Source: Phyllobates terribilis
Lineage: Eukaryota
Assembly: GCF_046119375.1 (NCBI RefSeq)
Contig: NW_027362762.1
Coordinates: 190,092,001 to 190,156,000 of the forward strand
Reading direction: 5' to 3'
Length of the DNA: 64,000 bases
A model generated the notes under the pieces. The model was not told the DNA's origin. It was given only the letters and a program-made list of their open reading frames with translations, and did no database searches. The translations under genes were made by a program, and so were the position numbers. Position 1 is the stretch's first letter. Each line of letters starts with the position of its first letter. Shown piece by piece: positions 1 to 64,000 of the stretch.

Positions 1-896
1 CGGCCCCTGTGCTTAGGGCGCGCGCGCGCGCGCTCCCCTCCTCTTAAAGGGGCCGCGCGCGCCGCCCTAAAGAGTCCCCGGCCAATGGCCGGAGGACTTC
101 ATCATATAAAAGGCACCTCCTCCAAAATGGAGGTGCCCGAGCAATGTTGTTTGCACCTGTGTCTCACCTGTGCTTCAGCCCTCAGGTCCCGTTGCCAGTT
201 ACCTGCCAGTTACCTGCCAGTTACCTGCCTGTTTCCTGCCAGTTACCTGCCTGATTCCTGCCTGAATACTTGTTACCTGTCTGCCAGTCTGAGGTCCGAC
301 GGTCTGCCTTACTACTCCTGTCAGTCTGTCTAAGGACCAGCCTGCCCGCTCACCTGGGAGCGCATATCAGCTACCTGCCTGCTTGCCTGAGGTCCGACGG
401 TCTGCCTTACTACTCCGGTCAGTCTGTCTATGGACCAGCTTGCCCGCTCACCTGGGAGCGCTTCTCCGTTACCTGCCTGCTTGCCAGCCCGGAGGCTCCG
501 TTGTCACGTGCTGTGACCACCAGCTATCTCAGAGACTCTTGCCCGCTCACCTGGGAGCGCTTCTCCGTTACCTGCCTGCCTGCCAGCCCGGAGGCTCCGC
601 CGTCACGTGCCGTGACCACCTGCTATTCCAGAGACTCTCGCTTGCTCACCTGGGAGCACCCATCTACCATCTGCCTGCTAGCCTACCCGGAGGCTCTGCC
701 ATCACAGGTCGTACCTACCCCTTACCCAGAGACTGCCCTGATCACTTGCCGTATCTCCCTGTCCGTTCACCCAGAGACTGCCCTGATCACTTGCCGTATC
801 TCCCTGTCCGTTCATCCAGAGACTGCCACCCGCTCCCTTACAAGGGCCGCCCCCTTGTATAGTAGCTCAGAGGTTCCGCCTCCCGGACCCGTTACA
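1..896 (+). mobile_element. LTR-like sequence (5' end outside window) with internal tandem subrepeats
   Basis: CCAAT (~82) and TATAAAA (~104) boxes; 11-bp, ~99-bp and 45-bp internal repeats; ends in ...CGTTACA (896), the usual LTR 3' terminus. Confidence 0.55.
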
Positions 897-999
897 GTCA
901 AGATACAAAAGAAAATATCCATTCTCTTTTCCTCCATTTTCCTACTTCTGTGAGTTCATCAAAAATATTGCAGATTATAAGACTGACCCAAGCTTTTCC

Positions 1000-1500
1000 T
1001 ACAGAGAACCCAACGACCCTGGATTATCTCCTCCTAAGTATGAGAGTCCACGTTTGAGCAACAGAAACCGCAGAGGTTCAATGTCAATGAAAAAGAATGA
1101 TATTCTTCTCACACCTACATCAACTCCAGACAAGAGCAAAGGTGAAAAGGTTGAAATCCCTAATCGTCTGTGTTCCATTCATAAGACGCCACAACCCCTA
1201 AAGAAGTGCATCGGCTTCAGAAAGAAACTGCACCAGGAACGCAGGGATCTTCTGAAAACGTTTGGGATATGTTACAGATATTATGCTTCTACTGAACACT
1301 TTGCTAAAAACTGTAAAGTTACTATTGTTTGGAGCGTGACAGTGAGGACCACATACAAGCGCTCCATCCATCCCAGCTTAACTCTGCACAGCTTACACCT
1401 TGCTAACCACTGGCTCCAGAGTGTCTGAGACAATGCTTTGAACAGAGGAAGCTGATTCCTCCTTTGAACAGAGGAAGCCCCTGTACTTCTTCGCCTCTGT
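1000..1500 (+). mobile_element. Degenerate BEL/Pao LTR-retrotransposon gag fragment
   Basis: ORF 1054-1428 contains LCSIHKTPQPLKKCIGFRKK..ERRDLLK..GICYRYYASTEHFAKNC, resembling the BEL/Pao Gag zinc-knuckle region with some Cys lost. Confidence 0.6.
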
Positions 1501-1846
1501 GTAATCTTAGACTTTGTTACTAGCTCTCAGAGCGGATCTCTGCTGTAATTACCTGTTCATTGCGAGAGGTCATACTTCAATGGAGGCTGAAGTGTCTGCT
1601 CTCTCACTTCCCCACTTATAATTAATTCCATATGTTCAATGTGAGGGTGATATGTCCCCTCCCCTTTTCTCTATGACACCAGAGATGGAACATAGGAATG
1701 ATTGTACAGAAATGTGAGTACAGTAGAGCTGTGTTTGCAATGTGCAGACAATTAATGCATATAATGTGTTCTTAGCAGAGTTGTGTGTATAATAAGCAGG
1801 CAGTATAACTGTACAGGGCAACAGAGCTGTGTGTGTGTTCTATATA

Positions 1847-3391
1847 CACTGTGTTCAGAATTATTAGGCAAATGAGTATTTTGATCACATGATACTTTTT
1901 ATACATGTTGTCCTACTCCAAGCTGCATAGGCTTGAGAGCCAACTACCAATTAAGTAAATCTGGTGATGTGCATCTCTGTAATGAGGAGGGGTGTTGACT
2001 AATGACATCAACACCCTATATAAGGTGTGCTTAATTATTAGGCAACTTACTTTCCTTTGGCAAAATGGGTCAGAAGAGAGTTTTGACGAGCTCTGAAAAG
2101 TCCAAAATTGTGAGATGTCTTGCAGAGGGATGCAGCAGTCTTGAAATTTCCAAACTTTTGAAGCGTGATCACCGAACAATCAAGCGTTTCATGGAAAATA
2201 GCCAACAAGGTCGCAAGAAGTGTGTTGGCCAAAAAGGCGCAAAATAACTGCCCATGAATTGAGGAAAATCAAGCGTGAAGCTGCCAAGATGCCATTCGCC
2301 ACCAGTTTTGCCATATTTCAGAGCTGCAACGTTACTGGAGTATCAAAAAGCACAAGGTGTGCAATACTCAGGGACATGGCCAAGGTAAGGAAGGCTGAAA
2401 AACCGCCACCTTTGAACAAGAAACATAAGATAAAACTTCAAGAATGGTTCAAGAAATATCTTAAGACTGATTTTTCAAAGGTTTTATGGACTGATGAAAT
2501 GAGAGTGACTCGTGATGGGCCAGAGGCTGGATCAGTAAAGGGCAGAGAGCTCCACTCCGACTCAGACGCCAGCAAGGTGGAGGTGGGGTACTGGTATGGG
2601 CTGGTATCATCAAAGAGAAACTTGTGGGACCTTTTCGGGTTGAGGATGGAGTGAAGCTCAACTCCCAGACCTACTGCCAGTTTCTGGAAGACAACTTCTT
2701 CAAGCAGTGATACAGGAAGAAGTCAGTATCGTTCAAGAAAAACATGATTTTCATGCAGGACAATGCGCCATCACATGCATCCAACTACTCCACAGAGTGG
2801 CTGGCCTGTAAAGGTCTAAAAGAAGAAAAAATAATGACATGGGCCCCTTGTTCACCGGATCTGAACCCCATAGAGAACCTGTGGTCCATCATAAAATGTG
2901 AGATCTACAGGGAGGGAAAACAGTACACCTCTTGGAACAGTGTCTGGGAGGCTGTGGTGGCTGCTGCACGCAATGTTGATCGAAAACAGATCAAGCAACT
3001 GACAGAATCTATGGATGGAAGGCTGTTGAGTGTCATCATAAAGAAAGGTGGCTATATTGATCACTAATTGTTTTGGTTTTTGCTTTTGCATGTCAGAAAT
3101 GTTTATTTCTAAATTTTGTGCACTGATATTGGTTTACCTGGTGAAAATAAACAAGTGAGATGAGATTATATTTGGTTTTTATTAAGTTGCCTAATAATTC
3201 GGGACAGTAATAGTTACCTGCACAAACAGATATCCTCCTAAGATAGCTAAATCTAAAAAAACTCACTCCAACTTCCAAAAATATTAAGCTTGGATATTTG
3301 AGTCTTTTGGGTTGCTTGAGAACATAGTTGTTGATCAATAATAAAAATAATCCTCTAAAATACAACTTGCCTAATAATTCGGCACACAGTG
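1847..3391 (+). mobile_element. Tc1-like DNA transposon, DD37E (TRT-like), defective
   Basis: TA flanks; TIRs CACTGTG..GAATTATTAGGCAA; inner repeats near 2034 and 3187; transposase pieces 2065-3067 ([20 protein letters not shown]; 37 residues between D and E) broken by frameshifts and stops. Confidence 0.9.
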
Positions 3392-3599
3392 TACTCCTTA
3401 CCCAATACACACACAGCTCAGCCACCTCAGTACACGGGCTGCCAGATTTTTTTATTGGATAGCACACAGACTCATATGGCCCAATTCATCAAAGCTTTCA
3501 CGTCAGAATTAAGGTGTAAAAGATTGGCAGTGTCACAAAACTTAGGTGCAACTCAGACTTGTGCCTAAATTGTGTATGTAAACTTTTGACTTTGCAGTA

Positions 3600-3775
3600 A
3601 GTAATAAAAATACATTAAAACATTCTGTCTCTCTCTCATTATTCTGCCATTTGGTAAATATTTAAAATTCTGGTAATCCTAATTGACCTAAAACGGGAAA
3701 GGTTTATTCTGATTTCATGTCAGATATTCAAAGAAACATGCATGTGTGTCTTTTTATATAGTGTGTGTAAACTTG
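3600..3775. mobile_element. Tc1 (Sleeping-Beauty-like) TIR fragment
   Basis: Ends in TATAGTGTGTGTAAACTT, close to the reverse complement of the AAGTTTACATACAC IR/DR motif. Confidence 0.45.
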
Positions 3776-3870
3776 TGTGTGATATTTGTGTGATCCGTAT
3801 GAGTGATCCATGAGTGTGATCCGTATGAGTGATCCGTATGTGTGATATTTGTGTGATCTGTATGTGTGAT
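3776..3870. repeat. Degenerate ~13-bp minisatellite (GTGATCCGTATGA)n
   Basis: About 6-7 imperfect copies visible. Confidence 0.7.
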
Positions 3871-3949
3871 CTATCACACACATTAGCTATCATTGCTCTT
3901 TGTTTGCAGCACTCGCTCTTTCTCTCCACTGACTGAGGACCTAGTCATT

Positions 3950-4143
3950 GGGACGTGATGACGTCACTGGTCACGCTGACATGTTATTACGTCAGCCCCG
4001 GAAGTGATGTTGGGCAGAGTGTGTCTTCTCGAAGCTGCCGCTCGGAGCGACCCGGGGAAACGGGCCGGCTGTTCTCGGTGACCCGTGCAGAGTGCGGCCA
4101 CCAGCGGAGCCGCCCCGCCCTAACTCCGGAGCCGCAGGGCTGG
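3950..4143 (+). promoter_or_regulatory. DNAJC14: DNAJC14 CpG-island promoter and probable non-coding exon 1
   Basis: TGACGTCA 3959-3966, TTACGTCA 3987-3994, CCGGAAGTG 3998-4006; CpG-rich; donor TGG|GTAAGG at 4144. TSS not determinable. Confidence 0.65.
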
Positions 4144-7100
4144 GTAAGGAGCTCCGTGCACACTATCCGGGGGGCCACCCATCCAGTCACCTCATACACC
4201 GACCTGACCCTGCTCCTCACTGTGCCCCATCGTACTTGGCTACAGCGGTGTCGCTGGGGCTGAGGTGGGACGAGTGACAGACTGCTGCTGGTCATGGCGA
4301 GCTCCAGGCAGTCACGTCCATACACATCACCTTCCCCTCACTATGCAGGGCCGCACGGGGCAGAGGCAGATAATGCCCCCCATATGGAGCTGGCTGTCAG
4401 CCTATAGGGATTGAGACCCCTATGTGTGCTCCCACATAGGGGCCATATGTCACCTCCGCAGGGGGCTGATTTTAAGGTATCTAGTGTTACCCCAAATGTG
4501 CATCAGCCCTGGTCCACAGCTGCGGTTACATGGCGTCTCCAGTCTGCAGCCGCCACGGCCAGTCACAGGTGTGTCCGATGTGGACGTCTGGTGTGAAGCT
4601 ACATGCGTGTGACGGCGGTGCGGTCCTTGACACGCGTGTCACAGCGGTGCATAAAGAAAAAAACGTATGTCTCACATTACACTGCAGCTAATCGTCTGTC
4701 AGCGTACGGTCACACGGGGCAGCTACCACCAGAAACATCTGCTGTGGCAAATCTGCACCACATTGTTTTTCTCTGCGCAGATCTGTCTGTGAATTTGCTG
4801 TTGCAGATAGGATAAAGTACAAATAAACCCAAGCCGCGCTTCCATGGCTCCCCGGCCGGGTCTCCTGACAGTCTCAATATATCCCCACCTACACAACTGC
4901 CAATCAGTGGTGGGTTACACAGGGTTCATGAATATGGAGGACTACATGGCAGCAGGTTTACAAGTCCTCTAGTGATAATCTCCTGCTGATAAAACTGATT
5001 TTTATCAAAACTACAACAGGCAGCCCAGTAAGAGCATCTGGCATATCACTGTGTACAGCAGCCATCGTAGAAGCTAGATCAGAGATTACTGACAGTAACA
5101 TCGTGCAAAGGTTAAAACTGGTGACCATCGCAGCATGCAAGTGGTGTAGTAATCAGATGGTGTTATTCCTCGTGTACACACGACGACGTGTTCTGAGCAG
5201 TCACCTGCAATGACGAGTACGCTTTACATCGGATGTCAGAGATTTCTGCATGTAAAATTGACTTGCTACGTCAGCTTCTGTTTATCGTTTTCTGTGCCAT
5301 ACACTATGTATTCCTCTAATGGTGTCTGCAGGGCATTGTGGGAAGAGAAAAAACAAAAACTTCCAGTTCTTACTATCTTTAAGGTCTCGTTTTTGCTAAT
5401 AGATGGCGATGAGATTTTTTTTTTTCTTTTCTGCAAATACGCTAGCTGATTTGCAAAATCCACATTCTCAGCTGTAACATTCAGATTTTGCTTTGGATTT
5501 ACCCCTGCTACATTGAAAGGTCAAAATGGGGTGAATCCTCAGCAAAACTCACATACACCTGCCGCATGTGGACCCCAACTTATTGGCAAATCGATGAGGT
5601 GAATATTAACATTTTGGCTCATGAATAGTTATTAGTAATGTCAATCCCTTTTATAATAGAGTCCTGGAGCGTTGATTTTAACTTCCCCACAATCCCTTGC
5701 AAACACCATGAGCAGAACATATACTATTTCCATTGGTGATGTCTCAGCATATCCTGACATACACAGCTATGGTTACACCATCTATCTATATGGGAAGTTG
5801 CGTGTCTAGGTCGCAGCGAGTTTATATAACATGGTATAATTAATGAAATGTCTTTGTGAATGGGGTAGGACCAATTTCATATTTCCTGGAACAGATCTTT
5901 AGTTCTGTAAGACTGTCAGTAAAGTCTCTGGGCCTGGAGGAATGCTGGTTTGGCCAGACACATCAGTGAGCTAAGGCTCTGCTTCTGGTTAGGATACTGA
6001 TCCAGTATATGTCATTAGAGCTGTATGAGCTAAATGTGTCAGGATCCGGAGTAACACAGCAAAAAATAAACCCCCAGTGTAAGTTGTGTGGAAACATAAA
6101 TATCCATAGTCTTAAAATCCCTGGCACAGCAACCAGGGATTGGTAGACGGTGTGAAAAACGGGTCTATTTTCATCCTGTGGGCTGTGGTGCCTGTAAGCT
6201 AAGGTTCCGATCCCACTATTTATCCACACTCCATCTCATTCAAAAAGGATCCACAAGAAAAGCCCCTCTCTATATGTGAGCTGGCTATAATATCCAGCTG
6301 GGTAACACAACTGGGGGCGGAGATGGCTCAGATCACAGCTGTTTAAGGGGAGTTTATTCAGAACAAAGTGACCAGCACAAGTGCTGTGTACACAGGGGGC
6401 CAAGCAGTTCAGAGCACCTTTCCTCCTACTTTTATTGTTTTTTTTTTATATATAGATCGGTCCTTCTGGCTCCTGTAAGCCAGAAATGTCAGTCAAAGGC
6501 AAAGGGGGCGTAAATCAATGTAAAAGGTGGGAAGGTGCACTAAACTGCTCAAGCAGGTGCTCCTTGCGTGGCTGAGTGGTCACTTTGTGATGACAGACTT
6601 CCTTTAACCCCTTTAGATGTTCTGGTCACTAGCAATTGTGGCATCTAAGTGGTTGACAGGGCAAATCATGTGCATGTTAGAGCAGTGTAATATATAGGTG
6701 AGCAAGCATGATCAAATCTCCAAGTAGGACTAAGAAAATATCTTAAGCAAACGTTAGAAAATATAAGCAAAAGTTGTAGCCTTGCACAAGCCTGGCAGGC
6801 TCCAGCTCTCTACCATTCCACCTTTACCTCATTTCTTCCATCTGTCTAACCCCCACCTTTACACCTCATGATGAGTGTGGATTCGGTGGGCTCAGTACAT
6901 CTATAGTGCAAGTTTCATTAGCTAGCAGCAACCTTTATCTGCAACTTGCTTCAACTATTTCTGCCTAGATCACCTTTTCTACTGTTCAAGCACTTGGCAT
7001 ATTGTCATGTTAGGTTTTTGTCTACGGAAAAAAAAATCCCTTTCCCATCATAAAATTCTTTGTGTAACAAAAACAAACTATGATGGTAGGTATGAAAAAT

Positions 7101-7467
7101 AAAAAAAATGGTATTTCTGTAATCATTCTGAATTGCAAAATAAAGTTAAAGGGGTTGTCCACTACAAGGAGAACCCCTTCTTGATCTAAATGTTTGGTCC
7201 CGATAAAATAAAAAAAGCTTATACTCCCCTTCCGTGCTGGCGCCTTCCCAGCACCTTATTTTATCAGGGCCAAGTTTGGGGTATGACAAGGAATTGTCCA
7301 AGTAGTGGTTATAATGTTATTTCTGATACATAGTGAACACCATGAAAACAATGCGCCAGTAGAATGACTAACAAAATCTATCTGATTCTTGTTTGTCCTG
7401 CAGGATTAAGGGAGGACAATGAATGCAGTAACCTAGCATCTACAGTGCCCCATTGGTGGGGCAGAAG

Positions 7468-8865
7468 ATGGAGAAGCAAATTAGTACAGAGAGTGGTAGA
7501 CTGGCCACTCCAGTACACTCTTATTGCAATAACTCCCATGAAAGGAATGGCACACACCAATCTGGACCAGGAAACTACTGTGGCCTTTCTGCTTGCGGAC
7601 ATGTAAAACATGCATTTGAACACATTGGTGACGGATCGCCAGACACAGTATCAGAGATGTTCAGGAACCATCAGTCTTTTGTGCCTAAGCACAGTTGCTT
7701 CCATGATTCTGATGGAGCTCCTCAGCTTTCAGAAATGGCTAGTGAGGTGTGGACTAAGGAATTTCTCTCTGGTGAAGCATCTGGATACAATATTACGGAA
7801 TTTCCTGAAGAACCAAAACATCTACAAGAAACTACAGCTTACGAAGGTCAAGAATCACCACAATTGGTCAACTCTGATTGTGACTGTTTTAGTGGTGGCA
7901 CGTACTCTGATATTGGCCACCATACTTGTAGCCAGGACTGCCAGCATTTTTCTTGCTACCAGCAGCAGTCATTGAATGAGGATGGAGGTGAAGAGGAAAT
8001 TTCTAGCAGATTTGCAGAGGATGATTCTTCCAAAGGAATAAGTGGTAGAAAAGGTCGTAGAGGAAAATCCCGGAATAGTTCCAGGGACGAGTCCAAAAAG
8101 GACGCTCGACAAGCTCCAGCTAGCGGCAAGCACAAACTTGGTCGCAAAAAAAATCACGGGGATGGGAGACACCAGCTGAGATCCCTTGTTCCTCAGCCAT
8201 TGCTTCAGTTTTCTAATTATTGTATTCAGGTTCTTATCGATTTGGTGCTGTTGATCGGTGAATGTGTGGAGTCACTCGGCATGCTGTTGTATACGACGGT
8301 TTGGCTTCCTGCTCACGACTTGGGCAGTTTCAGAAGTCAAATATTGACCTTTGGATTATGGGTAAAACATTGTGCTAAAGATTTTTGGGTCCTCGTTTGC
8401 TATTGTGGATCATGGATTTTACGTGTTCTTAAGATGTTGTTTGCTTTGCTCTTCCTGCTGCTTATGCTTTCTGTGCGCTGCGCTCGACTTTGTTGGCAGT
8501 ATATTAAGAAAACCGTGGACAGAGTTGGAGAAGATAGCAACTGGAGATCCTGGATTTCTACTAGACTGCATACAATCTGGGCCTTAGTAACACAAAACAG
8601 GACTTGTAAGCGTTTAGTCAGTCAGTTCAGAAGATGGACAGGGAAATTATGGCCTTCCAAATTAACTACACAAAAAGAATCTCCATGGACCTCAGCGGGA
8701 TCTCCCAGCACGGGAGGCCGCTTCCCGCCCAGACATGAAGTGGAACGATTGCTGTCTATGGTTAATATTCCTGAGGAGGATTTAAATCCATTTCAAGTGT
8801 TGGGAGTAGAGATGGACGCTAGTGATGTAGAGCTTAAAAAAGCTTACAGACAGCTGGCCGTGTTG
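7468..8865 (+). CDS. DNAJC14: DnaJ homolog subfamily C member 14, coding exon 1 (acceptor at 7403, ATG at 7468)
   Basis: 466 codons with TM region and start of J-domain (LNPFQVLGVEMDASDVELKKAYRQLAVL); donor TTG|GTGAGT at 8866. Confidence 0.95.
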
Positions 8866-9689
8866 GTGAGTATTAATTTTTTTTTGTTAATGTATCAGTG
8901 GATGAGGATTTATTTTTTTTAAAAACATTTTGCTAAAGAGGTGTTTTTCGCTTAAAAAAATTGGTAATATAGCTAATATTATAAACTTGCCCATAGATGA
9001 CCATATGACCTAGGGTATATCAGTGCGGCATATCTTAAGTGTGTGACTAAACGAAACCAAACCAATGCATCTAAACAGCTTGTCCACGGCTCCTGAGTAC
9101 TGCATAAATGACAAAAAAAAAATCTATATTTGCCTCCTGGACCAACACTGCTCTTCGGCTCTTGGCCATGTTCCCCTGCCGGTCTCCTCACGTAAACTCA
9201 CAGGACTGCTGCAGACAGTTGGTGATCACTGATCAGCAGCAGCCTGCTAAGTTCTGTCCAAGCAGAAGAACAGTTTTTCTTCCACTCGGGATGAAAATGT
9301 GAATACTTGATTGGATTGTATACAGAGTAGTGTCAGCTGGGAGTGTGAAGTGTCTTAAGATCCTCACGGCAGCCGCTTAAAAACTCTGCCTGCCTCTTGA
9401 TTGATGTCTACTGCAATATGTCCCTGAAGATCACATGGGAGGGTTTAGTAAGAGCTGTCGCCGAAAGCTCACACTTTTCAGATAGAACACCTAGCGGACA
9501 TTTAAAGGGGTTCTCCAGTAGAAAAAAAATAACTAAAAATATTTAGTAATATATTTATGACAGACCTTTCCTTTTAGTTATTTAGTCACACTTGTTTTGT
9601 GTAGGGAGGTAATCACTATAGAATTAAAAAAGCTATTGCCTTACAACACTGATAAAAGTTTCCTAGAATGCTATTAGTACAGGTGCCTG

Positions 9690-9972
9690 TGAGCATGTGC
9701 AGTAGGAAGCTTCAACCACCTCTTTGTGTAGGAAGACGTGCCGTCAGTGGATATTCTGAGCTATACTGGAGATACCAGGGGTGCTGAAGTAAGAGGCTGC
9801 TCACACTGCTGTCCACCCTGTCTATCTGATCTATACTGGAGATATCATGTGTACTAAGGTAAGAGGATGCTCACACTGCTGTCCACCCTGTCTCTCTGAC
9901 CTAATACTGGATATACCAGATGTGCTGAGGCAAGAAGAGGCTGCTCACACTGCTATTTACCTTGTCTGTCTG
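9690..9972. repeat. Dispersed repeat containing three ~70-bp tandem units
   Basis: CTATACTGGAGATACCAGGGG..GCTCACACTGCTGTCCACCCTG units at 9761, 9831 and 9901; same family at 50305-50539. Confidence 0.8.
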
Positions 9973-11044
9973 CATTCACTATACATGATATAGATTATCT
10001 CCAATTCAAATCAGCGGAGCTTTCTTCTGCACATGCTCAGTCACCTATCCTAACATTTTAGGACCAATTTGTCAGTATAGCAAAGGGGTGGCTATTTTAA
10101 TTCTATACTGATTACATCTATTGGCAAAACCAAGTGTGATTCACTTATTAAAAGTATTTAGGAATTTATTCATTATGATATTTCCATTATTTTTTTCTAT
10201 TCCTAGAGAATTCCTTAGAGATTGTCTGGCCTTAAGCTACAAGTCTGCAGTCACTCTAAGTAACTGCAGACTTGTGAACTCTCACATCGTGTACGCTGTG
10301 AGGATTCTCAGGTGTCGGCAGTGGGTGATTGCCCACAACTATGTGATTTGCATACATGTGATCACGTGCAGAATAGATGGGCATGGCTTCGCTCAATACA
10401 AGTGTATTGCCCGAGGCCGGAAACACAGCCTAGTTGGAACGTGGCTAGAAGTATGCAAATCACATTTATGGTCACATGACCGCTTGCTCTTGGCGCCGGA
10501 GGATCTTTGCAGTGCTTCTGATGTGAGGATTCACCAGTTTGGGGTTTGACTGCACACCTGTAGTCTAGAATCTACAATCCTTTAATGAATTATTAGCGTA
10601 TGGCGTGAATGAATGAAAGATAAATTTTCTCCAATATGCTTGGTCTATGATAGGTGCTGGGGAATAAAATGCATAAATCCCCCGTTTTTTTTAATTTTAT
10701 TTAGTTGTGGTAAACGTTTATGGGGCTCCAGAGCATATTAGGAGCCTGACAATAAGATTTCCCAGGAATACATTTCTAGATGCATTGGCTGTGGGATTTG
10801 ACCAGCCCTCTTGTGCAGTATTTCAACAGACTTGAAACTATTACAGACTACTGCTTCACTCCAGAGACCGCATAGGAGAAGAGGTAATATGAGACTAAGC
10901 TGCACTTGTAAATGGATATGACAACACATATATTCAAAAAGCGCATAAATATTCACTTTGGCTAGAGACATATTGATGTCAATCTCTCCATTAGTTTAAG
11001 AAAAAGTGAAGGGAGTGGGTTACTCAAATATTAGTACCTATATA

Positions 11045-12650
11045 CTGTACAGACCAAAAGTTTGGACACACCTCATTTAAAGATTTTTCTGTATTTTCAT
11101 TACTATGAAAATTGTACATTCACACTGAAGGCATCAAAACTATGAATTAACACATGTGGAATTATATACTTAACAAAAAAGTGTGAAACAACTGAAAATG
11201 TCTTATATTCTAGGTTCTTCAAAGTATCCACCTTTTGCTTTGATGACTGCTTTGCACACTCTTGGCATTCTCTTGATGAGCTTCAAGGGGTAGTCACCGG
11301 AAATGGTTTTCACTTCACAGGTGTGCCCTGTCAGGTTTAGTAAGTGGGATTTCTTGCCTTATAAATGGGGTTGGGACCATCAGTTGTGTTGTGCAGAAGT
11401 CTGGTGGAAACACAGCTGATAGTCCTACTGAATAGACTGTTAGAAATTGTATTATGGCAAGAAAAAAGCAGCTAAGTAAAGAAAAGCAAGTGGCCATCAT
11501 TACTTTAAGAAATGAAGGTCAGTCAGTGCGAAAAATTGGGCAAACTTTGAAAGTGTCCCCAAGTGCAGTTGCAAAAACCATATCAAGCGCTACAAAGAAA
11601 CTGGCTCACATGAGGACTGCCTCAGGAAAGGAAGACCAAGAGTCACCTCTGCTTCTGAGGATAAGTTTATCCGAGTCACCAGCCTCAGAAATCGCAGGTC
11701 AACAGCAGCTCAGATTAGAGACCAGGTCAATGCCACACAGAGTTCTAGCAGCAGACACATCTCTACAACAACTGTTAAGAGGAGACTTTGTGCAGCAGGC
11801 CTTCATGGTAAAATAGCTGCTAGGAAACAACTGCTAAGGACAGAAGAGACTTGTTTGGGCTAAAGAACACAAAGAATGGACATTAGACCAGTGGAAATCT
11901 GTGCTTTGGTCTGATGAGTCCAAATTTGAGATCTTTGGTTCCAACCACCGTGTCTTTGTGCGACGCAGAAAAGGTGAACGGATGGACTCTACATGCCTGG
12001 TTCCCACCGTGAAGCATGGAGGAGGAGGTGTGATGGTGCTTTGCTGGTGACACTGTTGGGGATTTATTCAAAATTGAAGGCATACTGAACCAGCATGGCT
12101 ACCACAGCATCTTGCAGCGGCATGCTATTCCATCCGGTTTGCGTTTAGTTGGACCATCATTTATTTTTCAACAGGACAATGACCCCAAACACACCTCCAG
12201 GCTGTGTAAGGGCTATTTGACCAAGAAGGAGAGTGATGGGGTGCTACGCCAGATGACTTGGCCTCCACAGTCACCAGACCTGAACCCAATCGAGATGGTT
12301 TGGGGTGAACTGGACCGCAGAGTGAAGGCAAAAGGGCCAACAAGTGCTAAGCATCTCTGGGAACTCCTTCAAGATTGTTGGAAGACCATTTCCGGTGACT
12401 ACCTCTTGAAGCTCATCAAGAGAATGCCAAGAGTGTGCAAAGCAGTCATCAAGGCAAAAGGTGGCTACTTCGAAGAACCTAGAATATAAGACATTTTCAG
12501 TTGTTTCACACTTTTTTGTTAAGTATATAATTCCACATGTGTTAATTCATAGTTTTGATGCCTTCAGTGTGAATGTACAATTTTCATAGTCACGAAAATA
12601 CAGAAAAATCTTTAAATGAGAAGGTGTGTCCAAACTTTTGGTCTGTACTG
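11045..12650 (+). mobile_element. Tc1-like transposon, DD38E (Intruder-like), defective
   Basis: TA flanks; ~180-200 bp TIRs (CAGTACAGACCAAAAGTTTGGACAC); transposase 11454-12489 ([19 protein letters not shown]; 38 residues between D and E) with a frameshift and small deletions. Confidence 0.92.
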
Positions 12651-13739
12651 TATAAATACAAAGGTATTCATTAAACCACTCAGATACTAAAATACATACT
12701 TAGTTGAAAATTTTTTAAACATACTACACAAACATGGGATTTAAAGAGGAAGAATCAAGTAAACAGGATGGTAGATCCAAGTAAAATGGTCAGTATTCAC
12801 AGCTATAACATATTAAATATGGCTACCATTCACATAAACAGTATGACACAAGTAAGGAAAAGCAAAACCATACTTTGAATAGTGAAGTGTCACTGCTTAC
12901 CTATGATGTGATATCAGGACCACCCTGACGCACGTTTTGCACAGGTGCTTTCTCAAGGGGAGTGTCTGAATAGTCGTAGGTGAGTATATAAATACTCTCC
13001 TGTGTTTCAGAGGAATCATACCTTAAGACAAGTTTGGCACAAGGAGAAAAGTCTGCTGGGCAGACCCTCTCTTTCTTGGCTTGATTGTGTGTAGAAAGCG
13101 ACCAGTCAGATATATTGCATAATTGACAGTTTTTTTCATTTTATTCTGAAACATGGCAGCATTTCAGAATGAATGACATATCTCCAATGATGGAGCTTAT
13201 CTGGATTTCATACCTGTAGTTTGAGCAGCATGTATCCCCTGGCAAGTTCCCCTTTATGCCCGTAGAACCTAGAATGACAGTTCGGTCCGTTTGTTTTTTC
13301 TGATATGATCCTGTTCCTTTTTGGCTTTTAAATCATGTAAATGAACTAGTAGAATTGGGTAGTTCGAGCTAATTTTTCTCTTTAAATCCTTTTATTATTT
13401 TTGCATGCTAGACCCGATCTTATTGGTTTTATATAGATCAGAACTTCCCTTTTTAAGCAAAGTGTTTAAATGCGCAGTGCATTGTGTGATGGGACAGCTC
13501 TAGTTTGTCGTGGCTCCTATGTACATTCCCTCAGCGATCCTAGCCATGACTACAGGAAGTGGTTGAGGAACATCCATTCTTTGTGGATAGCTCTTGATGA
13601 AAGTTGGGGCATTTTAGTCGTGGGTTTCATTTGAACATGGAGTATCATGAGTAGTGACGATGTTCTACTATTTAGAAATCTTTTCCTTCCCTCCTTTTTT
13701 AATGTGTTTTTTTTTTTTTTTTTTTTTTTTGTGTGACAG

Positions 13740-13846
13740 GTTCATCCTGACAAAAACAATCATCCTCGAGCAGAAGAAGCTTTTAAAGTTTTACGGGCTG
13801 CATGGGATACTGTCAGTAACCCAGATAAGAGAAAAGAGTATGAAAT
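13740..13846 (+). CDS. DNAJC14: DNAJC14 coding exon 2 (HPD motif)
   Basis: AG acceptor and GT donor; VHPDKNNHPRAEEAFKVLRAAWDTVSNPDKRKEYE. Confidence 0.97.
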
Positions 13847-15039
13847 GTAAGTGCACAGAGCTGAGGATCTCTTACAAGACCTTGATGATAATGGGCTTCC
13901 TCTAGGAGACCAAGACTTCTTTTCTTAGTGACTTTGATGGAAATGCCTCTTGAGTGACAGCTGCCCTGAACTAGGCAAAGCATCAACATGAAAATTAAGT
14001 GTCACATAAGCCACAAAAGTAAAGGAAATCTTAGACTGACAGGTTTTTAAGTAGCATTGACACAGCTCTGTACATGTGCAGGCAACAAATTTCCAGTGTA
14101 TTCCACAAATAGAGCGCTGGAGCCTTGTAAGTAATGGCCACTTTCCTACACTTGGGCCCCATGGACACAACAGAACCATGTGCATGGGGGGGGTATATGG
14201 CTCATTAGTATGGAGCTGCTCTGACACTTTGTGTGCCATATAGATATATTCTCTGTTAGAAGCTCCATGCATAGCTGATGGAAAAAACACCTCTGTATAA
14301 AATGAATGTCATGCTAGGGTACTAAACCTGAGTGGGTTGCCTATTACGGCTCCGTACGAAAGAGAGCTGTAATACAGTCGTCTGAATTATGCCTAAAACT
14401 ATTTCTGTCCTAATGTTTTGCATGACTCTCATGATGCATGTTCTAATATTTTATCATTTAACTACTCGGCTTCACTACAACTTCACCTCCTTTTGCTTTT
14501 AGGATTAGTGAGTAATTTTAGCGATTAAAATGTTATAGCATGTCCCCAAAAATATTTTATACTTTTCAGAATGTGAAAATAGCAGTGTCGGTGGACATTC
14601 ACTTATGTCAAATCTCAGCTGGAATATTAATGTAATGCATCTGATTGTTAAATGTCTTACTGTAGATTGATTAACTCATTCACAGGCCCATTGAAGGGCT
14701 TTTCTGCTTTGGAACTCTCCCCCCCCCCCCCCCCCTAAAATAAGCTTGGGTTGTTCAGCTAATAGGACTCCTAGTAATCTTTGTCAAGAACCGCCAGCAG
14801 TTTGGTGGATGCACAAGAAGAGAAATGAGGCTTTACATGTGCATGTTGGCATCCATGGGTTATCGATGGAATACACTGATTGCCTGTGTTCTCTTATCCT
14901 AGGTGGCTGTGATTTGCTCCAACTATAGATGAGACCCTGATCAGGGGCCATTCTTTAGCCGTGAATAAAAGAAAAACTTTTCAGTATCCTGTATGCATCA
15001 CATATACTATAGGAATTCTTCTTTATTCCGTAGAGATAT

Positions 15040-15330
15040 CCTGAAAAGCCGAAGCACAAAGGCAATAGGTTCTTGATGAAAGGACTTGATCTTTATTCCA
15101 TATTAGTTAAAATCATGACCGGAAGATAATAAAGGTAACATTTCAGCCATAATTGGCTTTTCTCTAAAATACAGAGCTGGAGCTGTATTTTTTATTTTTT
15201 TTTAAGGCTTGACAGAGGCCAATTATGGCCGAAACGTTGCCTTTTTTGTCTTCCTTTCATTATTTTAAGTAATTTGGAATAAGAATCAAGTCTTTTATCA
15301 ATAACCTATTGCCTTGGTGCCTCGGCTATT
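15040..15330. repeat. Palindromic element with a hammerhead-like motif on each arm (Penelope-associated type)
   Basis: Imperfect inverted arms 15040-15165 and 15200-15330; AAGGC-TTGACAGA-GGCC-AATTAT-GGCC-GAAACGTT-GCCTT at 15204-15243. Confidence 0.6.
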
Positions 15331-16175
15331 CGGGATTCTATATTGCTTTTGGACCCGGTGGGAGGTCCTGCCGAGCTAAGATCAGATTTGGTCAATAGTG
15401 CATATAAATCTACTACTGTCCTTCTTTATTCCAGCTGTGCCGATTCTTGTTCATCAGTATGGATGAGATGTGAGGAATGGCAGTGCTGGAGTGAAGAATC
15501 CATGTGATGATTTTATTGAAAATGTTTTATTTTACTGCTTTGGCAGCATAGAATGCCATTTATGTGTGACCTATATACTCAGTTTTATATGAAGTAGTTG
15601 CTGTAGTTCTAGTTAAGATACCAAGGTGAGCAGAGACTACATGAGTTGTTAGCTTGACATGTGTTTTTTTTTTTATACATGGGAGCGAAGAAACCTGCTG
15701 TGGACTAATAGATGGATCCAGTGTATTTGTGACAAGACCACCTGTATGGGGTGGTGATATAAAGACTGCTATGCATATGTATACATAACAGCTAGTCATT
15801 CACTGGACTGTGCAAGGGGGGCACTCTTCTCATGGATACACCAGACCTGTAGGGGTTAGACGTTCTCCAGAATCAAGAAAAAAATTACAAATGGCAGGGA
15901 AAGTGCTAAAATAAACAAAAAAAAAAAATTCATTGCCTTTTGTAACTTTTTCTTCCTTTGGAAGCCCCCATTAATGTACCTGCATTTACACTTTATGCTT
16001 CTTTTCCTTTCTTGTTAGATTGTTAACTATACCTGTATTGTAAGAAAGAAAGAGAGCCTATTTTGCTATGCTCCAAGCACAAAACATAATTTGAGTAATG
16101 GAAGCAGCAAATGTAAAGATTCCCACGGATACAAAATCTGATACCTTTCTAATATCTTCATCTGTTTGTTTCAAG

Positions 16176-16295
16176 GAAGCGAATGTCGGAAACTGAGCTG
16201 GCGAAGTCCATGAATGAATTTCTCACCAAGCTGCAGGACGATCTAAAGGAGGCAATGAACAGCATGATGTGCAGCAAGTGTCAGGGAAAGCACAG
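16176..16295 (+). CDS. DNAJC14: DNAJC14 coding exon 3
   Basis: KRMSETELAKSMNEFLTKLQDDLKEAMNSMMCSKCQGKHR; splice phases match neighbouring exons. Confidence 0.97.
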
Positions 16296-17508
16296 GTACA
16301 GTGCAGGCAGCATACAGGAATCTCACAGCATGGCCAATGTCACACAAGTGGAATAAGAGCATGTTTCTGCAGTTATACCGGGATTTGTCTGTAAAACAGG
16401 AGCAGAAATACGCTCATATCATGGTTGTATAAAATTAGTCAAATGATAAATTCCACTTGGAATGAGCTGTAAGGAGCGTTCTAACTAGGGGCAATCAGAG
16501 ATTAAAGCCCTTTTTTTAAAAAAAAGTAAAAATAAATAAATACACATATAATATAATTAAATACATAAACACTATGTTTGGGGCTAGAAGAGGTGCCCAG
16601 ATTTTAGTCAACAGGAATAATAATTTTGCACACACATTCTTGGTGATCTAAGTGAAGTGATTAAATGGGTATTCCGCTTTCAAGAAGTTATCCAAAGAAT
16701 AACTCCTAGATCAGTGTGAGTCCGATCATTCAGACTTCCACTGTTCACCGAAGCGGTGTATTTTTCTCCATTGTCTGAATGGAGTGACAATTTGCAAGCT
16801 CAGCCACCACCCTGTTCATTCTCTATGGGACTGCCAGAGGAGGCCCAGTACATGCTCTGCTTTCCCTGTACACCAGGAAAGATTCTGCTCCTGTCTACTG
16901 CCAGATCCTGTTCACATCACTTTTGTGATGTACTTTTAGCTTGTATATTGGGAAGGCTTAATGGTCCTATGAGCCTGTCCGTTGCTTTCATGTATATGGA
17001 CAATATATATTTGTCTCCGCTGCATACATGCGTGCTTATGTTATTTGCAGAGTACTGTTGCATAATGTTTTTGTGCGTATGTAAATTCTGGAAAGTAAAA
17101 ATGCTTTTAAAAAAGTGTTAAAATGTAAAAAATATGTAAGTTTGTTCTAAAATATTCCCTTTAATTGATAAGAAGGTTTTTGCCACCTCATCTGAGATCA
17201 ACATGATGTAGAGAAAGATGCCCTGAATCCAACGATGTATCACTTCTTTTACTTGATGCAGCCATTCTGACTTTGAGTTTTTAGATTTAGCGATGAAGCA
17301 GAGCTGAGAAAGCTAACCCCTCCCACACCACAGCTAACACCGCCGACACCAGGCTCTCTATGTACATAGTCTATAGACAATGAGCTGGTTATCACAGAAG
17401 AGGACAGAGTCTGACTTGCAAGCACAAGTTAGTGCTTGCAGGTCAGCAGCTTGCAAGGCTAGTTAGTCCAGCAATGTTGATCATAATGTGATTAAAGCTT
17501 CACTCTAA

Positions 17509-17824
17509 GGGCTCATACATGCAAGAAAAACAGACGAGTGCAATCCGATAAAAAATCGGATTGCACTCTGACCAATGTTATTCAGTGAGTTACATCTTAT
17601 CTGCGTTTTTTTTTTTTTTTACGGATACATCACCACTCCGTAAATGATCCTGTAAATGATTTCAGAATAATAGTTGCAGAGAAAAAAATGCATTGCATAC
17701 GGATGTCATACGGATGCTAGGGGTGAAAAATCGCATTGTCCTCTCCTGAAAATCGCATGACACTCTTCCGATTTTTCTGTCCAGATATCAGAACGTTATT
17801 TTTCACACATATGGGTATGAGCCC
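17509..17824. mobile_element. PIF/Harbinger MITE nested in a T2/Kolobok-type MITE (~17170-17939)
   Basis: TIRs GGGCTCATAC/GTATGAGCCC; TAA TSD on both sides; host element ends GACAGATTCCCT-TTAA. Confidence 0.8.
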
Positions 17825-18019
17825 TAAGTATACAACCCCACACAGCTGAACATGTGACCCATCCTTGAGTTCAGTGTGTTAACTCCTATCTCACGGTGTC
17901 CTCAATTTACATAGCAAAAACCTGCTGACAGATTCCCTTTAACAAAGAATAAAGAAAAAATAAATCTAAATAAAATCAATATATGTTGTGATTGCCCTTT
18001 GCCTTCAAATCAGCATTAA

Positions 18020-18385
18020 AGGGGTATTCCCAGCTCAAAGATCTTATTTCAATATGTACTAGGTGTAAAATTAATATTCGTAATTACCTCCAATTAGATA
18101 TTCTGTATAGTGAGTTTTTAGTTGTATCGCTTACCCCATGTGCAGGATATTGCAGTCACTCAGATATACATGGTTATGGCCTCTATGGCGTTCTTGGCCG
18201 CTTTTGCGCAGTTAGAAGGGAGTTCATCATTATCACTGGCCGAGTTCTCAGGAGCTCACATAGTTAGTCTGCTCAGTAGCTCCCTCCCTGTACAGAATAT
18301 GTAATTGGAGGTAATTACTAATATTATTATTATTATTACACCTAGTACATATTAAAATAGGATCTTTGAGATGGGAATACCCCTT
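18020..18385. mobile_element. T2/Kolobok-type MITE inserted into a Tc1 remnant
   Basis: TTAA flanks; ~95-bp TIRs starting AGGGGTATTCCC; flanks rejoin as Tc1-like CAGCAT(TAA)TTCTTCTAGGTACA. Confidence 0.8.
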
Positions 18386-18714
18386 TTAATTCTTCTAGGT
18401 ACATTTTCACAAAGTCAAGGACTTTGTGGAATTATAGTCAGGTGTATGAGTAATCAATTATACAGGTGATTAAGGATTATTTTCATATGTATGGTGAAAG
18501 TCATTAACAGAAACTGATGTGTAGGAGGCTTAAACTGGTTGAGGATCATCCAAACTCTTGCCACAAACGGGAGTTTGACAAAAAACGTTTGTCACTGGTC
18601 GTACACAGTGGCCTGACTGAGCACCGCAACAAGACACAAGGTAGTTATACTTCATCAGCAATTTTTCTCAGAGGCAAAGATTTCAAAAAGAACTGGGGTT
18701 TTAACAAGCTGCTG

Positions 18715-21385
18715 TTTATTTTTAGATCACCATTGATATTGTGGTGCTGTACATAAGTAGGGCTTACATACAGTATACAAATATCTAACACAGTTAACAA
18801 ACTAACAATGACAGACTTGCACACATGGGAGAGTGCCCTGCCTTTGCGGGCTTACAGTCTATAGTATGATGGGGAAGGAGACCGTAGGTTGGGGGGTTCC
18901 AGCAGCTTCGGTGTTGGTGAGGTGGCAGCAAGATCATTGCAGGCTGTAAGCTTTATTAGAGAGATGGGTTTTCAAGTTCAGTCTGAAGTTTCTGATTGTG
19001 GCAGATAGTCTGATGTGTTGGGGCACAGAATTCCAGAGAATGCTGGACACTCGGGAGAAATCTTGGAGGTGATTGGGTGAGGACCGTATGAGTGTGGAGG
19101 ACCGGAGGTTGCGTGTTGGAAGTTATCAGGAGATTAGTTCGGAGATATGCAGAGGAGATAGATTATGGACGGCTTTGTAGGTCAGGGTTGGCAGTTTGAA
19201 CTGAATACGTAAGGGAATTGGGAGCCAATGAGGGGATTTGCAGAAGAGTAGTGAGGAGAGAGGTGGATTAGTCGGGAAGCTGGGTTAATGATGGACTTGA
19301 GAAGTGCGAGAGTGTTAGCAGGGAGGCCACACAGGAGGATATTGCAGTGGTCGAGGCAGGAGCTGATTAGGTCATGTACTAACATTTTAGTTGATTCAGG
19401 GTTGAGGAAAGGATTGGTTCTGGAAATATTTTTTGAGTTCAAGGAGACAGGAGGTGGCGAGAGCTTGGATATGCGGTTTGAAGGACACTACTACAGAGTT
19501 GAGGGTAACTCTGAGGCATTGGACTTCTGGTACTGCGGAAAGGGTGGTGTCTAGTGATGAGCGAGTATGTTTTGTTAACCGTTTTGCTGAGTATACTCGG
19601 CCGAGCACCAAGTATTTACAGCGTGCTCGGGCTTTAAGTTTTCGTCGCTCTGTGAACATGATTTGCAACTGTTTGACTGATTTAATACATGTGAGGAATG
19701 CTGGAAAAACAGGCATTCCTCACATGTATTAAATCTGTCAAATAGTTGCAAATCATGTTCACGGAGTGACGAAAACTTAAAGCCCGAGCACGCTGTAAAT
19801 ACTTGGTGCTCGGCTGAGTATACTCAGCAAAAGGGTTAACAAAACATACTCGCTCATCACTAGTGGTGTCATTAATTGTGATAGATGAATAGATCGGGTA
19901 GGGGGGTTAGGCAAGATGCAGGAAAGATGATGAGTTCTGTTTTGTCCACGTTGAATTTTAGGAAGTAGGAGGAGGATATACGCGATAGACACTCTGGGAT
20001 TCTGGACAGCATAGAGGTGACATCTGGGCCAGGGAGGTAGATCTGAGTGTCATCAGCATATAAGCTGTAATGGAAGCCATACGACTTTGAGCTGTCCTAG
20101 GCCAAAAGAATAGATTGAGAAAAGTAGGGGTCCCAGAACAGAGCCTTGAGGGACATCAACAGAGAAAGGGCGGGGTGAGGTGGTATTATTGGAATAGGAG
20201 ACACTAAATGTGCAGTTAGAAAGATATGAGGAGTTCTAGGAGAGAGCCAGGTCCGTGATGCCAAGGGAAGAGAGGATTTGTAGTAGCAGGGAGTGGTCGA
20301 TTGTGTCAAAGGCAGAGGACCGGTCTAGAAGGAGGAGTATAGAGAATTGTCTGCTAGCTTTGGCTTTAAGTAAGTAGTTAGTAATTTTGGTCAGAGCAGT
20401 TTTGGTGAAGTGGTGGGGACAGAAGCCAGACTAGGTTGTCAAAGAGTGAGTTCGATGCGCAGTGGGAGGAATGTTCAGCATAGACATGCTGTTCAAGGAG
20501 TTTGGAGGTGAACAGGAGCAGCGATATTGGACGAAAGCGGGATATAGACGTCTGGTTGAGGGATGGTTTATTCAGGATAGGTGTGATTGTACAAGTGGTG
20601 AAGTGGGATTTGGAGAGGAGATGAGAAAGTTCTCCTTCAGTGATGGTGGGGAGGAAGGTTATGGGGAAGGGCAGTGGGCTATTATAGGTAGGGGTTGTGG
20701 TGGTTGTGCAGTAAAGACTTGTCTAGTTTGGTCAACCTTATTTTTGAAATGTGCGGCAAAGTCTTTTGCAGAGATGAGGGGGCGGAGGAGGGAGTTTAAG
20801 GTGTTGAATAGCTGTTTATGGTTGTGGGATAAAGCAAGGGTTGTGGGATACAAGGGTGGTGAAGTAGTCTTGTTTAGCAGAGGTGAGGGCTGACTTGAAT
20901 GGGAGAGTTGCTTTTTTGAGTGCAGTGAAGTCTTCTTGCTATTGCGCTTTCTTCCAGCGCGGCTCCACAACCCTGGACACGCGCCAAAGCTTTTTAGTGA
21001 GGTTATTGTGCCAGGGTTGTCTTTTGACACTTCGTAATCTGTCATGCACGAGAGGGGCTGCCGGGTCAATAACTGATGCGGGTGTGGTGTTGTAGAAAAC
21101 AGTGGCACGGTCTGTCATGGAGTGAAGATATGGAGGACAGTGGTAGAATAGAGGGAGAGTGTGTATCTAGATGTGGGCGGTTTCTTCAGGGGTGTTCTAG
21201 TTGCTGGACATGGGTGGCAGATGAGGAGGACCAGGATGAGAAGGTGAGTAGATGGTGGTCAGGTAGGGGGAGAGGTGAGGTTAGATGGGGAGCAGAGGCA
21301 GATGAAGATTAGGTCTAATGTATGTGCGTCACTGTGGGTGGCTGCAGAGGACCACTGTGTAAGGCCAAAGGATGAAGCAAGTGTC
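18715..21385 (-). mobile_element. 5'-truncated L2/CR1-type LINE, degenerate
   Basis: Minus-strand pieces resembling APE (THS..TLDL) and RT; L2-type 3' tail near 18715-18760; interrupted by a hAT MITE. Confidence 0.85.
19552..19862. mobile_element. Fully palindromic hAT MITE
   Basis: TAGTGATGAGC termini; 8-bp TSD GTGGTGTC (19544-19551 and 19863-19870). Confidence 0.9.
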
Positions 21386-21439
21386 AGGCAATGTCATTAA
21401 GAACTGTCTTCAGTGTAAAAAAAAAAACAAGAAGTCCTA

Positions 21440-21813
21440 GAAGTGATATGGCCTCCACAGAGCCTGCATCTCGTCACCAAGTCATTCTGGGGATACATTA
21501 AGATACAGATGGATTTGCACAAGACTATGTCCACAGAAGATCTGTGCTTAGTTCTCCAAGATGTTTGGTACAACCTCCCTGCCGAGATCCTTCAAAATCT
21601 TTGTGCAAGTTTACCTAGAAGAATTAAAATGCAGTTTTCAAGACAAAGGGAAGTCGCACCAAATATTGTTTTGATTTAGATTGCTCTTTTTCTTCATTCA
21701 CTCTGCATTTTGTTAATTGCTAAAAAATAAACGTAACACTTTTTTTTATTGTTTAAATATTATTACTTTGCAGCATTTTTTCCACACCTGCCTAAAATGT
21801 TTACACAGTACTG
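21440..21813 (+). mobile_element. Tc1 3' remnant
   Basis: WPPQS..LVLQDVW.NLP.E.LQ.LCASLPRRI, then a TIR-like end ACACAGTACTG-TA. Confidence 0.7.
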
Positions 21814-22315
21814 TATATCCAGCTGCTACACATATCTGTGCATGGGCCTCAAATGAACTGGACTAGTATAGACTCTAGTTATACAGTGTTCTAAATAAAA
21901 AAGTATTGGAAGCATGAGTGGGTATGGTGCATGAACACCAGAAGAAGCCACTTCCTTCAGAACACAGTGTAAAAAATATAGACATTAGCCAGCACATCTT
22001 TAGTATTAAGTGAATACATAGGTACAAATATGGTGTCTGCTTTGCAAACATATATATGCAACAGGCACCCGCACACTGATAACATTGTACACATGAATTC
22101 CACATGTGTAAGCAACATGTAATTTATCCTGGCTAACTTTTTACATTTTGGCATTGTTTGGCTGTTGGAGTTTCCAAAGAATTATGAATTACCTACCCAT
22201 CTTTCCAAGATAGTTTTTAATTATAGCAAAGTTCCATATATCTTGGCTTGGCGTAATGTACAATAAAAAATTGATATTGTGGTACAGTGTTGGCCATAAA
22301 AATCTATGTAAATAC

Positions 22316-22427
22316 TTTTATGCCCAAAAATAACAAAAGTATTCTAGGAGTGATACCTTTTTTACTTATTGGCTAACCAGAATAATTATCACTCCTAGAA
22401 TACTTTTGTCATTTTTGGGCATAAAAG
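22316..22427. repeat. Inverted repeat with ~42-bp arms
   Basis: TTTTATGCCCAAAAAT.ACAAAAGTATTCTAGGAGTGATA followed by its reverse complement. Confidence 0.8.
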
Positions 22428-23037
22428 TATTTGCAGGGCTTGGCATAGAGAGTTGAGATTTTAGTATGGGGTCATAGTGCACAGTTTGATGTAAGTGTTT
22501 AGGCCCATGAGCCAGAGTGCCTGCATAGTATTTCTTTAAAACTATAGGTAGTTTTGGTATATGTATAATATAATATATCTATTTTTACATTACTGGCCAG
22601 ATAGAGACCAAAAGGATGTACTTTCTCCTCCCTATGGTCAGTATATGACCGATTATGCTATTCCATACAACTTTATCCTTTACCATACATGGCCCGTTAC
22701 ACCGCTGGGGCTTTACTGGGCTGTGAAGAGATTATAGAAAAAGGAAAAAAAACTAAAAAAATAATCCAGCAGCAGTGAGGAAATGTAGGGGGGCTCCTGT
22801 GTTCCCAGCAAGTCAGAGCCCCGCAGCATTGGGGAAGTGTAGGGGGGGCTCCTGAGTTCCCAGCATTCCCTCCTTGGTTAAAATAAGACAAAAAAGTGAG
22901 GATAAATATTCCGTCTTTCCGGAGGACTGAGAAGATCCAGTTTCTCAATAAGGAAATTGAAAATGTATAAATTAATACTGATTTTAGTTCCTATTTTTTT
23001 TAATTCCATTTTTTCTTATTCTTTTCACTGGATGCAG

Positions 23038-23198
23038 GAGATTTGAGATGGACCGGGATCCTGCCAATGCTCGTTACTGTGCTGAATGTGGAAAGATGCA
23101 TCCAGCGGAAGAGGGAGACTTCTGGGCAGAATCCAGTATGCTGGGTCTCAAGATCACCTATTTTGCAATGATGCAAGGGAAAGTGTTTGATATAACAG
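23038..23198 (+). CDS. DNAJC14: DNAJC14 coding exon 4 (Jiv90/Zn-finger region)
   Basis: [53 protein letters not shown]. Confidence 0.97.
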
Positions 23199-23410
23199 GT
23201 GATGAAATGCAGAGAAACCCAGGGCCATTGGGATAAATTATAGATTATTACCACTCACTTAGTTTGTGCCACTCTGATTATCACTTCTTTTTTTTTTTTT
23301 TTTTTTTTTTTTTCCCATTTTGTACGATTGTGACATGCAGTAATTGTAGTTACGTTCTGGAAATCTGTCCTTCTCCAGCTGTTAATATCGCTCCTTTTCA
23401 CCTTCTTTAG

Positions 23411-23513
23411 AGTGGGCAGGATGCCAACGTGTGGGAATCTCCCCAGACACTCACCGGGTTCCGTATCACATTTCATTTGGCTCAAGAAATTCTACAAATG
23501 CAAGCCGGCAAAG
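23411..23513 (+). CDS. DNAJC14: DNAJC14 coding exon 5
   Basis: EWAGCQRVGISPDTHRVPYHISFGSRNSTNASRQR; phases match. Confidence 0.97.
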
Positions 23514-24627
23514 GTTTGGACTATTTAATTGTTGTGGGAAATTGAGGTTGTCTCAAATTGGTAAAATTGAAAACTGCTTGAAAAAAAACAAGCCATTTTG
23601 TAAATTACCTCTTATTAAAAATCCTTTGTACTCAAAAACAGAATTGTTTTTAATTCTATAGTTTAATGCTTGTTGCCTAGGTTACCGGCCACCTCTGCAG
23701 TCTATCTGTGATGGCCAATTTCCTAGGTAAGGAGCACATTCTTGCCCTGAACATGGCAGACAGCTTCAGTGTAACTGTGCTACTCCACTGCTGCAGAGGC
23801 AAAGCATTAATTGCATGCTACAGAGCATAGTTCGGGGCCATGAGCACAGCCATGCCCCTTGTCAGAACAGTCATAAGGAGTGCATCGGGAGTCAGTAGGT
23901 AGGGGAGTGCTGCTCTCCTGAAGATGCAAGAGTAAAAAGCACTAAAACTGTCAGTGGCTGCTTCTTCCTAGAACACTATTGCTGTACTTGCTTTAAAATG
24001 AGTGAAACATTTATTTGAAGGGGTTGTCTACTATTTTTTACATTGATGCCCTATCCATAGGATAGGGCATTGATGTATGATCTTCCGGGGTCCCGCACGC
24101 GGCACCCCTGCTGATCAGCTGTTATCGGTGGTAGCGGCCACCGGCCGGAAGTGCTCACCTTCCGGGCTCCGCCAACAAGTGGTAGTGGCCTGCACATCCG
24201 CCTCCTATTCAATTCAATGGGAGGCAGATGTACAGTACACCACGGCGGCCACTACCACTTGACGGCGGAGCTAAGTCTTACATATTTGGAGTGTACTCCA
24301 GTTTTTTTCACAGACAGGGACAGGAGCACGTTACCAGGTATTCGTAAACGTAACGTCTCTCGTCTCACTCACTTCTTAATGCAAAATTGAGCGAAAAGGG
24401 ACAAATCCTTTCATGCTAGTGTTAAAGGGGTGTCCTGGTCTAAGGTATTGATGGCCGATTCCTATAGTAGTTTTCTGACACCTGGCAGACTCACTGATCT
24501 GGTGGTATTTTTTTTTTCCCTCGTTTTGCATCATAGAGAAATGCAGATGTTAATGTGCTGATGACAGTGGGCACCTTCTTGTGTTGCAGCACAGCTTCAT
24601 TTATTAACTTTTTATGTTCTCCTGCAG

Positions 24628-24859
24628 AGCACCATCAGAAAGCACCCCGACCTCTGTTGCCGATTTACAGAACCTCTTGAGCAGAATATTCCAAGGATCT
24701 CCTGGTCAGATGCCCAATGGGAACATGTTCACACCTCCCCCGCAGCCTCCACCACATGGAGCTCCGTCTCCTTCTGCTCCATCTAAACCTGACCCTGCAT
24801 CCAAGAGTGAAACAAAGTCAAAGCGAAAGAAGAAAATGAGGCGCCCTGTGCCGAGATGA
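24628..24859 (+). CDS. DNAJC14: DNAJC14 last coding exon
   Basis: APSE..ADLQNLLSRIFQ..GQMPNGN..KRKKKMRRPVPR*; total CDS 2121 nt. Confidence 0.95.
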
Positions 24860-25115
24860 GCCCCCTCCATGCATCCAAACTCGAAATGTGAAGAAACAGG
24901 GGTAAAGACATAAGTTGCACAACTTTTGTTTAAACTCATAAGTGTTTAGTGGTTTCCAGTCAGACTGCTGTACACTGACCGGAGCCGAGCTGTCAAGGGC
25001 TTTACACCATTCAAATGAACAAGTATTCTTTTATTTTTTATTCTCGAAATTCTCTGATTGCAGTGGGGACCAGAAAGCTTTCCCTTTGCAAGTACCTTTA
25101 ACAGATCAGATTCTT

Positions 25116-25121
25116 AATAAA
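25116..25121 (+). terminator. Candidate proximal polyadenylation signal of DNAJC14
   Basis: AATAAA about 260 nt after the stop codon. Confidence 0.35.
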
Positions 25122-26494
25122 TAGAAACTTTATCTACTCATCATACCAAAGATCCCTGGTGTAGACATCTATGTGGAGAGAGGAAGACTTTACTGTGCAT
25201 GTAGGCTATGGGCAAATGGACCCCAGTAGAATGTATGGGTGGGCGCATGCACAGGAACGCTTATCTCTCCCAGTTTTATACACAGGAGCTGCGACACTAC
25301 ATTTGGTTTTGCTTTGGTTACCATTTTCTCCATGTTTTTGAACTTGCTGTGAATTACATCAAACTCCATGAAGGCAAAGAAGTGGACAGATTCTTTTCTT
25401 CTTGCATTCATGGATGTTAATACAGGAGCAGACATGCTGCCAATATCTGCATTTATTTTTCCAATTTCTTTTTCAGTAGTCTGTCTGTTCTGCTTGTTAC
25501 TGTGTAACCATTGCATTGGTCTGTGCATTACTTTAAAATTCACAATAATGACATATCGGTATAAAGGGGTAAAAGCTCTTGATAGTGATTTCTGACGAAA
25601 AGCTTTTATTGCCCCTTAGATCTATTCAATTAGAATAATTGCTGGATTTGAGGATTAAGATATTCTGTTCCCAGTTATTACTGGAGATGCCTGCACACCT
25701 TAATTGTAATCAGTGGGAATTCCAGATACCCTTGCAGTACATATATAACTTTTGGCGTGTATATATAGCTTCTCATGCGCCCCAATAATTGGAATAACAA
25801 GAGATGCCATATGAACACCCTGCTGTTCACCGAAGGCAGGGACTCTTGTTCTCAAGATGGCTGTGATCTTACCGGCCAGGCTGCCAGCACCATTCTTGTT
25901 AATGGGCAGCGTTTAGTATAGCCCAGCTCTATTACGTTCCATACTGAAACCGCATAATGACAGTACAAAAAAGGATCACTTTTTTAAAATCTTTTTTTTT
26001 TTTATGATATTGTACCATAAAATCTGTTTTAAAATGAGAATAATCAAGAATAACAACAAGGTCCTTTTAGGATTAACAGTAACCTAAACAGGTATTCCAG
26101 TAACTTAATTTCACGTATCCACCTGATAAGTGATGACCTCTAGATCTGTGAGGGTCTGTTGGCTGAGACCCTGTCCGATCACACAGAACCGGGCACTTTA
26201 GTCCACTTTTTGAATGAAGCAGCAGTGCACATGCTCGAGTGCTGTTTCATTCATTCTGTATGAGACTGTCTGATAAAGCCGACCTCAGTGCTCTGCTATT
26301 TCTGGTAGTCCCATAGTGAATGAATAGAACAATAGCCGATCATGAGCAAACAGTGGACTAACGTGCCCTGTTTTGGTGCAGACCCACACAGATCTAGAAG
26401 TTAGAATTCATCCCTTTAGGGGTTTCTTGACCAGACTTCAAGTGTACCTACACTTTCACGAGAAAATGATAATACTGCAGAGTCCTGCACTATA

Positions 26495-26755
26495 TAATTT
26501 CTCTAAATCACTTTTTTAGCGATTTTTGCTGATAACCCGCAGTACAGACCCCCGAAGTCTGTTCTGCAGAATACACTAAAATATGCAGTGTCCTGCTTGT
26601 GACTTGGTTGCCTTCTTCAGTAAAATCTTAGGACGCTCTCTTCCGCGCTGAAAATGGTACCCGAGCAGCATAGTGTAGTGTCGTCTATAGCAGAGTTCAG
26701 GTGGTCTGTACTGCGAGTTATTGGCAGAAATGGCTAAAAGAGTGATTTAGAAAAA
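26495..26755. repeat. Imperfect palindromic MITE-like element
   Basis: CTAAATCACT..GCAGTACAGACC and GGTCTGTACTGC..AGTGATTTAG arms. Confidence 0.65.
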
Positions 26756-29187
26756 ATGATTATACTTTATAGCGCAGCACTAATCAGTTTGTTGTGAAAT
26801 TATCGGTACGCTTTAACTGAAAAGCCCTATTTTACGTATAATATGAAGGCGAAAGTGTTTGATTGGCGTCACTGCCATGACTTGTCTTCTCTATCGTTTT
26901 TGACGGTCACTATTTTTTTAAATTTACTTATCTGCTTTGTTCCGTTACTCGGGCAATACAAGTAAGAAAGCCGTCCCCAAGCTTCTTTGTAACAGTATTG
27001 AATATTAGGGATAAAGTTTGTGGCTGCTTTGTCTTTTTAATTTTACGCCTGGGATAGCCATTCATATACTGATCCCACTGTATAGTAAATTTCTGCAGGA
27101 ACGGTTTATAGGACAATCAAATTTAACAGGTTTTGTTTCTGAATATTTTCTATTTTTTGATTTTACAAGTGTGATAACTCTCCGCCTGAAGGCTCATCTT
27201 CATACTGTAGATTGGGTTTGGTGACGGAAGTAATTTTTTATATGGAGGTATAGGTAACATGTTGTTCACTTGCTGCGGCTGATAAATGAGCTAACTCAGG
27301 ATAATATTGTGTGACATCTAATACATAGAATACAGGAACAGAAAGTCTGAGGTATCTTGTGATGTGAATTCCATGCCTTAACAATTGCTGCAGGATACAG
27401 TGAAGATTTAGCAAAACCAGTGCATATATAAAGTGGATCACTTGTCCATAGCAACCCGATTTCAGCAGTACCCCATAAGAAGATCTGGAAACTTTTGGCA
27501 ACTTCATCTTTATCTGCTCCAGATTTGATAAATCTCCCACCTTGAAATAACATACATGAATAACTATAGTCTATAAACCATATCCTAGCACATTTCTGTT
27601 GGCTGAAATTTTTAGGGATAGGGGGAGTGAACCCCAAAACCAATTAACTTAGAGATCAAGTCCAGTTGCACTTGACATTGCTACCCAACACGCAGTAGGG
27701 TTTTCAGCCTGACAAGCTGCTTTCACTCTTTGCTGTCAGCACGCCAGTCTTCCTAAAAGCGGAGTCTTGTCTGACAATCTAGATGTTGGGAAAACACCGC
27801 ATAACAATTGTTTTTTTTTTAATTGGTTTGCTGGCAAATTGGTTTCAACATTTTGAGCTCCTCTCAGGTCTTCTGCTGAAGGCCAAGTTGCCATTCGCCC
27901 AAAGGCACGGAAAGGGGACAGAACCTTGATGGGTCTTTCTTTATCTTTGCACTAATTATATTCCTCTGCACAAAAAATAGACGGAGTACCTCTTTTTAAA
28001 AACGTCAGCTATGTGCTTTTTATGATATCTCTATTCACAGAACGCAGCTTGTTCACAAGGTGTTAACTTATAAGTCCAAACTGCATTACAATGAAGGAAT
28101 AGCTGAAATGTGTGTGGTAGAATTACAGTATGGGCTGATCTTTGGGATTGAGGGGTTAAATGGTCTTGTATAATATTTTGTTAAATTAAAACTTTTATGC
28201 TTTGAATTGTGTTCTTTTGGCTTTGATTCTCGGGTGGTGTGACAGAGGCCTGGTGAGTGTGCGCTGGAGGACCATACATGTAGACTCTGGTACATTGTAT
28301 TTCTGGTAAATCCTGGTATTATTTTCAGATGCTGGAGGCACAGTACTGTCATTAATAAAATGGCTGTACCTGGCGTGGTAGTCTGGGGCTAGTTCTGAAC
28401 ATGACAGGCTAGGTGACTGCTTCCCTAAACAATACTTTCTTCATTAACTTTTATGCTGCACTCATACAGCCAAGTTGTACATTTATAGCCATTATGTGTT
28501 ATGATTTTTTTCATGATGGCATCTCATCAAGACATTTTTGGGAAACTCATCTGATTTTTGGCCCTAAATCCCCCACCCTTCATTAAAAACAACCCAGCTG
28601 TGTTAATGCAGCCAAAGGGCGTATTCCGACATCAATTTTTTTTTTTTTTAAATATCGATAAAAACAGTCCTACTTTCATCAGTGATTTTGCTCAGTGTCA
28701 TCCAAATTTTATCAATTTTTCTCAGATGAGAAAAAAAAGTTTTTCTACCTTCTCCTAGCTAGCTGTTAGAAACAGACAGCACTCCGGTGGTACATTTGTG
28801 TTTGTGACAGATTGCATCCCGGTATCCATATTACGGTGGGAAAAACCAAACTTGGTGACCTTGTATCACTCTCGAACTATGGTACACCAAGGAGAGGTGG
28901 ACTTAATCTTTAAATGAACGCAAGGATGCAGCCTCATTATGGCTGTACATGTGACCTAAGGCCTCATTGCCATCTGGGTGCCACTGTGTGGCTTTTACAG
29001 ACAAATCGCCTTGCAATGACTAGGTGTCTTAAGCTAGGTATACATATTATATATGTGTATATCCTCCAAAGCCATTTAATTTTAGCAGAATTGGCTGACC
29101 AGCTAAGGCCTTCTTCACACATCAGGCTTTTTTTTTTTTCCGCGCTCTTACATGTAACCGACTTTCATTTTGTATTTATTATCCAAG

Positions 29188-29193
29188 AATAAA
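29188..29193 (+). terminator. Candidate distal polyadenylation signal of DNAJC14
   Basis: AATAAA with upstream TGTA and a downstream T-rich tract. Confidence 0.4.
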
Positions 29194-31320
29194 GTTGCTG
29201 AAGCTTTGCAAAATGTTTTTTTTTTTTTAAGATTCTAATTGGTAGATTCTCTAAGTGGGGAAAAAAGAGACAGTGTTGCGTGTGAGACCTCTAGCTGAGG
29301 TGCAGGGGGACCTCTGACATTTCTTGCTGGGGAGAGAGTTGACATCCAACTGGCTTTACCTGTCTGGTCCTTTTGTTCTTGAGAAAATGAGCTGCCGCTA
29401 CAGGAGTCTTCTTACTGGGTACTGGAGAGACTTCTGTGCCCGCCCTGCTTACACTGAGCTTATACATTTTAAGTGTATATTTTTCAGTTTCCTGATATAC
29501 CAAGTGATCGTAAGCAATTACTGCACATACAATAAATTGAAAGGTTTTTTTCGTTCATAAACTTACATGCTGCAGCTCGAATGGGTAACACAGATCATTT
29601 CTGGAGTGTATGGATGAGACTTACTAAAAACCTGCAAATCTTTGAGAAATCCAGTGTATCCACCCTGTATAAGCCTACCTGTAGTGTGCAGAAAATGATA
29701 GATCCATCGCACTTATTGTCGGTTTTGAATTTATTTGCATACGATGTCAGAATATTATTTCTGAAATATACATTATAAACACACACATCAAGCTTAAAGT
29801 GACAATCAATGAAAAAGTAAAACCTTTGGTCCCCAGGTCTGCCACCCACTGGATCTAAGGGTAACCTGTTATAAAGCGTTTCTCCTGACTTCACAAGCAG
29901 CTGCTCTATGAAGTATAATTACTATGTATATTGTGCTCTTCTCATTTTGTCCAAGTTTTGTTAAACTGAATTACAATATTTCTAGATTAGTGTTGAATTT
30001 TCAGTCTGTGATCTTTTTTTTTGTTGCAAGCAGTGATATCAGCTAACAATAGGTAAACCTGTCATTTTCAAGAGACTTTTCTATTGTAGAGGACTGTAAG
30101 CGCAGAATGACTGACTGTTGAAACAAAGTACAGGCACTCAATACTCCATGGCGGAGCCAATCATTTCTATACACCTTCCCACCTGCTTCCACCCTCACTC
30201 TATCTGCTCCCTTCTCTATGAAGCCAGAGCTGCCAATCAAAGAAAAGAGGTGTAGGGATAGAGGGAAAACAAGCAGGTGGTAAGGTGTATATAAATGATT
30301 TGGTTTTAATAGTCGTTCTCTGGTGACAGAGTCCCTTTAACTAACATCTGTTTTTTTGGGCAAGGAACATACAGAGAAAGGCTAGTATTACACTGCCTTA
30401 AGATAGCCATACCACTCAGACCCCACAATTCTACCCAATTGACTTCAGTTTGGTGGTGAATGTTGCTGTAAGGCAGCTGCAGTGTAAATCCAGTCTAATA
30501 GTGAAGTGTTAAACATTTCAAGCTTGCTGCAAACATAATTTACACTTGATATAGTTAAGATATTCTCTCTTTCAACAGCCACTTGGAAAATTCATTATTT
30601 TCTAAAGAAGCTGGCAAAGTCATAAAAAATATCCAGAACACTGTACAGTGATTTTGCATGGGCAGCTAAGTAAAGCCACATGTAGAATCTGTATTTTTTT
30701 TTTCCTACCAGGACCAAAGTTACAGCTGTGTGCATACTGCCGGATAGGGGTCAAATCGTGTCTGACTGGACCAGTGCTCCACACAACAGCTATGGGATTT
30801 CAGGATGCCAGGATTATACTCTAGAGCAAGGAAATTTGTGTTAGTAATCTCTGTGAGATCGAGCCTGCTTCTTTCTGAGATGTGCTATCATTTATACACT
30901 GTGTAGTGCCTTAGGAACTTTACTTCCTCACACATATCATACATTATTGTTATTTAAGGGGTTCTCTATTAAACTTGTTAAAGACAACATGCATTGTCCT
31001 CCATTTAGTAATAATTCTGCCTTAAGCATGTGAAGATCCTATAGACTCTTCAGGAAAAAGCCACCTGATCTCAGAACAGTGTGAACAAGAAACAAATCCA
31101 ATCCTGGTTTTGTGTTAAGACACACATACAACCTAAAGAAACTAGAACGATTATGAACATCTACGTGAGGATCACTAGAGATGTATACTTAGTACTCTTC
31201 ATGGGACAGCATTCAATATTCACTAACCCGCAGCCATACAAACGAAGAAGCCTTCACCGTAGCACTCAGGTATACGCCATTGGGAACACTACTAGTATTT
31301 GTATATGAAAAGGTACTGAC

Positions 31321-31657
31321 TAGTGATGAGCAAGTATGTTTTAACCCTTTCGGCGAGTATGCTCGGGCCGAGCACTGAGTCGTTACAGCTGCTCAGTGTT
31401 ATGTTTGGATCACTCACGTGTGCATGATTTGTGACTGTCAGTTTTATTACATGTAAGGAATGTGTAAGAAATTGACAGCTTTATTACATGGGAGGAATGT
31501 CTATTTCTTACACATTCCTTACATGTAATAAAACTGACAGTCACAAATCATGCACACGTGAGTGATCCAAACATAACACCGAGCAGCTGTAACTACTCGG
31601 TGCTCGGCCCGAGCATACTCGGCGAAAGGGTTAACAAAACATACTCACTCATCACTA
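31321..31657. mobile_element. Palindromic hAT MITE (same family as 19552-19862)
   Basis: TAGTGATGAG termini; 8-bp TSD GTACTGAC. Confidence 0.9.
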
Positions 31658-32427
31658 GTACTGACATTAAAAAAAACATGCATACATATCCCATGGGTGA
31701 CACCCAATGCAGTTCACTTACCTTCAACCCTATGTGCCCATTGCTTGGATATAGGTACGCTGCATTTATAACAGATATTGTCCAGATGACACCCTAATAT
31801 CCAGCGCTACCGTAGCCAAAGTTGCAATCTGTCATCTTAGAATAAGGTCAGTAATAACTATAAGATATCATCCTGGTTATGGGAATGTATGTGTTCATTG
31901 CTCTCATTTTCCTGATTTATTTTTCTTTATTTCCATAAACTCTTTACATCACTGTGCAAAACAAAGCGGTCCAAACTAATTTTAATGAAAATTAAAAAAG
32001 AGAAAACATTTAATACTTAACATAAGGGACTGCTGATTTACACCTTCATTTACAGCAATGGTCTTTCCCCTGTGGGTATAGCACAGCCCATATACATTAC
32101 TTTGAGCACAGCTGTGTGCGTCAGCAGATTACTATGCGCCCTTATTTTTAATTTAATTTAAACTAATTAAATGCCCCCTACACCCTCCCCCCCCACTCAA
32201 GTTAGGTCCAAAATGTCACTTCTTCCGTAATAAGTTGTGTGTATGATCGTTTGATTATCCTTCTATCTGAATCTTGAAGCATCACAGTATAAAACACAGG
32301 TAGGACGGGAAACTTCTCACACAATATTATACAGCCTGGTCTCTTCAGCTCCATAATGAGAATAATGTCCCCCTATTTGATCATGCAGAACATGACTCGT
32401 GACAGGCAGCATTCTCATCTGACCGCT

Positions 32428-32563
32428 TCAGTATTTATTAATCCCAAATATTCGTACTCCGTGGAATTGTGGGAGTTTGGGAAGAAGGACACTGAGAAGT
32501 GACAAGGTGTTGATAAAGAAATGGACAGCATCGTATTTGGTGTAGAAGCTGGCAAGGAGGTAT
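32428..32563 (-). CDS. ORMDL2: ORM1-like protein 2, last coding exon
   Basis: 136 nt; [44 protein letters not shown]. Confidence 0.95.
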
Positions 32564-33324
32564 CTGGCAGAAAGAAAACACAAGAATCCATTACTTAGAC
32601 ATTTTCTACTTCAATATCTCACATAAATTACATTCTACAAAATGAAAGTTGCAAAAAGCTTTCCTAGACTGGCCGTACATTCACCGCCCCATCTGTTTAG
32701 GATACGTTCAGATCTTTCTGTACATATGGTGTCAGAGCCTTTAGGCTGAAATTAAACTCTAAATGTTTGGTTGCAAGATTACAGCCTGTGTATACAGGCC
32801 AATAATATTTCAGGACAGCCCCTGTTCACTAAGGTGCCAGATGAGCCGACTATTGCAGCTGATGAGGGCCTAAAAATCATGTCACCCCCATGAAAAAAAA
32901 ATGATTATTGTGGTGGAGAGCTGATAGAAAACGGCCATGTTCCCCTGCTTGTAAGTATCTGACAATAATACAAGTGAAAGCTTTATCCCCTAACTTACTA
33001 ATCACTGGGGGTCTGACTGCTGGGACACCAAGAGATCCCAAGAACGGACTTTGGAACACCAAAGTCATATTCTTAATCAGCACCATAAACTTAATATAGA
33101 ACGGTTCAGACATCATTGGTACCAAAATCACTGTATACCAGTGTTACCTTTGGGGATGCAGGAAAAAGCCGAGCAAAGTGCTGGGAAATTTCTGGCAGTC
33201 CTATAGAAAATGAATGGCGCAAAGTTCGAGCATGCACACCTCTGCGCCATTTAAGACTTCTGTAGCCTCCTTGTATCACAGCAAGTCTGGTGGCAGGGTT
33301 TTCAGCCTGTGTATCTTTCTTTAA

Positions 33325-33733
33325 AGCACCACTCCAGCGTTTTTATAGCAGTGCTGGAATGGTGCTACTACACTAAGTTCCCTGACCCTAGTCTTATGCT
33401 TACCAGACGCCGTCTTCAGATGTTCTCGGTGCTGCGCCGTTCCTGTGCCCACTGCTTCTTACTGACCAGAAATCAGAGGTAACGGTCACAAGCTCTCAAT
33501 GTAAATCTATGAGAGCTGGAACCAGATTCTCATAGACTTGCATTAAAAATTGACCTCCAGCTCATCCAGCAAACACTGGAGCGATCTGGCAGGTCACACA
33601 CTGCTGGAGACCGACCGAAGCGGCGCAGAGAACATCTGAAGACGGCAGCTGGTAAGTATAAGACTGGAGGCAGGGAACTCAGTTTAGTAGCGCCACTCCA
33701 GCGCTGCAATAAAAAAAATGCTGGAGTGATGCT
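33325..33733. mobile_element. Palindromic TTAA-flanked MITE
   Basis: TTAA-AGCACCACTCCAGCG ... GCTGGAGTGATGCT-TTAA; long inverted arms. Confidence 0.8.
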
Positions 33734-34377
33734 TTAAGCAAACTTTGCTGATCTATGGCAAGTAGATATTTGATTTGGTCAAGAAACAATTCAGACGATC
33801 ATGCAGATGATAAAGGTTACTACGCCTACCATCAGAACCTGCTCACTGGCAAATCAGACTGAGAACTCATTCAACTCAGCTGAAAGTGTCCACTAAAAGC
33901 TGTTAAAGACATGTTCTGCACAGTAACAATTACCATTGTAAAACCTGCAGAACCTGCTCCACGAAGGACGGGAAACCAGCTGTATAATCATGTCACATAC
34001 TCCATTCAGTGCATCTCCAAAGGAGGATTACATCAATTACAATATTCAGGCAAGGTTTACAATTTTAATAGGTTTAACCAGCAACCATTAGTTGTTTGTG
34101 GGATTAAGCAAAGCACAAGTCTATATGAATCATATCCCTTAGGTCATGTTCATACACAGCAGGTTATTTCCGGAATCATGTGACACTCTAGCGGCAGTAA
34201 TTCCCTGCTGTGGTCATTTGATGCAGTGACATTATGCCCAACATGTCCTGAAATCCAGATCTAAATCTGTAAAATACCAATTTTGGCTTGGCTGATATAC
34301 AAAACCTAATAAAGAGCATTTAAAGAACTGTCAAGGGAGGAAAACAGTCAGAAAAAGAATGTGCTCTGAATACTTAC

Positions 34378-34529
34378 AAAACAATTGGGGTTATAGTGAG
34401 AAACTTGCGGGAAGAAGTAAATTGGAGGCCATAGTCCATCTGCTCCCAATGAGTAAGGAGCCGAGCTTTACCCTGATCAGGGGTTTCAAATGGGGTGCCC
34501 TTCACTGTGTGCAGGAACAGGTACATGAC
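34378..34529 (-). CDS. ORMDL2: ORMDL2 middle coding exon
   Basis: 152 nt; [50 protein letters not shown]; canonical splice sites. Confidence 0.97.
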
Positions 34530-34646
34530 CTGGGGTGTAAGTCACAGAAGGAGGTTATACTTGTGCCTTATACACGATTTATAACACAACGCTACTCCCT
34601 TATTATCCCACAATGTCTACAACGGAGTTTAAATAGTTCACCCTAA

Positions 34647-35688
34647 GGCTACATTCCCATGGTGAGTTTTTAACGCTGTGTAAATTCAAAAAAATGCAAG
34701 TAACTTATTTTGCTAAGGCCAAGTGCCCACGATGCAGAAATGCTGCATATTTTTTTCGGCTTCTCCCTGGCAGGAAAAATGCATGCAGATTTTACATGCG
34801 TTTTTCCCGCCAGGTAGAAGCGTTTGTCAAGCGTTTTTGCATGCATTTCTGCTTGCGGGTTATCAAGCGATTTTAGCATCACTTGGAAAAGTGCTTGAAA
34901 CTTGGTCACACTATATAAATCCATGCAACCGGCATGGATTTATATAGTGTGACCAAGTAATAGTTAAAAAAAAAATAAATAAATAAGAATGGTAAAAAAT
35001 AAAGATTATACTTACCTTCCGATGGCCCCCGGTATTTTCTCCGCTCCGTCTGGTCTGTTGTATGGGTCGCGGTGGTGTGAAGGACCTGCAGTGACGTCAT
35101 GTGACAGGTCACGCGACCGCCGACATCAGCGGTCGCGTGACCTGTCACATGACTAAATGATGTCACGGCAGGTCCTTCACACCACCGCGACCCATACAAC
35201 AGACCAGACGGAGCGGAGAAAATACCGGGGGCCGTCGGAAGGTAAGTATAATCTTTATTTTTTATTTTAAATTCTTTTTTTAACAGGTTCTATGGTACCT
35301 GGGTCTGGAGGAGAGTCTCCTCTTCTCCAGACCCGGGTACCATCCGCACATAGAATCGCATAATATCCGTGTGTGCAAATGTACTGACATGGATATTATG
35401 CGTTTCAATGCAAGTCAATGGCGCCAATTACGCTGCGTGTCCGCAAAATTAACGGACATGCTGCGTATTTTTCTGCAATGATAATCCGCAGCGGAAATTT
35501 CCGCAGCATGTGCACAGCACATGAGGATTATCATTGGGGACCATGGGGCACGCATTACCAAGCGTTTTCTCTGCGGAAATTCCACGGCAAAAACACTTGA
35601 AAAACGCATAGTGGGCTCGCAGCCTTAGTGGGTGGAGAAAATCTGCAACACCAAAAACTCAACAAAAGCTCATTGTGGGAACATAGCC
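34647..35688. mobile_element. PIF/Harbinger non-autonomous element with a probable nested element (34717-35624) and long hairpins
   Basis: GGCTACATTCCCA / TGGGAACATAGCC TIRs with TAA TSD; hairpins at 34900-34958 and 34994-35263. Confidence 0.8.
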
Positions 35689-36275
35689 TAAGATATATGG
35701 ATTTCTCATAACAAATCTTTTTATTTGGGGAATTTTAATTTAAGGGATAAGGGAATATAAATATGATCAAATCATATTAGTAAACAATTATTCAAATCAG
35801 ACAATTAAGTAAAATATTATAACCTATAGGGAAATAGGAAAGGAGGAAGGATTAAAGCAGAAAGGGGAATAGGAAGAGGAGAAGGAAAAAAAAAAAAGAG
35901 GGGAATAAAAGGGAAGAGTGGTGAAGGATGAACAAAAAAAAACAAAGATATGGATAGAAAAGATCATCCTTATTACAATAATAGTTTAAACAAAACAATT
36001 TTTTCAGTTAGTTTGAACAGATATACAGTTGTACTCGTGATTCCTGGCATAAAATAATACTTCTTATCTATAGAGTCATTCCTACTTGGATGACAGATAC
36101 AAATTCCAAGGAGACCATGTGGTATAATATTTCTTTAAAGAACCACTTCTTAAAGCATATGAATTTTCAAAAGAATTATGAGAAAAAGTTCCTTTCATAA
36201 TTTCTGAAATAGTAAGAACATCCATTGATTTCCACTTAGATGCTATCAGTATTTTTGTCACAGCGAATATATGAT

Positions 36276-37672
36276 TTTTTTTGCATTTTGCAGTGAGAAA
36301 TAAGTATTTGATCCCTCTGGCAAACAACACTTAATACTTGGTGGCAAAATGCCTGTTAGCAAGCACAGGAGTCAGATGTTTTTTGTAGTTGATTATGAGG
36401 GTTGTGCACATGTCAGGAGGAATTATGGTCCACTCCTCTTTGCAGATCATCTCTAAATCATTAAGATTTTGAGGCTTTCGCTTAGCAACTCGGAGCTTCA
36501 ACTCCCTACATATGTTTTCTATGGGATTAAGGTCTGGAGACTGGCTAGGCCACTCCATGACTTTACTGTGCTTCTTTTTGAGCCACTCCTTTGTTGCCTT
36601 GGCTGTATGTTTTGGGTCATTGTCTTGCTGGAAGACCCAGCCACGACCCATCTTCAATGCTCTTACTGAGGGAAGGAGGTTGTTGGCCAAAATCTCGTGA
36701 TTCATGACCCCATCCATTTTCCCTTCAGTACGGTCGTCATGTCCCCTTGCAGAAAAGCACCCCCAAAGTATAATGTTTTCCCCACCATGCTTCACGGTTG
36801 GGACGATGTTCTTAGGGTTGTACTCATCCTCCTTCTTCCTCCAAACACGGCGAGTTGAGTTAATGCCAAAGAGCTCAATTTTTGTCTCATCTGACCACAG
36901 CACCTTCTTCCAATAACTCACAGAATCATCCACGTGTTCATTGACCATCTTCAGACAGGCCTGCACATGTGCCTTCTTGAGCAGGGGGACCTTTTAAGAT
37001 TTTAAACCTTTAAAGGCATAATGCGTTACCAATGGTTTTCTTGGTGACTGTGGTCCCAGCTGCCTTGAGATCATTAACAAGTTCCTCTCGTGTAGTTTTA
37101 GGCTGATCTCTCACCTTCCTCACGATCAAGGATACCCCACGAGGTGAGATTTTGCATGGTGCCCCAGATCGATGTCGATTGACAGTCATTTTTATTTCTT
37201 CCATTTTCTTACTATTGCACCAACAGTTGTCTCCTTCTCACCCAACATCTTACTTATGGTTTTGTAGCCCATTCCAGCTTTGTGCAGGTCTATGATCTTG
37301 TCCCTGACATCCTTAGAAAGCTCTTTGGTCTTGCCCATGTTGTAGATGTTAGAGTCTGACTGATTAATTAAGTCTGTGGACAGGAGTCTTTTATACAGGT
37401 GACTATGTAAGACAGCTGTCTTTAATGCAGGTAACGAGTTGATTAGGAGCATCTAACTGGTCTGTAGGAGCCAGAACTCATAATGGTTTGTGGGGCATCA
37501 AATACTTATTTCTCACTGCAAAATGCAAATAAATTTATCTAATTTATACAATGTGATTTCTTGATTTTTTTTTGGATATTCGCTCTCTCTCAATGTTAAA
37601 ATTAACCTACCCTTAAAATTATAGAGACTGTTCATGTCTTTGTCAGTCGGCAAACTTACAAAACTCTGGTAT
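36276..37672 (-). mobile_element. Tc1 DD34E (Passport-like) transposon, end-truncated and defective
   Basis: [14 protein letters not shown] at 37338; WSDE, QDNDPKH and SPDLNPIEN with 34-residue spacing; stop at 36331; inner IR CAGTGAGAAATAAGTATTTGAT on both sides. Confidence 0.88.
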
Positions 37673-38113
37673 AAAACGGTTTCAAATGTTGCACACTTTT
37701 GGTTCACCTTATAGCTGTGGCAAATTCTAACAACTTTTTAAAAAAGTGGAGCGTAGCACTTTCGGAGACAAGGCCAAACGCAGCCATCAAACTGAATTAG
37801 GACCTAACACCCCCCCCCTTCCCCATTCACCTTTGACCAAGATTGTCTGAACATGCCGATACTGATGGGTTTGGACAATCTGTTCATTGGGGACCCGGCC
37901 AACTGATCGTTGTGGAGATGTCGATAGGGTATGTCTGACTTTGGACTGCCAATTGCTTTGTTCCCCCGGAGATAAGATGTCATCATGTAAGTTGATGGCT
38001 TCGCCATACAGAACACAGGAGCGCTCTGCCGAATGAGCGCACCTGTATATAGTAGAGATGGCTGTCTAATAGACGACTGGCCAAAGCATCGCTTGGCTGA
38101 CAGTCATCTAATG

Positions 38114-38275
38114 CAGGGTTCCCCAACTCCTGTCCTCAAAGACCACTAACAGATCATGTTTTCAGGATTTCCTTAGTATTGCTCAGGTGATAATTCTACC
38201 ACCTATGCAATACTAAGGAAATCCTGAAAACATGACATGTTGGTGGGCCTTGAGGACTGGAGTTGGGGAACCCTG
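38114..38275. mobile_element. hAT (Buster/Charlie-like) MITE
   Basis: CAGGGTTCCCCAACTCC TIRs; 8-bp TSD ATCTAATG with central TA. Confidence 0.9.
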
Positions 38276-38442
38276 ATCTAATGTATATGACCGGCTTATA
38301 AGTCCACATGATTGCACACCAGTGATATATGCTGAGTTTACATATGGTTAATGCATCACAAAATGTCATATTTGTATTCAAATAAAACTGCACCAAATAT
38401 ATTAGTACATTACTCCCAATAGGAATATGCTACGCAACTTAC

Positions 38443-38616
38443 GAGATTGTGAATAACATTAGTCAGGGTCCAGACAACAGGAACGCTGAAGAAGGGAAAG
38501 CTCAAAAGGATGATGTGAAGAAATCCTACAAGAATGATGTAGGCCAGCCATATCCCTCGACTATTCAGCACCCGTGTATTGGGATTCACCTCACTATGCG
38601 CCACCCCAACATTCAT
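38443..38616 (-). CDS. ORMDL2: ORMDL2 first coding exon
   Basis: 174 nt; TAG|G-ATG; [41 protein letters not shown]|GTAAGT. ORMDL2 identity from the N-terminus and synteny with DNAJC14 and SARNP. Confidence 0.95.
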
Positions 38617-40096
38617 CCTAGAAGACAAAAATACATTTTTTATATGTAAATGGAAAACGGGAGACATTCCTGTATTCAGAATCTTGCTGGCAAACCGCAG
38701 ATTCCCAACTGTGTAATAACTGGAGAATAAAAAATGAATTTTTGTGCCGGCTCGCAGTGTTATCAGCAAATATTATTCTAAATGATTAATTATTAAACTA
38801 AGTGGGAATTCAAAATAGTCTGCAGACATAAAAGTACAAATCACTGAGCAAAAGCACCATATATTACATACAAAGCTTATAATCAGTGATTTGTAGTTTT
38901 ATGCCTATAGGCTATTCCGAATTTCCACTTGGTATTATAAGTGACCAATTATTAAACTGTTTGCCGACAACACGGAAAGACGGCCCATACTTTTATTGTC
39001 TATACTATATTTTTACATGTCTGGCGTCCATAAAATCAAATGTAAGATAAGCAGTTCCGACAATCAGAGGCAATTCTTCAAAGCAAGGTTGTTAATTACC
39101 CATTGAAGGAGAATCATTACAGAGAAAGAAGCAAGAGGTGTTGAGCTGTGCCCATGTGGAACGTCTACATCAGAAAGGCTTCTACCATCAAAAATCACCC
39201 TTGACTGTGGAATCTTCCCCTTTGTGAGCCTATCATTGTGGTTTCTCCTGCTGGAGCCCCTGGTGGTCACCAGAGGAAGCAGCTGAGATGTGCATGTTTC
39301 CCTGTAAAGTCAATTATTGCTAAACCTCCAGTCACCCTCTTTTGTAGGTCTCATTTCTGACTACTAGACCCCCCTCACATTTTATTACATGTACTATGCA
39401 AAAAAAGAAACAAATTAATTAAAAATTGCTACCAGTCTTCACTTTAAAACTTGCATGTATTGCAATACATGGCAAACTGTCCAATACGGGTCAGTGTCAA
39501 TCTCAACATCAGTCTCCCTGTCCTCACCTGAATCCAAATCAAAGTTGTATTTTGATTTGATCAGAATTGAGCTAAAATTCACATTTAGGTGAGAACTGGA
39601 TAGACTGAAGTCTGAGCCAAAAGGAAGTTGGCTGTTGGGATTGACAGTGAAAGGCAATGAGCAGCTTGCAATGTATACATTACATGCAGCAGCAGAAGTA
39701 AAACATCACCAGGTATTACCACATATATGGTACAGCTGCTCTCTGGTGCAATAGTAAAGGGGCTATGGTGTTCTTGGAAGTCAGTGAGGGTCAGACCTAA
39801 GTTGAGGCCATTAATAAAGATTGCAAAATTCATAGGGAACCCCTTTAAAAAGGTTTGGCCATCAGAAGGACATATGGACATTGTAAGCACAAACCATCAA
39901 TTTACATTCCAGGAATTTACTTTTTAATAGGAAACCAATGGGGCTACTAGCGTTCGGAATAAAGCTGTCTATACATGCAATACTGATATTTTGAGACGCT
40001 TGTTTCTATTTTTACTTGTGTAGCTCACAATAATAAAGTATCCAAACAGGTAAGGTAAGGTCCAAGGACCCACAGAACTGATTTTCACATACTTAA

Positions 40097-43000
40097 AATA
40101 ATAATATAATAATAATAGTTTTTATTTTTATAGCGCCAGCATATTCCGCAGCACTTTACAAGTTTTAGCGGGGACATATACAGAGAATACAGAATAAGCA
40201 TATCTCATATCGAAAGGAGTGAGGGCCCTGCTCGCAAGCTTACAGTCTATGAGGAAATGGGGGAGACACAAAAAGTAAAAAGTACATATATTGTATAATG
40301 CAGCCTTGATATACTAAATAGGATAAATAATAATACATGGACTGGTCGCCTGCCAGTATGTGTACAGTCCTGACAGAGGCTATTAAGTGCATGGTTGGTA
40401 TGAACCTGAAGTTGAAGAAGACTTTAATATGGGGGAAAACTGGGACGGACAGAGTGTGTTTAGGCGATACGCCAGTCTAAAGAAATGTGTTTTTAGGGTT
40501 CGCTTGAAACTGTGGGTATTGGGAATTAATCGAACTGTCCTGGGTAGTGCATTCCAAAGAATTGGCGCAGCACGCGAGAAATCTTGGAGACGGGAGTGGT
40601 AAGTTCGGATTATGGAGGATTTTAGTTTTAAGTCATTTGCAGAACGGAGGGCCCGTGTAGGGTGGTAGACTGAGACAAGAGAGGCGATGTAGGGGGGTAC
40701 TGAAGCATGGAGCGCTTTGTGGGTAAGCGTGATAAGTTTAAATTGAACTCTATATTGGATGGGCAACCAATGCAATGACTGGCACAGGGAAGAGGCATCG
40801 GTGTAGCGATTGGCGAGGAATATGATCCTGGCTGCTGCGTTAAGGACGGATTGGAGAGGGGAGAGTTTAGTAAGAGGGAGACCGATTAGTAGAGCGTTGC
40901 AATAGTCAAGGCGAGAATGAATAAGAGCAACAGTAAGAGTTTTTGCCGAATCAAAGGTGAGAAAAGTCCTGATTCTTGATATGTTTTTGAGGTGTAGATG
41001 ACATGAACGAGCGAGTGATTTGATGTGAGGAGTGAAAGAAAGATCTGAATCAAAAATGACCCCAAGACAGCGGGCTTGTTGCTGGGGAGTAATGGTTGAG
41101 CCACAAACGGAAATGGCAATATCGGGCACAGGTAGGTTAGTGGAGGGAGGAAATACGAGTAGTTCAGTTTTTGACAGATTCAGTTTTAGGCAGAGGGAGG
41201 ACATGATGTTAGACACAGCAGAAAGACAATCACTGGTCTTTTGTAGTAATGCAGGGGTGATGTCCGGAGCAGAGGTGTATAATTGGGTGTCATCAGCATA
41301 GAGATGGTACTGAAAACCGAATCTGCTGATTGTTTGTCCAATAGGAGCGGTGTATAAGGAGAAAAGAAGGGGGCCTAGAACTGATCCTTGGGGAACCCCG
41401 ACAGTAAGGGGAAGGAGAGAGGAGGAGGAGCCGGCAAAAGACAGAGAGAAGGAGCGGTCAGAGAGATAGGAGGAGAACAGTGTCCTTGAGGACAATAGTG
41501 CAGAGTATAGTGAGGAGGAGCTGGTGATCCACAGTGTCGAATGCTGCAGAGAGATCCAGGAGAATCAGCAGGGAGTAGTGACCATTAGATTTAGCTGTTA
41601 GTAAATCATTAGAGACTTTAGTGAGGGCAGTTTCAGTAGAATGTAAAGAGCGGAAACCAGATTGTAAAGGGTCAAGAAGAGAGTTGTCTGAGAGATAGCG
41701 GATTAGGAATGGACCAGGCGTTCCAGGAGTTTAGAGATAAAGGGAAGATTGGAAACAGGTCTGTAGTTGGCCGTGCAGTTCTGGTCAAGGGATGTTTTTT
41801 TAAGTAATGGTTGTATGCTGGCGTGTTTAAAAGAAGAGGGAAAGATACCAGATGAGAGGGAAAGGTTGAAAATTTTAGTTAGGCGAGTGGTGACAGCTGG
41901 AGCAAGAGACTGAAGGAGATGTGAGGGAATAGGGTCACTGGTGCAGGTTGTAGGGCGAGAAGATGCAAGGAGCCTGATCACTTCATCTTCCATGACTGGT
42001 TCGAAGTCAGAAAGTGAGCAAGATACAATGTGGCGGGGGAGAGCATGCATAACATTTGGGGATTGGGAGAAAATTTCCTGTCGGATATGGTCAATTTTTT
42101 CTTTGAAATAATTGGCCAGATCGTCAGCGCTGAGGTTGGTGGTCAGGGCCTGTGTTGCTTGATTGAGGAGAGAATGAAACGTGTCAAAAAGTCGTTAAGG
42201 ATTATTGGAAATTGAGATGATGAGATTGTTAAAGTAGGTTTGTTTGGAGAGGTGAAGGGCAGAGTTATATGATTTCAGCATAAATTTATAATGGAGGAAA
42301 TCTTCGGGCAGATTTGATTTTCTCCTCAGCCGTTCAGCACACCTGGAGTACCTCTGGAGAAGACGTGTTTGAGGCGTGTGCCAGGGTTGTCGCCGTCTAT
42401 GCTGAATTTTTCTTTGTGTAGGAGGTGCGGCTTCATCCAGGGCGCATAGAATTATTTTGCTATAATGCTTCAATGCAGAGTCGGGACATGAGAGGGAGGA
42501 GATTGGGGCCAATGATGATTGCAACCTCTTTATAAATTTCTGGGTGTTAATGGCGCGTAAATTTCTATAAGTGTGGACGGTGGGAGTGTCTTGAGTAGAG
42601 TCACAGTTCTTGACAGAGAATGAAAGAAGATTATGGTCAAAGAGTGGAAGGGGAGAGTTAGTAAAGTAATGTACTGAGCAAAGCCGGGAGAAGATCAGGT
42701 CCAATGTGTTCCCGTCTTCATGTGTAGGAGAATTAGCAAGCTGTGAAAGGCCAAAGGAGGAGGTTAGTGATAAAAGATGCGTGGCAGATGGGGAAAGAAA
42801 ATCGCCAATTGGGATGTTAAAATCTCCCATGATTATCGTGGGGATGTCGCAGGATAGACAATTTGGAAGCCAGGCAGCAAAGTGATCCAGGAATTGACGG
42901 GGGGAGACCTGGCGGGCGATAGACAACCGCCACCCGCAGGGAAAAGGGCCGGTAGAATCTGACTGTGTGGGCCTCAAAAGACGGGAAGATAAGGGAGGGT

Positions 43001-43640
43001 AGGGGGGATAACCTGAAAAGTACGTTTTGTTGAAAGAAGCAGACCAACACCTCCCCCTGATCTGTTGTCAGGTCGCGGGGTATGAGTGAAATGTAGGCCA
43101 CCATAGGAGAGAGCTGCAGCGGCGGTGGTGTCCGACTGCTGGATCCAGGTTTCAGTGAGAGCCAGAAAGTTGAGGGAATTAGAGAGGAAAAAGTCATGGA
43201 TGTAAGAGAGTTTATTACAAGCTGAGCGCGCATTCCAAAGGGCACAGTTGAATGAGACAGAAGATATGCAGGGAATATTAATGAGATTAGCAGGGTTTCT
43301 GAATGTAACAGGGAAAGAGTTAGTGTTATTATTACTGGAGGGTCCTGGGTTGGGAGAAATATCACCTGCGACTAATAGAAGGAAGATACAGAGAGTGAGC
43401 CGATGGTTGAGTGATTTGTGAGAGCGTTTCCTGTGTTGTATGGTGGGAATGAATGGATCTGCGTGGTATAACATTGTGAAGAGATCATGACAGCTGTACA
43501 TAGGAGGAGAGAGGGGTTAATATGGATGAAGTGTGCCGAATTTGTGGGAGAACGGTGAATGTGGATGATTGTAGCAGCCAGAATATAAATGGCACAGATA
43601 CAAATGGTGAATACTGTTTGCCAAAAAGATGTCCTGGAAG
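40097..43640 (-). mobile_element. Near full-length L2-clade LINE (2A-like motif, APE endonuclease, RT), with frameshifts
   Basis: GDISPNPGP; LWNARS..LTETW; THEDGNTLDL; NYRPVSNL; [10 protein letters not shown]; LYADDTQL; L2 3' stem-loop tail with AAT repeats near 40100-40160. Confidence 0.93.
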
Positions 43641-44618
43641 CAAATTTGTTTAATTGTCTTGCAAGTCTTACCTGTCTCCTGCCCTGTCCAACTGCCATTT
43701 TCTAACTTAAAAGGGGTTGTTTGGTCACAAGATGTCGATGATATTATTTACTACTGTCACAACAGCCACAACACATGGATCAAAATCCAATCACATACTA
43801 CTGCACTCCGCAACAAAATTATAGCTTTTTTTTTTTGAAGGGAAGGAAGTAAAAAGTCAATAAATCATATGTAAACCGATAAAAAGAACAACTTATACCA
43901 TAGAAATCAAGCTCTGGTATAGCTATGTCAGAGGGGAAAAAAAAGAATTGGCTCTCGAAATGCCCTTTTCCCCCCATAAAACATTTTAAATGTCAAAAAG
44001 TAAAAAAATCCTACACATTCAGTATCACAGCATTCATACTGACCTATAAAGTAATGTTAACTTGATATTATATATTTTACGGTAAATGTGATAATATATA
44101 CAAAAAACAGCAGAATTGTTTGAAAAAAACAACTTATTTCTAAAAAAAACAAGCCCTCATACCTCTATAGTGATGGGAATATTATTAAAAAAAAATTACT
44201 TAGGTCATTAATCAGACAGGGCTGGTAAAAACAGTGGACCTTTCACTGGATTGTTTTTTTATTTAAAGCGAGTACCTCCTCAGTTTCTTGAATGTTTTTT
44301 CTTTTTCTTCTGCGCCCTCTATTCCAAAGTTACACCCTCCACTGATAAATGATCCCTTCAATCAACCGGGCGTGTAGCACAGACTTTCTCTGCGGGAGCA
44401 GCCTTGTTTTGATTGATTATTCTCCTGATGCTGGCCACTCCTAAAGAGAAGATCTGCGGCCAGTAGGTTTCAGGAGAAAATATACAACTTTATTTCTGAA
44501 GGGCATAACTTTGGAATAGTGCGGACAGAAGAAAAACTGTTCCAGAATCCGTGGAGCAGCAGCAATTAAAGGTGCGCAGTTTAAATAAAAAAAAAAAGCT
44601 GCGCGAGGCCCTCTTTAA

Positions 44619-45048
44619 AGGGAATCCGTCACTAGGGCTTTGCCATCCAATCTGAGAGCGGTGTAACGCAGGGGCAGAGACCCTGATTCTGTGTCACGTA
44701 TTGGGCTGCTTAGTGTAATTTTGATAAAATCACTATTATAAGCAGGAGATTATCATCAGCAGACTAGAGCCATGTAATCCTCCATACTAATGAGTTGTGT
44801 ATAACCCCGCCCCCACACCACTGATTGGCAGTTTTCTGCCTATGCAGTGTACACAGAAAGCTGCCAATCAGTGATGTAGATGGGGTTATACAGAGCTCAG
44901 CAGAGAATTGCTAGATCTGCAGCAGATAACACAGGGATTTTATCAAAACTGCAGCAAGCAGTCCAGTAAGTAACACATAGCCGGAATCAGGGTCTCTATC
45001 CCTGCATCATGCTGCTCCCAGATGGGGTAGAAAAAAAACAGATTCCCT
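44619..45048. mobile_element. T2/Kolobok MITE, in tandem with another TTAA element (~44267-44614)
   Basis: TTAA-AGGGAATC ... GATTCCCT-TTAA; shares a TTAA with its neighbour. Confidence 0.75.
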
Positions 45049-45379
45049 TTAAAGGGATGAACATCACTGGCCAGTGATCATAAGATGCATTATCCTGCTG
45101 TTATCAGTCAGTTTTCTCCCGGCAGCACCAGGAATGTGGAACGCTACGTGTGCACGATTACATACACACCAGTGTGCTATCAGCCTGATTGTGATGCGGT
45201 ACCGCAGTGATCAGACACTGCTCAGGGCTCCCCATCTGCTCTACTGAGCACCACAGCCGCCACGAATGGCTGCTTCCAGAGAACAATAGAATGCCGGCTA
45301 TCGCACAGCACATAACGCGGATCCTTGCGCACTCTGCTGATGGGAGCCCGTGCTGAGCTCCTACAATGGAGCAGGAAGC

Positions 45380-45965
45380 AGCCATATTGCTCACTCAACC
45401 CAACCGAGAAAACGCATTACTGTGAATGACGGTCATCAGTGACTGAGGCGACAGCCGCCGTCATACAAAGGCCCATGTAGCGGAGCACAGCTCACTCCCG
45501 CCCCGCATCACCGTCGGCAGCAGTCACCTGTAGCTGGGGCCTCCGCCTGTCACCGGTCTCCAGGAAACGCCACCACTTCCGGTAGGAATGTGACCGGGGC
45601 GGAGCCACCATGACGACTACAGCCTTAGAGATGGCGTCGCTCACGGATTAGTTCAGCGTAATGACGTAAATTTTCTGCGCATCACATCTGATTGGCTCAT
45701 TCTGTAGGTGACGTAGAGTCTGATGATTGGTCAACATCGTAACGCAGTTGCCCTAGTGCAAGGCTTTGTTCCCGTCCCCCGTCCCCCGCTGCTGTGTTGT
45801 AATCACCGGCCGCTTTAGCGCTCCAAGGGCCGTTTTACAGTGTTGGAAACGTAACGCCGTAATCAAAACTTCCCGCTCTTTTCTGTCAACGTGACGTCAG
45901 GTGTGCGCCGAACCAATAGCAGCCGGCATTGCTCAGGGAAGCTCACCCAAGCGTGAGGTAAAAAC
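45380..45965. promoter_or_regulatory. Bidirectional CpG-island promoter of ORMDL2(-) and SARNP(+)
   Basis: ETS CACTTCCGG 45574; GC box 45596; CCAAT boxes 45691, 45726, 45913; CRE TGACGTCA 45892; YY1-like AACATGGCGG at the SARNP start; candidate ORMDL2 exon-1 donors at 45527 or 45394 (minus strand). Confidence 0.75.
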
Positions 45966-45998
45966 ATGGCGGACATCGTAGACATTCACAAGCTGAAG
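45966..45998 (+). CDS. SARNP: SAP domain-containing ribonucleoprotein (CIP29), exon 1
   Basis: MADIVDIHKLK|GTAAGA. Confidence 0.9.
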
Positions 45999-46352
45999 GT
46001 AAGAATGGAAGAGCGAGTGAAGGAGGCGACGGCGGAAGCGGCTTCTTCTAGGGGATAATGTCGTGTGCGCAGTCCGGGGCTGGCACAGGAGTGACTGCTG
46101 CACTGACTGCCGCACAGGCGCTGCTCTACTGCGGTAACGGACGTTATTCAATTCAGTGTGAAATGTGTCCTGTACAAAATATAAACGAAATGTCCCGAAT
46201 CACGAGTTTCCCTCATTCCAACCCCACAGAGACACCAGGGGCCGCCTCCATGGGAAATTATGGTGGAAAGAGAAAGGTGTGAAAGCCACAAATAAAAATC
46301 TGGTTTATCAAAGGGTTAACCGGTCTGAGGGGCTCACAGACCAGGGGGATCT

Positions 46353-46594
46353 CACTGGATGGACGTGATGAATAGACGATTTGCAAATCATGTCACTTAA
46401 AAATGATGATGTCTGTGCTGGCCATTAGGGGGCGCCCTTATACCTGACTCGCTGCCTGTTGTCTGGTGAAATCCACTGGATGGACGTGATGAATAGACGA
46501 TTTGCAAATCATGTCACTTAAAAATGATGATGTCTGTGCTGGCCATTAGGGGGCGCCCTTATACCTGACTCGCTGCCTGTTGTCTGGTGAAATC
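46353..46594. repeat. Perfect 121-bp tandem duplication, each copy with a CTCF-like site
   Basis: 46353-46473 is identical to 46474-46594; TGGCCATTAGGGGGCGCC at 46419 and 46540. Confidence 0.9.
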
Positions 46595-46804
46595 CATCTC
46601 TACCTGCAGTGACAATACAGGAAGTGAGGATGGGTCTCTGTTGGTCTTCTCATGTCTGTTACACTGCATACAACCATAACAGAGAGGCCATGGCATGAGC
46701 AATGCATGCTGGGAAGTACGTTCAAGCACTTGCAGTGCTGGAGGAATATTCATTAAGAGGAACCACTTAAAGATAGCTTGCCAGAACGATTTTGTAAAGA
46801 CAAG

Positions 46805-47160
46805 GCTGTAATATTGACTAAATTGATACCTTTGGTGAAGAAATTCGCTTTCTCGTTCTTCTCTAATCACCATTTGAAGTTTTCAGCTAGTTGGGTTTCG
46901 GTGAACAGGGGCCGGACTGTACACGGGGTCTTCTCCTCCCTGTCTGTGATTCCCCGGCCTCTCCACCTGCCTCCGGTCACTGCTGAAATGTCTCACAGAG
47001 GAGGCTGATCATTCACAGACAGGGAGGAGAAGACCCCGTGTACAGTCCGGCCCCTGTGCACCAACATCTAATTAGCTGAAAACTTCAAATGGTGATTAAA
47101 GAACAACAAAGCGGATTTCTTCACCAAAGGTATCAATTTAGTCAGTATTGCAGCGCCATT
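46805..47160. mobile_element. Palindromic MITE with ~150-bp arms
   Basis: ACTAAATTGATACCTTTGGTGAAGAAAT..CAGGGGCCGGACTGTACACGGGGTCTTCTCCTCCCTGTCTGTGA and its reverse complement. Confidence 0.75.
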
Positions 47161-47184
47161 ACAGTCATGTCTTTACATTGCAAC

Positions 47185-47305
47185 ATGTTCACGCTGAACT
47201 TTCTTATCACCTCTCATCTAACTCTCTCTTCGACAAGCGGCAATCTGGCTTCCGTCCCCACCATTCCACCGAAACTGCCCTGACCAAAATTACTAATGAC
47301 ATTAT
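47185..47305 (+). mobile_element. L2 RT fragment
   Basis: Reads [38 protein letters not shown]. Confidence 0.7.
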
Positions 47306-47483
47306 AAAATCGTGCTAACGGGTTCTCTTTAATTGAGTGAGTGGATGTCAAGTAACAGAGTATGAGAATTGGAGCAGTTCCTGGGCATTGTAAACTGGTA
47401 TGTGCGCCAAAAGCTGCACCCCAAGCGATCAGTCACTGATCACCTACAATGTCGAGGTTTTGATTGAAGGAGAAATCATTTAA

Positions 47484-47761
47484 AGGGGCTGTCTACTGGT
47501 CGGGCCACCCTGTCTCAGTCAGCATGTTTGCACCAGTAAAATAACGCTTACACTTCCAGCGGTGTCTGCTTTCGCTCTCACGGGGCTCACAAGAGATTGT
47601 CATGTGAGCGCTGGCTTCCCTCTCCCAACTTTCAGACATTAACCGGAAGTGACCATCCAGCCGCAGCTCTGACTTCCTCTTGATGTCTGATTCGTCTGAA
47701 GGCTGGGAGAGGGAAGCCAGCGCTGATTGGGACGGGGTTGTTGGAGTAATGAATATCCCCT
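47484..47761. mobile_element. T2/Kolobok MITE
   Basis: TTAA-AGGGG ... CCCCT-TTAA. Confidence 0.7.
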
Positions 47762-48404
47762 TTAAAAGGCTTTATTCTCCACTGTTTTAAAAATAAAAAA
47801 ATGATGGGACTGTTATGGCCGTTCTAAAACGTTATATAGTGTACAAGCAAAACAATTGCAATTAAAGAGTAACCAAATCTCTGCTGAGTTTTTAATATTC
47901 TAGAACCCTTATAAATACAAGCAAATAGGTGGCTGTCCTGGGTCTGAGACCTCCATCGATTGCTCAGACCACCCTCACCTTTTCCCCAAGAGGTGCGCAT
48001 CTCAGTAGAGCGGAGCAGACAGCTGGCTACTGCCTTAACACTCACAGACTGGAGTGCTGTTTCAAGAGAAAAGCGTAAGCTATGAACTCTGTTTTTCATT
48101 GAATCTGTTCCCCGCTATGGGTGCGCGCTTTGCAGGCAAGAGCTATGCCCTCCTATCTGCTTAGCTGGACATCTCTCCAGTGGGTAAAAGAGGGGGTCAT
48201 GAGCAAACAATGGGAGTCTGAAAAACGGATCACCACTGATTTGCAGGTATTTATATGGGCACTGTAATATGAAAAACAAAGGTTTAATTACTCTTTAATG
48301 AAACTATTACATCCCCATGAGACTGGTCAAACCATCCTAGTTTAGTAATCTAAGTAGAGTAATACTTTGTTCTCTTCTCACAGTTGTTTTTGTTCTTTTT
48401 GCAG

Positions 48405-48504
48405 TTAGCAGAGCTAAAGCAGGAATGCCTCGCCCGTGGTTTGGAGGTGAAGGGTAACAAGAGTGACCTGGTGAACAGACTTCAAGCGTATATAGACGAA
48501 CACG
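48405..48504 (+). CDS. SARNP: SARNP exon 2 (SAP domain)
   Basis: 100 nt; LAELKQECLARGLEVKGNKSDLVNRLQAYIDEH. Confidence 0.95.
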
Positions 48505-48975
48505 GTTGGCTAAAGCTCAAGTTTTAACTTTTCACTGACCTTACTAAAGGTGTATTCCAATCTTTATAAATGGATATTGTTGGATAGTGCTTGTAAGTAC
48601 AAGCAATTCACCTCTTATTTACATTTTCAGCCGTTCTTGAGATATTAACATTTCATCTGTTTATAGCTCATTGGCTTGGATGCTGCCAACTACTGCAAGA
48701 CAGCAGAGCATACACAGTGCTTACAAGATATTCTCTATTAGGGTTGTAAGCACTGTTTTGAAGCAAGGTAGGATCCTTGGAGTGTGCTGTTACCAGCTTC
48801 AGTACAGTGCTTTCAAGCTAGACAGCAGTGTTCGGCCTTCTAGGCAATGAGATGTAAATTTATGAAGTGACAATCCCTTCTCAAATACCATGTTCCTCCC
48901 CTATTAAATTAATAACATCTATGCTCGTCTGTGGCACCATTGTTTTTACAAGCAGTATCCGACATTACCCATCTA

Positions 48976-49714
48976 CGAGGGTCAGTCAATAAGTAATGCC
49001 TCCTATTTTTTTTCTCCTTTTAATTGGCAAGAAATTCAAATGAAATTACATAGGTTGAAAACCACAACATTAACGATTAATTTGTCACTTTTCAACATAA
49101 TCTCCATCCATTTCCACAGTCTTGGTCCACCATTTAACAAGGGCATGTATTCCAGCATGGTAAAAAGCATTCTTGGGACCCACCGTGCACAAGCTTTTCT
49201 GTATCCCAGTTGTCCAATAATTTTCATCACACTGCCTTTACTGAGGCAGATAATGCCACACAATTCATCTGCAGTCACCCGGCGGTCACCACGAATGATG
49301 TCATCGACTCGCTGAATGTTGCTTGGAGTCACTGCGGTTACTGACCTGCCATTCCGCATTTTGTCAGTCAACGGTGATGGCCCTTCAGCTGTGTTACAGC
49401 AACGAACCCATCGTCTAACAGTACTGACATCCACTGTTGCATCACCGTACACATTTTTCAGTCTCTCATGAATTCGAATGGGCGTTTCACCTTCTGCTTG
49501 CAAGAATTCAATCACAGAACATTGTCTAATACGAACATTGATGTCAGCCATTTTGCAAATGGATACAGTCCTGCCACCTGTTGGTGCAGGAAGTTGCAAT
49601 TGCTGTGGATTGGAGAAGAAGGTTTGAGGAATTGTGCCAAATTTGAATATTTAACATAACTACCTTATTTAAGGAGAAAAAAAATAGGAGGCATTACTTA
49701 TTGACTGACCCTCG
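48976..49714 (-). mobile_element. Internally deleted mariner element
   Basis: TA flanks; 44-bp perfect TIRs; ORF 49599-49036 has HTH region and WVPRML, joined out of frame to the C-terminal FYHAGIHALV..DGDYVEK* segment. Confidence 0.92.
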
Positions 49715-50304
49715 TATGAAGAAGGGAATAACCCTTTAATTATTTTATTAGGAAACTAGATGCAATTTTTACACAATACATTATAATTGTACATCTTTTT
49801 TAAACCATTATTTTATTACTTTTCTTGTATATCTGAAATGAAACATAATGCAACTTAACAAATAATCTTGACTTGAAAATGTTCCTTACTATAGTGCATG
49901 TTTTGTATGTAGTCTGTAACTATGGAGACACATAGATCTGCTTAGGCGATTGATACAGAAAATAGGTGTGACTAATTGCAAAGTAATGTTTTGGTTTTTT
50001 TTTTGCAATAATAACACAAAATGGTTTTCAAATGTCTGTATGTGCGTTTCCCATGGGTTTTATTCTGTTGCAACATGGAATTGTATACTCTTTGGAATAG
50101 ACCTGTTTGTCCATGTGATTTTTATAACATAAGGTTACATAGTTATTAAAATGGTTTTCTGGGAATATAAATAACTAAAGGAAATGTCATTAGAAATAAA
50201 CTCATAAATACCTTTTACTTATGAAATCACACCCATTTAGTGTAGAGAATTGACATGGCTACTGTCTTGTTACACTGACAGAAACTTGTCCTAGAATGTT
50301 AATA

Positions 50305-50539
50305 GGACTGGTGCCTATAAGCATGTGAGGTAAATGGCTCCCTGCCCTTTCTACATGTGTAGGAAGATGTGCTCCCATGGGATATTCTGATCTAATACTG
50401 GAGATACCAGGGGTGCTGGGGTAAGAAGAGGCTGTTCACACTGCTGTCTACCCTGTGTATCTGATCTAATACTGGAGATACCAGGGGTGTCGAGGTAAGA
50501 AGAGGCTGCTCACACTGCTGTCCACCCTGTCTTTCTGAA
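50305..50539. repeat. Second copy of the 70-74-bp-unit dispersed repeat
   Basis: Two units at 50392 and 50466; leader homologous to ~9680-9760. Confidence 0.8.
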
Positions 50540-50719
50540 TGCTGAGCAGATGCTGTGATGTAGAGATAGCTGGCAGTATGTGCTGTAAGTCAAAGCAGCG
50601 GAGCTCCTACTGCCCATGCTCACAGGCACAGGTCCTAGTATATTAGGACAGATTTCTGTCGACGATGTAAGGGCTCATGCAGTTGAGGGTATAAATTGGA
50701 CGTTTGCTGTCTTTCATAG

Positions 50720-51228
50720 GATGGGGGATATTCGGGAGAAATCTTGGAGGCTATTGGGTGAGGAACGAATAAGTGTGGAGGAGAGAAGGAGGTCTTGGGA
50801 GGACCGGAGATTGCGTAAGGGAATGTAATGGGACATTAGTTCAGAGATGTGCGGAGGAGAGAGGTTATAGATGGCTTTGTAGGTCAGTGTTAGTAGTTTG
50901 AACTGGATACGCTGGGCAATTGGGAGTCAGTGAAGGGATTTACAAAGGGGGGTAGCAGAGGAGTAGCGAGGAGAGAGATGAACTAGTCGCGCAGCAGAGT
51001 TAAGGATGGACTGGAGGGGTGCGAGAGTGTTAGCAGGTAGGCCACAGAGGAGGATGTGTGCAGTAGTCGAGGCCGGAGATGATGAGGGCGTGCACAAGCA
51101 GTTTAGTAGATTGAGGGTTGAGGAAAGGACGGATTCTGGAAATATTTTTGAGCTGGAGGCGACAGGAGGTGGCGAGAGCTTGGACGTGGGGTTTGAAGGG
51201 CAGGGCAGAGTCAAGGGTTACTCCGAGC
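50720..51228 (-). mobile_element. L2 RT 3' fragment
   Basis: [41 protein letters not shown]. Confidence 0.8.
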
Positions 51229-51229
51229 A

Positions 51230-53527
51230 GCGAATTGCCTGTACAGGGCATTTGCTGCGTTTCAATTAAAGCCAATGGGCGGTGAAACGCTGCAGGTGGT
51301 ACCCGGGTCGGCAGAGGAGGAGTATTACTCATATCATCCGACCGCCACTCCTGCTGACAAAAGCAAGAGTGGCTCGGCTGAGGGGAGTAGTACTGTCCTC
51401 AGCCGAGCTGGGTACCACGCGGTGTTAAAATAAAAATTAAAAAAAAAAAAAAAAAACTTCTCACCTGTCCGGCGCCTTCGGGTGTCCTCCCGATGTGTTC
51501 AGGCTGGGGGTACACTGCGGGGAGTGTACTGTGCTACTAGGACCTGCGGTCACGTGACGGTCATTTGAGCTCTCAGCTGAAGAATGTTCCCACCAGTACT
51601 GTTGATGAGTCCACCAGAGCTGATCAGTTGATCTTCAGCTGATGAACCCCAGTGACCTCACTCCTGCAGCAGCAATGTACACTGACAGGGAGTGATTTTA
51701 CATTCCTCCTGTCAGTATACATTGCTGTCTTCTACATCCGGGCGGCAATCGTGACGGAATTGTGGACAACGTAGTGACGACGGACAGGTGAGGGATATGG
51801 TTGTTTTTTATTTTACGTTTTTTTCGGGAGATTCGGGGACTGAGTATAATAAAAAAAAAAAAAAAAATTGAAAGTGTGTTTTTTATTTCATTAAAATACT
51901 TTTATTCTGGCTGTGTATTTATTGAAAAAGTGCCGACAACTTTACTACACGCTTATTAATGGGGGCGTCTTATAGACGCCCTCCATTACTAACCTGGGCT
52001 TCACGTCAGCTGCCAATACAAGGCTGACGTGAACCTCAACCCATTTACCCCACTTGCCACCGCTACAGGGCAGTGGGAAGAGCGGAGGCTAAACGCCAGA
52101 TTTGGCGCATCTTATGGATGCGCCATTTCTGGGACTGCTGAAGGGTGATATTATTAGCTGCGGAGGGGGCTGGTATCCATGGCCCCTTCCCTGGCTATTA
52201 ATATCAGCCCACAGATGTCTGTTTAGCCTTTTCTGGTTAGATTTTAGAGGGGGACCCTACGTCAATTTTTTTCTGGGGTCCCCATCTAATCTAGCCAGTA
52301 AAGGCTAAACAAACAGCTGTGGGCTGATATTAATAGCCAGGAAACCTTGTTGGCTAATGGCCCCTTCCCCAGCTACTAATATCAGCCCCCAGCGGTCGGC
52401 TTTCCCTCTGCTGGTGATAAAAATGACGCGGGAACCCACGCCATTTTTTTTAAAATAAATTTTGGGCTCTGTGCCCACTATCCGGACGTAGCAGTGCTTT
52501 GGACCCATATTTTTGCTGCGTCCAAAACGTTGCAATCTATTGAACGCAGGTAAATCCACATGTGTTCACTGACCCATGCGGATTTATCATATTCAATACA
52601 TTCTAGTGGTCAAATTTATGTTGCGGAGACTAGCGACTCCACAAGAGAATTTGACATGCTACGGTCCTGAAAGACACGCTGCATGTCAGTGTTCGTGGGT
52701 GATTCGCAGCCTCAGATGCACACATAGCAGACATGGGATTTCTAGAGATCCCATCCACTATACTGTAAAATCTAGACGCTGCGGGTTTGATTCTGTATAA
52801 ACACGCAGTGTCAAACCTGCAGCGGCTCCTGATCATGGCCACGTGTCCAAACTCACCCGCAGCATGTCAACTTCTGTAGCGGACACGCTAGTCTCCACTG
52901 CAGACTTTGACCAATTGAAGTGTCATTATATGCAGTGGATTCACATGTACTGACAACAAGAGTGCGGCAGTAGAACACCGCGTTTTGAATGCAGCAAAAA
53001 TACACTGCTTCCAAAGAGCTGCTTGTAGATGTGTGTGGGGACGTAGCGGCTAACGAAACAGCTTTGAGCTGTTAATAATGACCAGGTACCATGTTTGCCT
53101 AATGGCACCTTCCTAGGCTAAAAATAGCAGCTCACAGCTGTCCCAGAAATTACATTAATGGAAATGCTAATGACATTGGGTGAATGGGATTAGCTGACAC
53201 CTAGCTCTTTTGTTTGGTGATAAGGTGTTAATCAGACCCTTGCATCACCAAACCTAATTAAAGTAAATAGTTAAACACACAGAGCAAAGACTTTATTTGA
53301 AATACAACAGACACATTCTTTAATCATTTAAATTAACCAATATACTCACCCCAGTTCTCACGGTAATCCAAGGGTTAAAGCAATGTCCCACCAAATAACT
53401 TTATTTAGCTCCAAAAACATTCATTTATGTACAAAAATGCAGCAAAACAGCATGTTTTTTCCTGTGAAGGAGATGCAGAAATGCTGCGGAAATTTCTGCT
53501 TCAAATCCTGAATGTGCGCACATAGCC
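51230..53527. mobile_element. Composite multi-hairpin non-autonomous element, Harbinger-like right end
   Basis: Many internal inverted repeats; ends CACATAGCC-TAA; left boundary uncertain. Confidence 0.5.
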
Positions 53528-55318
53528 TAAAGGGATTTTCCTCTCTTAGATTAATTTTCAATGGGCCCAGTGAAGGGAAATTTAAAACAAGTTTCAATGC
53601 TTCTCTTCTCAACATGGTCTGATCCTTCACATTTGCTGCTGATACCTTAAGTCAACATTCTATGAGGGCAGCTTGTGACCTCTGCAGCCAGTTGTCGGCT
53701 ACTGAATGGCTGCTGCCTTTGCATTTAGTCCACGTGGAAGAATCCAAGAGTGTGAAGGCTGCAGCTGATCAGCAGTCACTGATGTTGATGCCCTGAGCTC
53801 AGCCCGATGTGGAACACAAAGTGCGGAAGAGATGCCACCACATGATTTTTTTTTTTTTATTATTATTTTTCCATTTTGGTCCTATTGACAACTGATTTTA
53901 AGAGGGGGGTGTAACATTTTTAACCCCTTCCTGACTTGTGACGTACATGTACTTTACACATCGGGTGCCAGTGTATGGAGCAGGCTCCCTAGCTGAGTCC
54001 GCCCTACACATGGTAGATGACAGCTGTGTCATGCAGCCATCATCCACTTAAATGACAGCAACCGGAGCTAGCTCTGATTATTGTTGCCGTTTTACATATT
54101 AAATGCCACTGTCAGTATGATGGGCCATTTCTAGCTCCCATTTGCTCCCACACGAAATGATGGAAGCCACTGGGTTGCCGTGACAGCTGGTCCCTGCGAA
54201 CGCTCCCATGGCTGCTAGCTTTATTTATTTGTTTTTTATCGGTCGACCATGACAGCACCACGAGAGAGGGGATCCGCCCACCAAGGACAGGAAACCTTCA
54301 GGCTTAAAAGAGGCGGCCCTTTCTTCTCGCCTCAGTTTTGGTTTCCTGTCCTTGATGGAGGGAACCTCTGACAGGCTTACCTGTGAAGATGTCTGGAAGA
54401 AGTGTGCTGTCGAGCTGCGCCCCTGTCTGGGATCAGCAGCTCCAGTACCGTCCTGTGCCCTGGGCTGTGGGAGCTGCGCCCCTGTCTGGGGTGGCAGCTC
54501 CAGCCAGATGGATCGTGATGACGGAGGCTGCGCCCCTATCTGGGGACGGCAGCCCCAACTTGAGGTGGGCACAGCATTGGGGGGCTGCGCCCCTGTCTGG
54601 GATTGGCAGCCCCAGACCTGCGATCAGGACGCTGGGGGAGCGGCACCCCGTCCGGGGTGGGGCCGCCCCTAGCAGCAGGTGAACGCTAGCTGGAGCAGGC
54701 AGCTGGAGGGAGAAAGCGCCGATTACGGGAGCAGCTCCTCTATGACCAGCACCGCAGGATGCGGCGCCCCCGTATTCTTCCGGTCTTTTACTAGGCTGGG
54801 GGCGGGGTCTGATGCCGGGCGGTCATATGACCAGACAGGAAGTCCGGTCCACATGCATGCAGACGCCGCGTGAGTGCTGCATTCTCCCCTCCAACCAGCA
54901 GATGGCAATGTAAAAAAAAAAAGAGGGGAAATTAAAGGGAAGTAGACGCTCCTATTTAAGCATCCAGATATCGCTGCTCTAAGCTTCCCATCTACTTCAG
55001 AACTCTATTGTTAATGGATTCTGAAGACGAGCAGCAGCAAATCCAGCGGCCGCTGCTTTCTCCATCTCCGCGGTCGCCTGGGGAGTCCCAGGAGACATGA
55101 CCCCCCTCGAGTCACCAGCAATTCTCGGACTTCAGGTAGACGAACCCGGTCCAGCCATCGTGACTCTAACAAGATGGACGAATCTGCAGCCCCTAGGGGA
55201 CGATCCCCTGGCTGAGAAAGGTCCTCCAGCTAAACCGGTACCGGCTATTTGAGCTCTGGGTAAGTGATCTTCGAGAAAGTTCACTTGGGTAATAAGGTGT
55301 CCATTCTTATCCGTTTAG

Positions 55319-56550
55319 GGGAAGAAGTGTACTTCCAAAACCAAACACAAGCAATGTGTTATACGAGGCCCTATTGGCGTACTCATATTCCAAAAGACTG
55401 TGCCAGTCCTGCATAAACCAAACTTTGGTGGATGAGACCCCTAGTTTTGCCTCAGGCTTAAAAACCCTAGTTAAATCAGAGGTGAGCAAACTCCTCTGTA
55501 AAAAGTGTAAGCGGAAGGAAGCTAACCATGAGGTCTCCCCAACTCCTGATTATTCCCTATCATCAGCTGAGGAGGTGGACTCTTCTTTATCCTCCTCATC
55601 CTCGGATAGTGGTTCAGGCCAGCACTGCTTTCCGTTAAATGAAGTTGACGAGTTGGTTAAAGCGGTCCGCTCAACCATGGGCATTATGGACCTCAGACCA
55701 GAGAAGTCAGTCCTAGATGTCATGTTCAGAGGACTGGGGCAGAGGAAGAGAAAATGTTTCCCGTTTAATGATAAACTTCAGGGTCTAATCAATAGAGAGT
55801 GGCAAAAGCCGGAAAGAAAGGGTTCTCTCCACCCATTCTTTAAAAGAAAGTACCCCTTTGAGGACTCGGCCTCCTCCTCCTGGGAGAAGGCTCCCAAACT
55901 AAATGCAGCCATAACTAAAGCTTCTAAAAAGTCATCTCTCCCCTTTTGATGATATGGGGCCCCTTAAAGATCCTCTGGACAGAAAAGCGGATATGTTTCT
56001 CAAAGGCACTTGGGAAACAACTGCTGGGGCTTTAAAACCGGCAATTGCTGCAACTTGCACAGCTAGATCTTTGATGATCTGGCTAGATCATCTGTAATCG
56101 CATTTAGAAAACAACACATCCAGGAAAGAGATCTGGTCTAGTATCCCACTCATGCAGGGGGCAGCAGCCTTCCTAGCGGATGCTTCCACGGACTCTGTTA
56201 AGTTAGCTGCTAGATCGGCCGCCAAGTCTAATGCAGCCCGCAGGGCCCTGTGGCTCAAGTGTTGGCCGGGTGACATCCAGGCTAGAACTAGACTCTGTGC
56301 TATACCTTGCGAAGGGGAACATCTCTTCGGTCCAGTCCTGGATGAAATCCTAGACGAAGCAAACGACAGGAAGAAAGGTTTCCCTAGCCTGTCCATGCCT
56401 GCCTATAAGCGGTCTTTTCGCAGGAGAAGATTTGTGCGTAAAAAGCCACAGAAAGGCCAGGATAAATGGGAAGACCGTAAACCAAAAGGTAGAGGTCTTC
56501 TGTTCAGTACGTCATTTTCCACTCGGGAGCCCTGGAAATCGAGTCAATGA
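55319..56550 (+). pseudogene. DIRS ORF1 (gag-like; C4 Zn finger, LKDPLDRKAD motif)
   Basis: Frameshifts near 55362 and 55945; stop at 56095. Confidence 0.8.
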
Positions 56551-58420
56551 CTCGTAGCTCAGGTAAGGGGGAGGCTGACGGGTTTCTTACCTGCCTGGAC
56601 AAAGATATCAGCCAGTAACTGGATCCTTAATCTGATAGGTTTGGGTCTGAGATTCCAGTTCCAAGCAGTTCCTCCTGGACGGTTTATCTTGAACCCCGGT
56701 TCGTTCCTCTATATCAGAACAACTCGCTCTTCAGGAAGAAGTACTGGACCTTGTTCATAAAGCAGTCCTGGTGGAGGTCCCGGCGTCTGAAAGGGGGTTG
56801 GGATCTTGCTCCCCTCTCTTTCCGGTCTCTAAGCCGGACGGTTCTTTCAGGTGTATTATATTTAAAAGCCCTGAATACATTCTTGATAATCCCCACCTTC
56901 AAAATGGAATCGATAAGGTCAACAATAAAATTCCTGTTTCCAGATTGTTACATGGTAGTTTTGGATTTGAAAGACGCCTATTACCATGTACCTATCCATA
57001 CAGATTACCAGAAATATCTTAGAGTGGCTGTGGTTATAGGTGGGGTAATCAAGCACTTTCAATATATGGTCCTGCTGTTCGTTCGGTTTAGCCATAGCCC
57101 CCCGGGTATTTACCAAAATTGTGGCAGAGGTAATGGCTCATGTTAGAGAGCATGACATATTAATTATCCCTTATCTGGATTATTTCCTGATAGTTGGTAA
57201 CTCAGCCCTTCAATGTAGTAAGCATCTAAAAATAGTGATCTCCATCTTAGAGAATCTGGGCTGGGTCCTCAATTTAAATAAATCTAGGTTAACGGCCACA
57301 AAAGTTCAGCAATTCTTAGGAGTTATGCTGGATTCAGATTCTCAGACATGTTACCTCCCTGAAGCCAAAAAACTAAGGATCAGGGATCAAGTAAGAAGGG
57401 CAGTGTCAAACCCAGTCATGTCCCTGAGAGCTGCGATGTCCCTGTTAGGTACCCTGACATCTTGCTTCCTGGGGTTCTGTGGGCTCAATATCACTCCAGG
57501 ATTTTACAATGGGATGTACTGCATAATGAAGTTATGTTGAAGGGGCGCTTGGAGGGGAGGTTTTCCTTGTCTTCCCGGTCAGTTGAATCCTTACAGTGGT
57601 GGGATAATGAAGTGAACTTATCCAGAGGGGTCCCCTGGGTTTTTAGAACAACCCGAACAATTACTACCGATGCCAGTTTCAGTGGGTGGGGTCCCATCTG
57701 GGAGATATTGTAACCCAGGGGTCATGGTCTAATTTGGAAAAGAGTCTCTCCCCCCAACGCTAAAGAGTTGCTAGCGATAGACAGGGCAGTCAATTATTTT
57801 CTAGTTTTTCTTCAAAATCGTGATGTAAAAGTTTTCTCTGATAATAAAATCGCAGTAGCTTACGTGAACCACCAAGAGGGTACATGATCAAGAACTCTGA
57901 GAGTTGCGGATCATCTCTTTCAGGTCTTGGAATGCCATCTTCGTTCCCTACTAGCCCTTCATATAAAGGGAAAAGAAAATTCAAGGGCAGACTACTTAAG
58001 CCGCTATACCCTGAGACAGGGGGAATGGGAACTAAATCAGGACATTTTCTCCCAAATTGTCCAAAGATGGGGACCTCCAGTAGTGGACTTGTTTGCTACA
58101 AAGTTAAATCGGAAAACTCAGCGCTTCTGTTCCCTGGATCCCAAAGAAAAACCACTGGCAGTAGACGCTCTCCAGATACCTTGGGGGTTCAGTCTAGCCT
58201 ATGCCTTTCCCCCGTTAACCCTTCTTCCTATGGTTATCAGGAAGATCAGGGAGGACAAGGCGAGAGTTCTGCTGGTCGCACCCTTTTGACCCAGGAGGCC
58301 CTGGTTCTCATGCCTCAGGAGCATGTCTGTGTCAGATCCTTGGGTTCTACCAGAAGTTCCGGATCTCCTCTTCCAGGGTCCTATAGTCCATCCTCAAGTG
58401 TCTGGCCTCCACTTGACGGT
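56547..58420 (+). pseudogene. DIRS RT / RNase H / methyltransferase-like ORF
   Basis: DLKDAYYHVPI; YLDYF (catalytic DD altered); TTDASFSGWG; VDLFA..YAFPP; several frameshifts. Confidence 0.88.
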
Positions 58421-58429
58421 ATGGAACTT

Positions 58430-59446
58430 GAAGGGGAGCTATTAAGAAAAAAGGGATTCTCCCAAGGCTTAGTGACAACCTTAATGCGTAGCCGTAAGCC
58501 TATTACAACCAGAATTTATGCGAGAACATGGAAGAAGTTTTTATCTTTTTCCGGTTCCAGAGTCGGTGAGGAGGCTCCAATAAGTAAAATTCTAGAATTT
58601 CTGCAAAAAGCTCTTGAGTTAGGGTTAGCCACTAGCACCCTGAAGGTTCAGGTGTCCGCCTTATGCGCCTTATATAGCTGTGATCTGGCGAGTAATTATT
58701 GGATTTCTCGTTTCATTAAAGTCCAGGCCCATTGTCAAAAGCAAATTGGTACCCTGGGATCTAAATTTGGTTCTTAAAGCCTTAACTGGTCTACCCTTTG
58801 AGCCAATAGAGTTAGCCACTCTTAAGTCCCTCTCCCTTAAAACAGCACTTCTGATAGCTTTAACGTCTGCTAGGAGAGTTAATGATATTCATGCCCTGTC
58901 TTCAGCCTTGCCCTTCACTCAGATCCTGGATGATAAAATAATTCTTAAACCTGATCCCACCTATCTTCCTAAAGTAGCTACCCGTTTTCACAGACTCCAA
59001 GCAGTAGTCTTACCCTCCTTCTGCCCTAATCCGGGTAACCGGAAAGAAGAAGAGTTTCATACACTAGACGTAAGGAGATTTATAATTAGGTACCTCTTGG
59101 TCACCAGAGAGTTTAGAAAAGATAGTTCGTTATTTATATCCTACCAAGGTGTTAGGAAAGGCTCTAAAGTCACAAAGTCCACCATAGTTAGATGGATCAG
59201 GGAGGCTATTTCCCTAGCTTATACATTCAGCGGTGAGGAAATACCACAAGAATAGAAGGCTCACTTCACCTGGGCAGTGACTACCTCCTGGGCGGAGAAG
59301 ACTGGTGTCTCGATAGAAGACACATATGTAAGGCTGCTGCCTGGTCTTCTCAGTCTACCTTCTATAGGCACTATAGACTGGATTCGGGTGTTTCGTTTCA
59401 TTTCACTTTTGGGAGAAGGGTGCTCCAAGCTGTAGTCCCTCCCTAA
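58430..59446 (+). pseudogene. DIRS tyrosine recombinase
   Basis: LTSARRV; HTLDVRR; AHFTW (HxxR degenerate); TFYRHYRL; frameshift ~58720-58770 and stop at 59253. Confidence 0.88.
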
Positions 59447-60268
59447 ACTTCTTCATCTCTGTAATTCTCTCGTGGTGCTGTTATGGTCGACCGATAAAGT
59501 CATAAGTTACTTACCCGTAACGGGATTTTTCGGAGACCATGACAGCACCCTTTTATTCCCTCCCTTCACATTGGTGGGAGCACTCCTTGTTTATTAATTT
59601 TCACTCTTAAGTTGGTGATTTATAGAAATGTTGGTTTATCATGTTTTGCTATGTCTACTAACCTGATGGTCCTCTCAATGCTCTGTAATCCAAACTGAGG
59701 CAAGAAGAGAGGGCCGCCCCTTTTAAGCCTGTAGGTTTCCTGTCCTTGGTGGGCGGATCCCCTATCTCGTGGTGCTGTCATGTTCTCCGAAAAATCCCGT
59801 TACCGGTAAGTAACTTATGACGTTTCATCTCTCTTTTTATTTTTTACATATTAGAAATATTTATTTTATAATAAACCGAAGCAGAAAGGCTGGACTTCAT
59901 AGGAGACATAACTTTCTCTGTATGCTGCAATATTAGGAAAGTTTTTAAAAACATTAAAAAAAAAATCAAGATTCGTGTCACAATCCTTTTCTCAGTTTTA
60001 AAATTAAAAAAGATGTCTGGTATCATTTACGTTCATAAAAGTCCAATCTGTAAAATTTCAAACTTATTTAACTCATAGGTCAGCTCTTGCACCCTCTTAA
60101 AAAATGCAATAACTAGCTATCATAACTTTATAACTATTCTAAAATGGTGCCAACAAAAACCTCAGTTTGTCTTGCAAACGAACAAGCCTTCACATAGCAT
60201 TTTCATTTCTCCGTTGATGGAGCTATGCATCTCAGAAAAAAGGCAACACATACAATTTTTTTTATATA

Positions 60269-61830
60269 CACTGCTCAAAAAAAATAAAGGGAACACTCAA
60301 ATAACACATCCTAGATCTGAATGAATGAAATATTCTCATTGAATACATTGTTCTGTACAAAGTTGAATGTGCTGACAGCAAAATCACACACAAATCATCA
60401 ATGGAAATCAAATTTATTAACCAATGGAGGCCTGGATTTGGAGTCACCCCCAAAATTAAAGTGGAAAAACACACTACAGGCTGATCCAACTTTGATGTAA
60501 TGTCCTTAAAACAAGTCAAAATGAGAATTGTGTGTGGCCTCCACGTGCCTGTATGACCTCCCTACAACGCCTGGGCATGCTTCTGATGAGGTTGCGGATG
60601 GTCTCCTGTGGGATCTCCTCCCAGACCTGGACTAAAGCATCCGCCATCTCCTGGTCAGTCTGTGGTGCAACGTGACGTTGGTGGATGGAGTGAGACATGA
60701 TGTCCCAGATGAGCTCAATCGGATTCAGGTCTGGGGAACGGGCGGGCCAGTCCATAGCTTCAATGCCTTCCTCTTGCAGGAACTGCTGACACACTCCAGC
60801 CACATGAGGTCTGGCATTGTCCTGCATTAGGAGGAACCCAGGGCCAACCGCACCAGCATATGGTCTCACAAGGGGTCTGAGGATCTCATCTCGGTACCTA
60901 ATGGCAGTCAGGCTACCTCTGGCAAGCACATGGAGGGCTGTGCAGCCCACCAAAGAAATGCCACCCCACACCATTACTGACCCACTGCCAAACCGGTCAT
61001 GCTGAAGGATGTTGCAGGCAGCAGATCGCTCTCCACGGCGTCTCCAGACTCTGTCACGTCTGTCACATGTGCTCAGTGTGAACCTGCTTTCATCTGTGAA
61101 GAGCACCGGGCACCAATGGCGACTTTGCCAATCCTGGTGTTCTGCAGCAAATGCCAAGCGTCCTGCACGGTGTTGAGCTGTGAGCACAACCCCCATCTGT
61201 GGACGTCGGGCCCTCATACCACCCTCATGGAGTCAGTTTCTAACCGTTTGTGCAGACACATGCACATTTGTGGCCTGCTGGAGGTCATTTTGCAGGGCTC
61301 TGGCAGTGCTCCTCCTGTTCCTCCTTGCCCAAAGGTGGAGGTAGTGGTCCTGCTGCTGGGTTGTTGCCCTCCTACGGCCCCCTCCACGTCTCCTGGTGTA
61401 CTGGCCTGTCTCCTGGTAGCGCCTCCAGCCTCTGGACACTATGCTGACAGACACAGCAAACCTTCTTGCCACAGCTCGCATTGATGTGCCATCCTGGATG
61501 AGCTGCACTACCTGAGGAACTTCTGTGGGTTGTAAAGTCCGTCTCTTGCTACCACGAGTGTGAAAGCATAACCAATATTCAAAAGTGATCAAAACATCAG
61601 CCAGAAAGCATTGGTACTGAGAGGTGGTCTGTGGTCCCCTCCTGCAGAACCACTCCTTTATTGAGGGTGTCTTGGTAATTGCCAATAATTTCCATCTATT
61701 GTCTATTCCATTTGCACAACAGCATGTGAAATTGATTGTTCATCAGTGTTGCTTCCTAAGTGGAGAGTTTGATTTCACAGAAGTTTGATTTACTTGGAGT
61801 TATATTCTGTTGTTTGTGTTCCCTTTATTT
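60269..61830 (-). mobile_element. Tc1 DD34E transposon with nearly intact transposase
   Basis: TA-CACTGCTCAAAAAAAATAAAGGGAACAC TIR, other end truncated; frame 61547-60516 continuous apart from one TGA at 61235-61233 and a presumed start lost (AAG); FTDE, QDN and NPIE intact. Confidence 0.9.
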
Positions 61831-62273
61831 CCTAAATTTCGAATCTTTTTTGCTAACTAAATATAAAAGAAAAAACTGTACAAGTTTGGTATTCTCATAA
61901 TTGTACTGACCCGAAGAATACATTGTATGGTAAAATTGTGGTACCGCTCAAAGCTACAACTCGTCTTGCAAAATGCAAGCCCTCACATGGCTATGTCCAC
62001 AGAAAAATAAAAAAGTTACGGCTCTTGGAAAAGGGGGATAAGAAGAAACAAACACCCAAAAAGAAAATTTTCCACGAGAGAGAGAGGGTTAAGCCTTATC
62101 TACCGAAAGTCAGAGCTTTTCTTTTCATATAAAATTATGTGCAGAATGATTTGTATTCTTTATCCTAGTATAAACTGGTATTTTAGTTCCATAACCATAA
62201 GACAATTTTTTTCCCCCAATGTTCAATAGAAGGGTCAGCACTCCATTGGAAGGCTGCATTCGTTAGAAATAAT

Positions 62274-62470
62274 GAAGTCCCAGCACTCAAATCAGTTTCA
62301 ATGCTTCTTTAATGAATATCCACATGGAAAGACGTTTCAGCCCATCCCGAGCTTTTGTCAAATTTTGTCATCCTGAGAATTTTGACAAAAGCTCGGGATG
62401 GGCTGAAACTTCTTTCCATGTGGATATTCATTAAAGAAGCATTGAAACTGATGTGAGTGCTGGGACTTCA
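62274..62470. repeat. Near-perfect palindrome with a hammerhead-like motif on each strand
   Basis: ~90-bp arms; TTGACAA-A-AGCTC-GGGAT-GGGCT-GAAAC-GTC on the minus strand (GAAACTTC on plus). Confidence 0.7.
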
Positions 62471-62908
62471 ACATTTTTTTCCAGGCTGTTAGATGCAATT
62501 GCATTGACAAGTTAGAAGTAGATACATGAAGGGGTTGTCCACCTTAAGTGACGTTTTTCTTAAATGTATATAATTGGGACTTATATTCAATTTTCCACTT
62601 GGGTTTCATTGAATTTTAGCACCATTTGCCTTCTATGGTCTCTGGGTTTCACTGACTCTTGGTGCTTGCAGAATGAGTTACCTGAGAATCTGTCCGTAAG
62701 CCCACTATGGTGGTCTGAAATGGGGGTTTGTATGAAAAATATTTTAAATGTCTTTTTTCTGAGCTCCTCTTAGCTGATTTTTGACCACACCACATCCAAG
62801 TTAAATATTCAGAGAAGCAAAAAGCCTTTAAAAGCCAAACGGTGCAAAATCTTTTAATGAATCACAATTGCAACCAAATGATTTTTAGCTCCAAACACAT
62901 GTATTTAA

Positions 62909-63562
62909 AGGGAACTTATGTCCCAAAACGCTATTAACCTGCTGATATTGGGATAATCTGTAGGTAAATGGCATTGTGAAGCTGTACGGCCACCGCACTG
63001 AAAACCCAGCTGCCAACATGAAATGAACTTTATTCCTGCCAGAAGCCTCAGGCTTTCAGTCGTAGAGTCACAGGTGGCACGGCTTCAGTCACCGCTTAGT
63101 ACCTAGCGAGTGGTGGCTGTAACCATGCTCCGGCACTGACTGGCAGCCATCTCTGAAGCTGCACCACTGTGACTGAAAGCCAGAAGATGCCAGGAGGAAT
63201 AAAATAAATTTCCTCCCGGCAGCCGGGCTTTCAGTGTGGTGGCCACGTGGCTTTAGTACACTATTTACCTGCAGATTAACCCAATGAAATGAACTTTATT
63301 CATCCTGGCATTCTCGGATTTTCAGTCATAGAGGTGCAACTTCAGAGCCGGCTGTCAGTCAGTGCCAAAGCATGGTTACAGCCACCGCTCACAAGTTTCA
63401 AAGCGGTGACTGAAAGCCCGAGTCTTCAGGGAGGAATAAAGATAATTTCTTCCTGGCAGCCGGGCTTTCAGTGCGGTGGCTATACAGCTTCAGAATGCTG
63501 TTACCTGCAGATTTACCCCATATCTGCAGGGTAATAGCGTTTTGGGTCATGACAGGTTCCCT
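62909..63562. mobile_element. T2/Kolobok MITE with internal head-to-tail dimer
   Basis: TTAA-AGGGAAC ... GTTCCCT-TTAA; AAATGAACTTTATT units at ~63020 and ~63287. Confidence 0.8.
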
Positions 63563-63729
63563 TTAAGTTAAAGGAAAAGAAAGTCCCCATAGAGCCCTTT
63601 AAGACTAAAAAGTTCTATATATTTTGAAAGTGTAAAGGACTTGATTCTAGGGTTCCAATGTAGCAAAGAAACAAACATCATTACCTCTATAATTTAGGTT
63701 TAATTGTCCTTTTTATATTTCTACTGCAG

Positions 63730-63776
63730 CTGAAGAGGAGGCCAATGAAGTAGATGTCCTAGGAGATGATACTGAG
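63730..63776 (+). CDS. SARNP: SARNP exon 3 (gene continues beyond the window)
   Basis: 47 nt; (A)EEEANEVDVLGDDTE|GTAATT; phase matches exon 2. Confidence 0.93.
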
Positions 63777-64000
63777 GTAATTACGTTGTGAAAATTTTTT
63801 AATGTTCATTCTAACAGGAGATTAAACCAAGCTGCCAGTCCGTTGTGGTGACGTGATTGGACTACATGGCAACAGGTTTACTAGTCTTCTAGTGATCATT
63901 TTCTGCTGATGAAACAGTAAAAAAAAACAAAACCCATTATACTCCCCTTCTGATGGCCCACGGTCTTTTCTTCGCTGCGTCCGGTCTCTTGTACAGCTTG

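What the first reader, a model, noticed from the sequence alone, without database searches (positions are those of the whole stretch)
54412..54672. Repeat-spacer array of five covarying hairpins in the DIRS leader
A ~33-nt repeat (GAGCTGCGCCCCTGTCTGGG..GCAGCTCCAG) occurs at 54412, 54471, 54526, 54582 and, diverged, at 54638. The copies are separated by largely dissimilar 22-25-nt spacers. The stems show compensatory changes: GAGCTGC/GCAGCTC becomes GGGGCTGC/GCAGCCCC and then GCGGC-ACCCC/GGGGT-GCCGC. The periods (59, 55, 56, 56) are not multiples of 3, which argues against a peptide repeat and for selected RNA or ssDNA structure. Possible roles are a Gag packaging/multimerisation platform, translational control, or processing sites that release small RNAs. 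I know of no description of this in DIRS elements. It looks CRISPR-like, but there are no cas genes.
Basis: partly seen in the sequence, partly recalled or inferred. Interest (0 to 1): 0.75.

Follow-up and report, generated by a model that had tools for sequence, protein, structure and literature searches.

The report
Hairpin repeat array in DIRS leader
Just inside the left end of a decayed frog DIRS retrotransposon lie five copies of a 35-base GC-rich hairpin separated by unrelated spacers; the array is real, non-coding and shared by the element's sibling copies, is nothing like CRISPR, and is most likely a cis-acting stem-loop module of the element's leader whose role is untested.

Summary
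Five ~35-nt palindromic units start at 54410, 54469, 54523, 54580 and 54636. The 18-nt core occurs 4 times against 0.02 expected.

The array lies 77-337 nt downstream of a TATA-like box plus Inr in the left inverted repeat of a canonical DIRS1-type element (54235-59824), and about 340 nt upstream of the gag ATG.

- **Core versus spacer:** cores are 76-80% alike; spacers are at random level (31% against 27% expected).
- **Pairing:** 60 of 65 stem cells pair. Two or three pairs carry compensated double changes (nominal P 0.001-0.05, from five units only).
- **Sibling copies:** contigs from public runs of the same species cover the array at far greater depth than the unique flank, so it belongs to the family and the spacers are inherited.
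- **Other family:** a Dendrobates DIRS has an equally GC-rich, structured leader but no repeated unit.
- **No matches:** nothing in Rfam, no protein relatives for the array ORF, no strand preference.

Best reading (about 0.42): selected single-strand hairpins in the genomic RNA or its cDNA. Rivals are a functionless palindromic repeat kept paired by template switching, and a DNA-level regulatory module. The CRISPR-like reading is rejected.

The parts
54235..54369 (+). Left inverted terminal repeat region of the DIRS element. Positions 54245-54343 pair with 59687-59785. The outer 33 nt (54235-54267) are complementary to the ICR. An internal palindrome joins 54267-54296 to 54340-54369.
54303..54337 (+). 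Candidate promoter inside the left ITR: TATA-like CTTAAAAG (54303-54310) and Inr-like TCAGTT (54332-54337, A at 54334). Both motifs recur in the Dendrobates element (L121 about 6405 and 6428-6433). The transcription start is inferred, not shown.
54410..54444 (+). Hairpin unit 1 (outer stem GAGCTGC/GCAGCTC, loop TGTCT), -17.4 kcal/mol
54445..54468 (+). Spacer 1 (24 nt), unrelated to the other spacers
54469..54503 (+). Hairpin unit 2, the best formed: 13 bp with one bulge and one G.U pair, -26.6 kcal/mol
54504..54522 (+). Spacer 2 (19 nt)
54523..54557 (+). Hairpin unit 3 (stem pair A-T replaced by G-C, loop TATCT), -23.3 kcal/mol
54558..54579 (+). Spacer 3 (22 nt)
54580..54614 (+). Hairpin unit 4 (G-C at the same pair as unit 3). 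At 54602 this copy reads A, which leaves one inner-stem pair open, while nearly all sibling contigs read G.
54615..54635 (+). Spacer 4 (21 nt)
54636..54670 (+). Hairpin unit 5, diverged (GCGGC/GCCGC and A-T replace GCTGC/GCAGC and G-C or G.T; 4-nt loop), -24.1 kcal/mol
54671..55013 (+). Rest of the GC-rich leader: further unrelated hairpins, an A-rich tract at 54911-54923 and a second TATA-like box at 54953-54960. There are 12 upstream ATGs between 54334 and 55013.
55014..56550 (+). gag region. ATG at 55014 opens a first exon-like segment that is broken by stops in this copy. A GT..AG interval lies at 55260-55318. ORF pieces follow at 55356-55949 and 56152-56550; the latter matches Pfam LAP2alpha.
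56751..57540 (+). Reverse transcriptase fragments in two frames (RVT_1, below the gathering score because the gene is split)
58680..59255 (+). Tyrosine recombinase fragment. It is 51-59% identical to frog and other proteins, one of which carries PF00589.
59466..59549 (+). Internal complementary region: 59466-59498 is complementary to the outer left ITR, and 59496-59549 to the outer right ITR
59687..59824 (+). Right inverted terminal repeat

Best explanation
The array is a family-specific module of five related stem-loops in the long (about 680 nt), GC-rich, non-coding 5' leader of a frog DIRS1-type retrotransposon.

It most likely arose by tandem duplication of a roughly 56-nt unit in the master lineage, long before the present copies were made. 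Since then the 35-nt palindromic cores have been kept able to pair, while the linkers drifted until no likeness remains.

The units act as hairpins on a single strand. That strand is either the full-length genomic RNA that starts in the left ITR, or the single-stranded minus cDNA copied from it.

My preferred role, by analogy only, is a multivalent cis-acting platform used in replication: binding of the element's Gag for selective packaging or dimerisation, or pausing of reverse transcriptase close to the 5' end, where DIRS must switch template to rebuild its ends.

Shown here: the repeat, its position, its family-wide presence, the contrast between cores and spacers, and the kept pairing. Inferred: that it is transcribed, that it is under selection, and what it does.
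For: - **Repeat is real and non-random:**
- **Position:** the array lies between a conserved TATA-like box plus Inr in the left ITR and the gag ATG of a canonical DIRS element.
- **Core versus spacer:** cores are 76-80% identical. Spacers are 31% identical against 27% expected from composition, and their pairwise alignment scores are no better than shuffles (P 0.73). Uniform neutral decay of a duplicated unit would not give this contrast.
- **Pairing:** 89-92% of stem cells pair, against 30-52% when partners are slid by 1-3 columns.
- **Compensated changes:** two or three pairs changed on both sides and still pair. One of these is the only pair of changes shared by units 3 and 4 (simulated P 0.001-0.05; covariation score 0.154 against 0.083, 16/500 shuffles). 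Compensated changes fit a hairpin and do not fit a palindromic site read by a protein dimer.
- **Family-wide:** sibling contigs from two independent DNA studies and two further runs of the same species cover the array colinearly. Depth in run X1 is 600-4,800 against 15-18 in the unique flank. Here the copy differs from the family majority at only 5 places: two in spacer 4, two at unpaired places of unit 5 and one in a stem. The unit divergence therefore predates the family's spread.
- **Structure:** the whole leader folds better than shuffles (z -3.75). So does the unrelated leader of a Dendrobates DIRS (z -3.47).
- **Not coding:** no protein relatives of the array ORF, no Pfam hit, and the frame is not kept across all units.
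- **Single-stranded intermediate:** DIRS-1 replicates through a single-stranded linear cDNA and its primer is unknown (PMC7192593).
Against: - Only five related units could be compared, and sibling sequences themselves could not be retrieved. The covariation evidence is thin and rests partly on a hand-made structural alignment.
- Template switching within quasi-palindromes makes compensated changes without selection (PMC8794818).
- The hairpins are equally stable on both strands, as RNA or as DNA, and the wobble and mismatch counts favour neither strand. RNA is therefore not shown.
- In 60% GC sequence, shuffles also give about 5 windows of -15 kcal/mol or better, against 7 observed. The gag coding region shows a similar z. 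Hairpin richness as such is mostly a matter of composition.
- Transcription of the leader is not shown: the runs that may be RNA are only guessed to be RNA, and contigs cannot show transcript starts.
- The related Dendrobates element does without the repeat.
- In Dictyostelium DIRS-1 a foreign cassette between the left repeat and ORF1 is tolerated.
Confidence: 0.42

Rival explanations
1. The array has no function. It is an old internal tandem repeat of a palindrome-bearing unit that rides along in the leader. The arms are kept complementary by a mutational process, not by selection: intrastrand template switching or quasi-palindrome correction during DNA replication or reverse transcription, or short-tract conversion among cores.
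For: - Internal tandem repeats are common in retroelement leaders (general knowledge).
- Template switching can create and maintain hairpins and mimic compensatory substitution (PMC8794818, PMC5453318).
- No strand asymmetry.
- A related DIRS lacks the repeat.
- Statistics rest on five units.
- A few low-depth sibling contigs skip or replace parts of the array (table 5).
Against: - Template switching homogenises the arms of one palindrome. It does not explain why five cores stay about 80% alike to each other while the linkers between them fall to random.
- Conversion tracts would be expected to drag in adjacent spacer.
- The loop TGTCT, which no arm-to-arm copying protects, is kept in three units and differs by one base in a fourth.
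- The main body of sibling contigs is colinear, and no well-supported insertion or deletion is listed inside the array (table 4).
Confidence: 0.25
2. The array works as double-stranded DNA. It would be a set of five spaced binding sites (an enhancer, insulator or CpG-rich promoter-proximal module) serving the ITR promoter upstream or a possible second promoter just before gag. This would be analogous to the Su(Hw) site array in the gypsy leader or to the monomers of mouse L1.
For: - Spaced repeats of a short conserved motif with free linkers are the typical layout of clustered factor sites.
- The palindromic units (about 13-nt arms around a 5-nt centre) look like sites for dimeric proteins.
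- The leader is 60% GC with GC boxes, and a TATA-like box at 54953-54960 lies 61 nt before the gag ATG.
- Twelve upstream ATGs make translation of gag from the full-length RNA awkward, which would suit a second promoter.
- No strand preference.
Against: - Compensated changes in both arms keep pairing but would change both half-sites of a protein site.
- CpG observed/expected in the array is only 0.36-0.55.
- The second TATA-like box is weak evidence: in Dendrobates it lies only about 36 nt before the ATG.
- No motif library was available, and my comparison with the CTCF consensus from memory gave three core mismatches.
Confidence: 0.2
3. The array is translated, either as an upstream ORF (ATG 54389 to stop 54680-54682, 97 codons) or as an N-terminal repeat peptide of ORF1.
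For: - Two + frames are open over the whole array, and an ATG lies just before it.
- Units 2-4 are in frame (spacing 54 and 57) and give AAPLSG three times.
Against: - Units 1 and 5 are in other frames.
- Two frames and the opposite strand are open, as expected for a stop-poor GC-rich repeat.
- The frame is closed by several stops before gag, and the gag ATG at 55014 is in another frame.
- No Pfam hit and no related protein among 5.8 billion.
- Conservation follows the palindrome, not codons.
Confidence: 0.04
4. The array is a CRISPR-like or small-RNA-producing locus: the repeats are processing sites and the spacers are guides against other sequences.
For: Only the repeat-spacer look and the hairpin-forming repeats.
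Against: - This is a eukaryotic retrotransposon.
- Repeats are only 66-89% alike.
- Spacers are inherited with the family and recur in diverged form in sibling contigs (table 5c).
- Spacers match nothing else in the window.
- Stems of 11-13 bp are too short for Drosha or Dicer substrates (general knowledge).
- No Rfam family.
Confidence: 0.02

Closest known systems
Packaging and dimerisation stem-loops in 5' leaders of retroviruses and LTR retrotransposons (HIV-1 psi SL1-4, MMTV, Ty1 TIPIRT domain; PMC8096270, PMC5454406, PMC6844567)
   Same: Several stable stem-loops lie between the transcription start and gag on the genomic RNA. The element encodes a Gag-like protein. Pairing is kept through sequence change.
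   Different: In those elements the stem-loops are unrelated to each other, not five copies of one unit. Binding and packaging have been shown there and nothing is shown here. DIRS uses a tyrosine recombinase and a single-stranded cDNA route, and no packaging signal has been defined for it.
Arrays of spaced protein-binding motifs or monomers in retroelement leaders (gypsy Su(Hw) insulator with 12 sites; mouse L1 5' monomers) - from general knowledge
   Same: A short conserved motif is repeated with free linkers inside the 5' untranslated part of a retroelement. The feature is family-specific and varies among subfamilies.
   Different: Those motifs act as double-stranded DNA and are not palindromic hairpins with compensated stem changes. 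No binding factor is known here.
Ordinary minisatellite or internal tandem repeat of a transposable element
   Same: Probable origin by tandem duplication of a roughly 56-nt unit; head-to-tail order; minor variants in some sibling contigs.
   Different: Only 60% of each period is still alike. Linkers are at random level, and TRF does not call the array. The five-unit layout is stable across the family majority.
CRISPR array
   Same: The visual pattern of a palindromic repeat alternating with dissimilar spacers of similar length.
   Different: The host is eukaryotic and has no cas genes. The repeats are diverged. The spacers are vertically inherited and not acquired. The whole array sits inside a mobile element's leader.
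DIRS1-like elements of other frogs (Dendrobates tinctorius locus L121; Xenopus DIRS survey PMC9210276)
   Same: Same ITR/ICR layout, the same TATA-like box plus Inr in the left ITR, a leader of about 600-700 nt at 60% GC that folds better than shuffles, and the same two-part gag start.
   Different: The Dendrobates leader carries several unrelated hairpins and no repeated core. The surveys I read do not mention leader repeats or hairpins.

Membership tests
DIRS1-like tyrosine-recombinase retrotransposon (the host element) | Inverted terminal repeats | tested here: met
   54245-54343 against 59687-59785: 99 nt, 92% complementary (alignment)
DIRS1-like tyrosine-recombinase retrotransposon (the host element) | Internal complementary region matching the outer ends of both terminal repeats | tested here: met
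   59466-59498 is complementary to 54235-54267 (97%). 59496-59549 is complementary to 59771-59824 (94%).
DIRS1-like tyrosine-recombinase retrotransposon (the host element) | Gag-like ORF, reverse transcriptase and tyrosine recombinase in that order | tested here: met
   LAP2alpha-like Gag piece, E 1e-6 (DIRS origin of that domain in PMC4495291). RVT_1 in two split pieces, each below the gathering score. The YR piece is 51% identical to a protein carrying PF00589. All genes are broken in this copy.
CRISPR array | Near-identical repeats | tested here: not met
   Unit identity 66-89%
CRISPR array | Spacers acquired individually, differing between otherwise identical loci, with cas genes nearby | tested here: not met
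   Sibling contigs carry the same spacers colinearly or as diverged homologues. The surroundings are DIRS genes in a frog genome.
Plain minisatellite | Units alignable over their whole length | tested here: not met
   TRF finds nothing at score 30. Spacer likeness equals shuffles, P 0.73. Column identity is 0.31 against 0.27 random.
Plain minisatellite | Unit number varies among copies | tested here: inconclusive
   No well-supported indel is listed inside the array. A few single low-depth contigs skip 78-204 nt. Only the best-supported rows are shown, and the contigs themselves could not be read.
Retroelement packaging or dimerisation signal | Lies on the genomic RNA between the transcription start and gag | tested here: inconclusive
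   The position fits a start at the conserved Inr (54334) and a gag ATG at 55014. The start itself is not shown. The runs guessed to be RNA hold contigs over 54338-54995, but contigs cannot prove a transcript.
Retroelement packaging or dimerisation signal | Stem-loops kept by compensatory change | tested here: inconclusive
   Two or three compensated pairs among five units, nominal P 0.001-0.05; the sample is too small
Retroelement packaging or dimerisation signal | Bound by Gag and required for packaging | not testable with these tools
   Needs binding and packaging experiments
Any Rfam family | Match to a curated covariance model | tested here: not met
   No match at E up to 1 over 53500-60500 on either strand

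The most novel reading that the evidence does not exclude
The five-hairpin array would be the first defined cis-acting nucleic-acid signal of a tyrosine-recombinase retrotransposon. It would be a modular, multivalent stem-loop platform on the DIRS genomic RNA (or its single-stranded cDNA) that recruits Gag or controls reverse transcription and end repair. It would have been built by duplication of one hairpin and kept by selection while the linkers randomised.
Probability: 0.25. Interest if true: 0.6.

Novelty: new variant of a known kind. Interest (0 to 1): 0.36.

Why it matters
Almost nothing is known about the cis signals of DIRS elements. The primer of reverse transcription, the packaging signal and the way Gag finds its RNA are all open questions (PMC7192593).

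A family-wide array of one hairpin repeated five times, with conserved stems and free linkers, gives a concrete and easily mutated candidate for such a signal in a vertebrate DIRS. It is also a clean natural case for asking whether paired arms are kept by selection or by template switching.

If the array is only a passenger repeat, it is of interest mainly for annotating this frog DIRS subfamily.

Tried and rejected
- **Rfam:** nothing over the whole element on either strand.
- **Tandem Repeats Finder:** does not call the array.
- **Metagenome scan for the 18-nt core:** more than 120 single chance hits in unrelated, mostly bacterial, contigs and none with two copies. It was useless and not followed. 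Contigs labelled human gut were not opened.
- **Other copies in the window:** none. A 19-nt ITR-like match at 33959 is isolated.
- **Sibling sequences through proteins:**
  - The Gag piece found only a Ranitomeya protein at 39% identity, and its DNA could not be fetched.
  - The YR piece gave short contigs without leaders, plus one usable Dendrobates locus.
  - The array ORF gave nothing.
- **Earlier notes of the scan:** by sequence, blank.
- **Spacers:** no match elsewhere in the window with up to 4 mismatches.
- **Long-range pairing:** no complementarity of 11 nt or more between the array and the rest of the element.
- **Strand test by wobble pairs and folding energies:** no preference.
- **Hairpin counts against shuffles:** 7 observed against a mean of 5.2 at -15 kcal/mol, not distinctive in 60% GC sequence.
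- **First compensation simulation on the MAFFT alignment:** P 0.22. I set it aside in favour because MAFFT offsets unit 5 by one base in the loop and inflates its change count. The result therefore depends on the alignment.
- **CTCF-site idea:** compared by eye with the consensus as I recall it. Three mismatches in the core; dropped as untestable here.
- **Second-promoter idea** (TATA-like box before gag): kept only as a note, because in Dendrobates the box is too close to the ATG.
Full report
**1. What is in the sequence**

Reading 54000-55200 and the repeat finder show five units of about 35 nt at 54410, 54469, 54523, 54580 and 54636. In-register spacing is 59, 54, 57 and 56 nt.

The 18-nt core GCTGCGCCCCTGTCTGGG, with up to three mismatches, occurs four times in the window. 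The expectation is 0.02, and no shuffle reaches four. The fifth unit is a diverged copy.

Each unit is an imperfect palindrome. Folded alone it gives a hairpin of -17 to -27 kcal/mol as RNA and -9 to -13.5 kcal/mol as DNA, on either strand. The same five hairpins appear in the minimum-energy folds of the array and of the whole leader.

Tandem Repeats Finder does not report the array at score 30.

**2. Where it sits**

The array lies inside an element with the textbook DIRS1 layout:
- **Terminal repeats:** 54245-54343 is the inverted repeat of 59687-59785 (99 nt, 92%).
- **Internal complementary region:** 59466-59549 is complementary to the outer 33 nt of the left repeat and the outer 54 nt of the right repeat.

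Between the repeats lie three broken genes:
- **Gag-like ORF pieces.** One matches Pfam LAP2alpha, a domain that derives from DIRS Gag (PMC4495291).
- **Reverse-transcriptase pieces.** There are two, in different frames.
- **A tyrosine-recombinase piece.** It is 51-59% identical to proteins from other amphibian or unknown sources, and one of these carries PF00589.

The closest Gag relative in the large protein collection is a Ranitomeya protein at 39% identity. Earlier notes of this scan call the genome a frog. "DIRS leader" is therefore right.

**3. Start of the leader**

In the left repeat, a TATA-like box (54303-54310) lies 30 nt before TCAGTT (54332-54337). The same pair of motifs is found in the left repeat of a Dendrobates tinctorius DIRS that I fetched (L121). 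This agrees with an earlier unchecked note of the scan (s1-230171).

If transcription starts at about 54334, the array occupies +77 to +337 of a leader of about 680 nt, which ends at the gag ATG at 55014. This ATG is homologous in position to the ATG of the Dendrobates element.

The start site is inferred. In Dictyostelium DIRS-1 the transcript also begins inside the left repeat (PMC7192593).

**4. Coding or not**

Two + frames and one - frame are open across the array, and an ATG at 54389 opens 97 codons. Against a coding role:
- Units 1 and 5 fall in other frames than units 2-4.
- The frame is closed several times before gag.
- The gag ATG is in another frame.
- There is no Pfam match.
- A search of 5.8 billion proteins with the array ORF found nothing.

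Open frames are expected in a stop-poor, 67-72% GC repeat. I rate coding at about 0.04.

**5. Cores against spacers**

Pairwise identity of the 35-nt cores is 66-89%: mean 0.80 by pairwise alignment and 0.76 by alignment columns. The spacers tell a different story:
- The summed pairwise alignment score of the five spacers is below the shuffle mean (P 0.73).
- Their column identity is 0.31, against 0.27 expected from base composition.
- They match nothing else in the window.

If the array began as a tandem duplication, the linkers have since diverged to saturation while the cores stayed alike.

**6. Pairing and compensation**

On the MAFFT alignment with my 13-pair structure:
- 89% of cells form standard pairs, against 30-52% when the 3' partners are slid by 1-3 columns.
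- Two pairs have changes on both sides.
- The covariation score is 0.154 against 0.083 in shuffles, and 16 of 500 shuffles reach it.

A structure-aware table corrects the one-base offset of unit 5 and gives 60 of 65 cells paired. The compensated pairs are:
- A-T in units 1 and 2 against G-C in units 3 and 4. These are the only two changes that units 3 and 4 share.
- T-A against G-C in unit 5.
- If the ancestor had G-C, the series G-C, G.T, A-T at the ninth pair.

Placing the observed number of changes at random on the 26 paired positions gives P 0.001-0.005 for three compensated pairs and P 0.02-0.05 for two. The cruder simulation on the MAFFT alignment gave P 0.22, because the offset inflates the changes in unit 5.

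The evidence is suggestive, depends on the alignment, and rests on five related units. It falls short of proof.

Wobble pairs and mismatches do not favour either strand. The + strand has two G.U pairs and five mismatches. The - strand would have four G.U pairs and three mismatches.

**7. Is it unique to this copy?**

No. I laid Logan contigs of four runs of the same species on 54100-56000 at 80% likeness. The runs were two DNA runs from different studies, one run guessed to be RNA and one of unknown kind.

Depths in run X1:

| Region | Summed contig depth |
|---|---|
| Unique left flank | 15-18 |
| Conserved ITR core | 254,000 |
| Array | 600-4,800 |
| Rest of leader and gag | 270-5,200 |

The tool warns that depth is not copy number, but the array clearly belongs to a multi-copy family. 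Single contigs run colinearly through it (for example 54338-54995 and 54360-54614).

In the array, this copy departs from nearly all sibling contigs at five places:
- 54602, in a stem; this copy's letter opens a pair.
- 54623 and 54624, in spacer 4.
- 54651 and 54659, both at unpaired places of unit 5.

The five-unit layout with its diverged units is therefore that of the family, and is older than the family's spread.

Contigs that carry other letters between two units (table 5c) show sequences that look like diverged versions of spacers 2 and 3. The spacers are inherited, not acquired.

Some contigs join the ITR edge (54297-54358) to 55197-55259. Relatives without this leader therefore exist. 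The first two units are about five times deeper than the last three, which means either wider sharing among subfamilies or multiple mapping.

I could not read the sibling contigs themselves, so a proper covariation test across copies remains undone.

**8. Another family**

The Dendrobates element (L121, about 6338-12973) shares several features:
- the same ends;
- the same ITR promoter motifs;
- a 60% GC leader of similar length that folds better than shuffles (z -3.47 against -3.75 here);
- an A-rich tract, and the same two-part gag start.

Its leader holds several unrelated hairpins and no repeated core. Beyond the ITR the two leaders do not align.

A GC-rich, structured leader thus seems common to these frog DIRS elements. 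The repeated hairpin is special to the family in this window.

One caution applies. In 60% GC sequence, shuffles give almost as many strong local hairpins, and the gag coding region shows a similar z. Structure as such is weak evidence.

**9. Explanation**

The contrast between conserved palindromic cores and randomised linkers, the kept pairing, the kept loop and the stable five-unit layout point to constraint on the cores in the master lineage.

Compensated changes fit a hairpin on a single strand. They do not fit a dimer-binding DNA palindrome, where changing both half-sites would not restore binding.

DIRS offers two single-stranded stages: the genomic RNA and the linear single-stranded cDNA (PMC7192593). 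I therefore favour a cis-acting stem-loop module of the leader at about 0.42. By analogy with retroviral and Ty1 leaders (PMC8096270, PMC5454406), the specific role would be Gag binding or control of reverse transcription near the 5' end. That role is inferred only.

The rivals, with my estimates:
- A passenger repeat whose arms are kept paired by template switching (PMC8794818): 0.25.
- A DNA-level regulatory module: 0.20.
- Translation of the array: 0.04.
- A CRISPR-like or small-RNA locus: 0.02.

**10. Known or new**

Internal tandem repeats and stem-loops in retroelement leaders are familiar. I found no mention of leader repeats, hairpins or UTR features in the Xenopus DIRS survey or in the DIRS1-like overview, and no Rfam family matches.

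I class the array as a new variant of a known kind, of moderate interest.

**11. Limits**

- All three word-index protein searches, the single run search and the single read-laying run were used.

Noticed in passing
window 55014-55330; L121 7052-7295: The gag start looks split in both frog DIRS elements. A short first segment runs from the ATG (window 55014, L121 7052). A conserved CTCTGG|GT(A/G)AGT donor-like site follows (window 55260, L121 7194). An acceptor-like TTAGG..AAG lies 59-96 nt further on, before the CxxC..CxxC part of Gag. In the window copy the first segment carries five in-frame stops. In L121 it is open. This agrees with earlier scan notes of a spliceosomal intron in DIRS gag.
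   Followed up: partly
window 54303-54337; L121 6405-6433: A TATA-like box and an Inr-like TCAGTT at matching spacing inside the left ITR of two different frog DIRS families. The sequence just downstream (54340-54369) is repeated in the right ITR (59734-59763).
   Followed up: partly
window 54911-54960; L121 6886-7022: An A-rich tract followed by a second TATA-like box shortly before the gag ATG, in both elements. It could mark an internal promoter, but in L121 the box is only about 36 nt from the ATG.
   Followed up: no
window 54334-55013: Twelve upstream ATGs in the predicted 680-nt leader. Cap-dependent scanning to the gag ATG from a full-length RNA would be inefficient.
   Followed up: no
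L121 5674-6335 and 13014-13680: In Dendrobates, about 660 nt directly left of the DIRS element is repeated directly right of it (84-93% identity, spacing about 7342). The repeat includes runs of a 43-nt tandem repeat. This could be a duplication spanning the insertion, or an insertion into a repeated element.
   Followed up: no
window 54228-54483 (read laying bins): The ITR core is enormously abundant in the species' reads (summed depth 254,000 against 15 in the flank). Units 1-2 of the array are about five times deeper than units 3-5.
   Followed up: no
window 33959-33977: An isolated 19-nt match (2 mismatches) to the DIRS ITR motif on the minus strand, with no DIRS sequence around it.
   Followed up: partly
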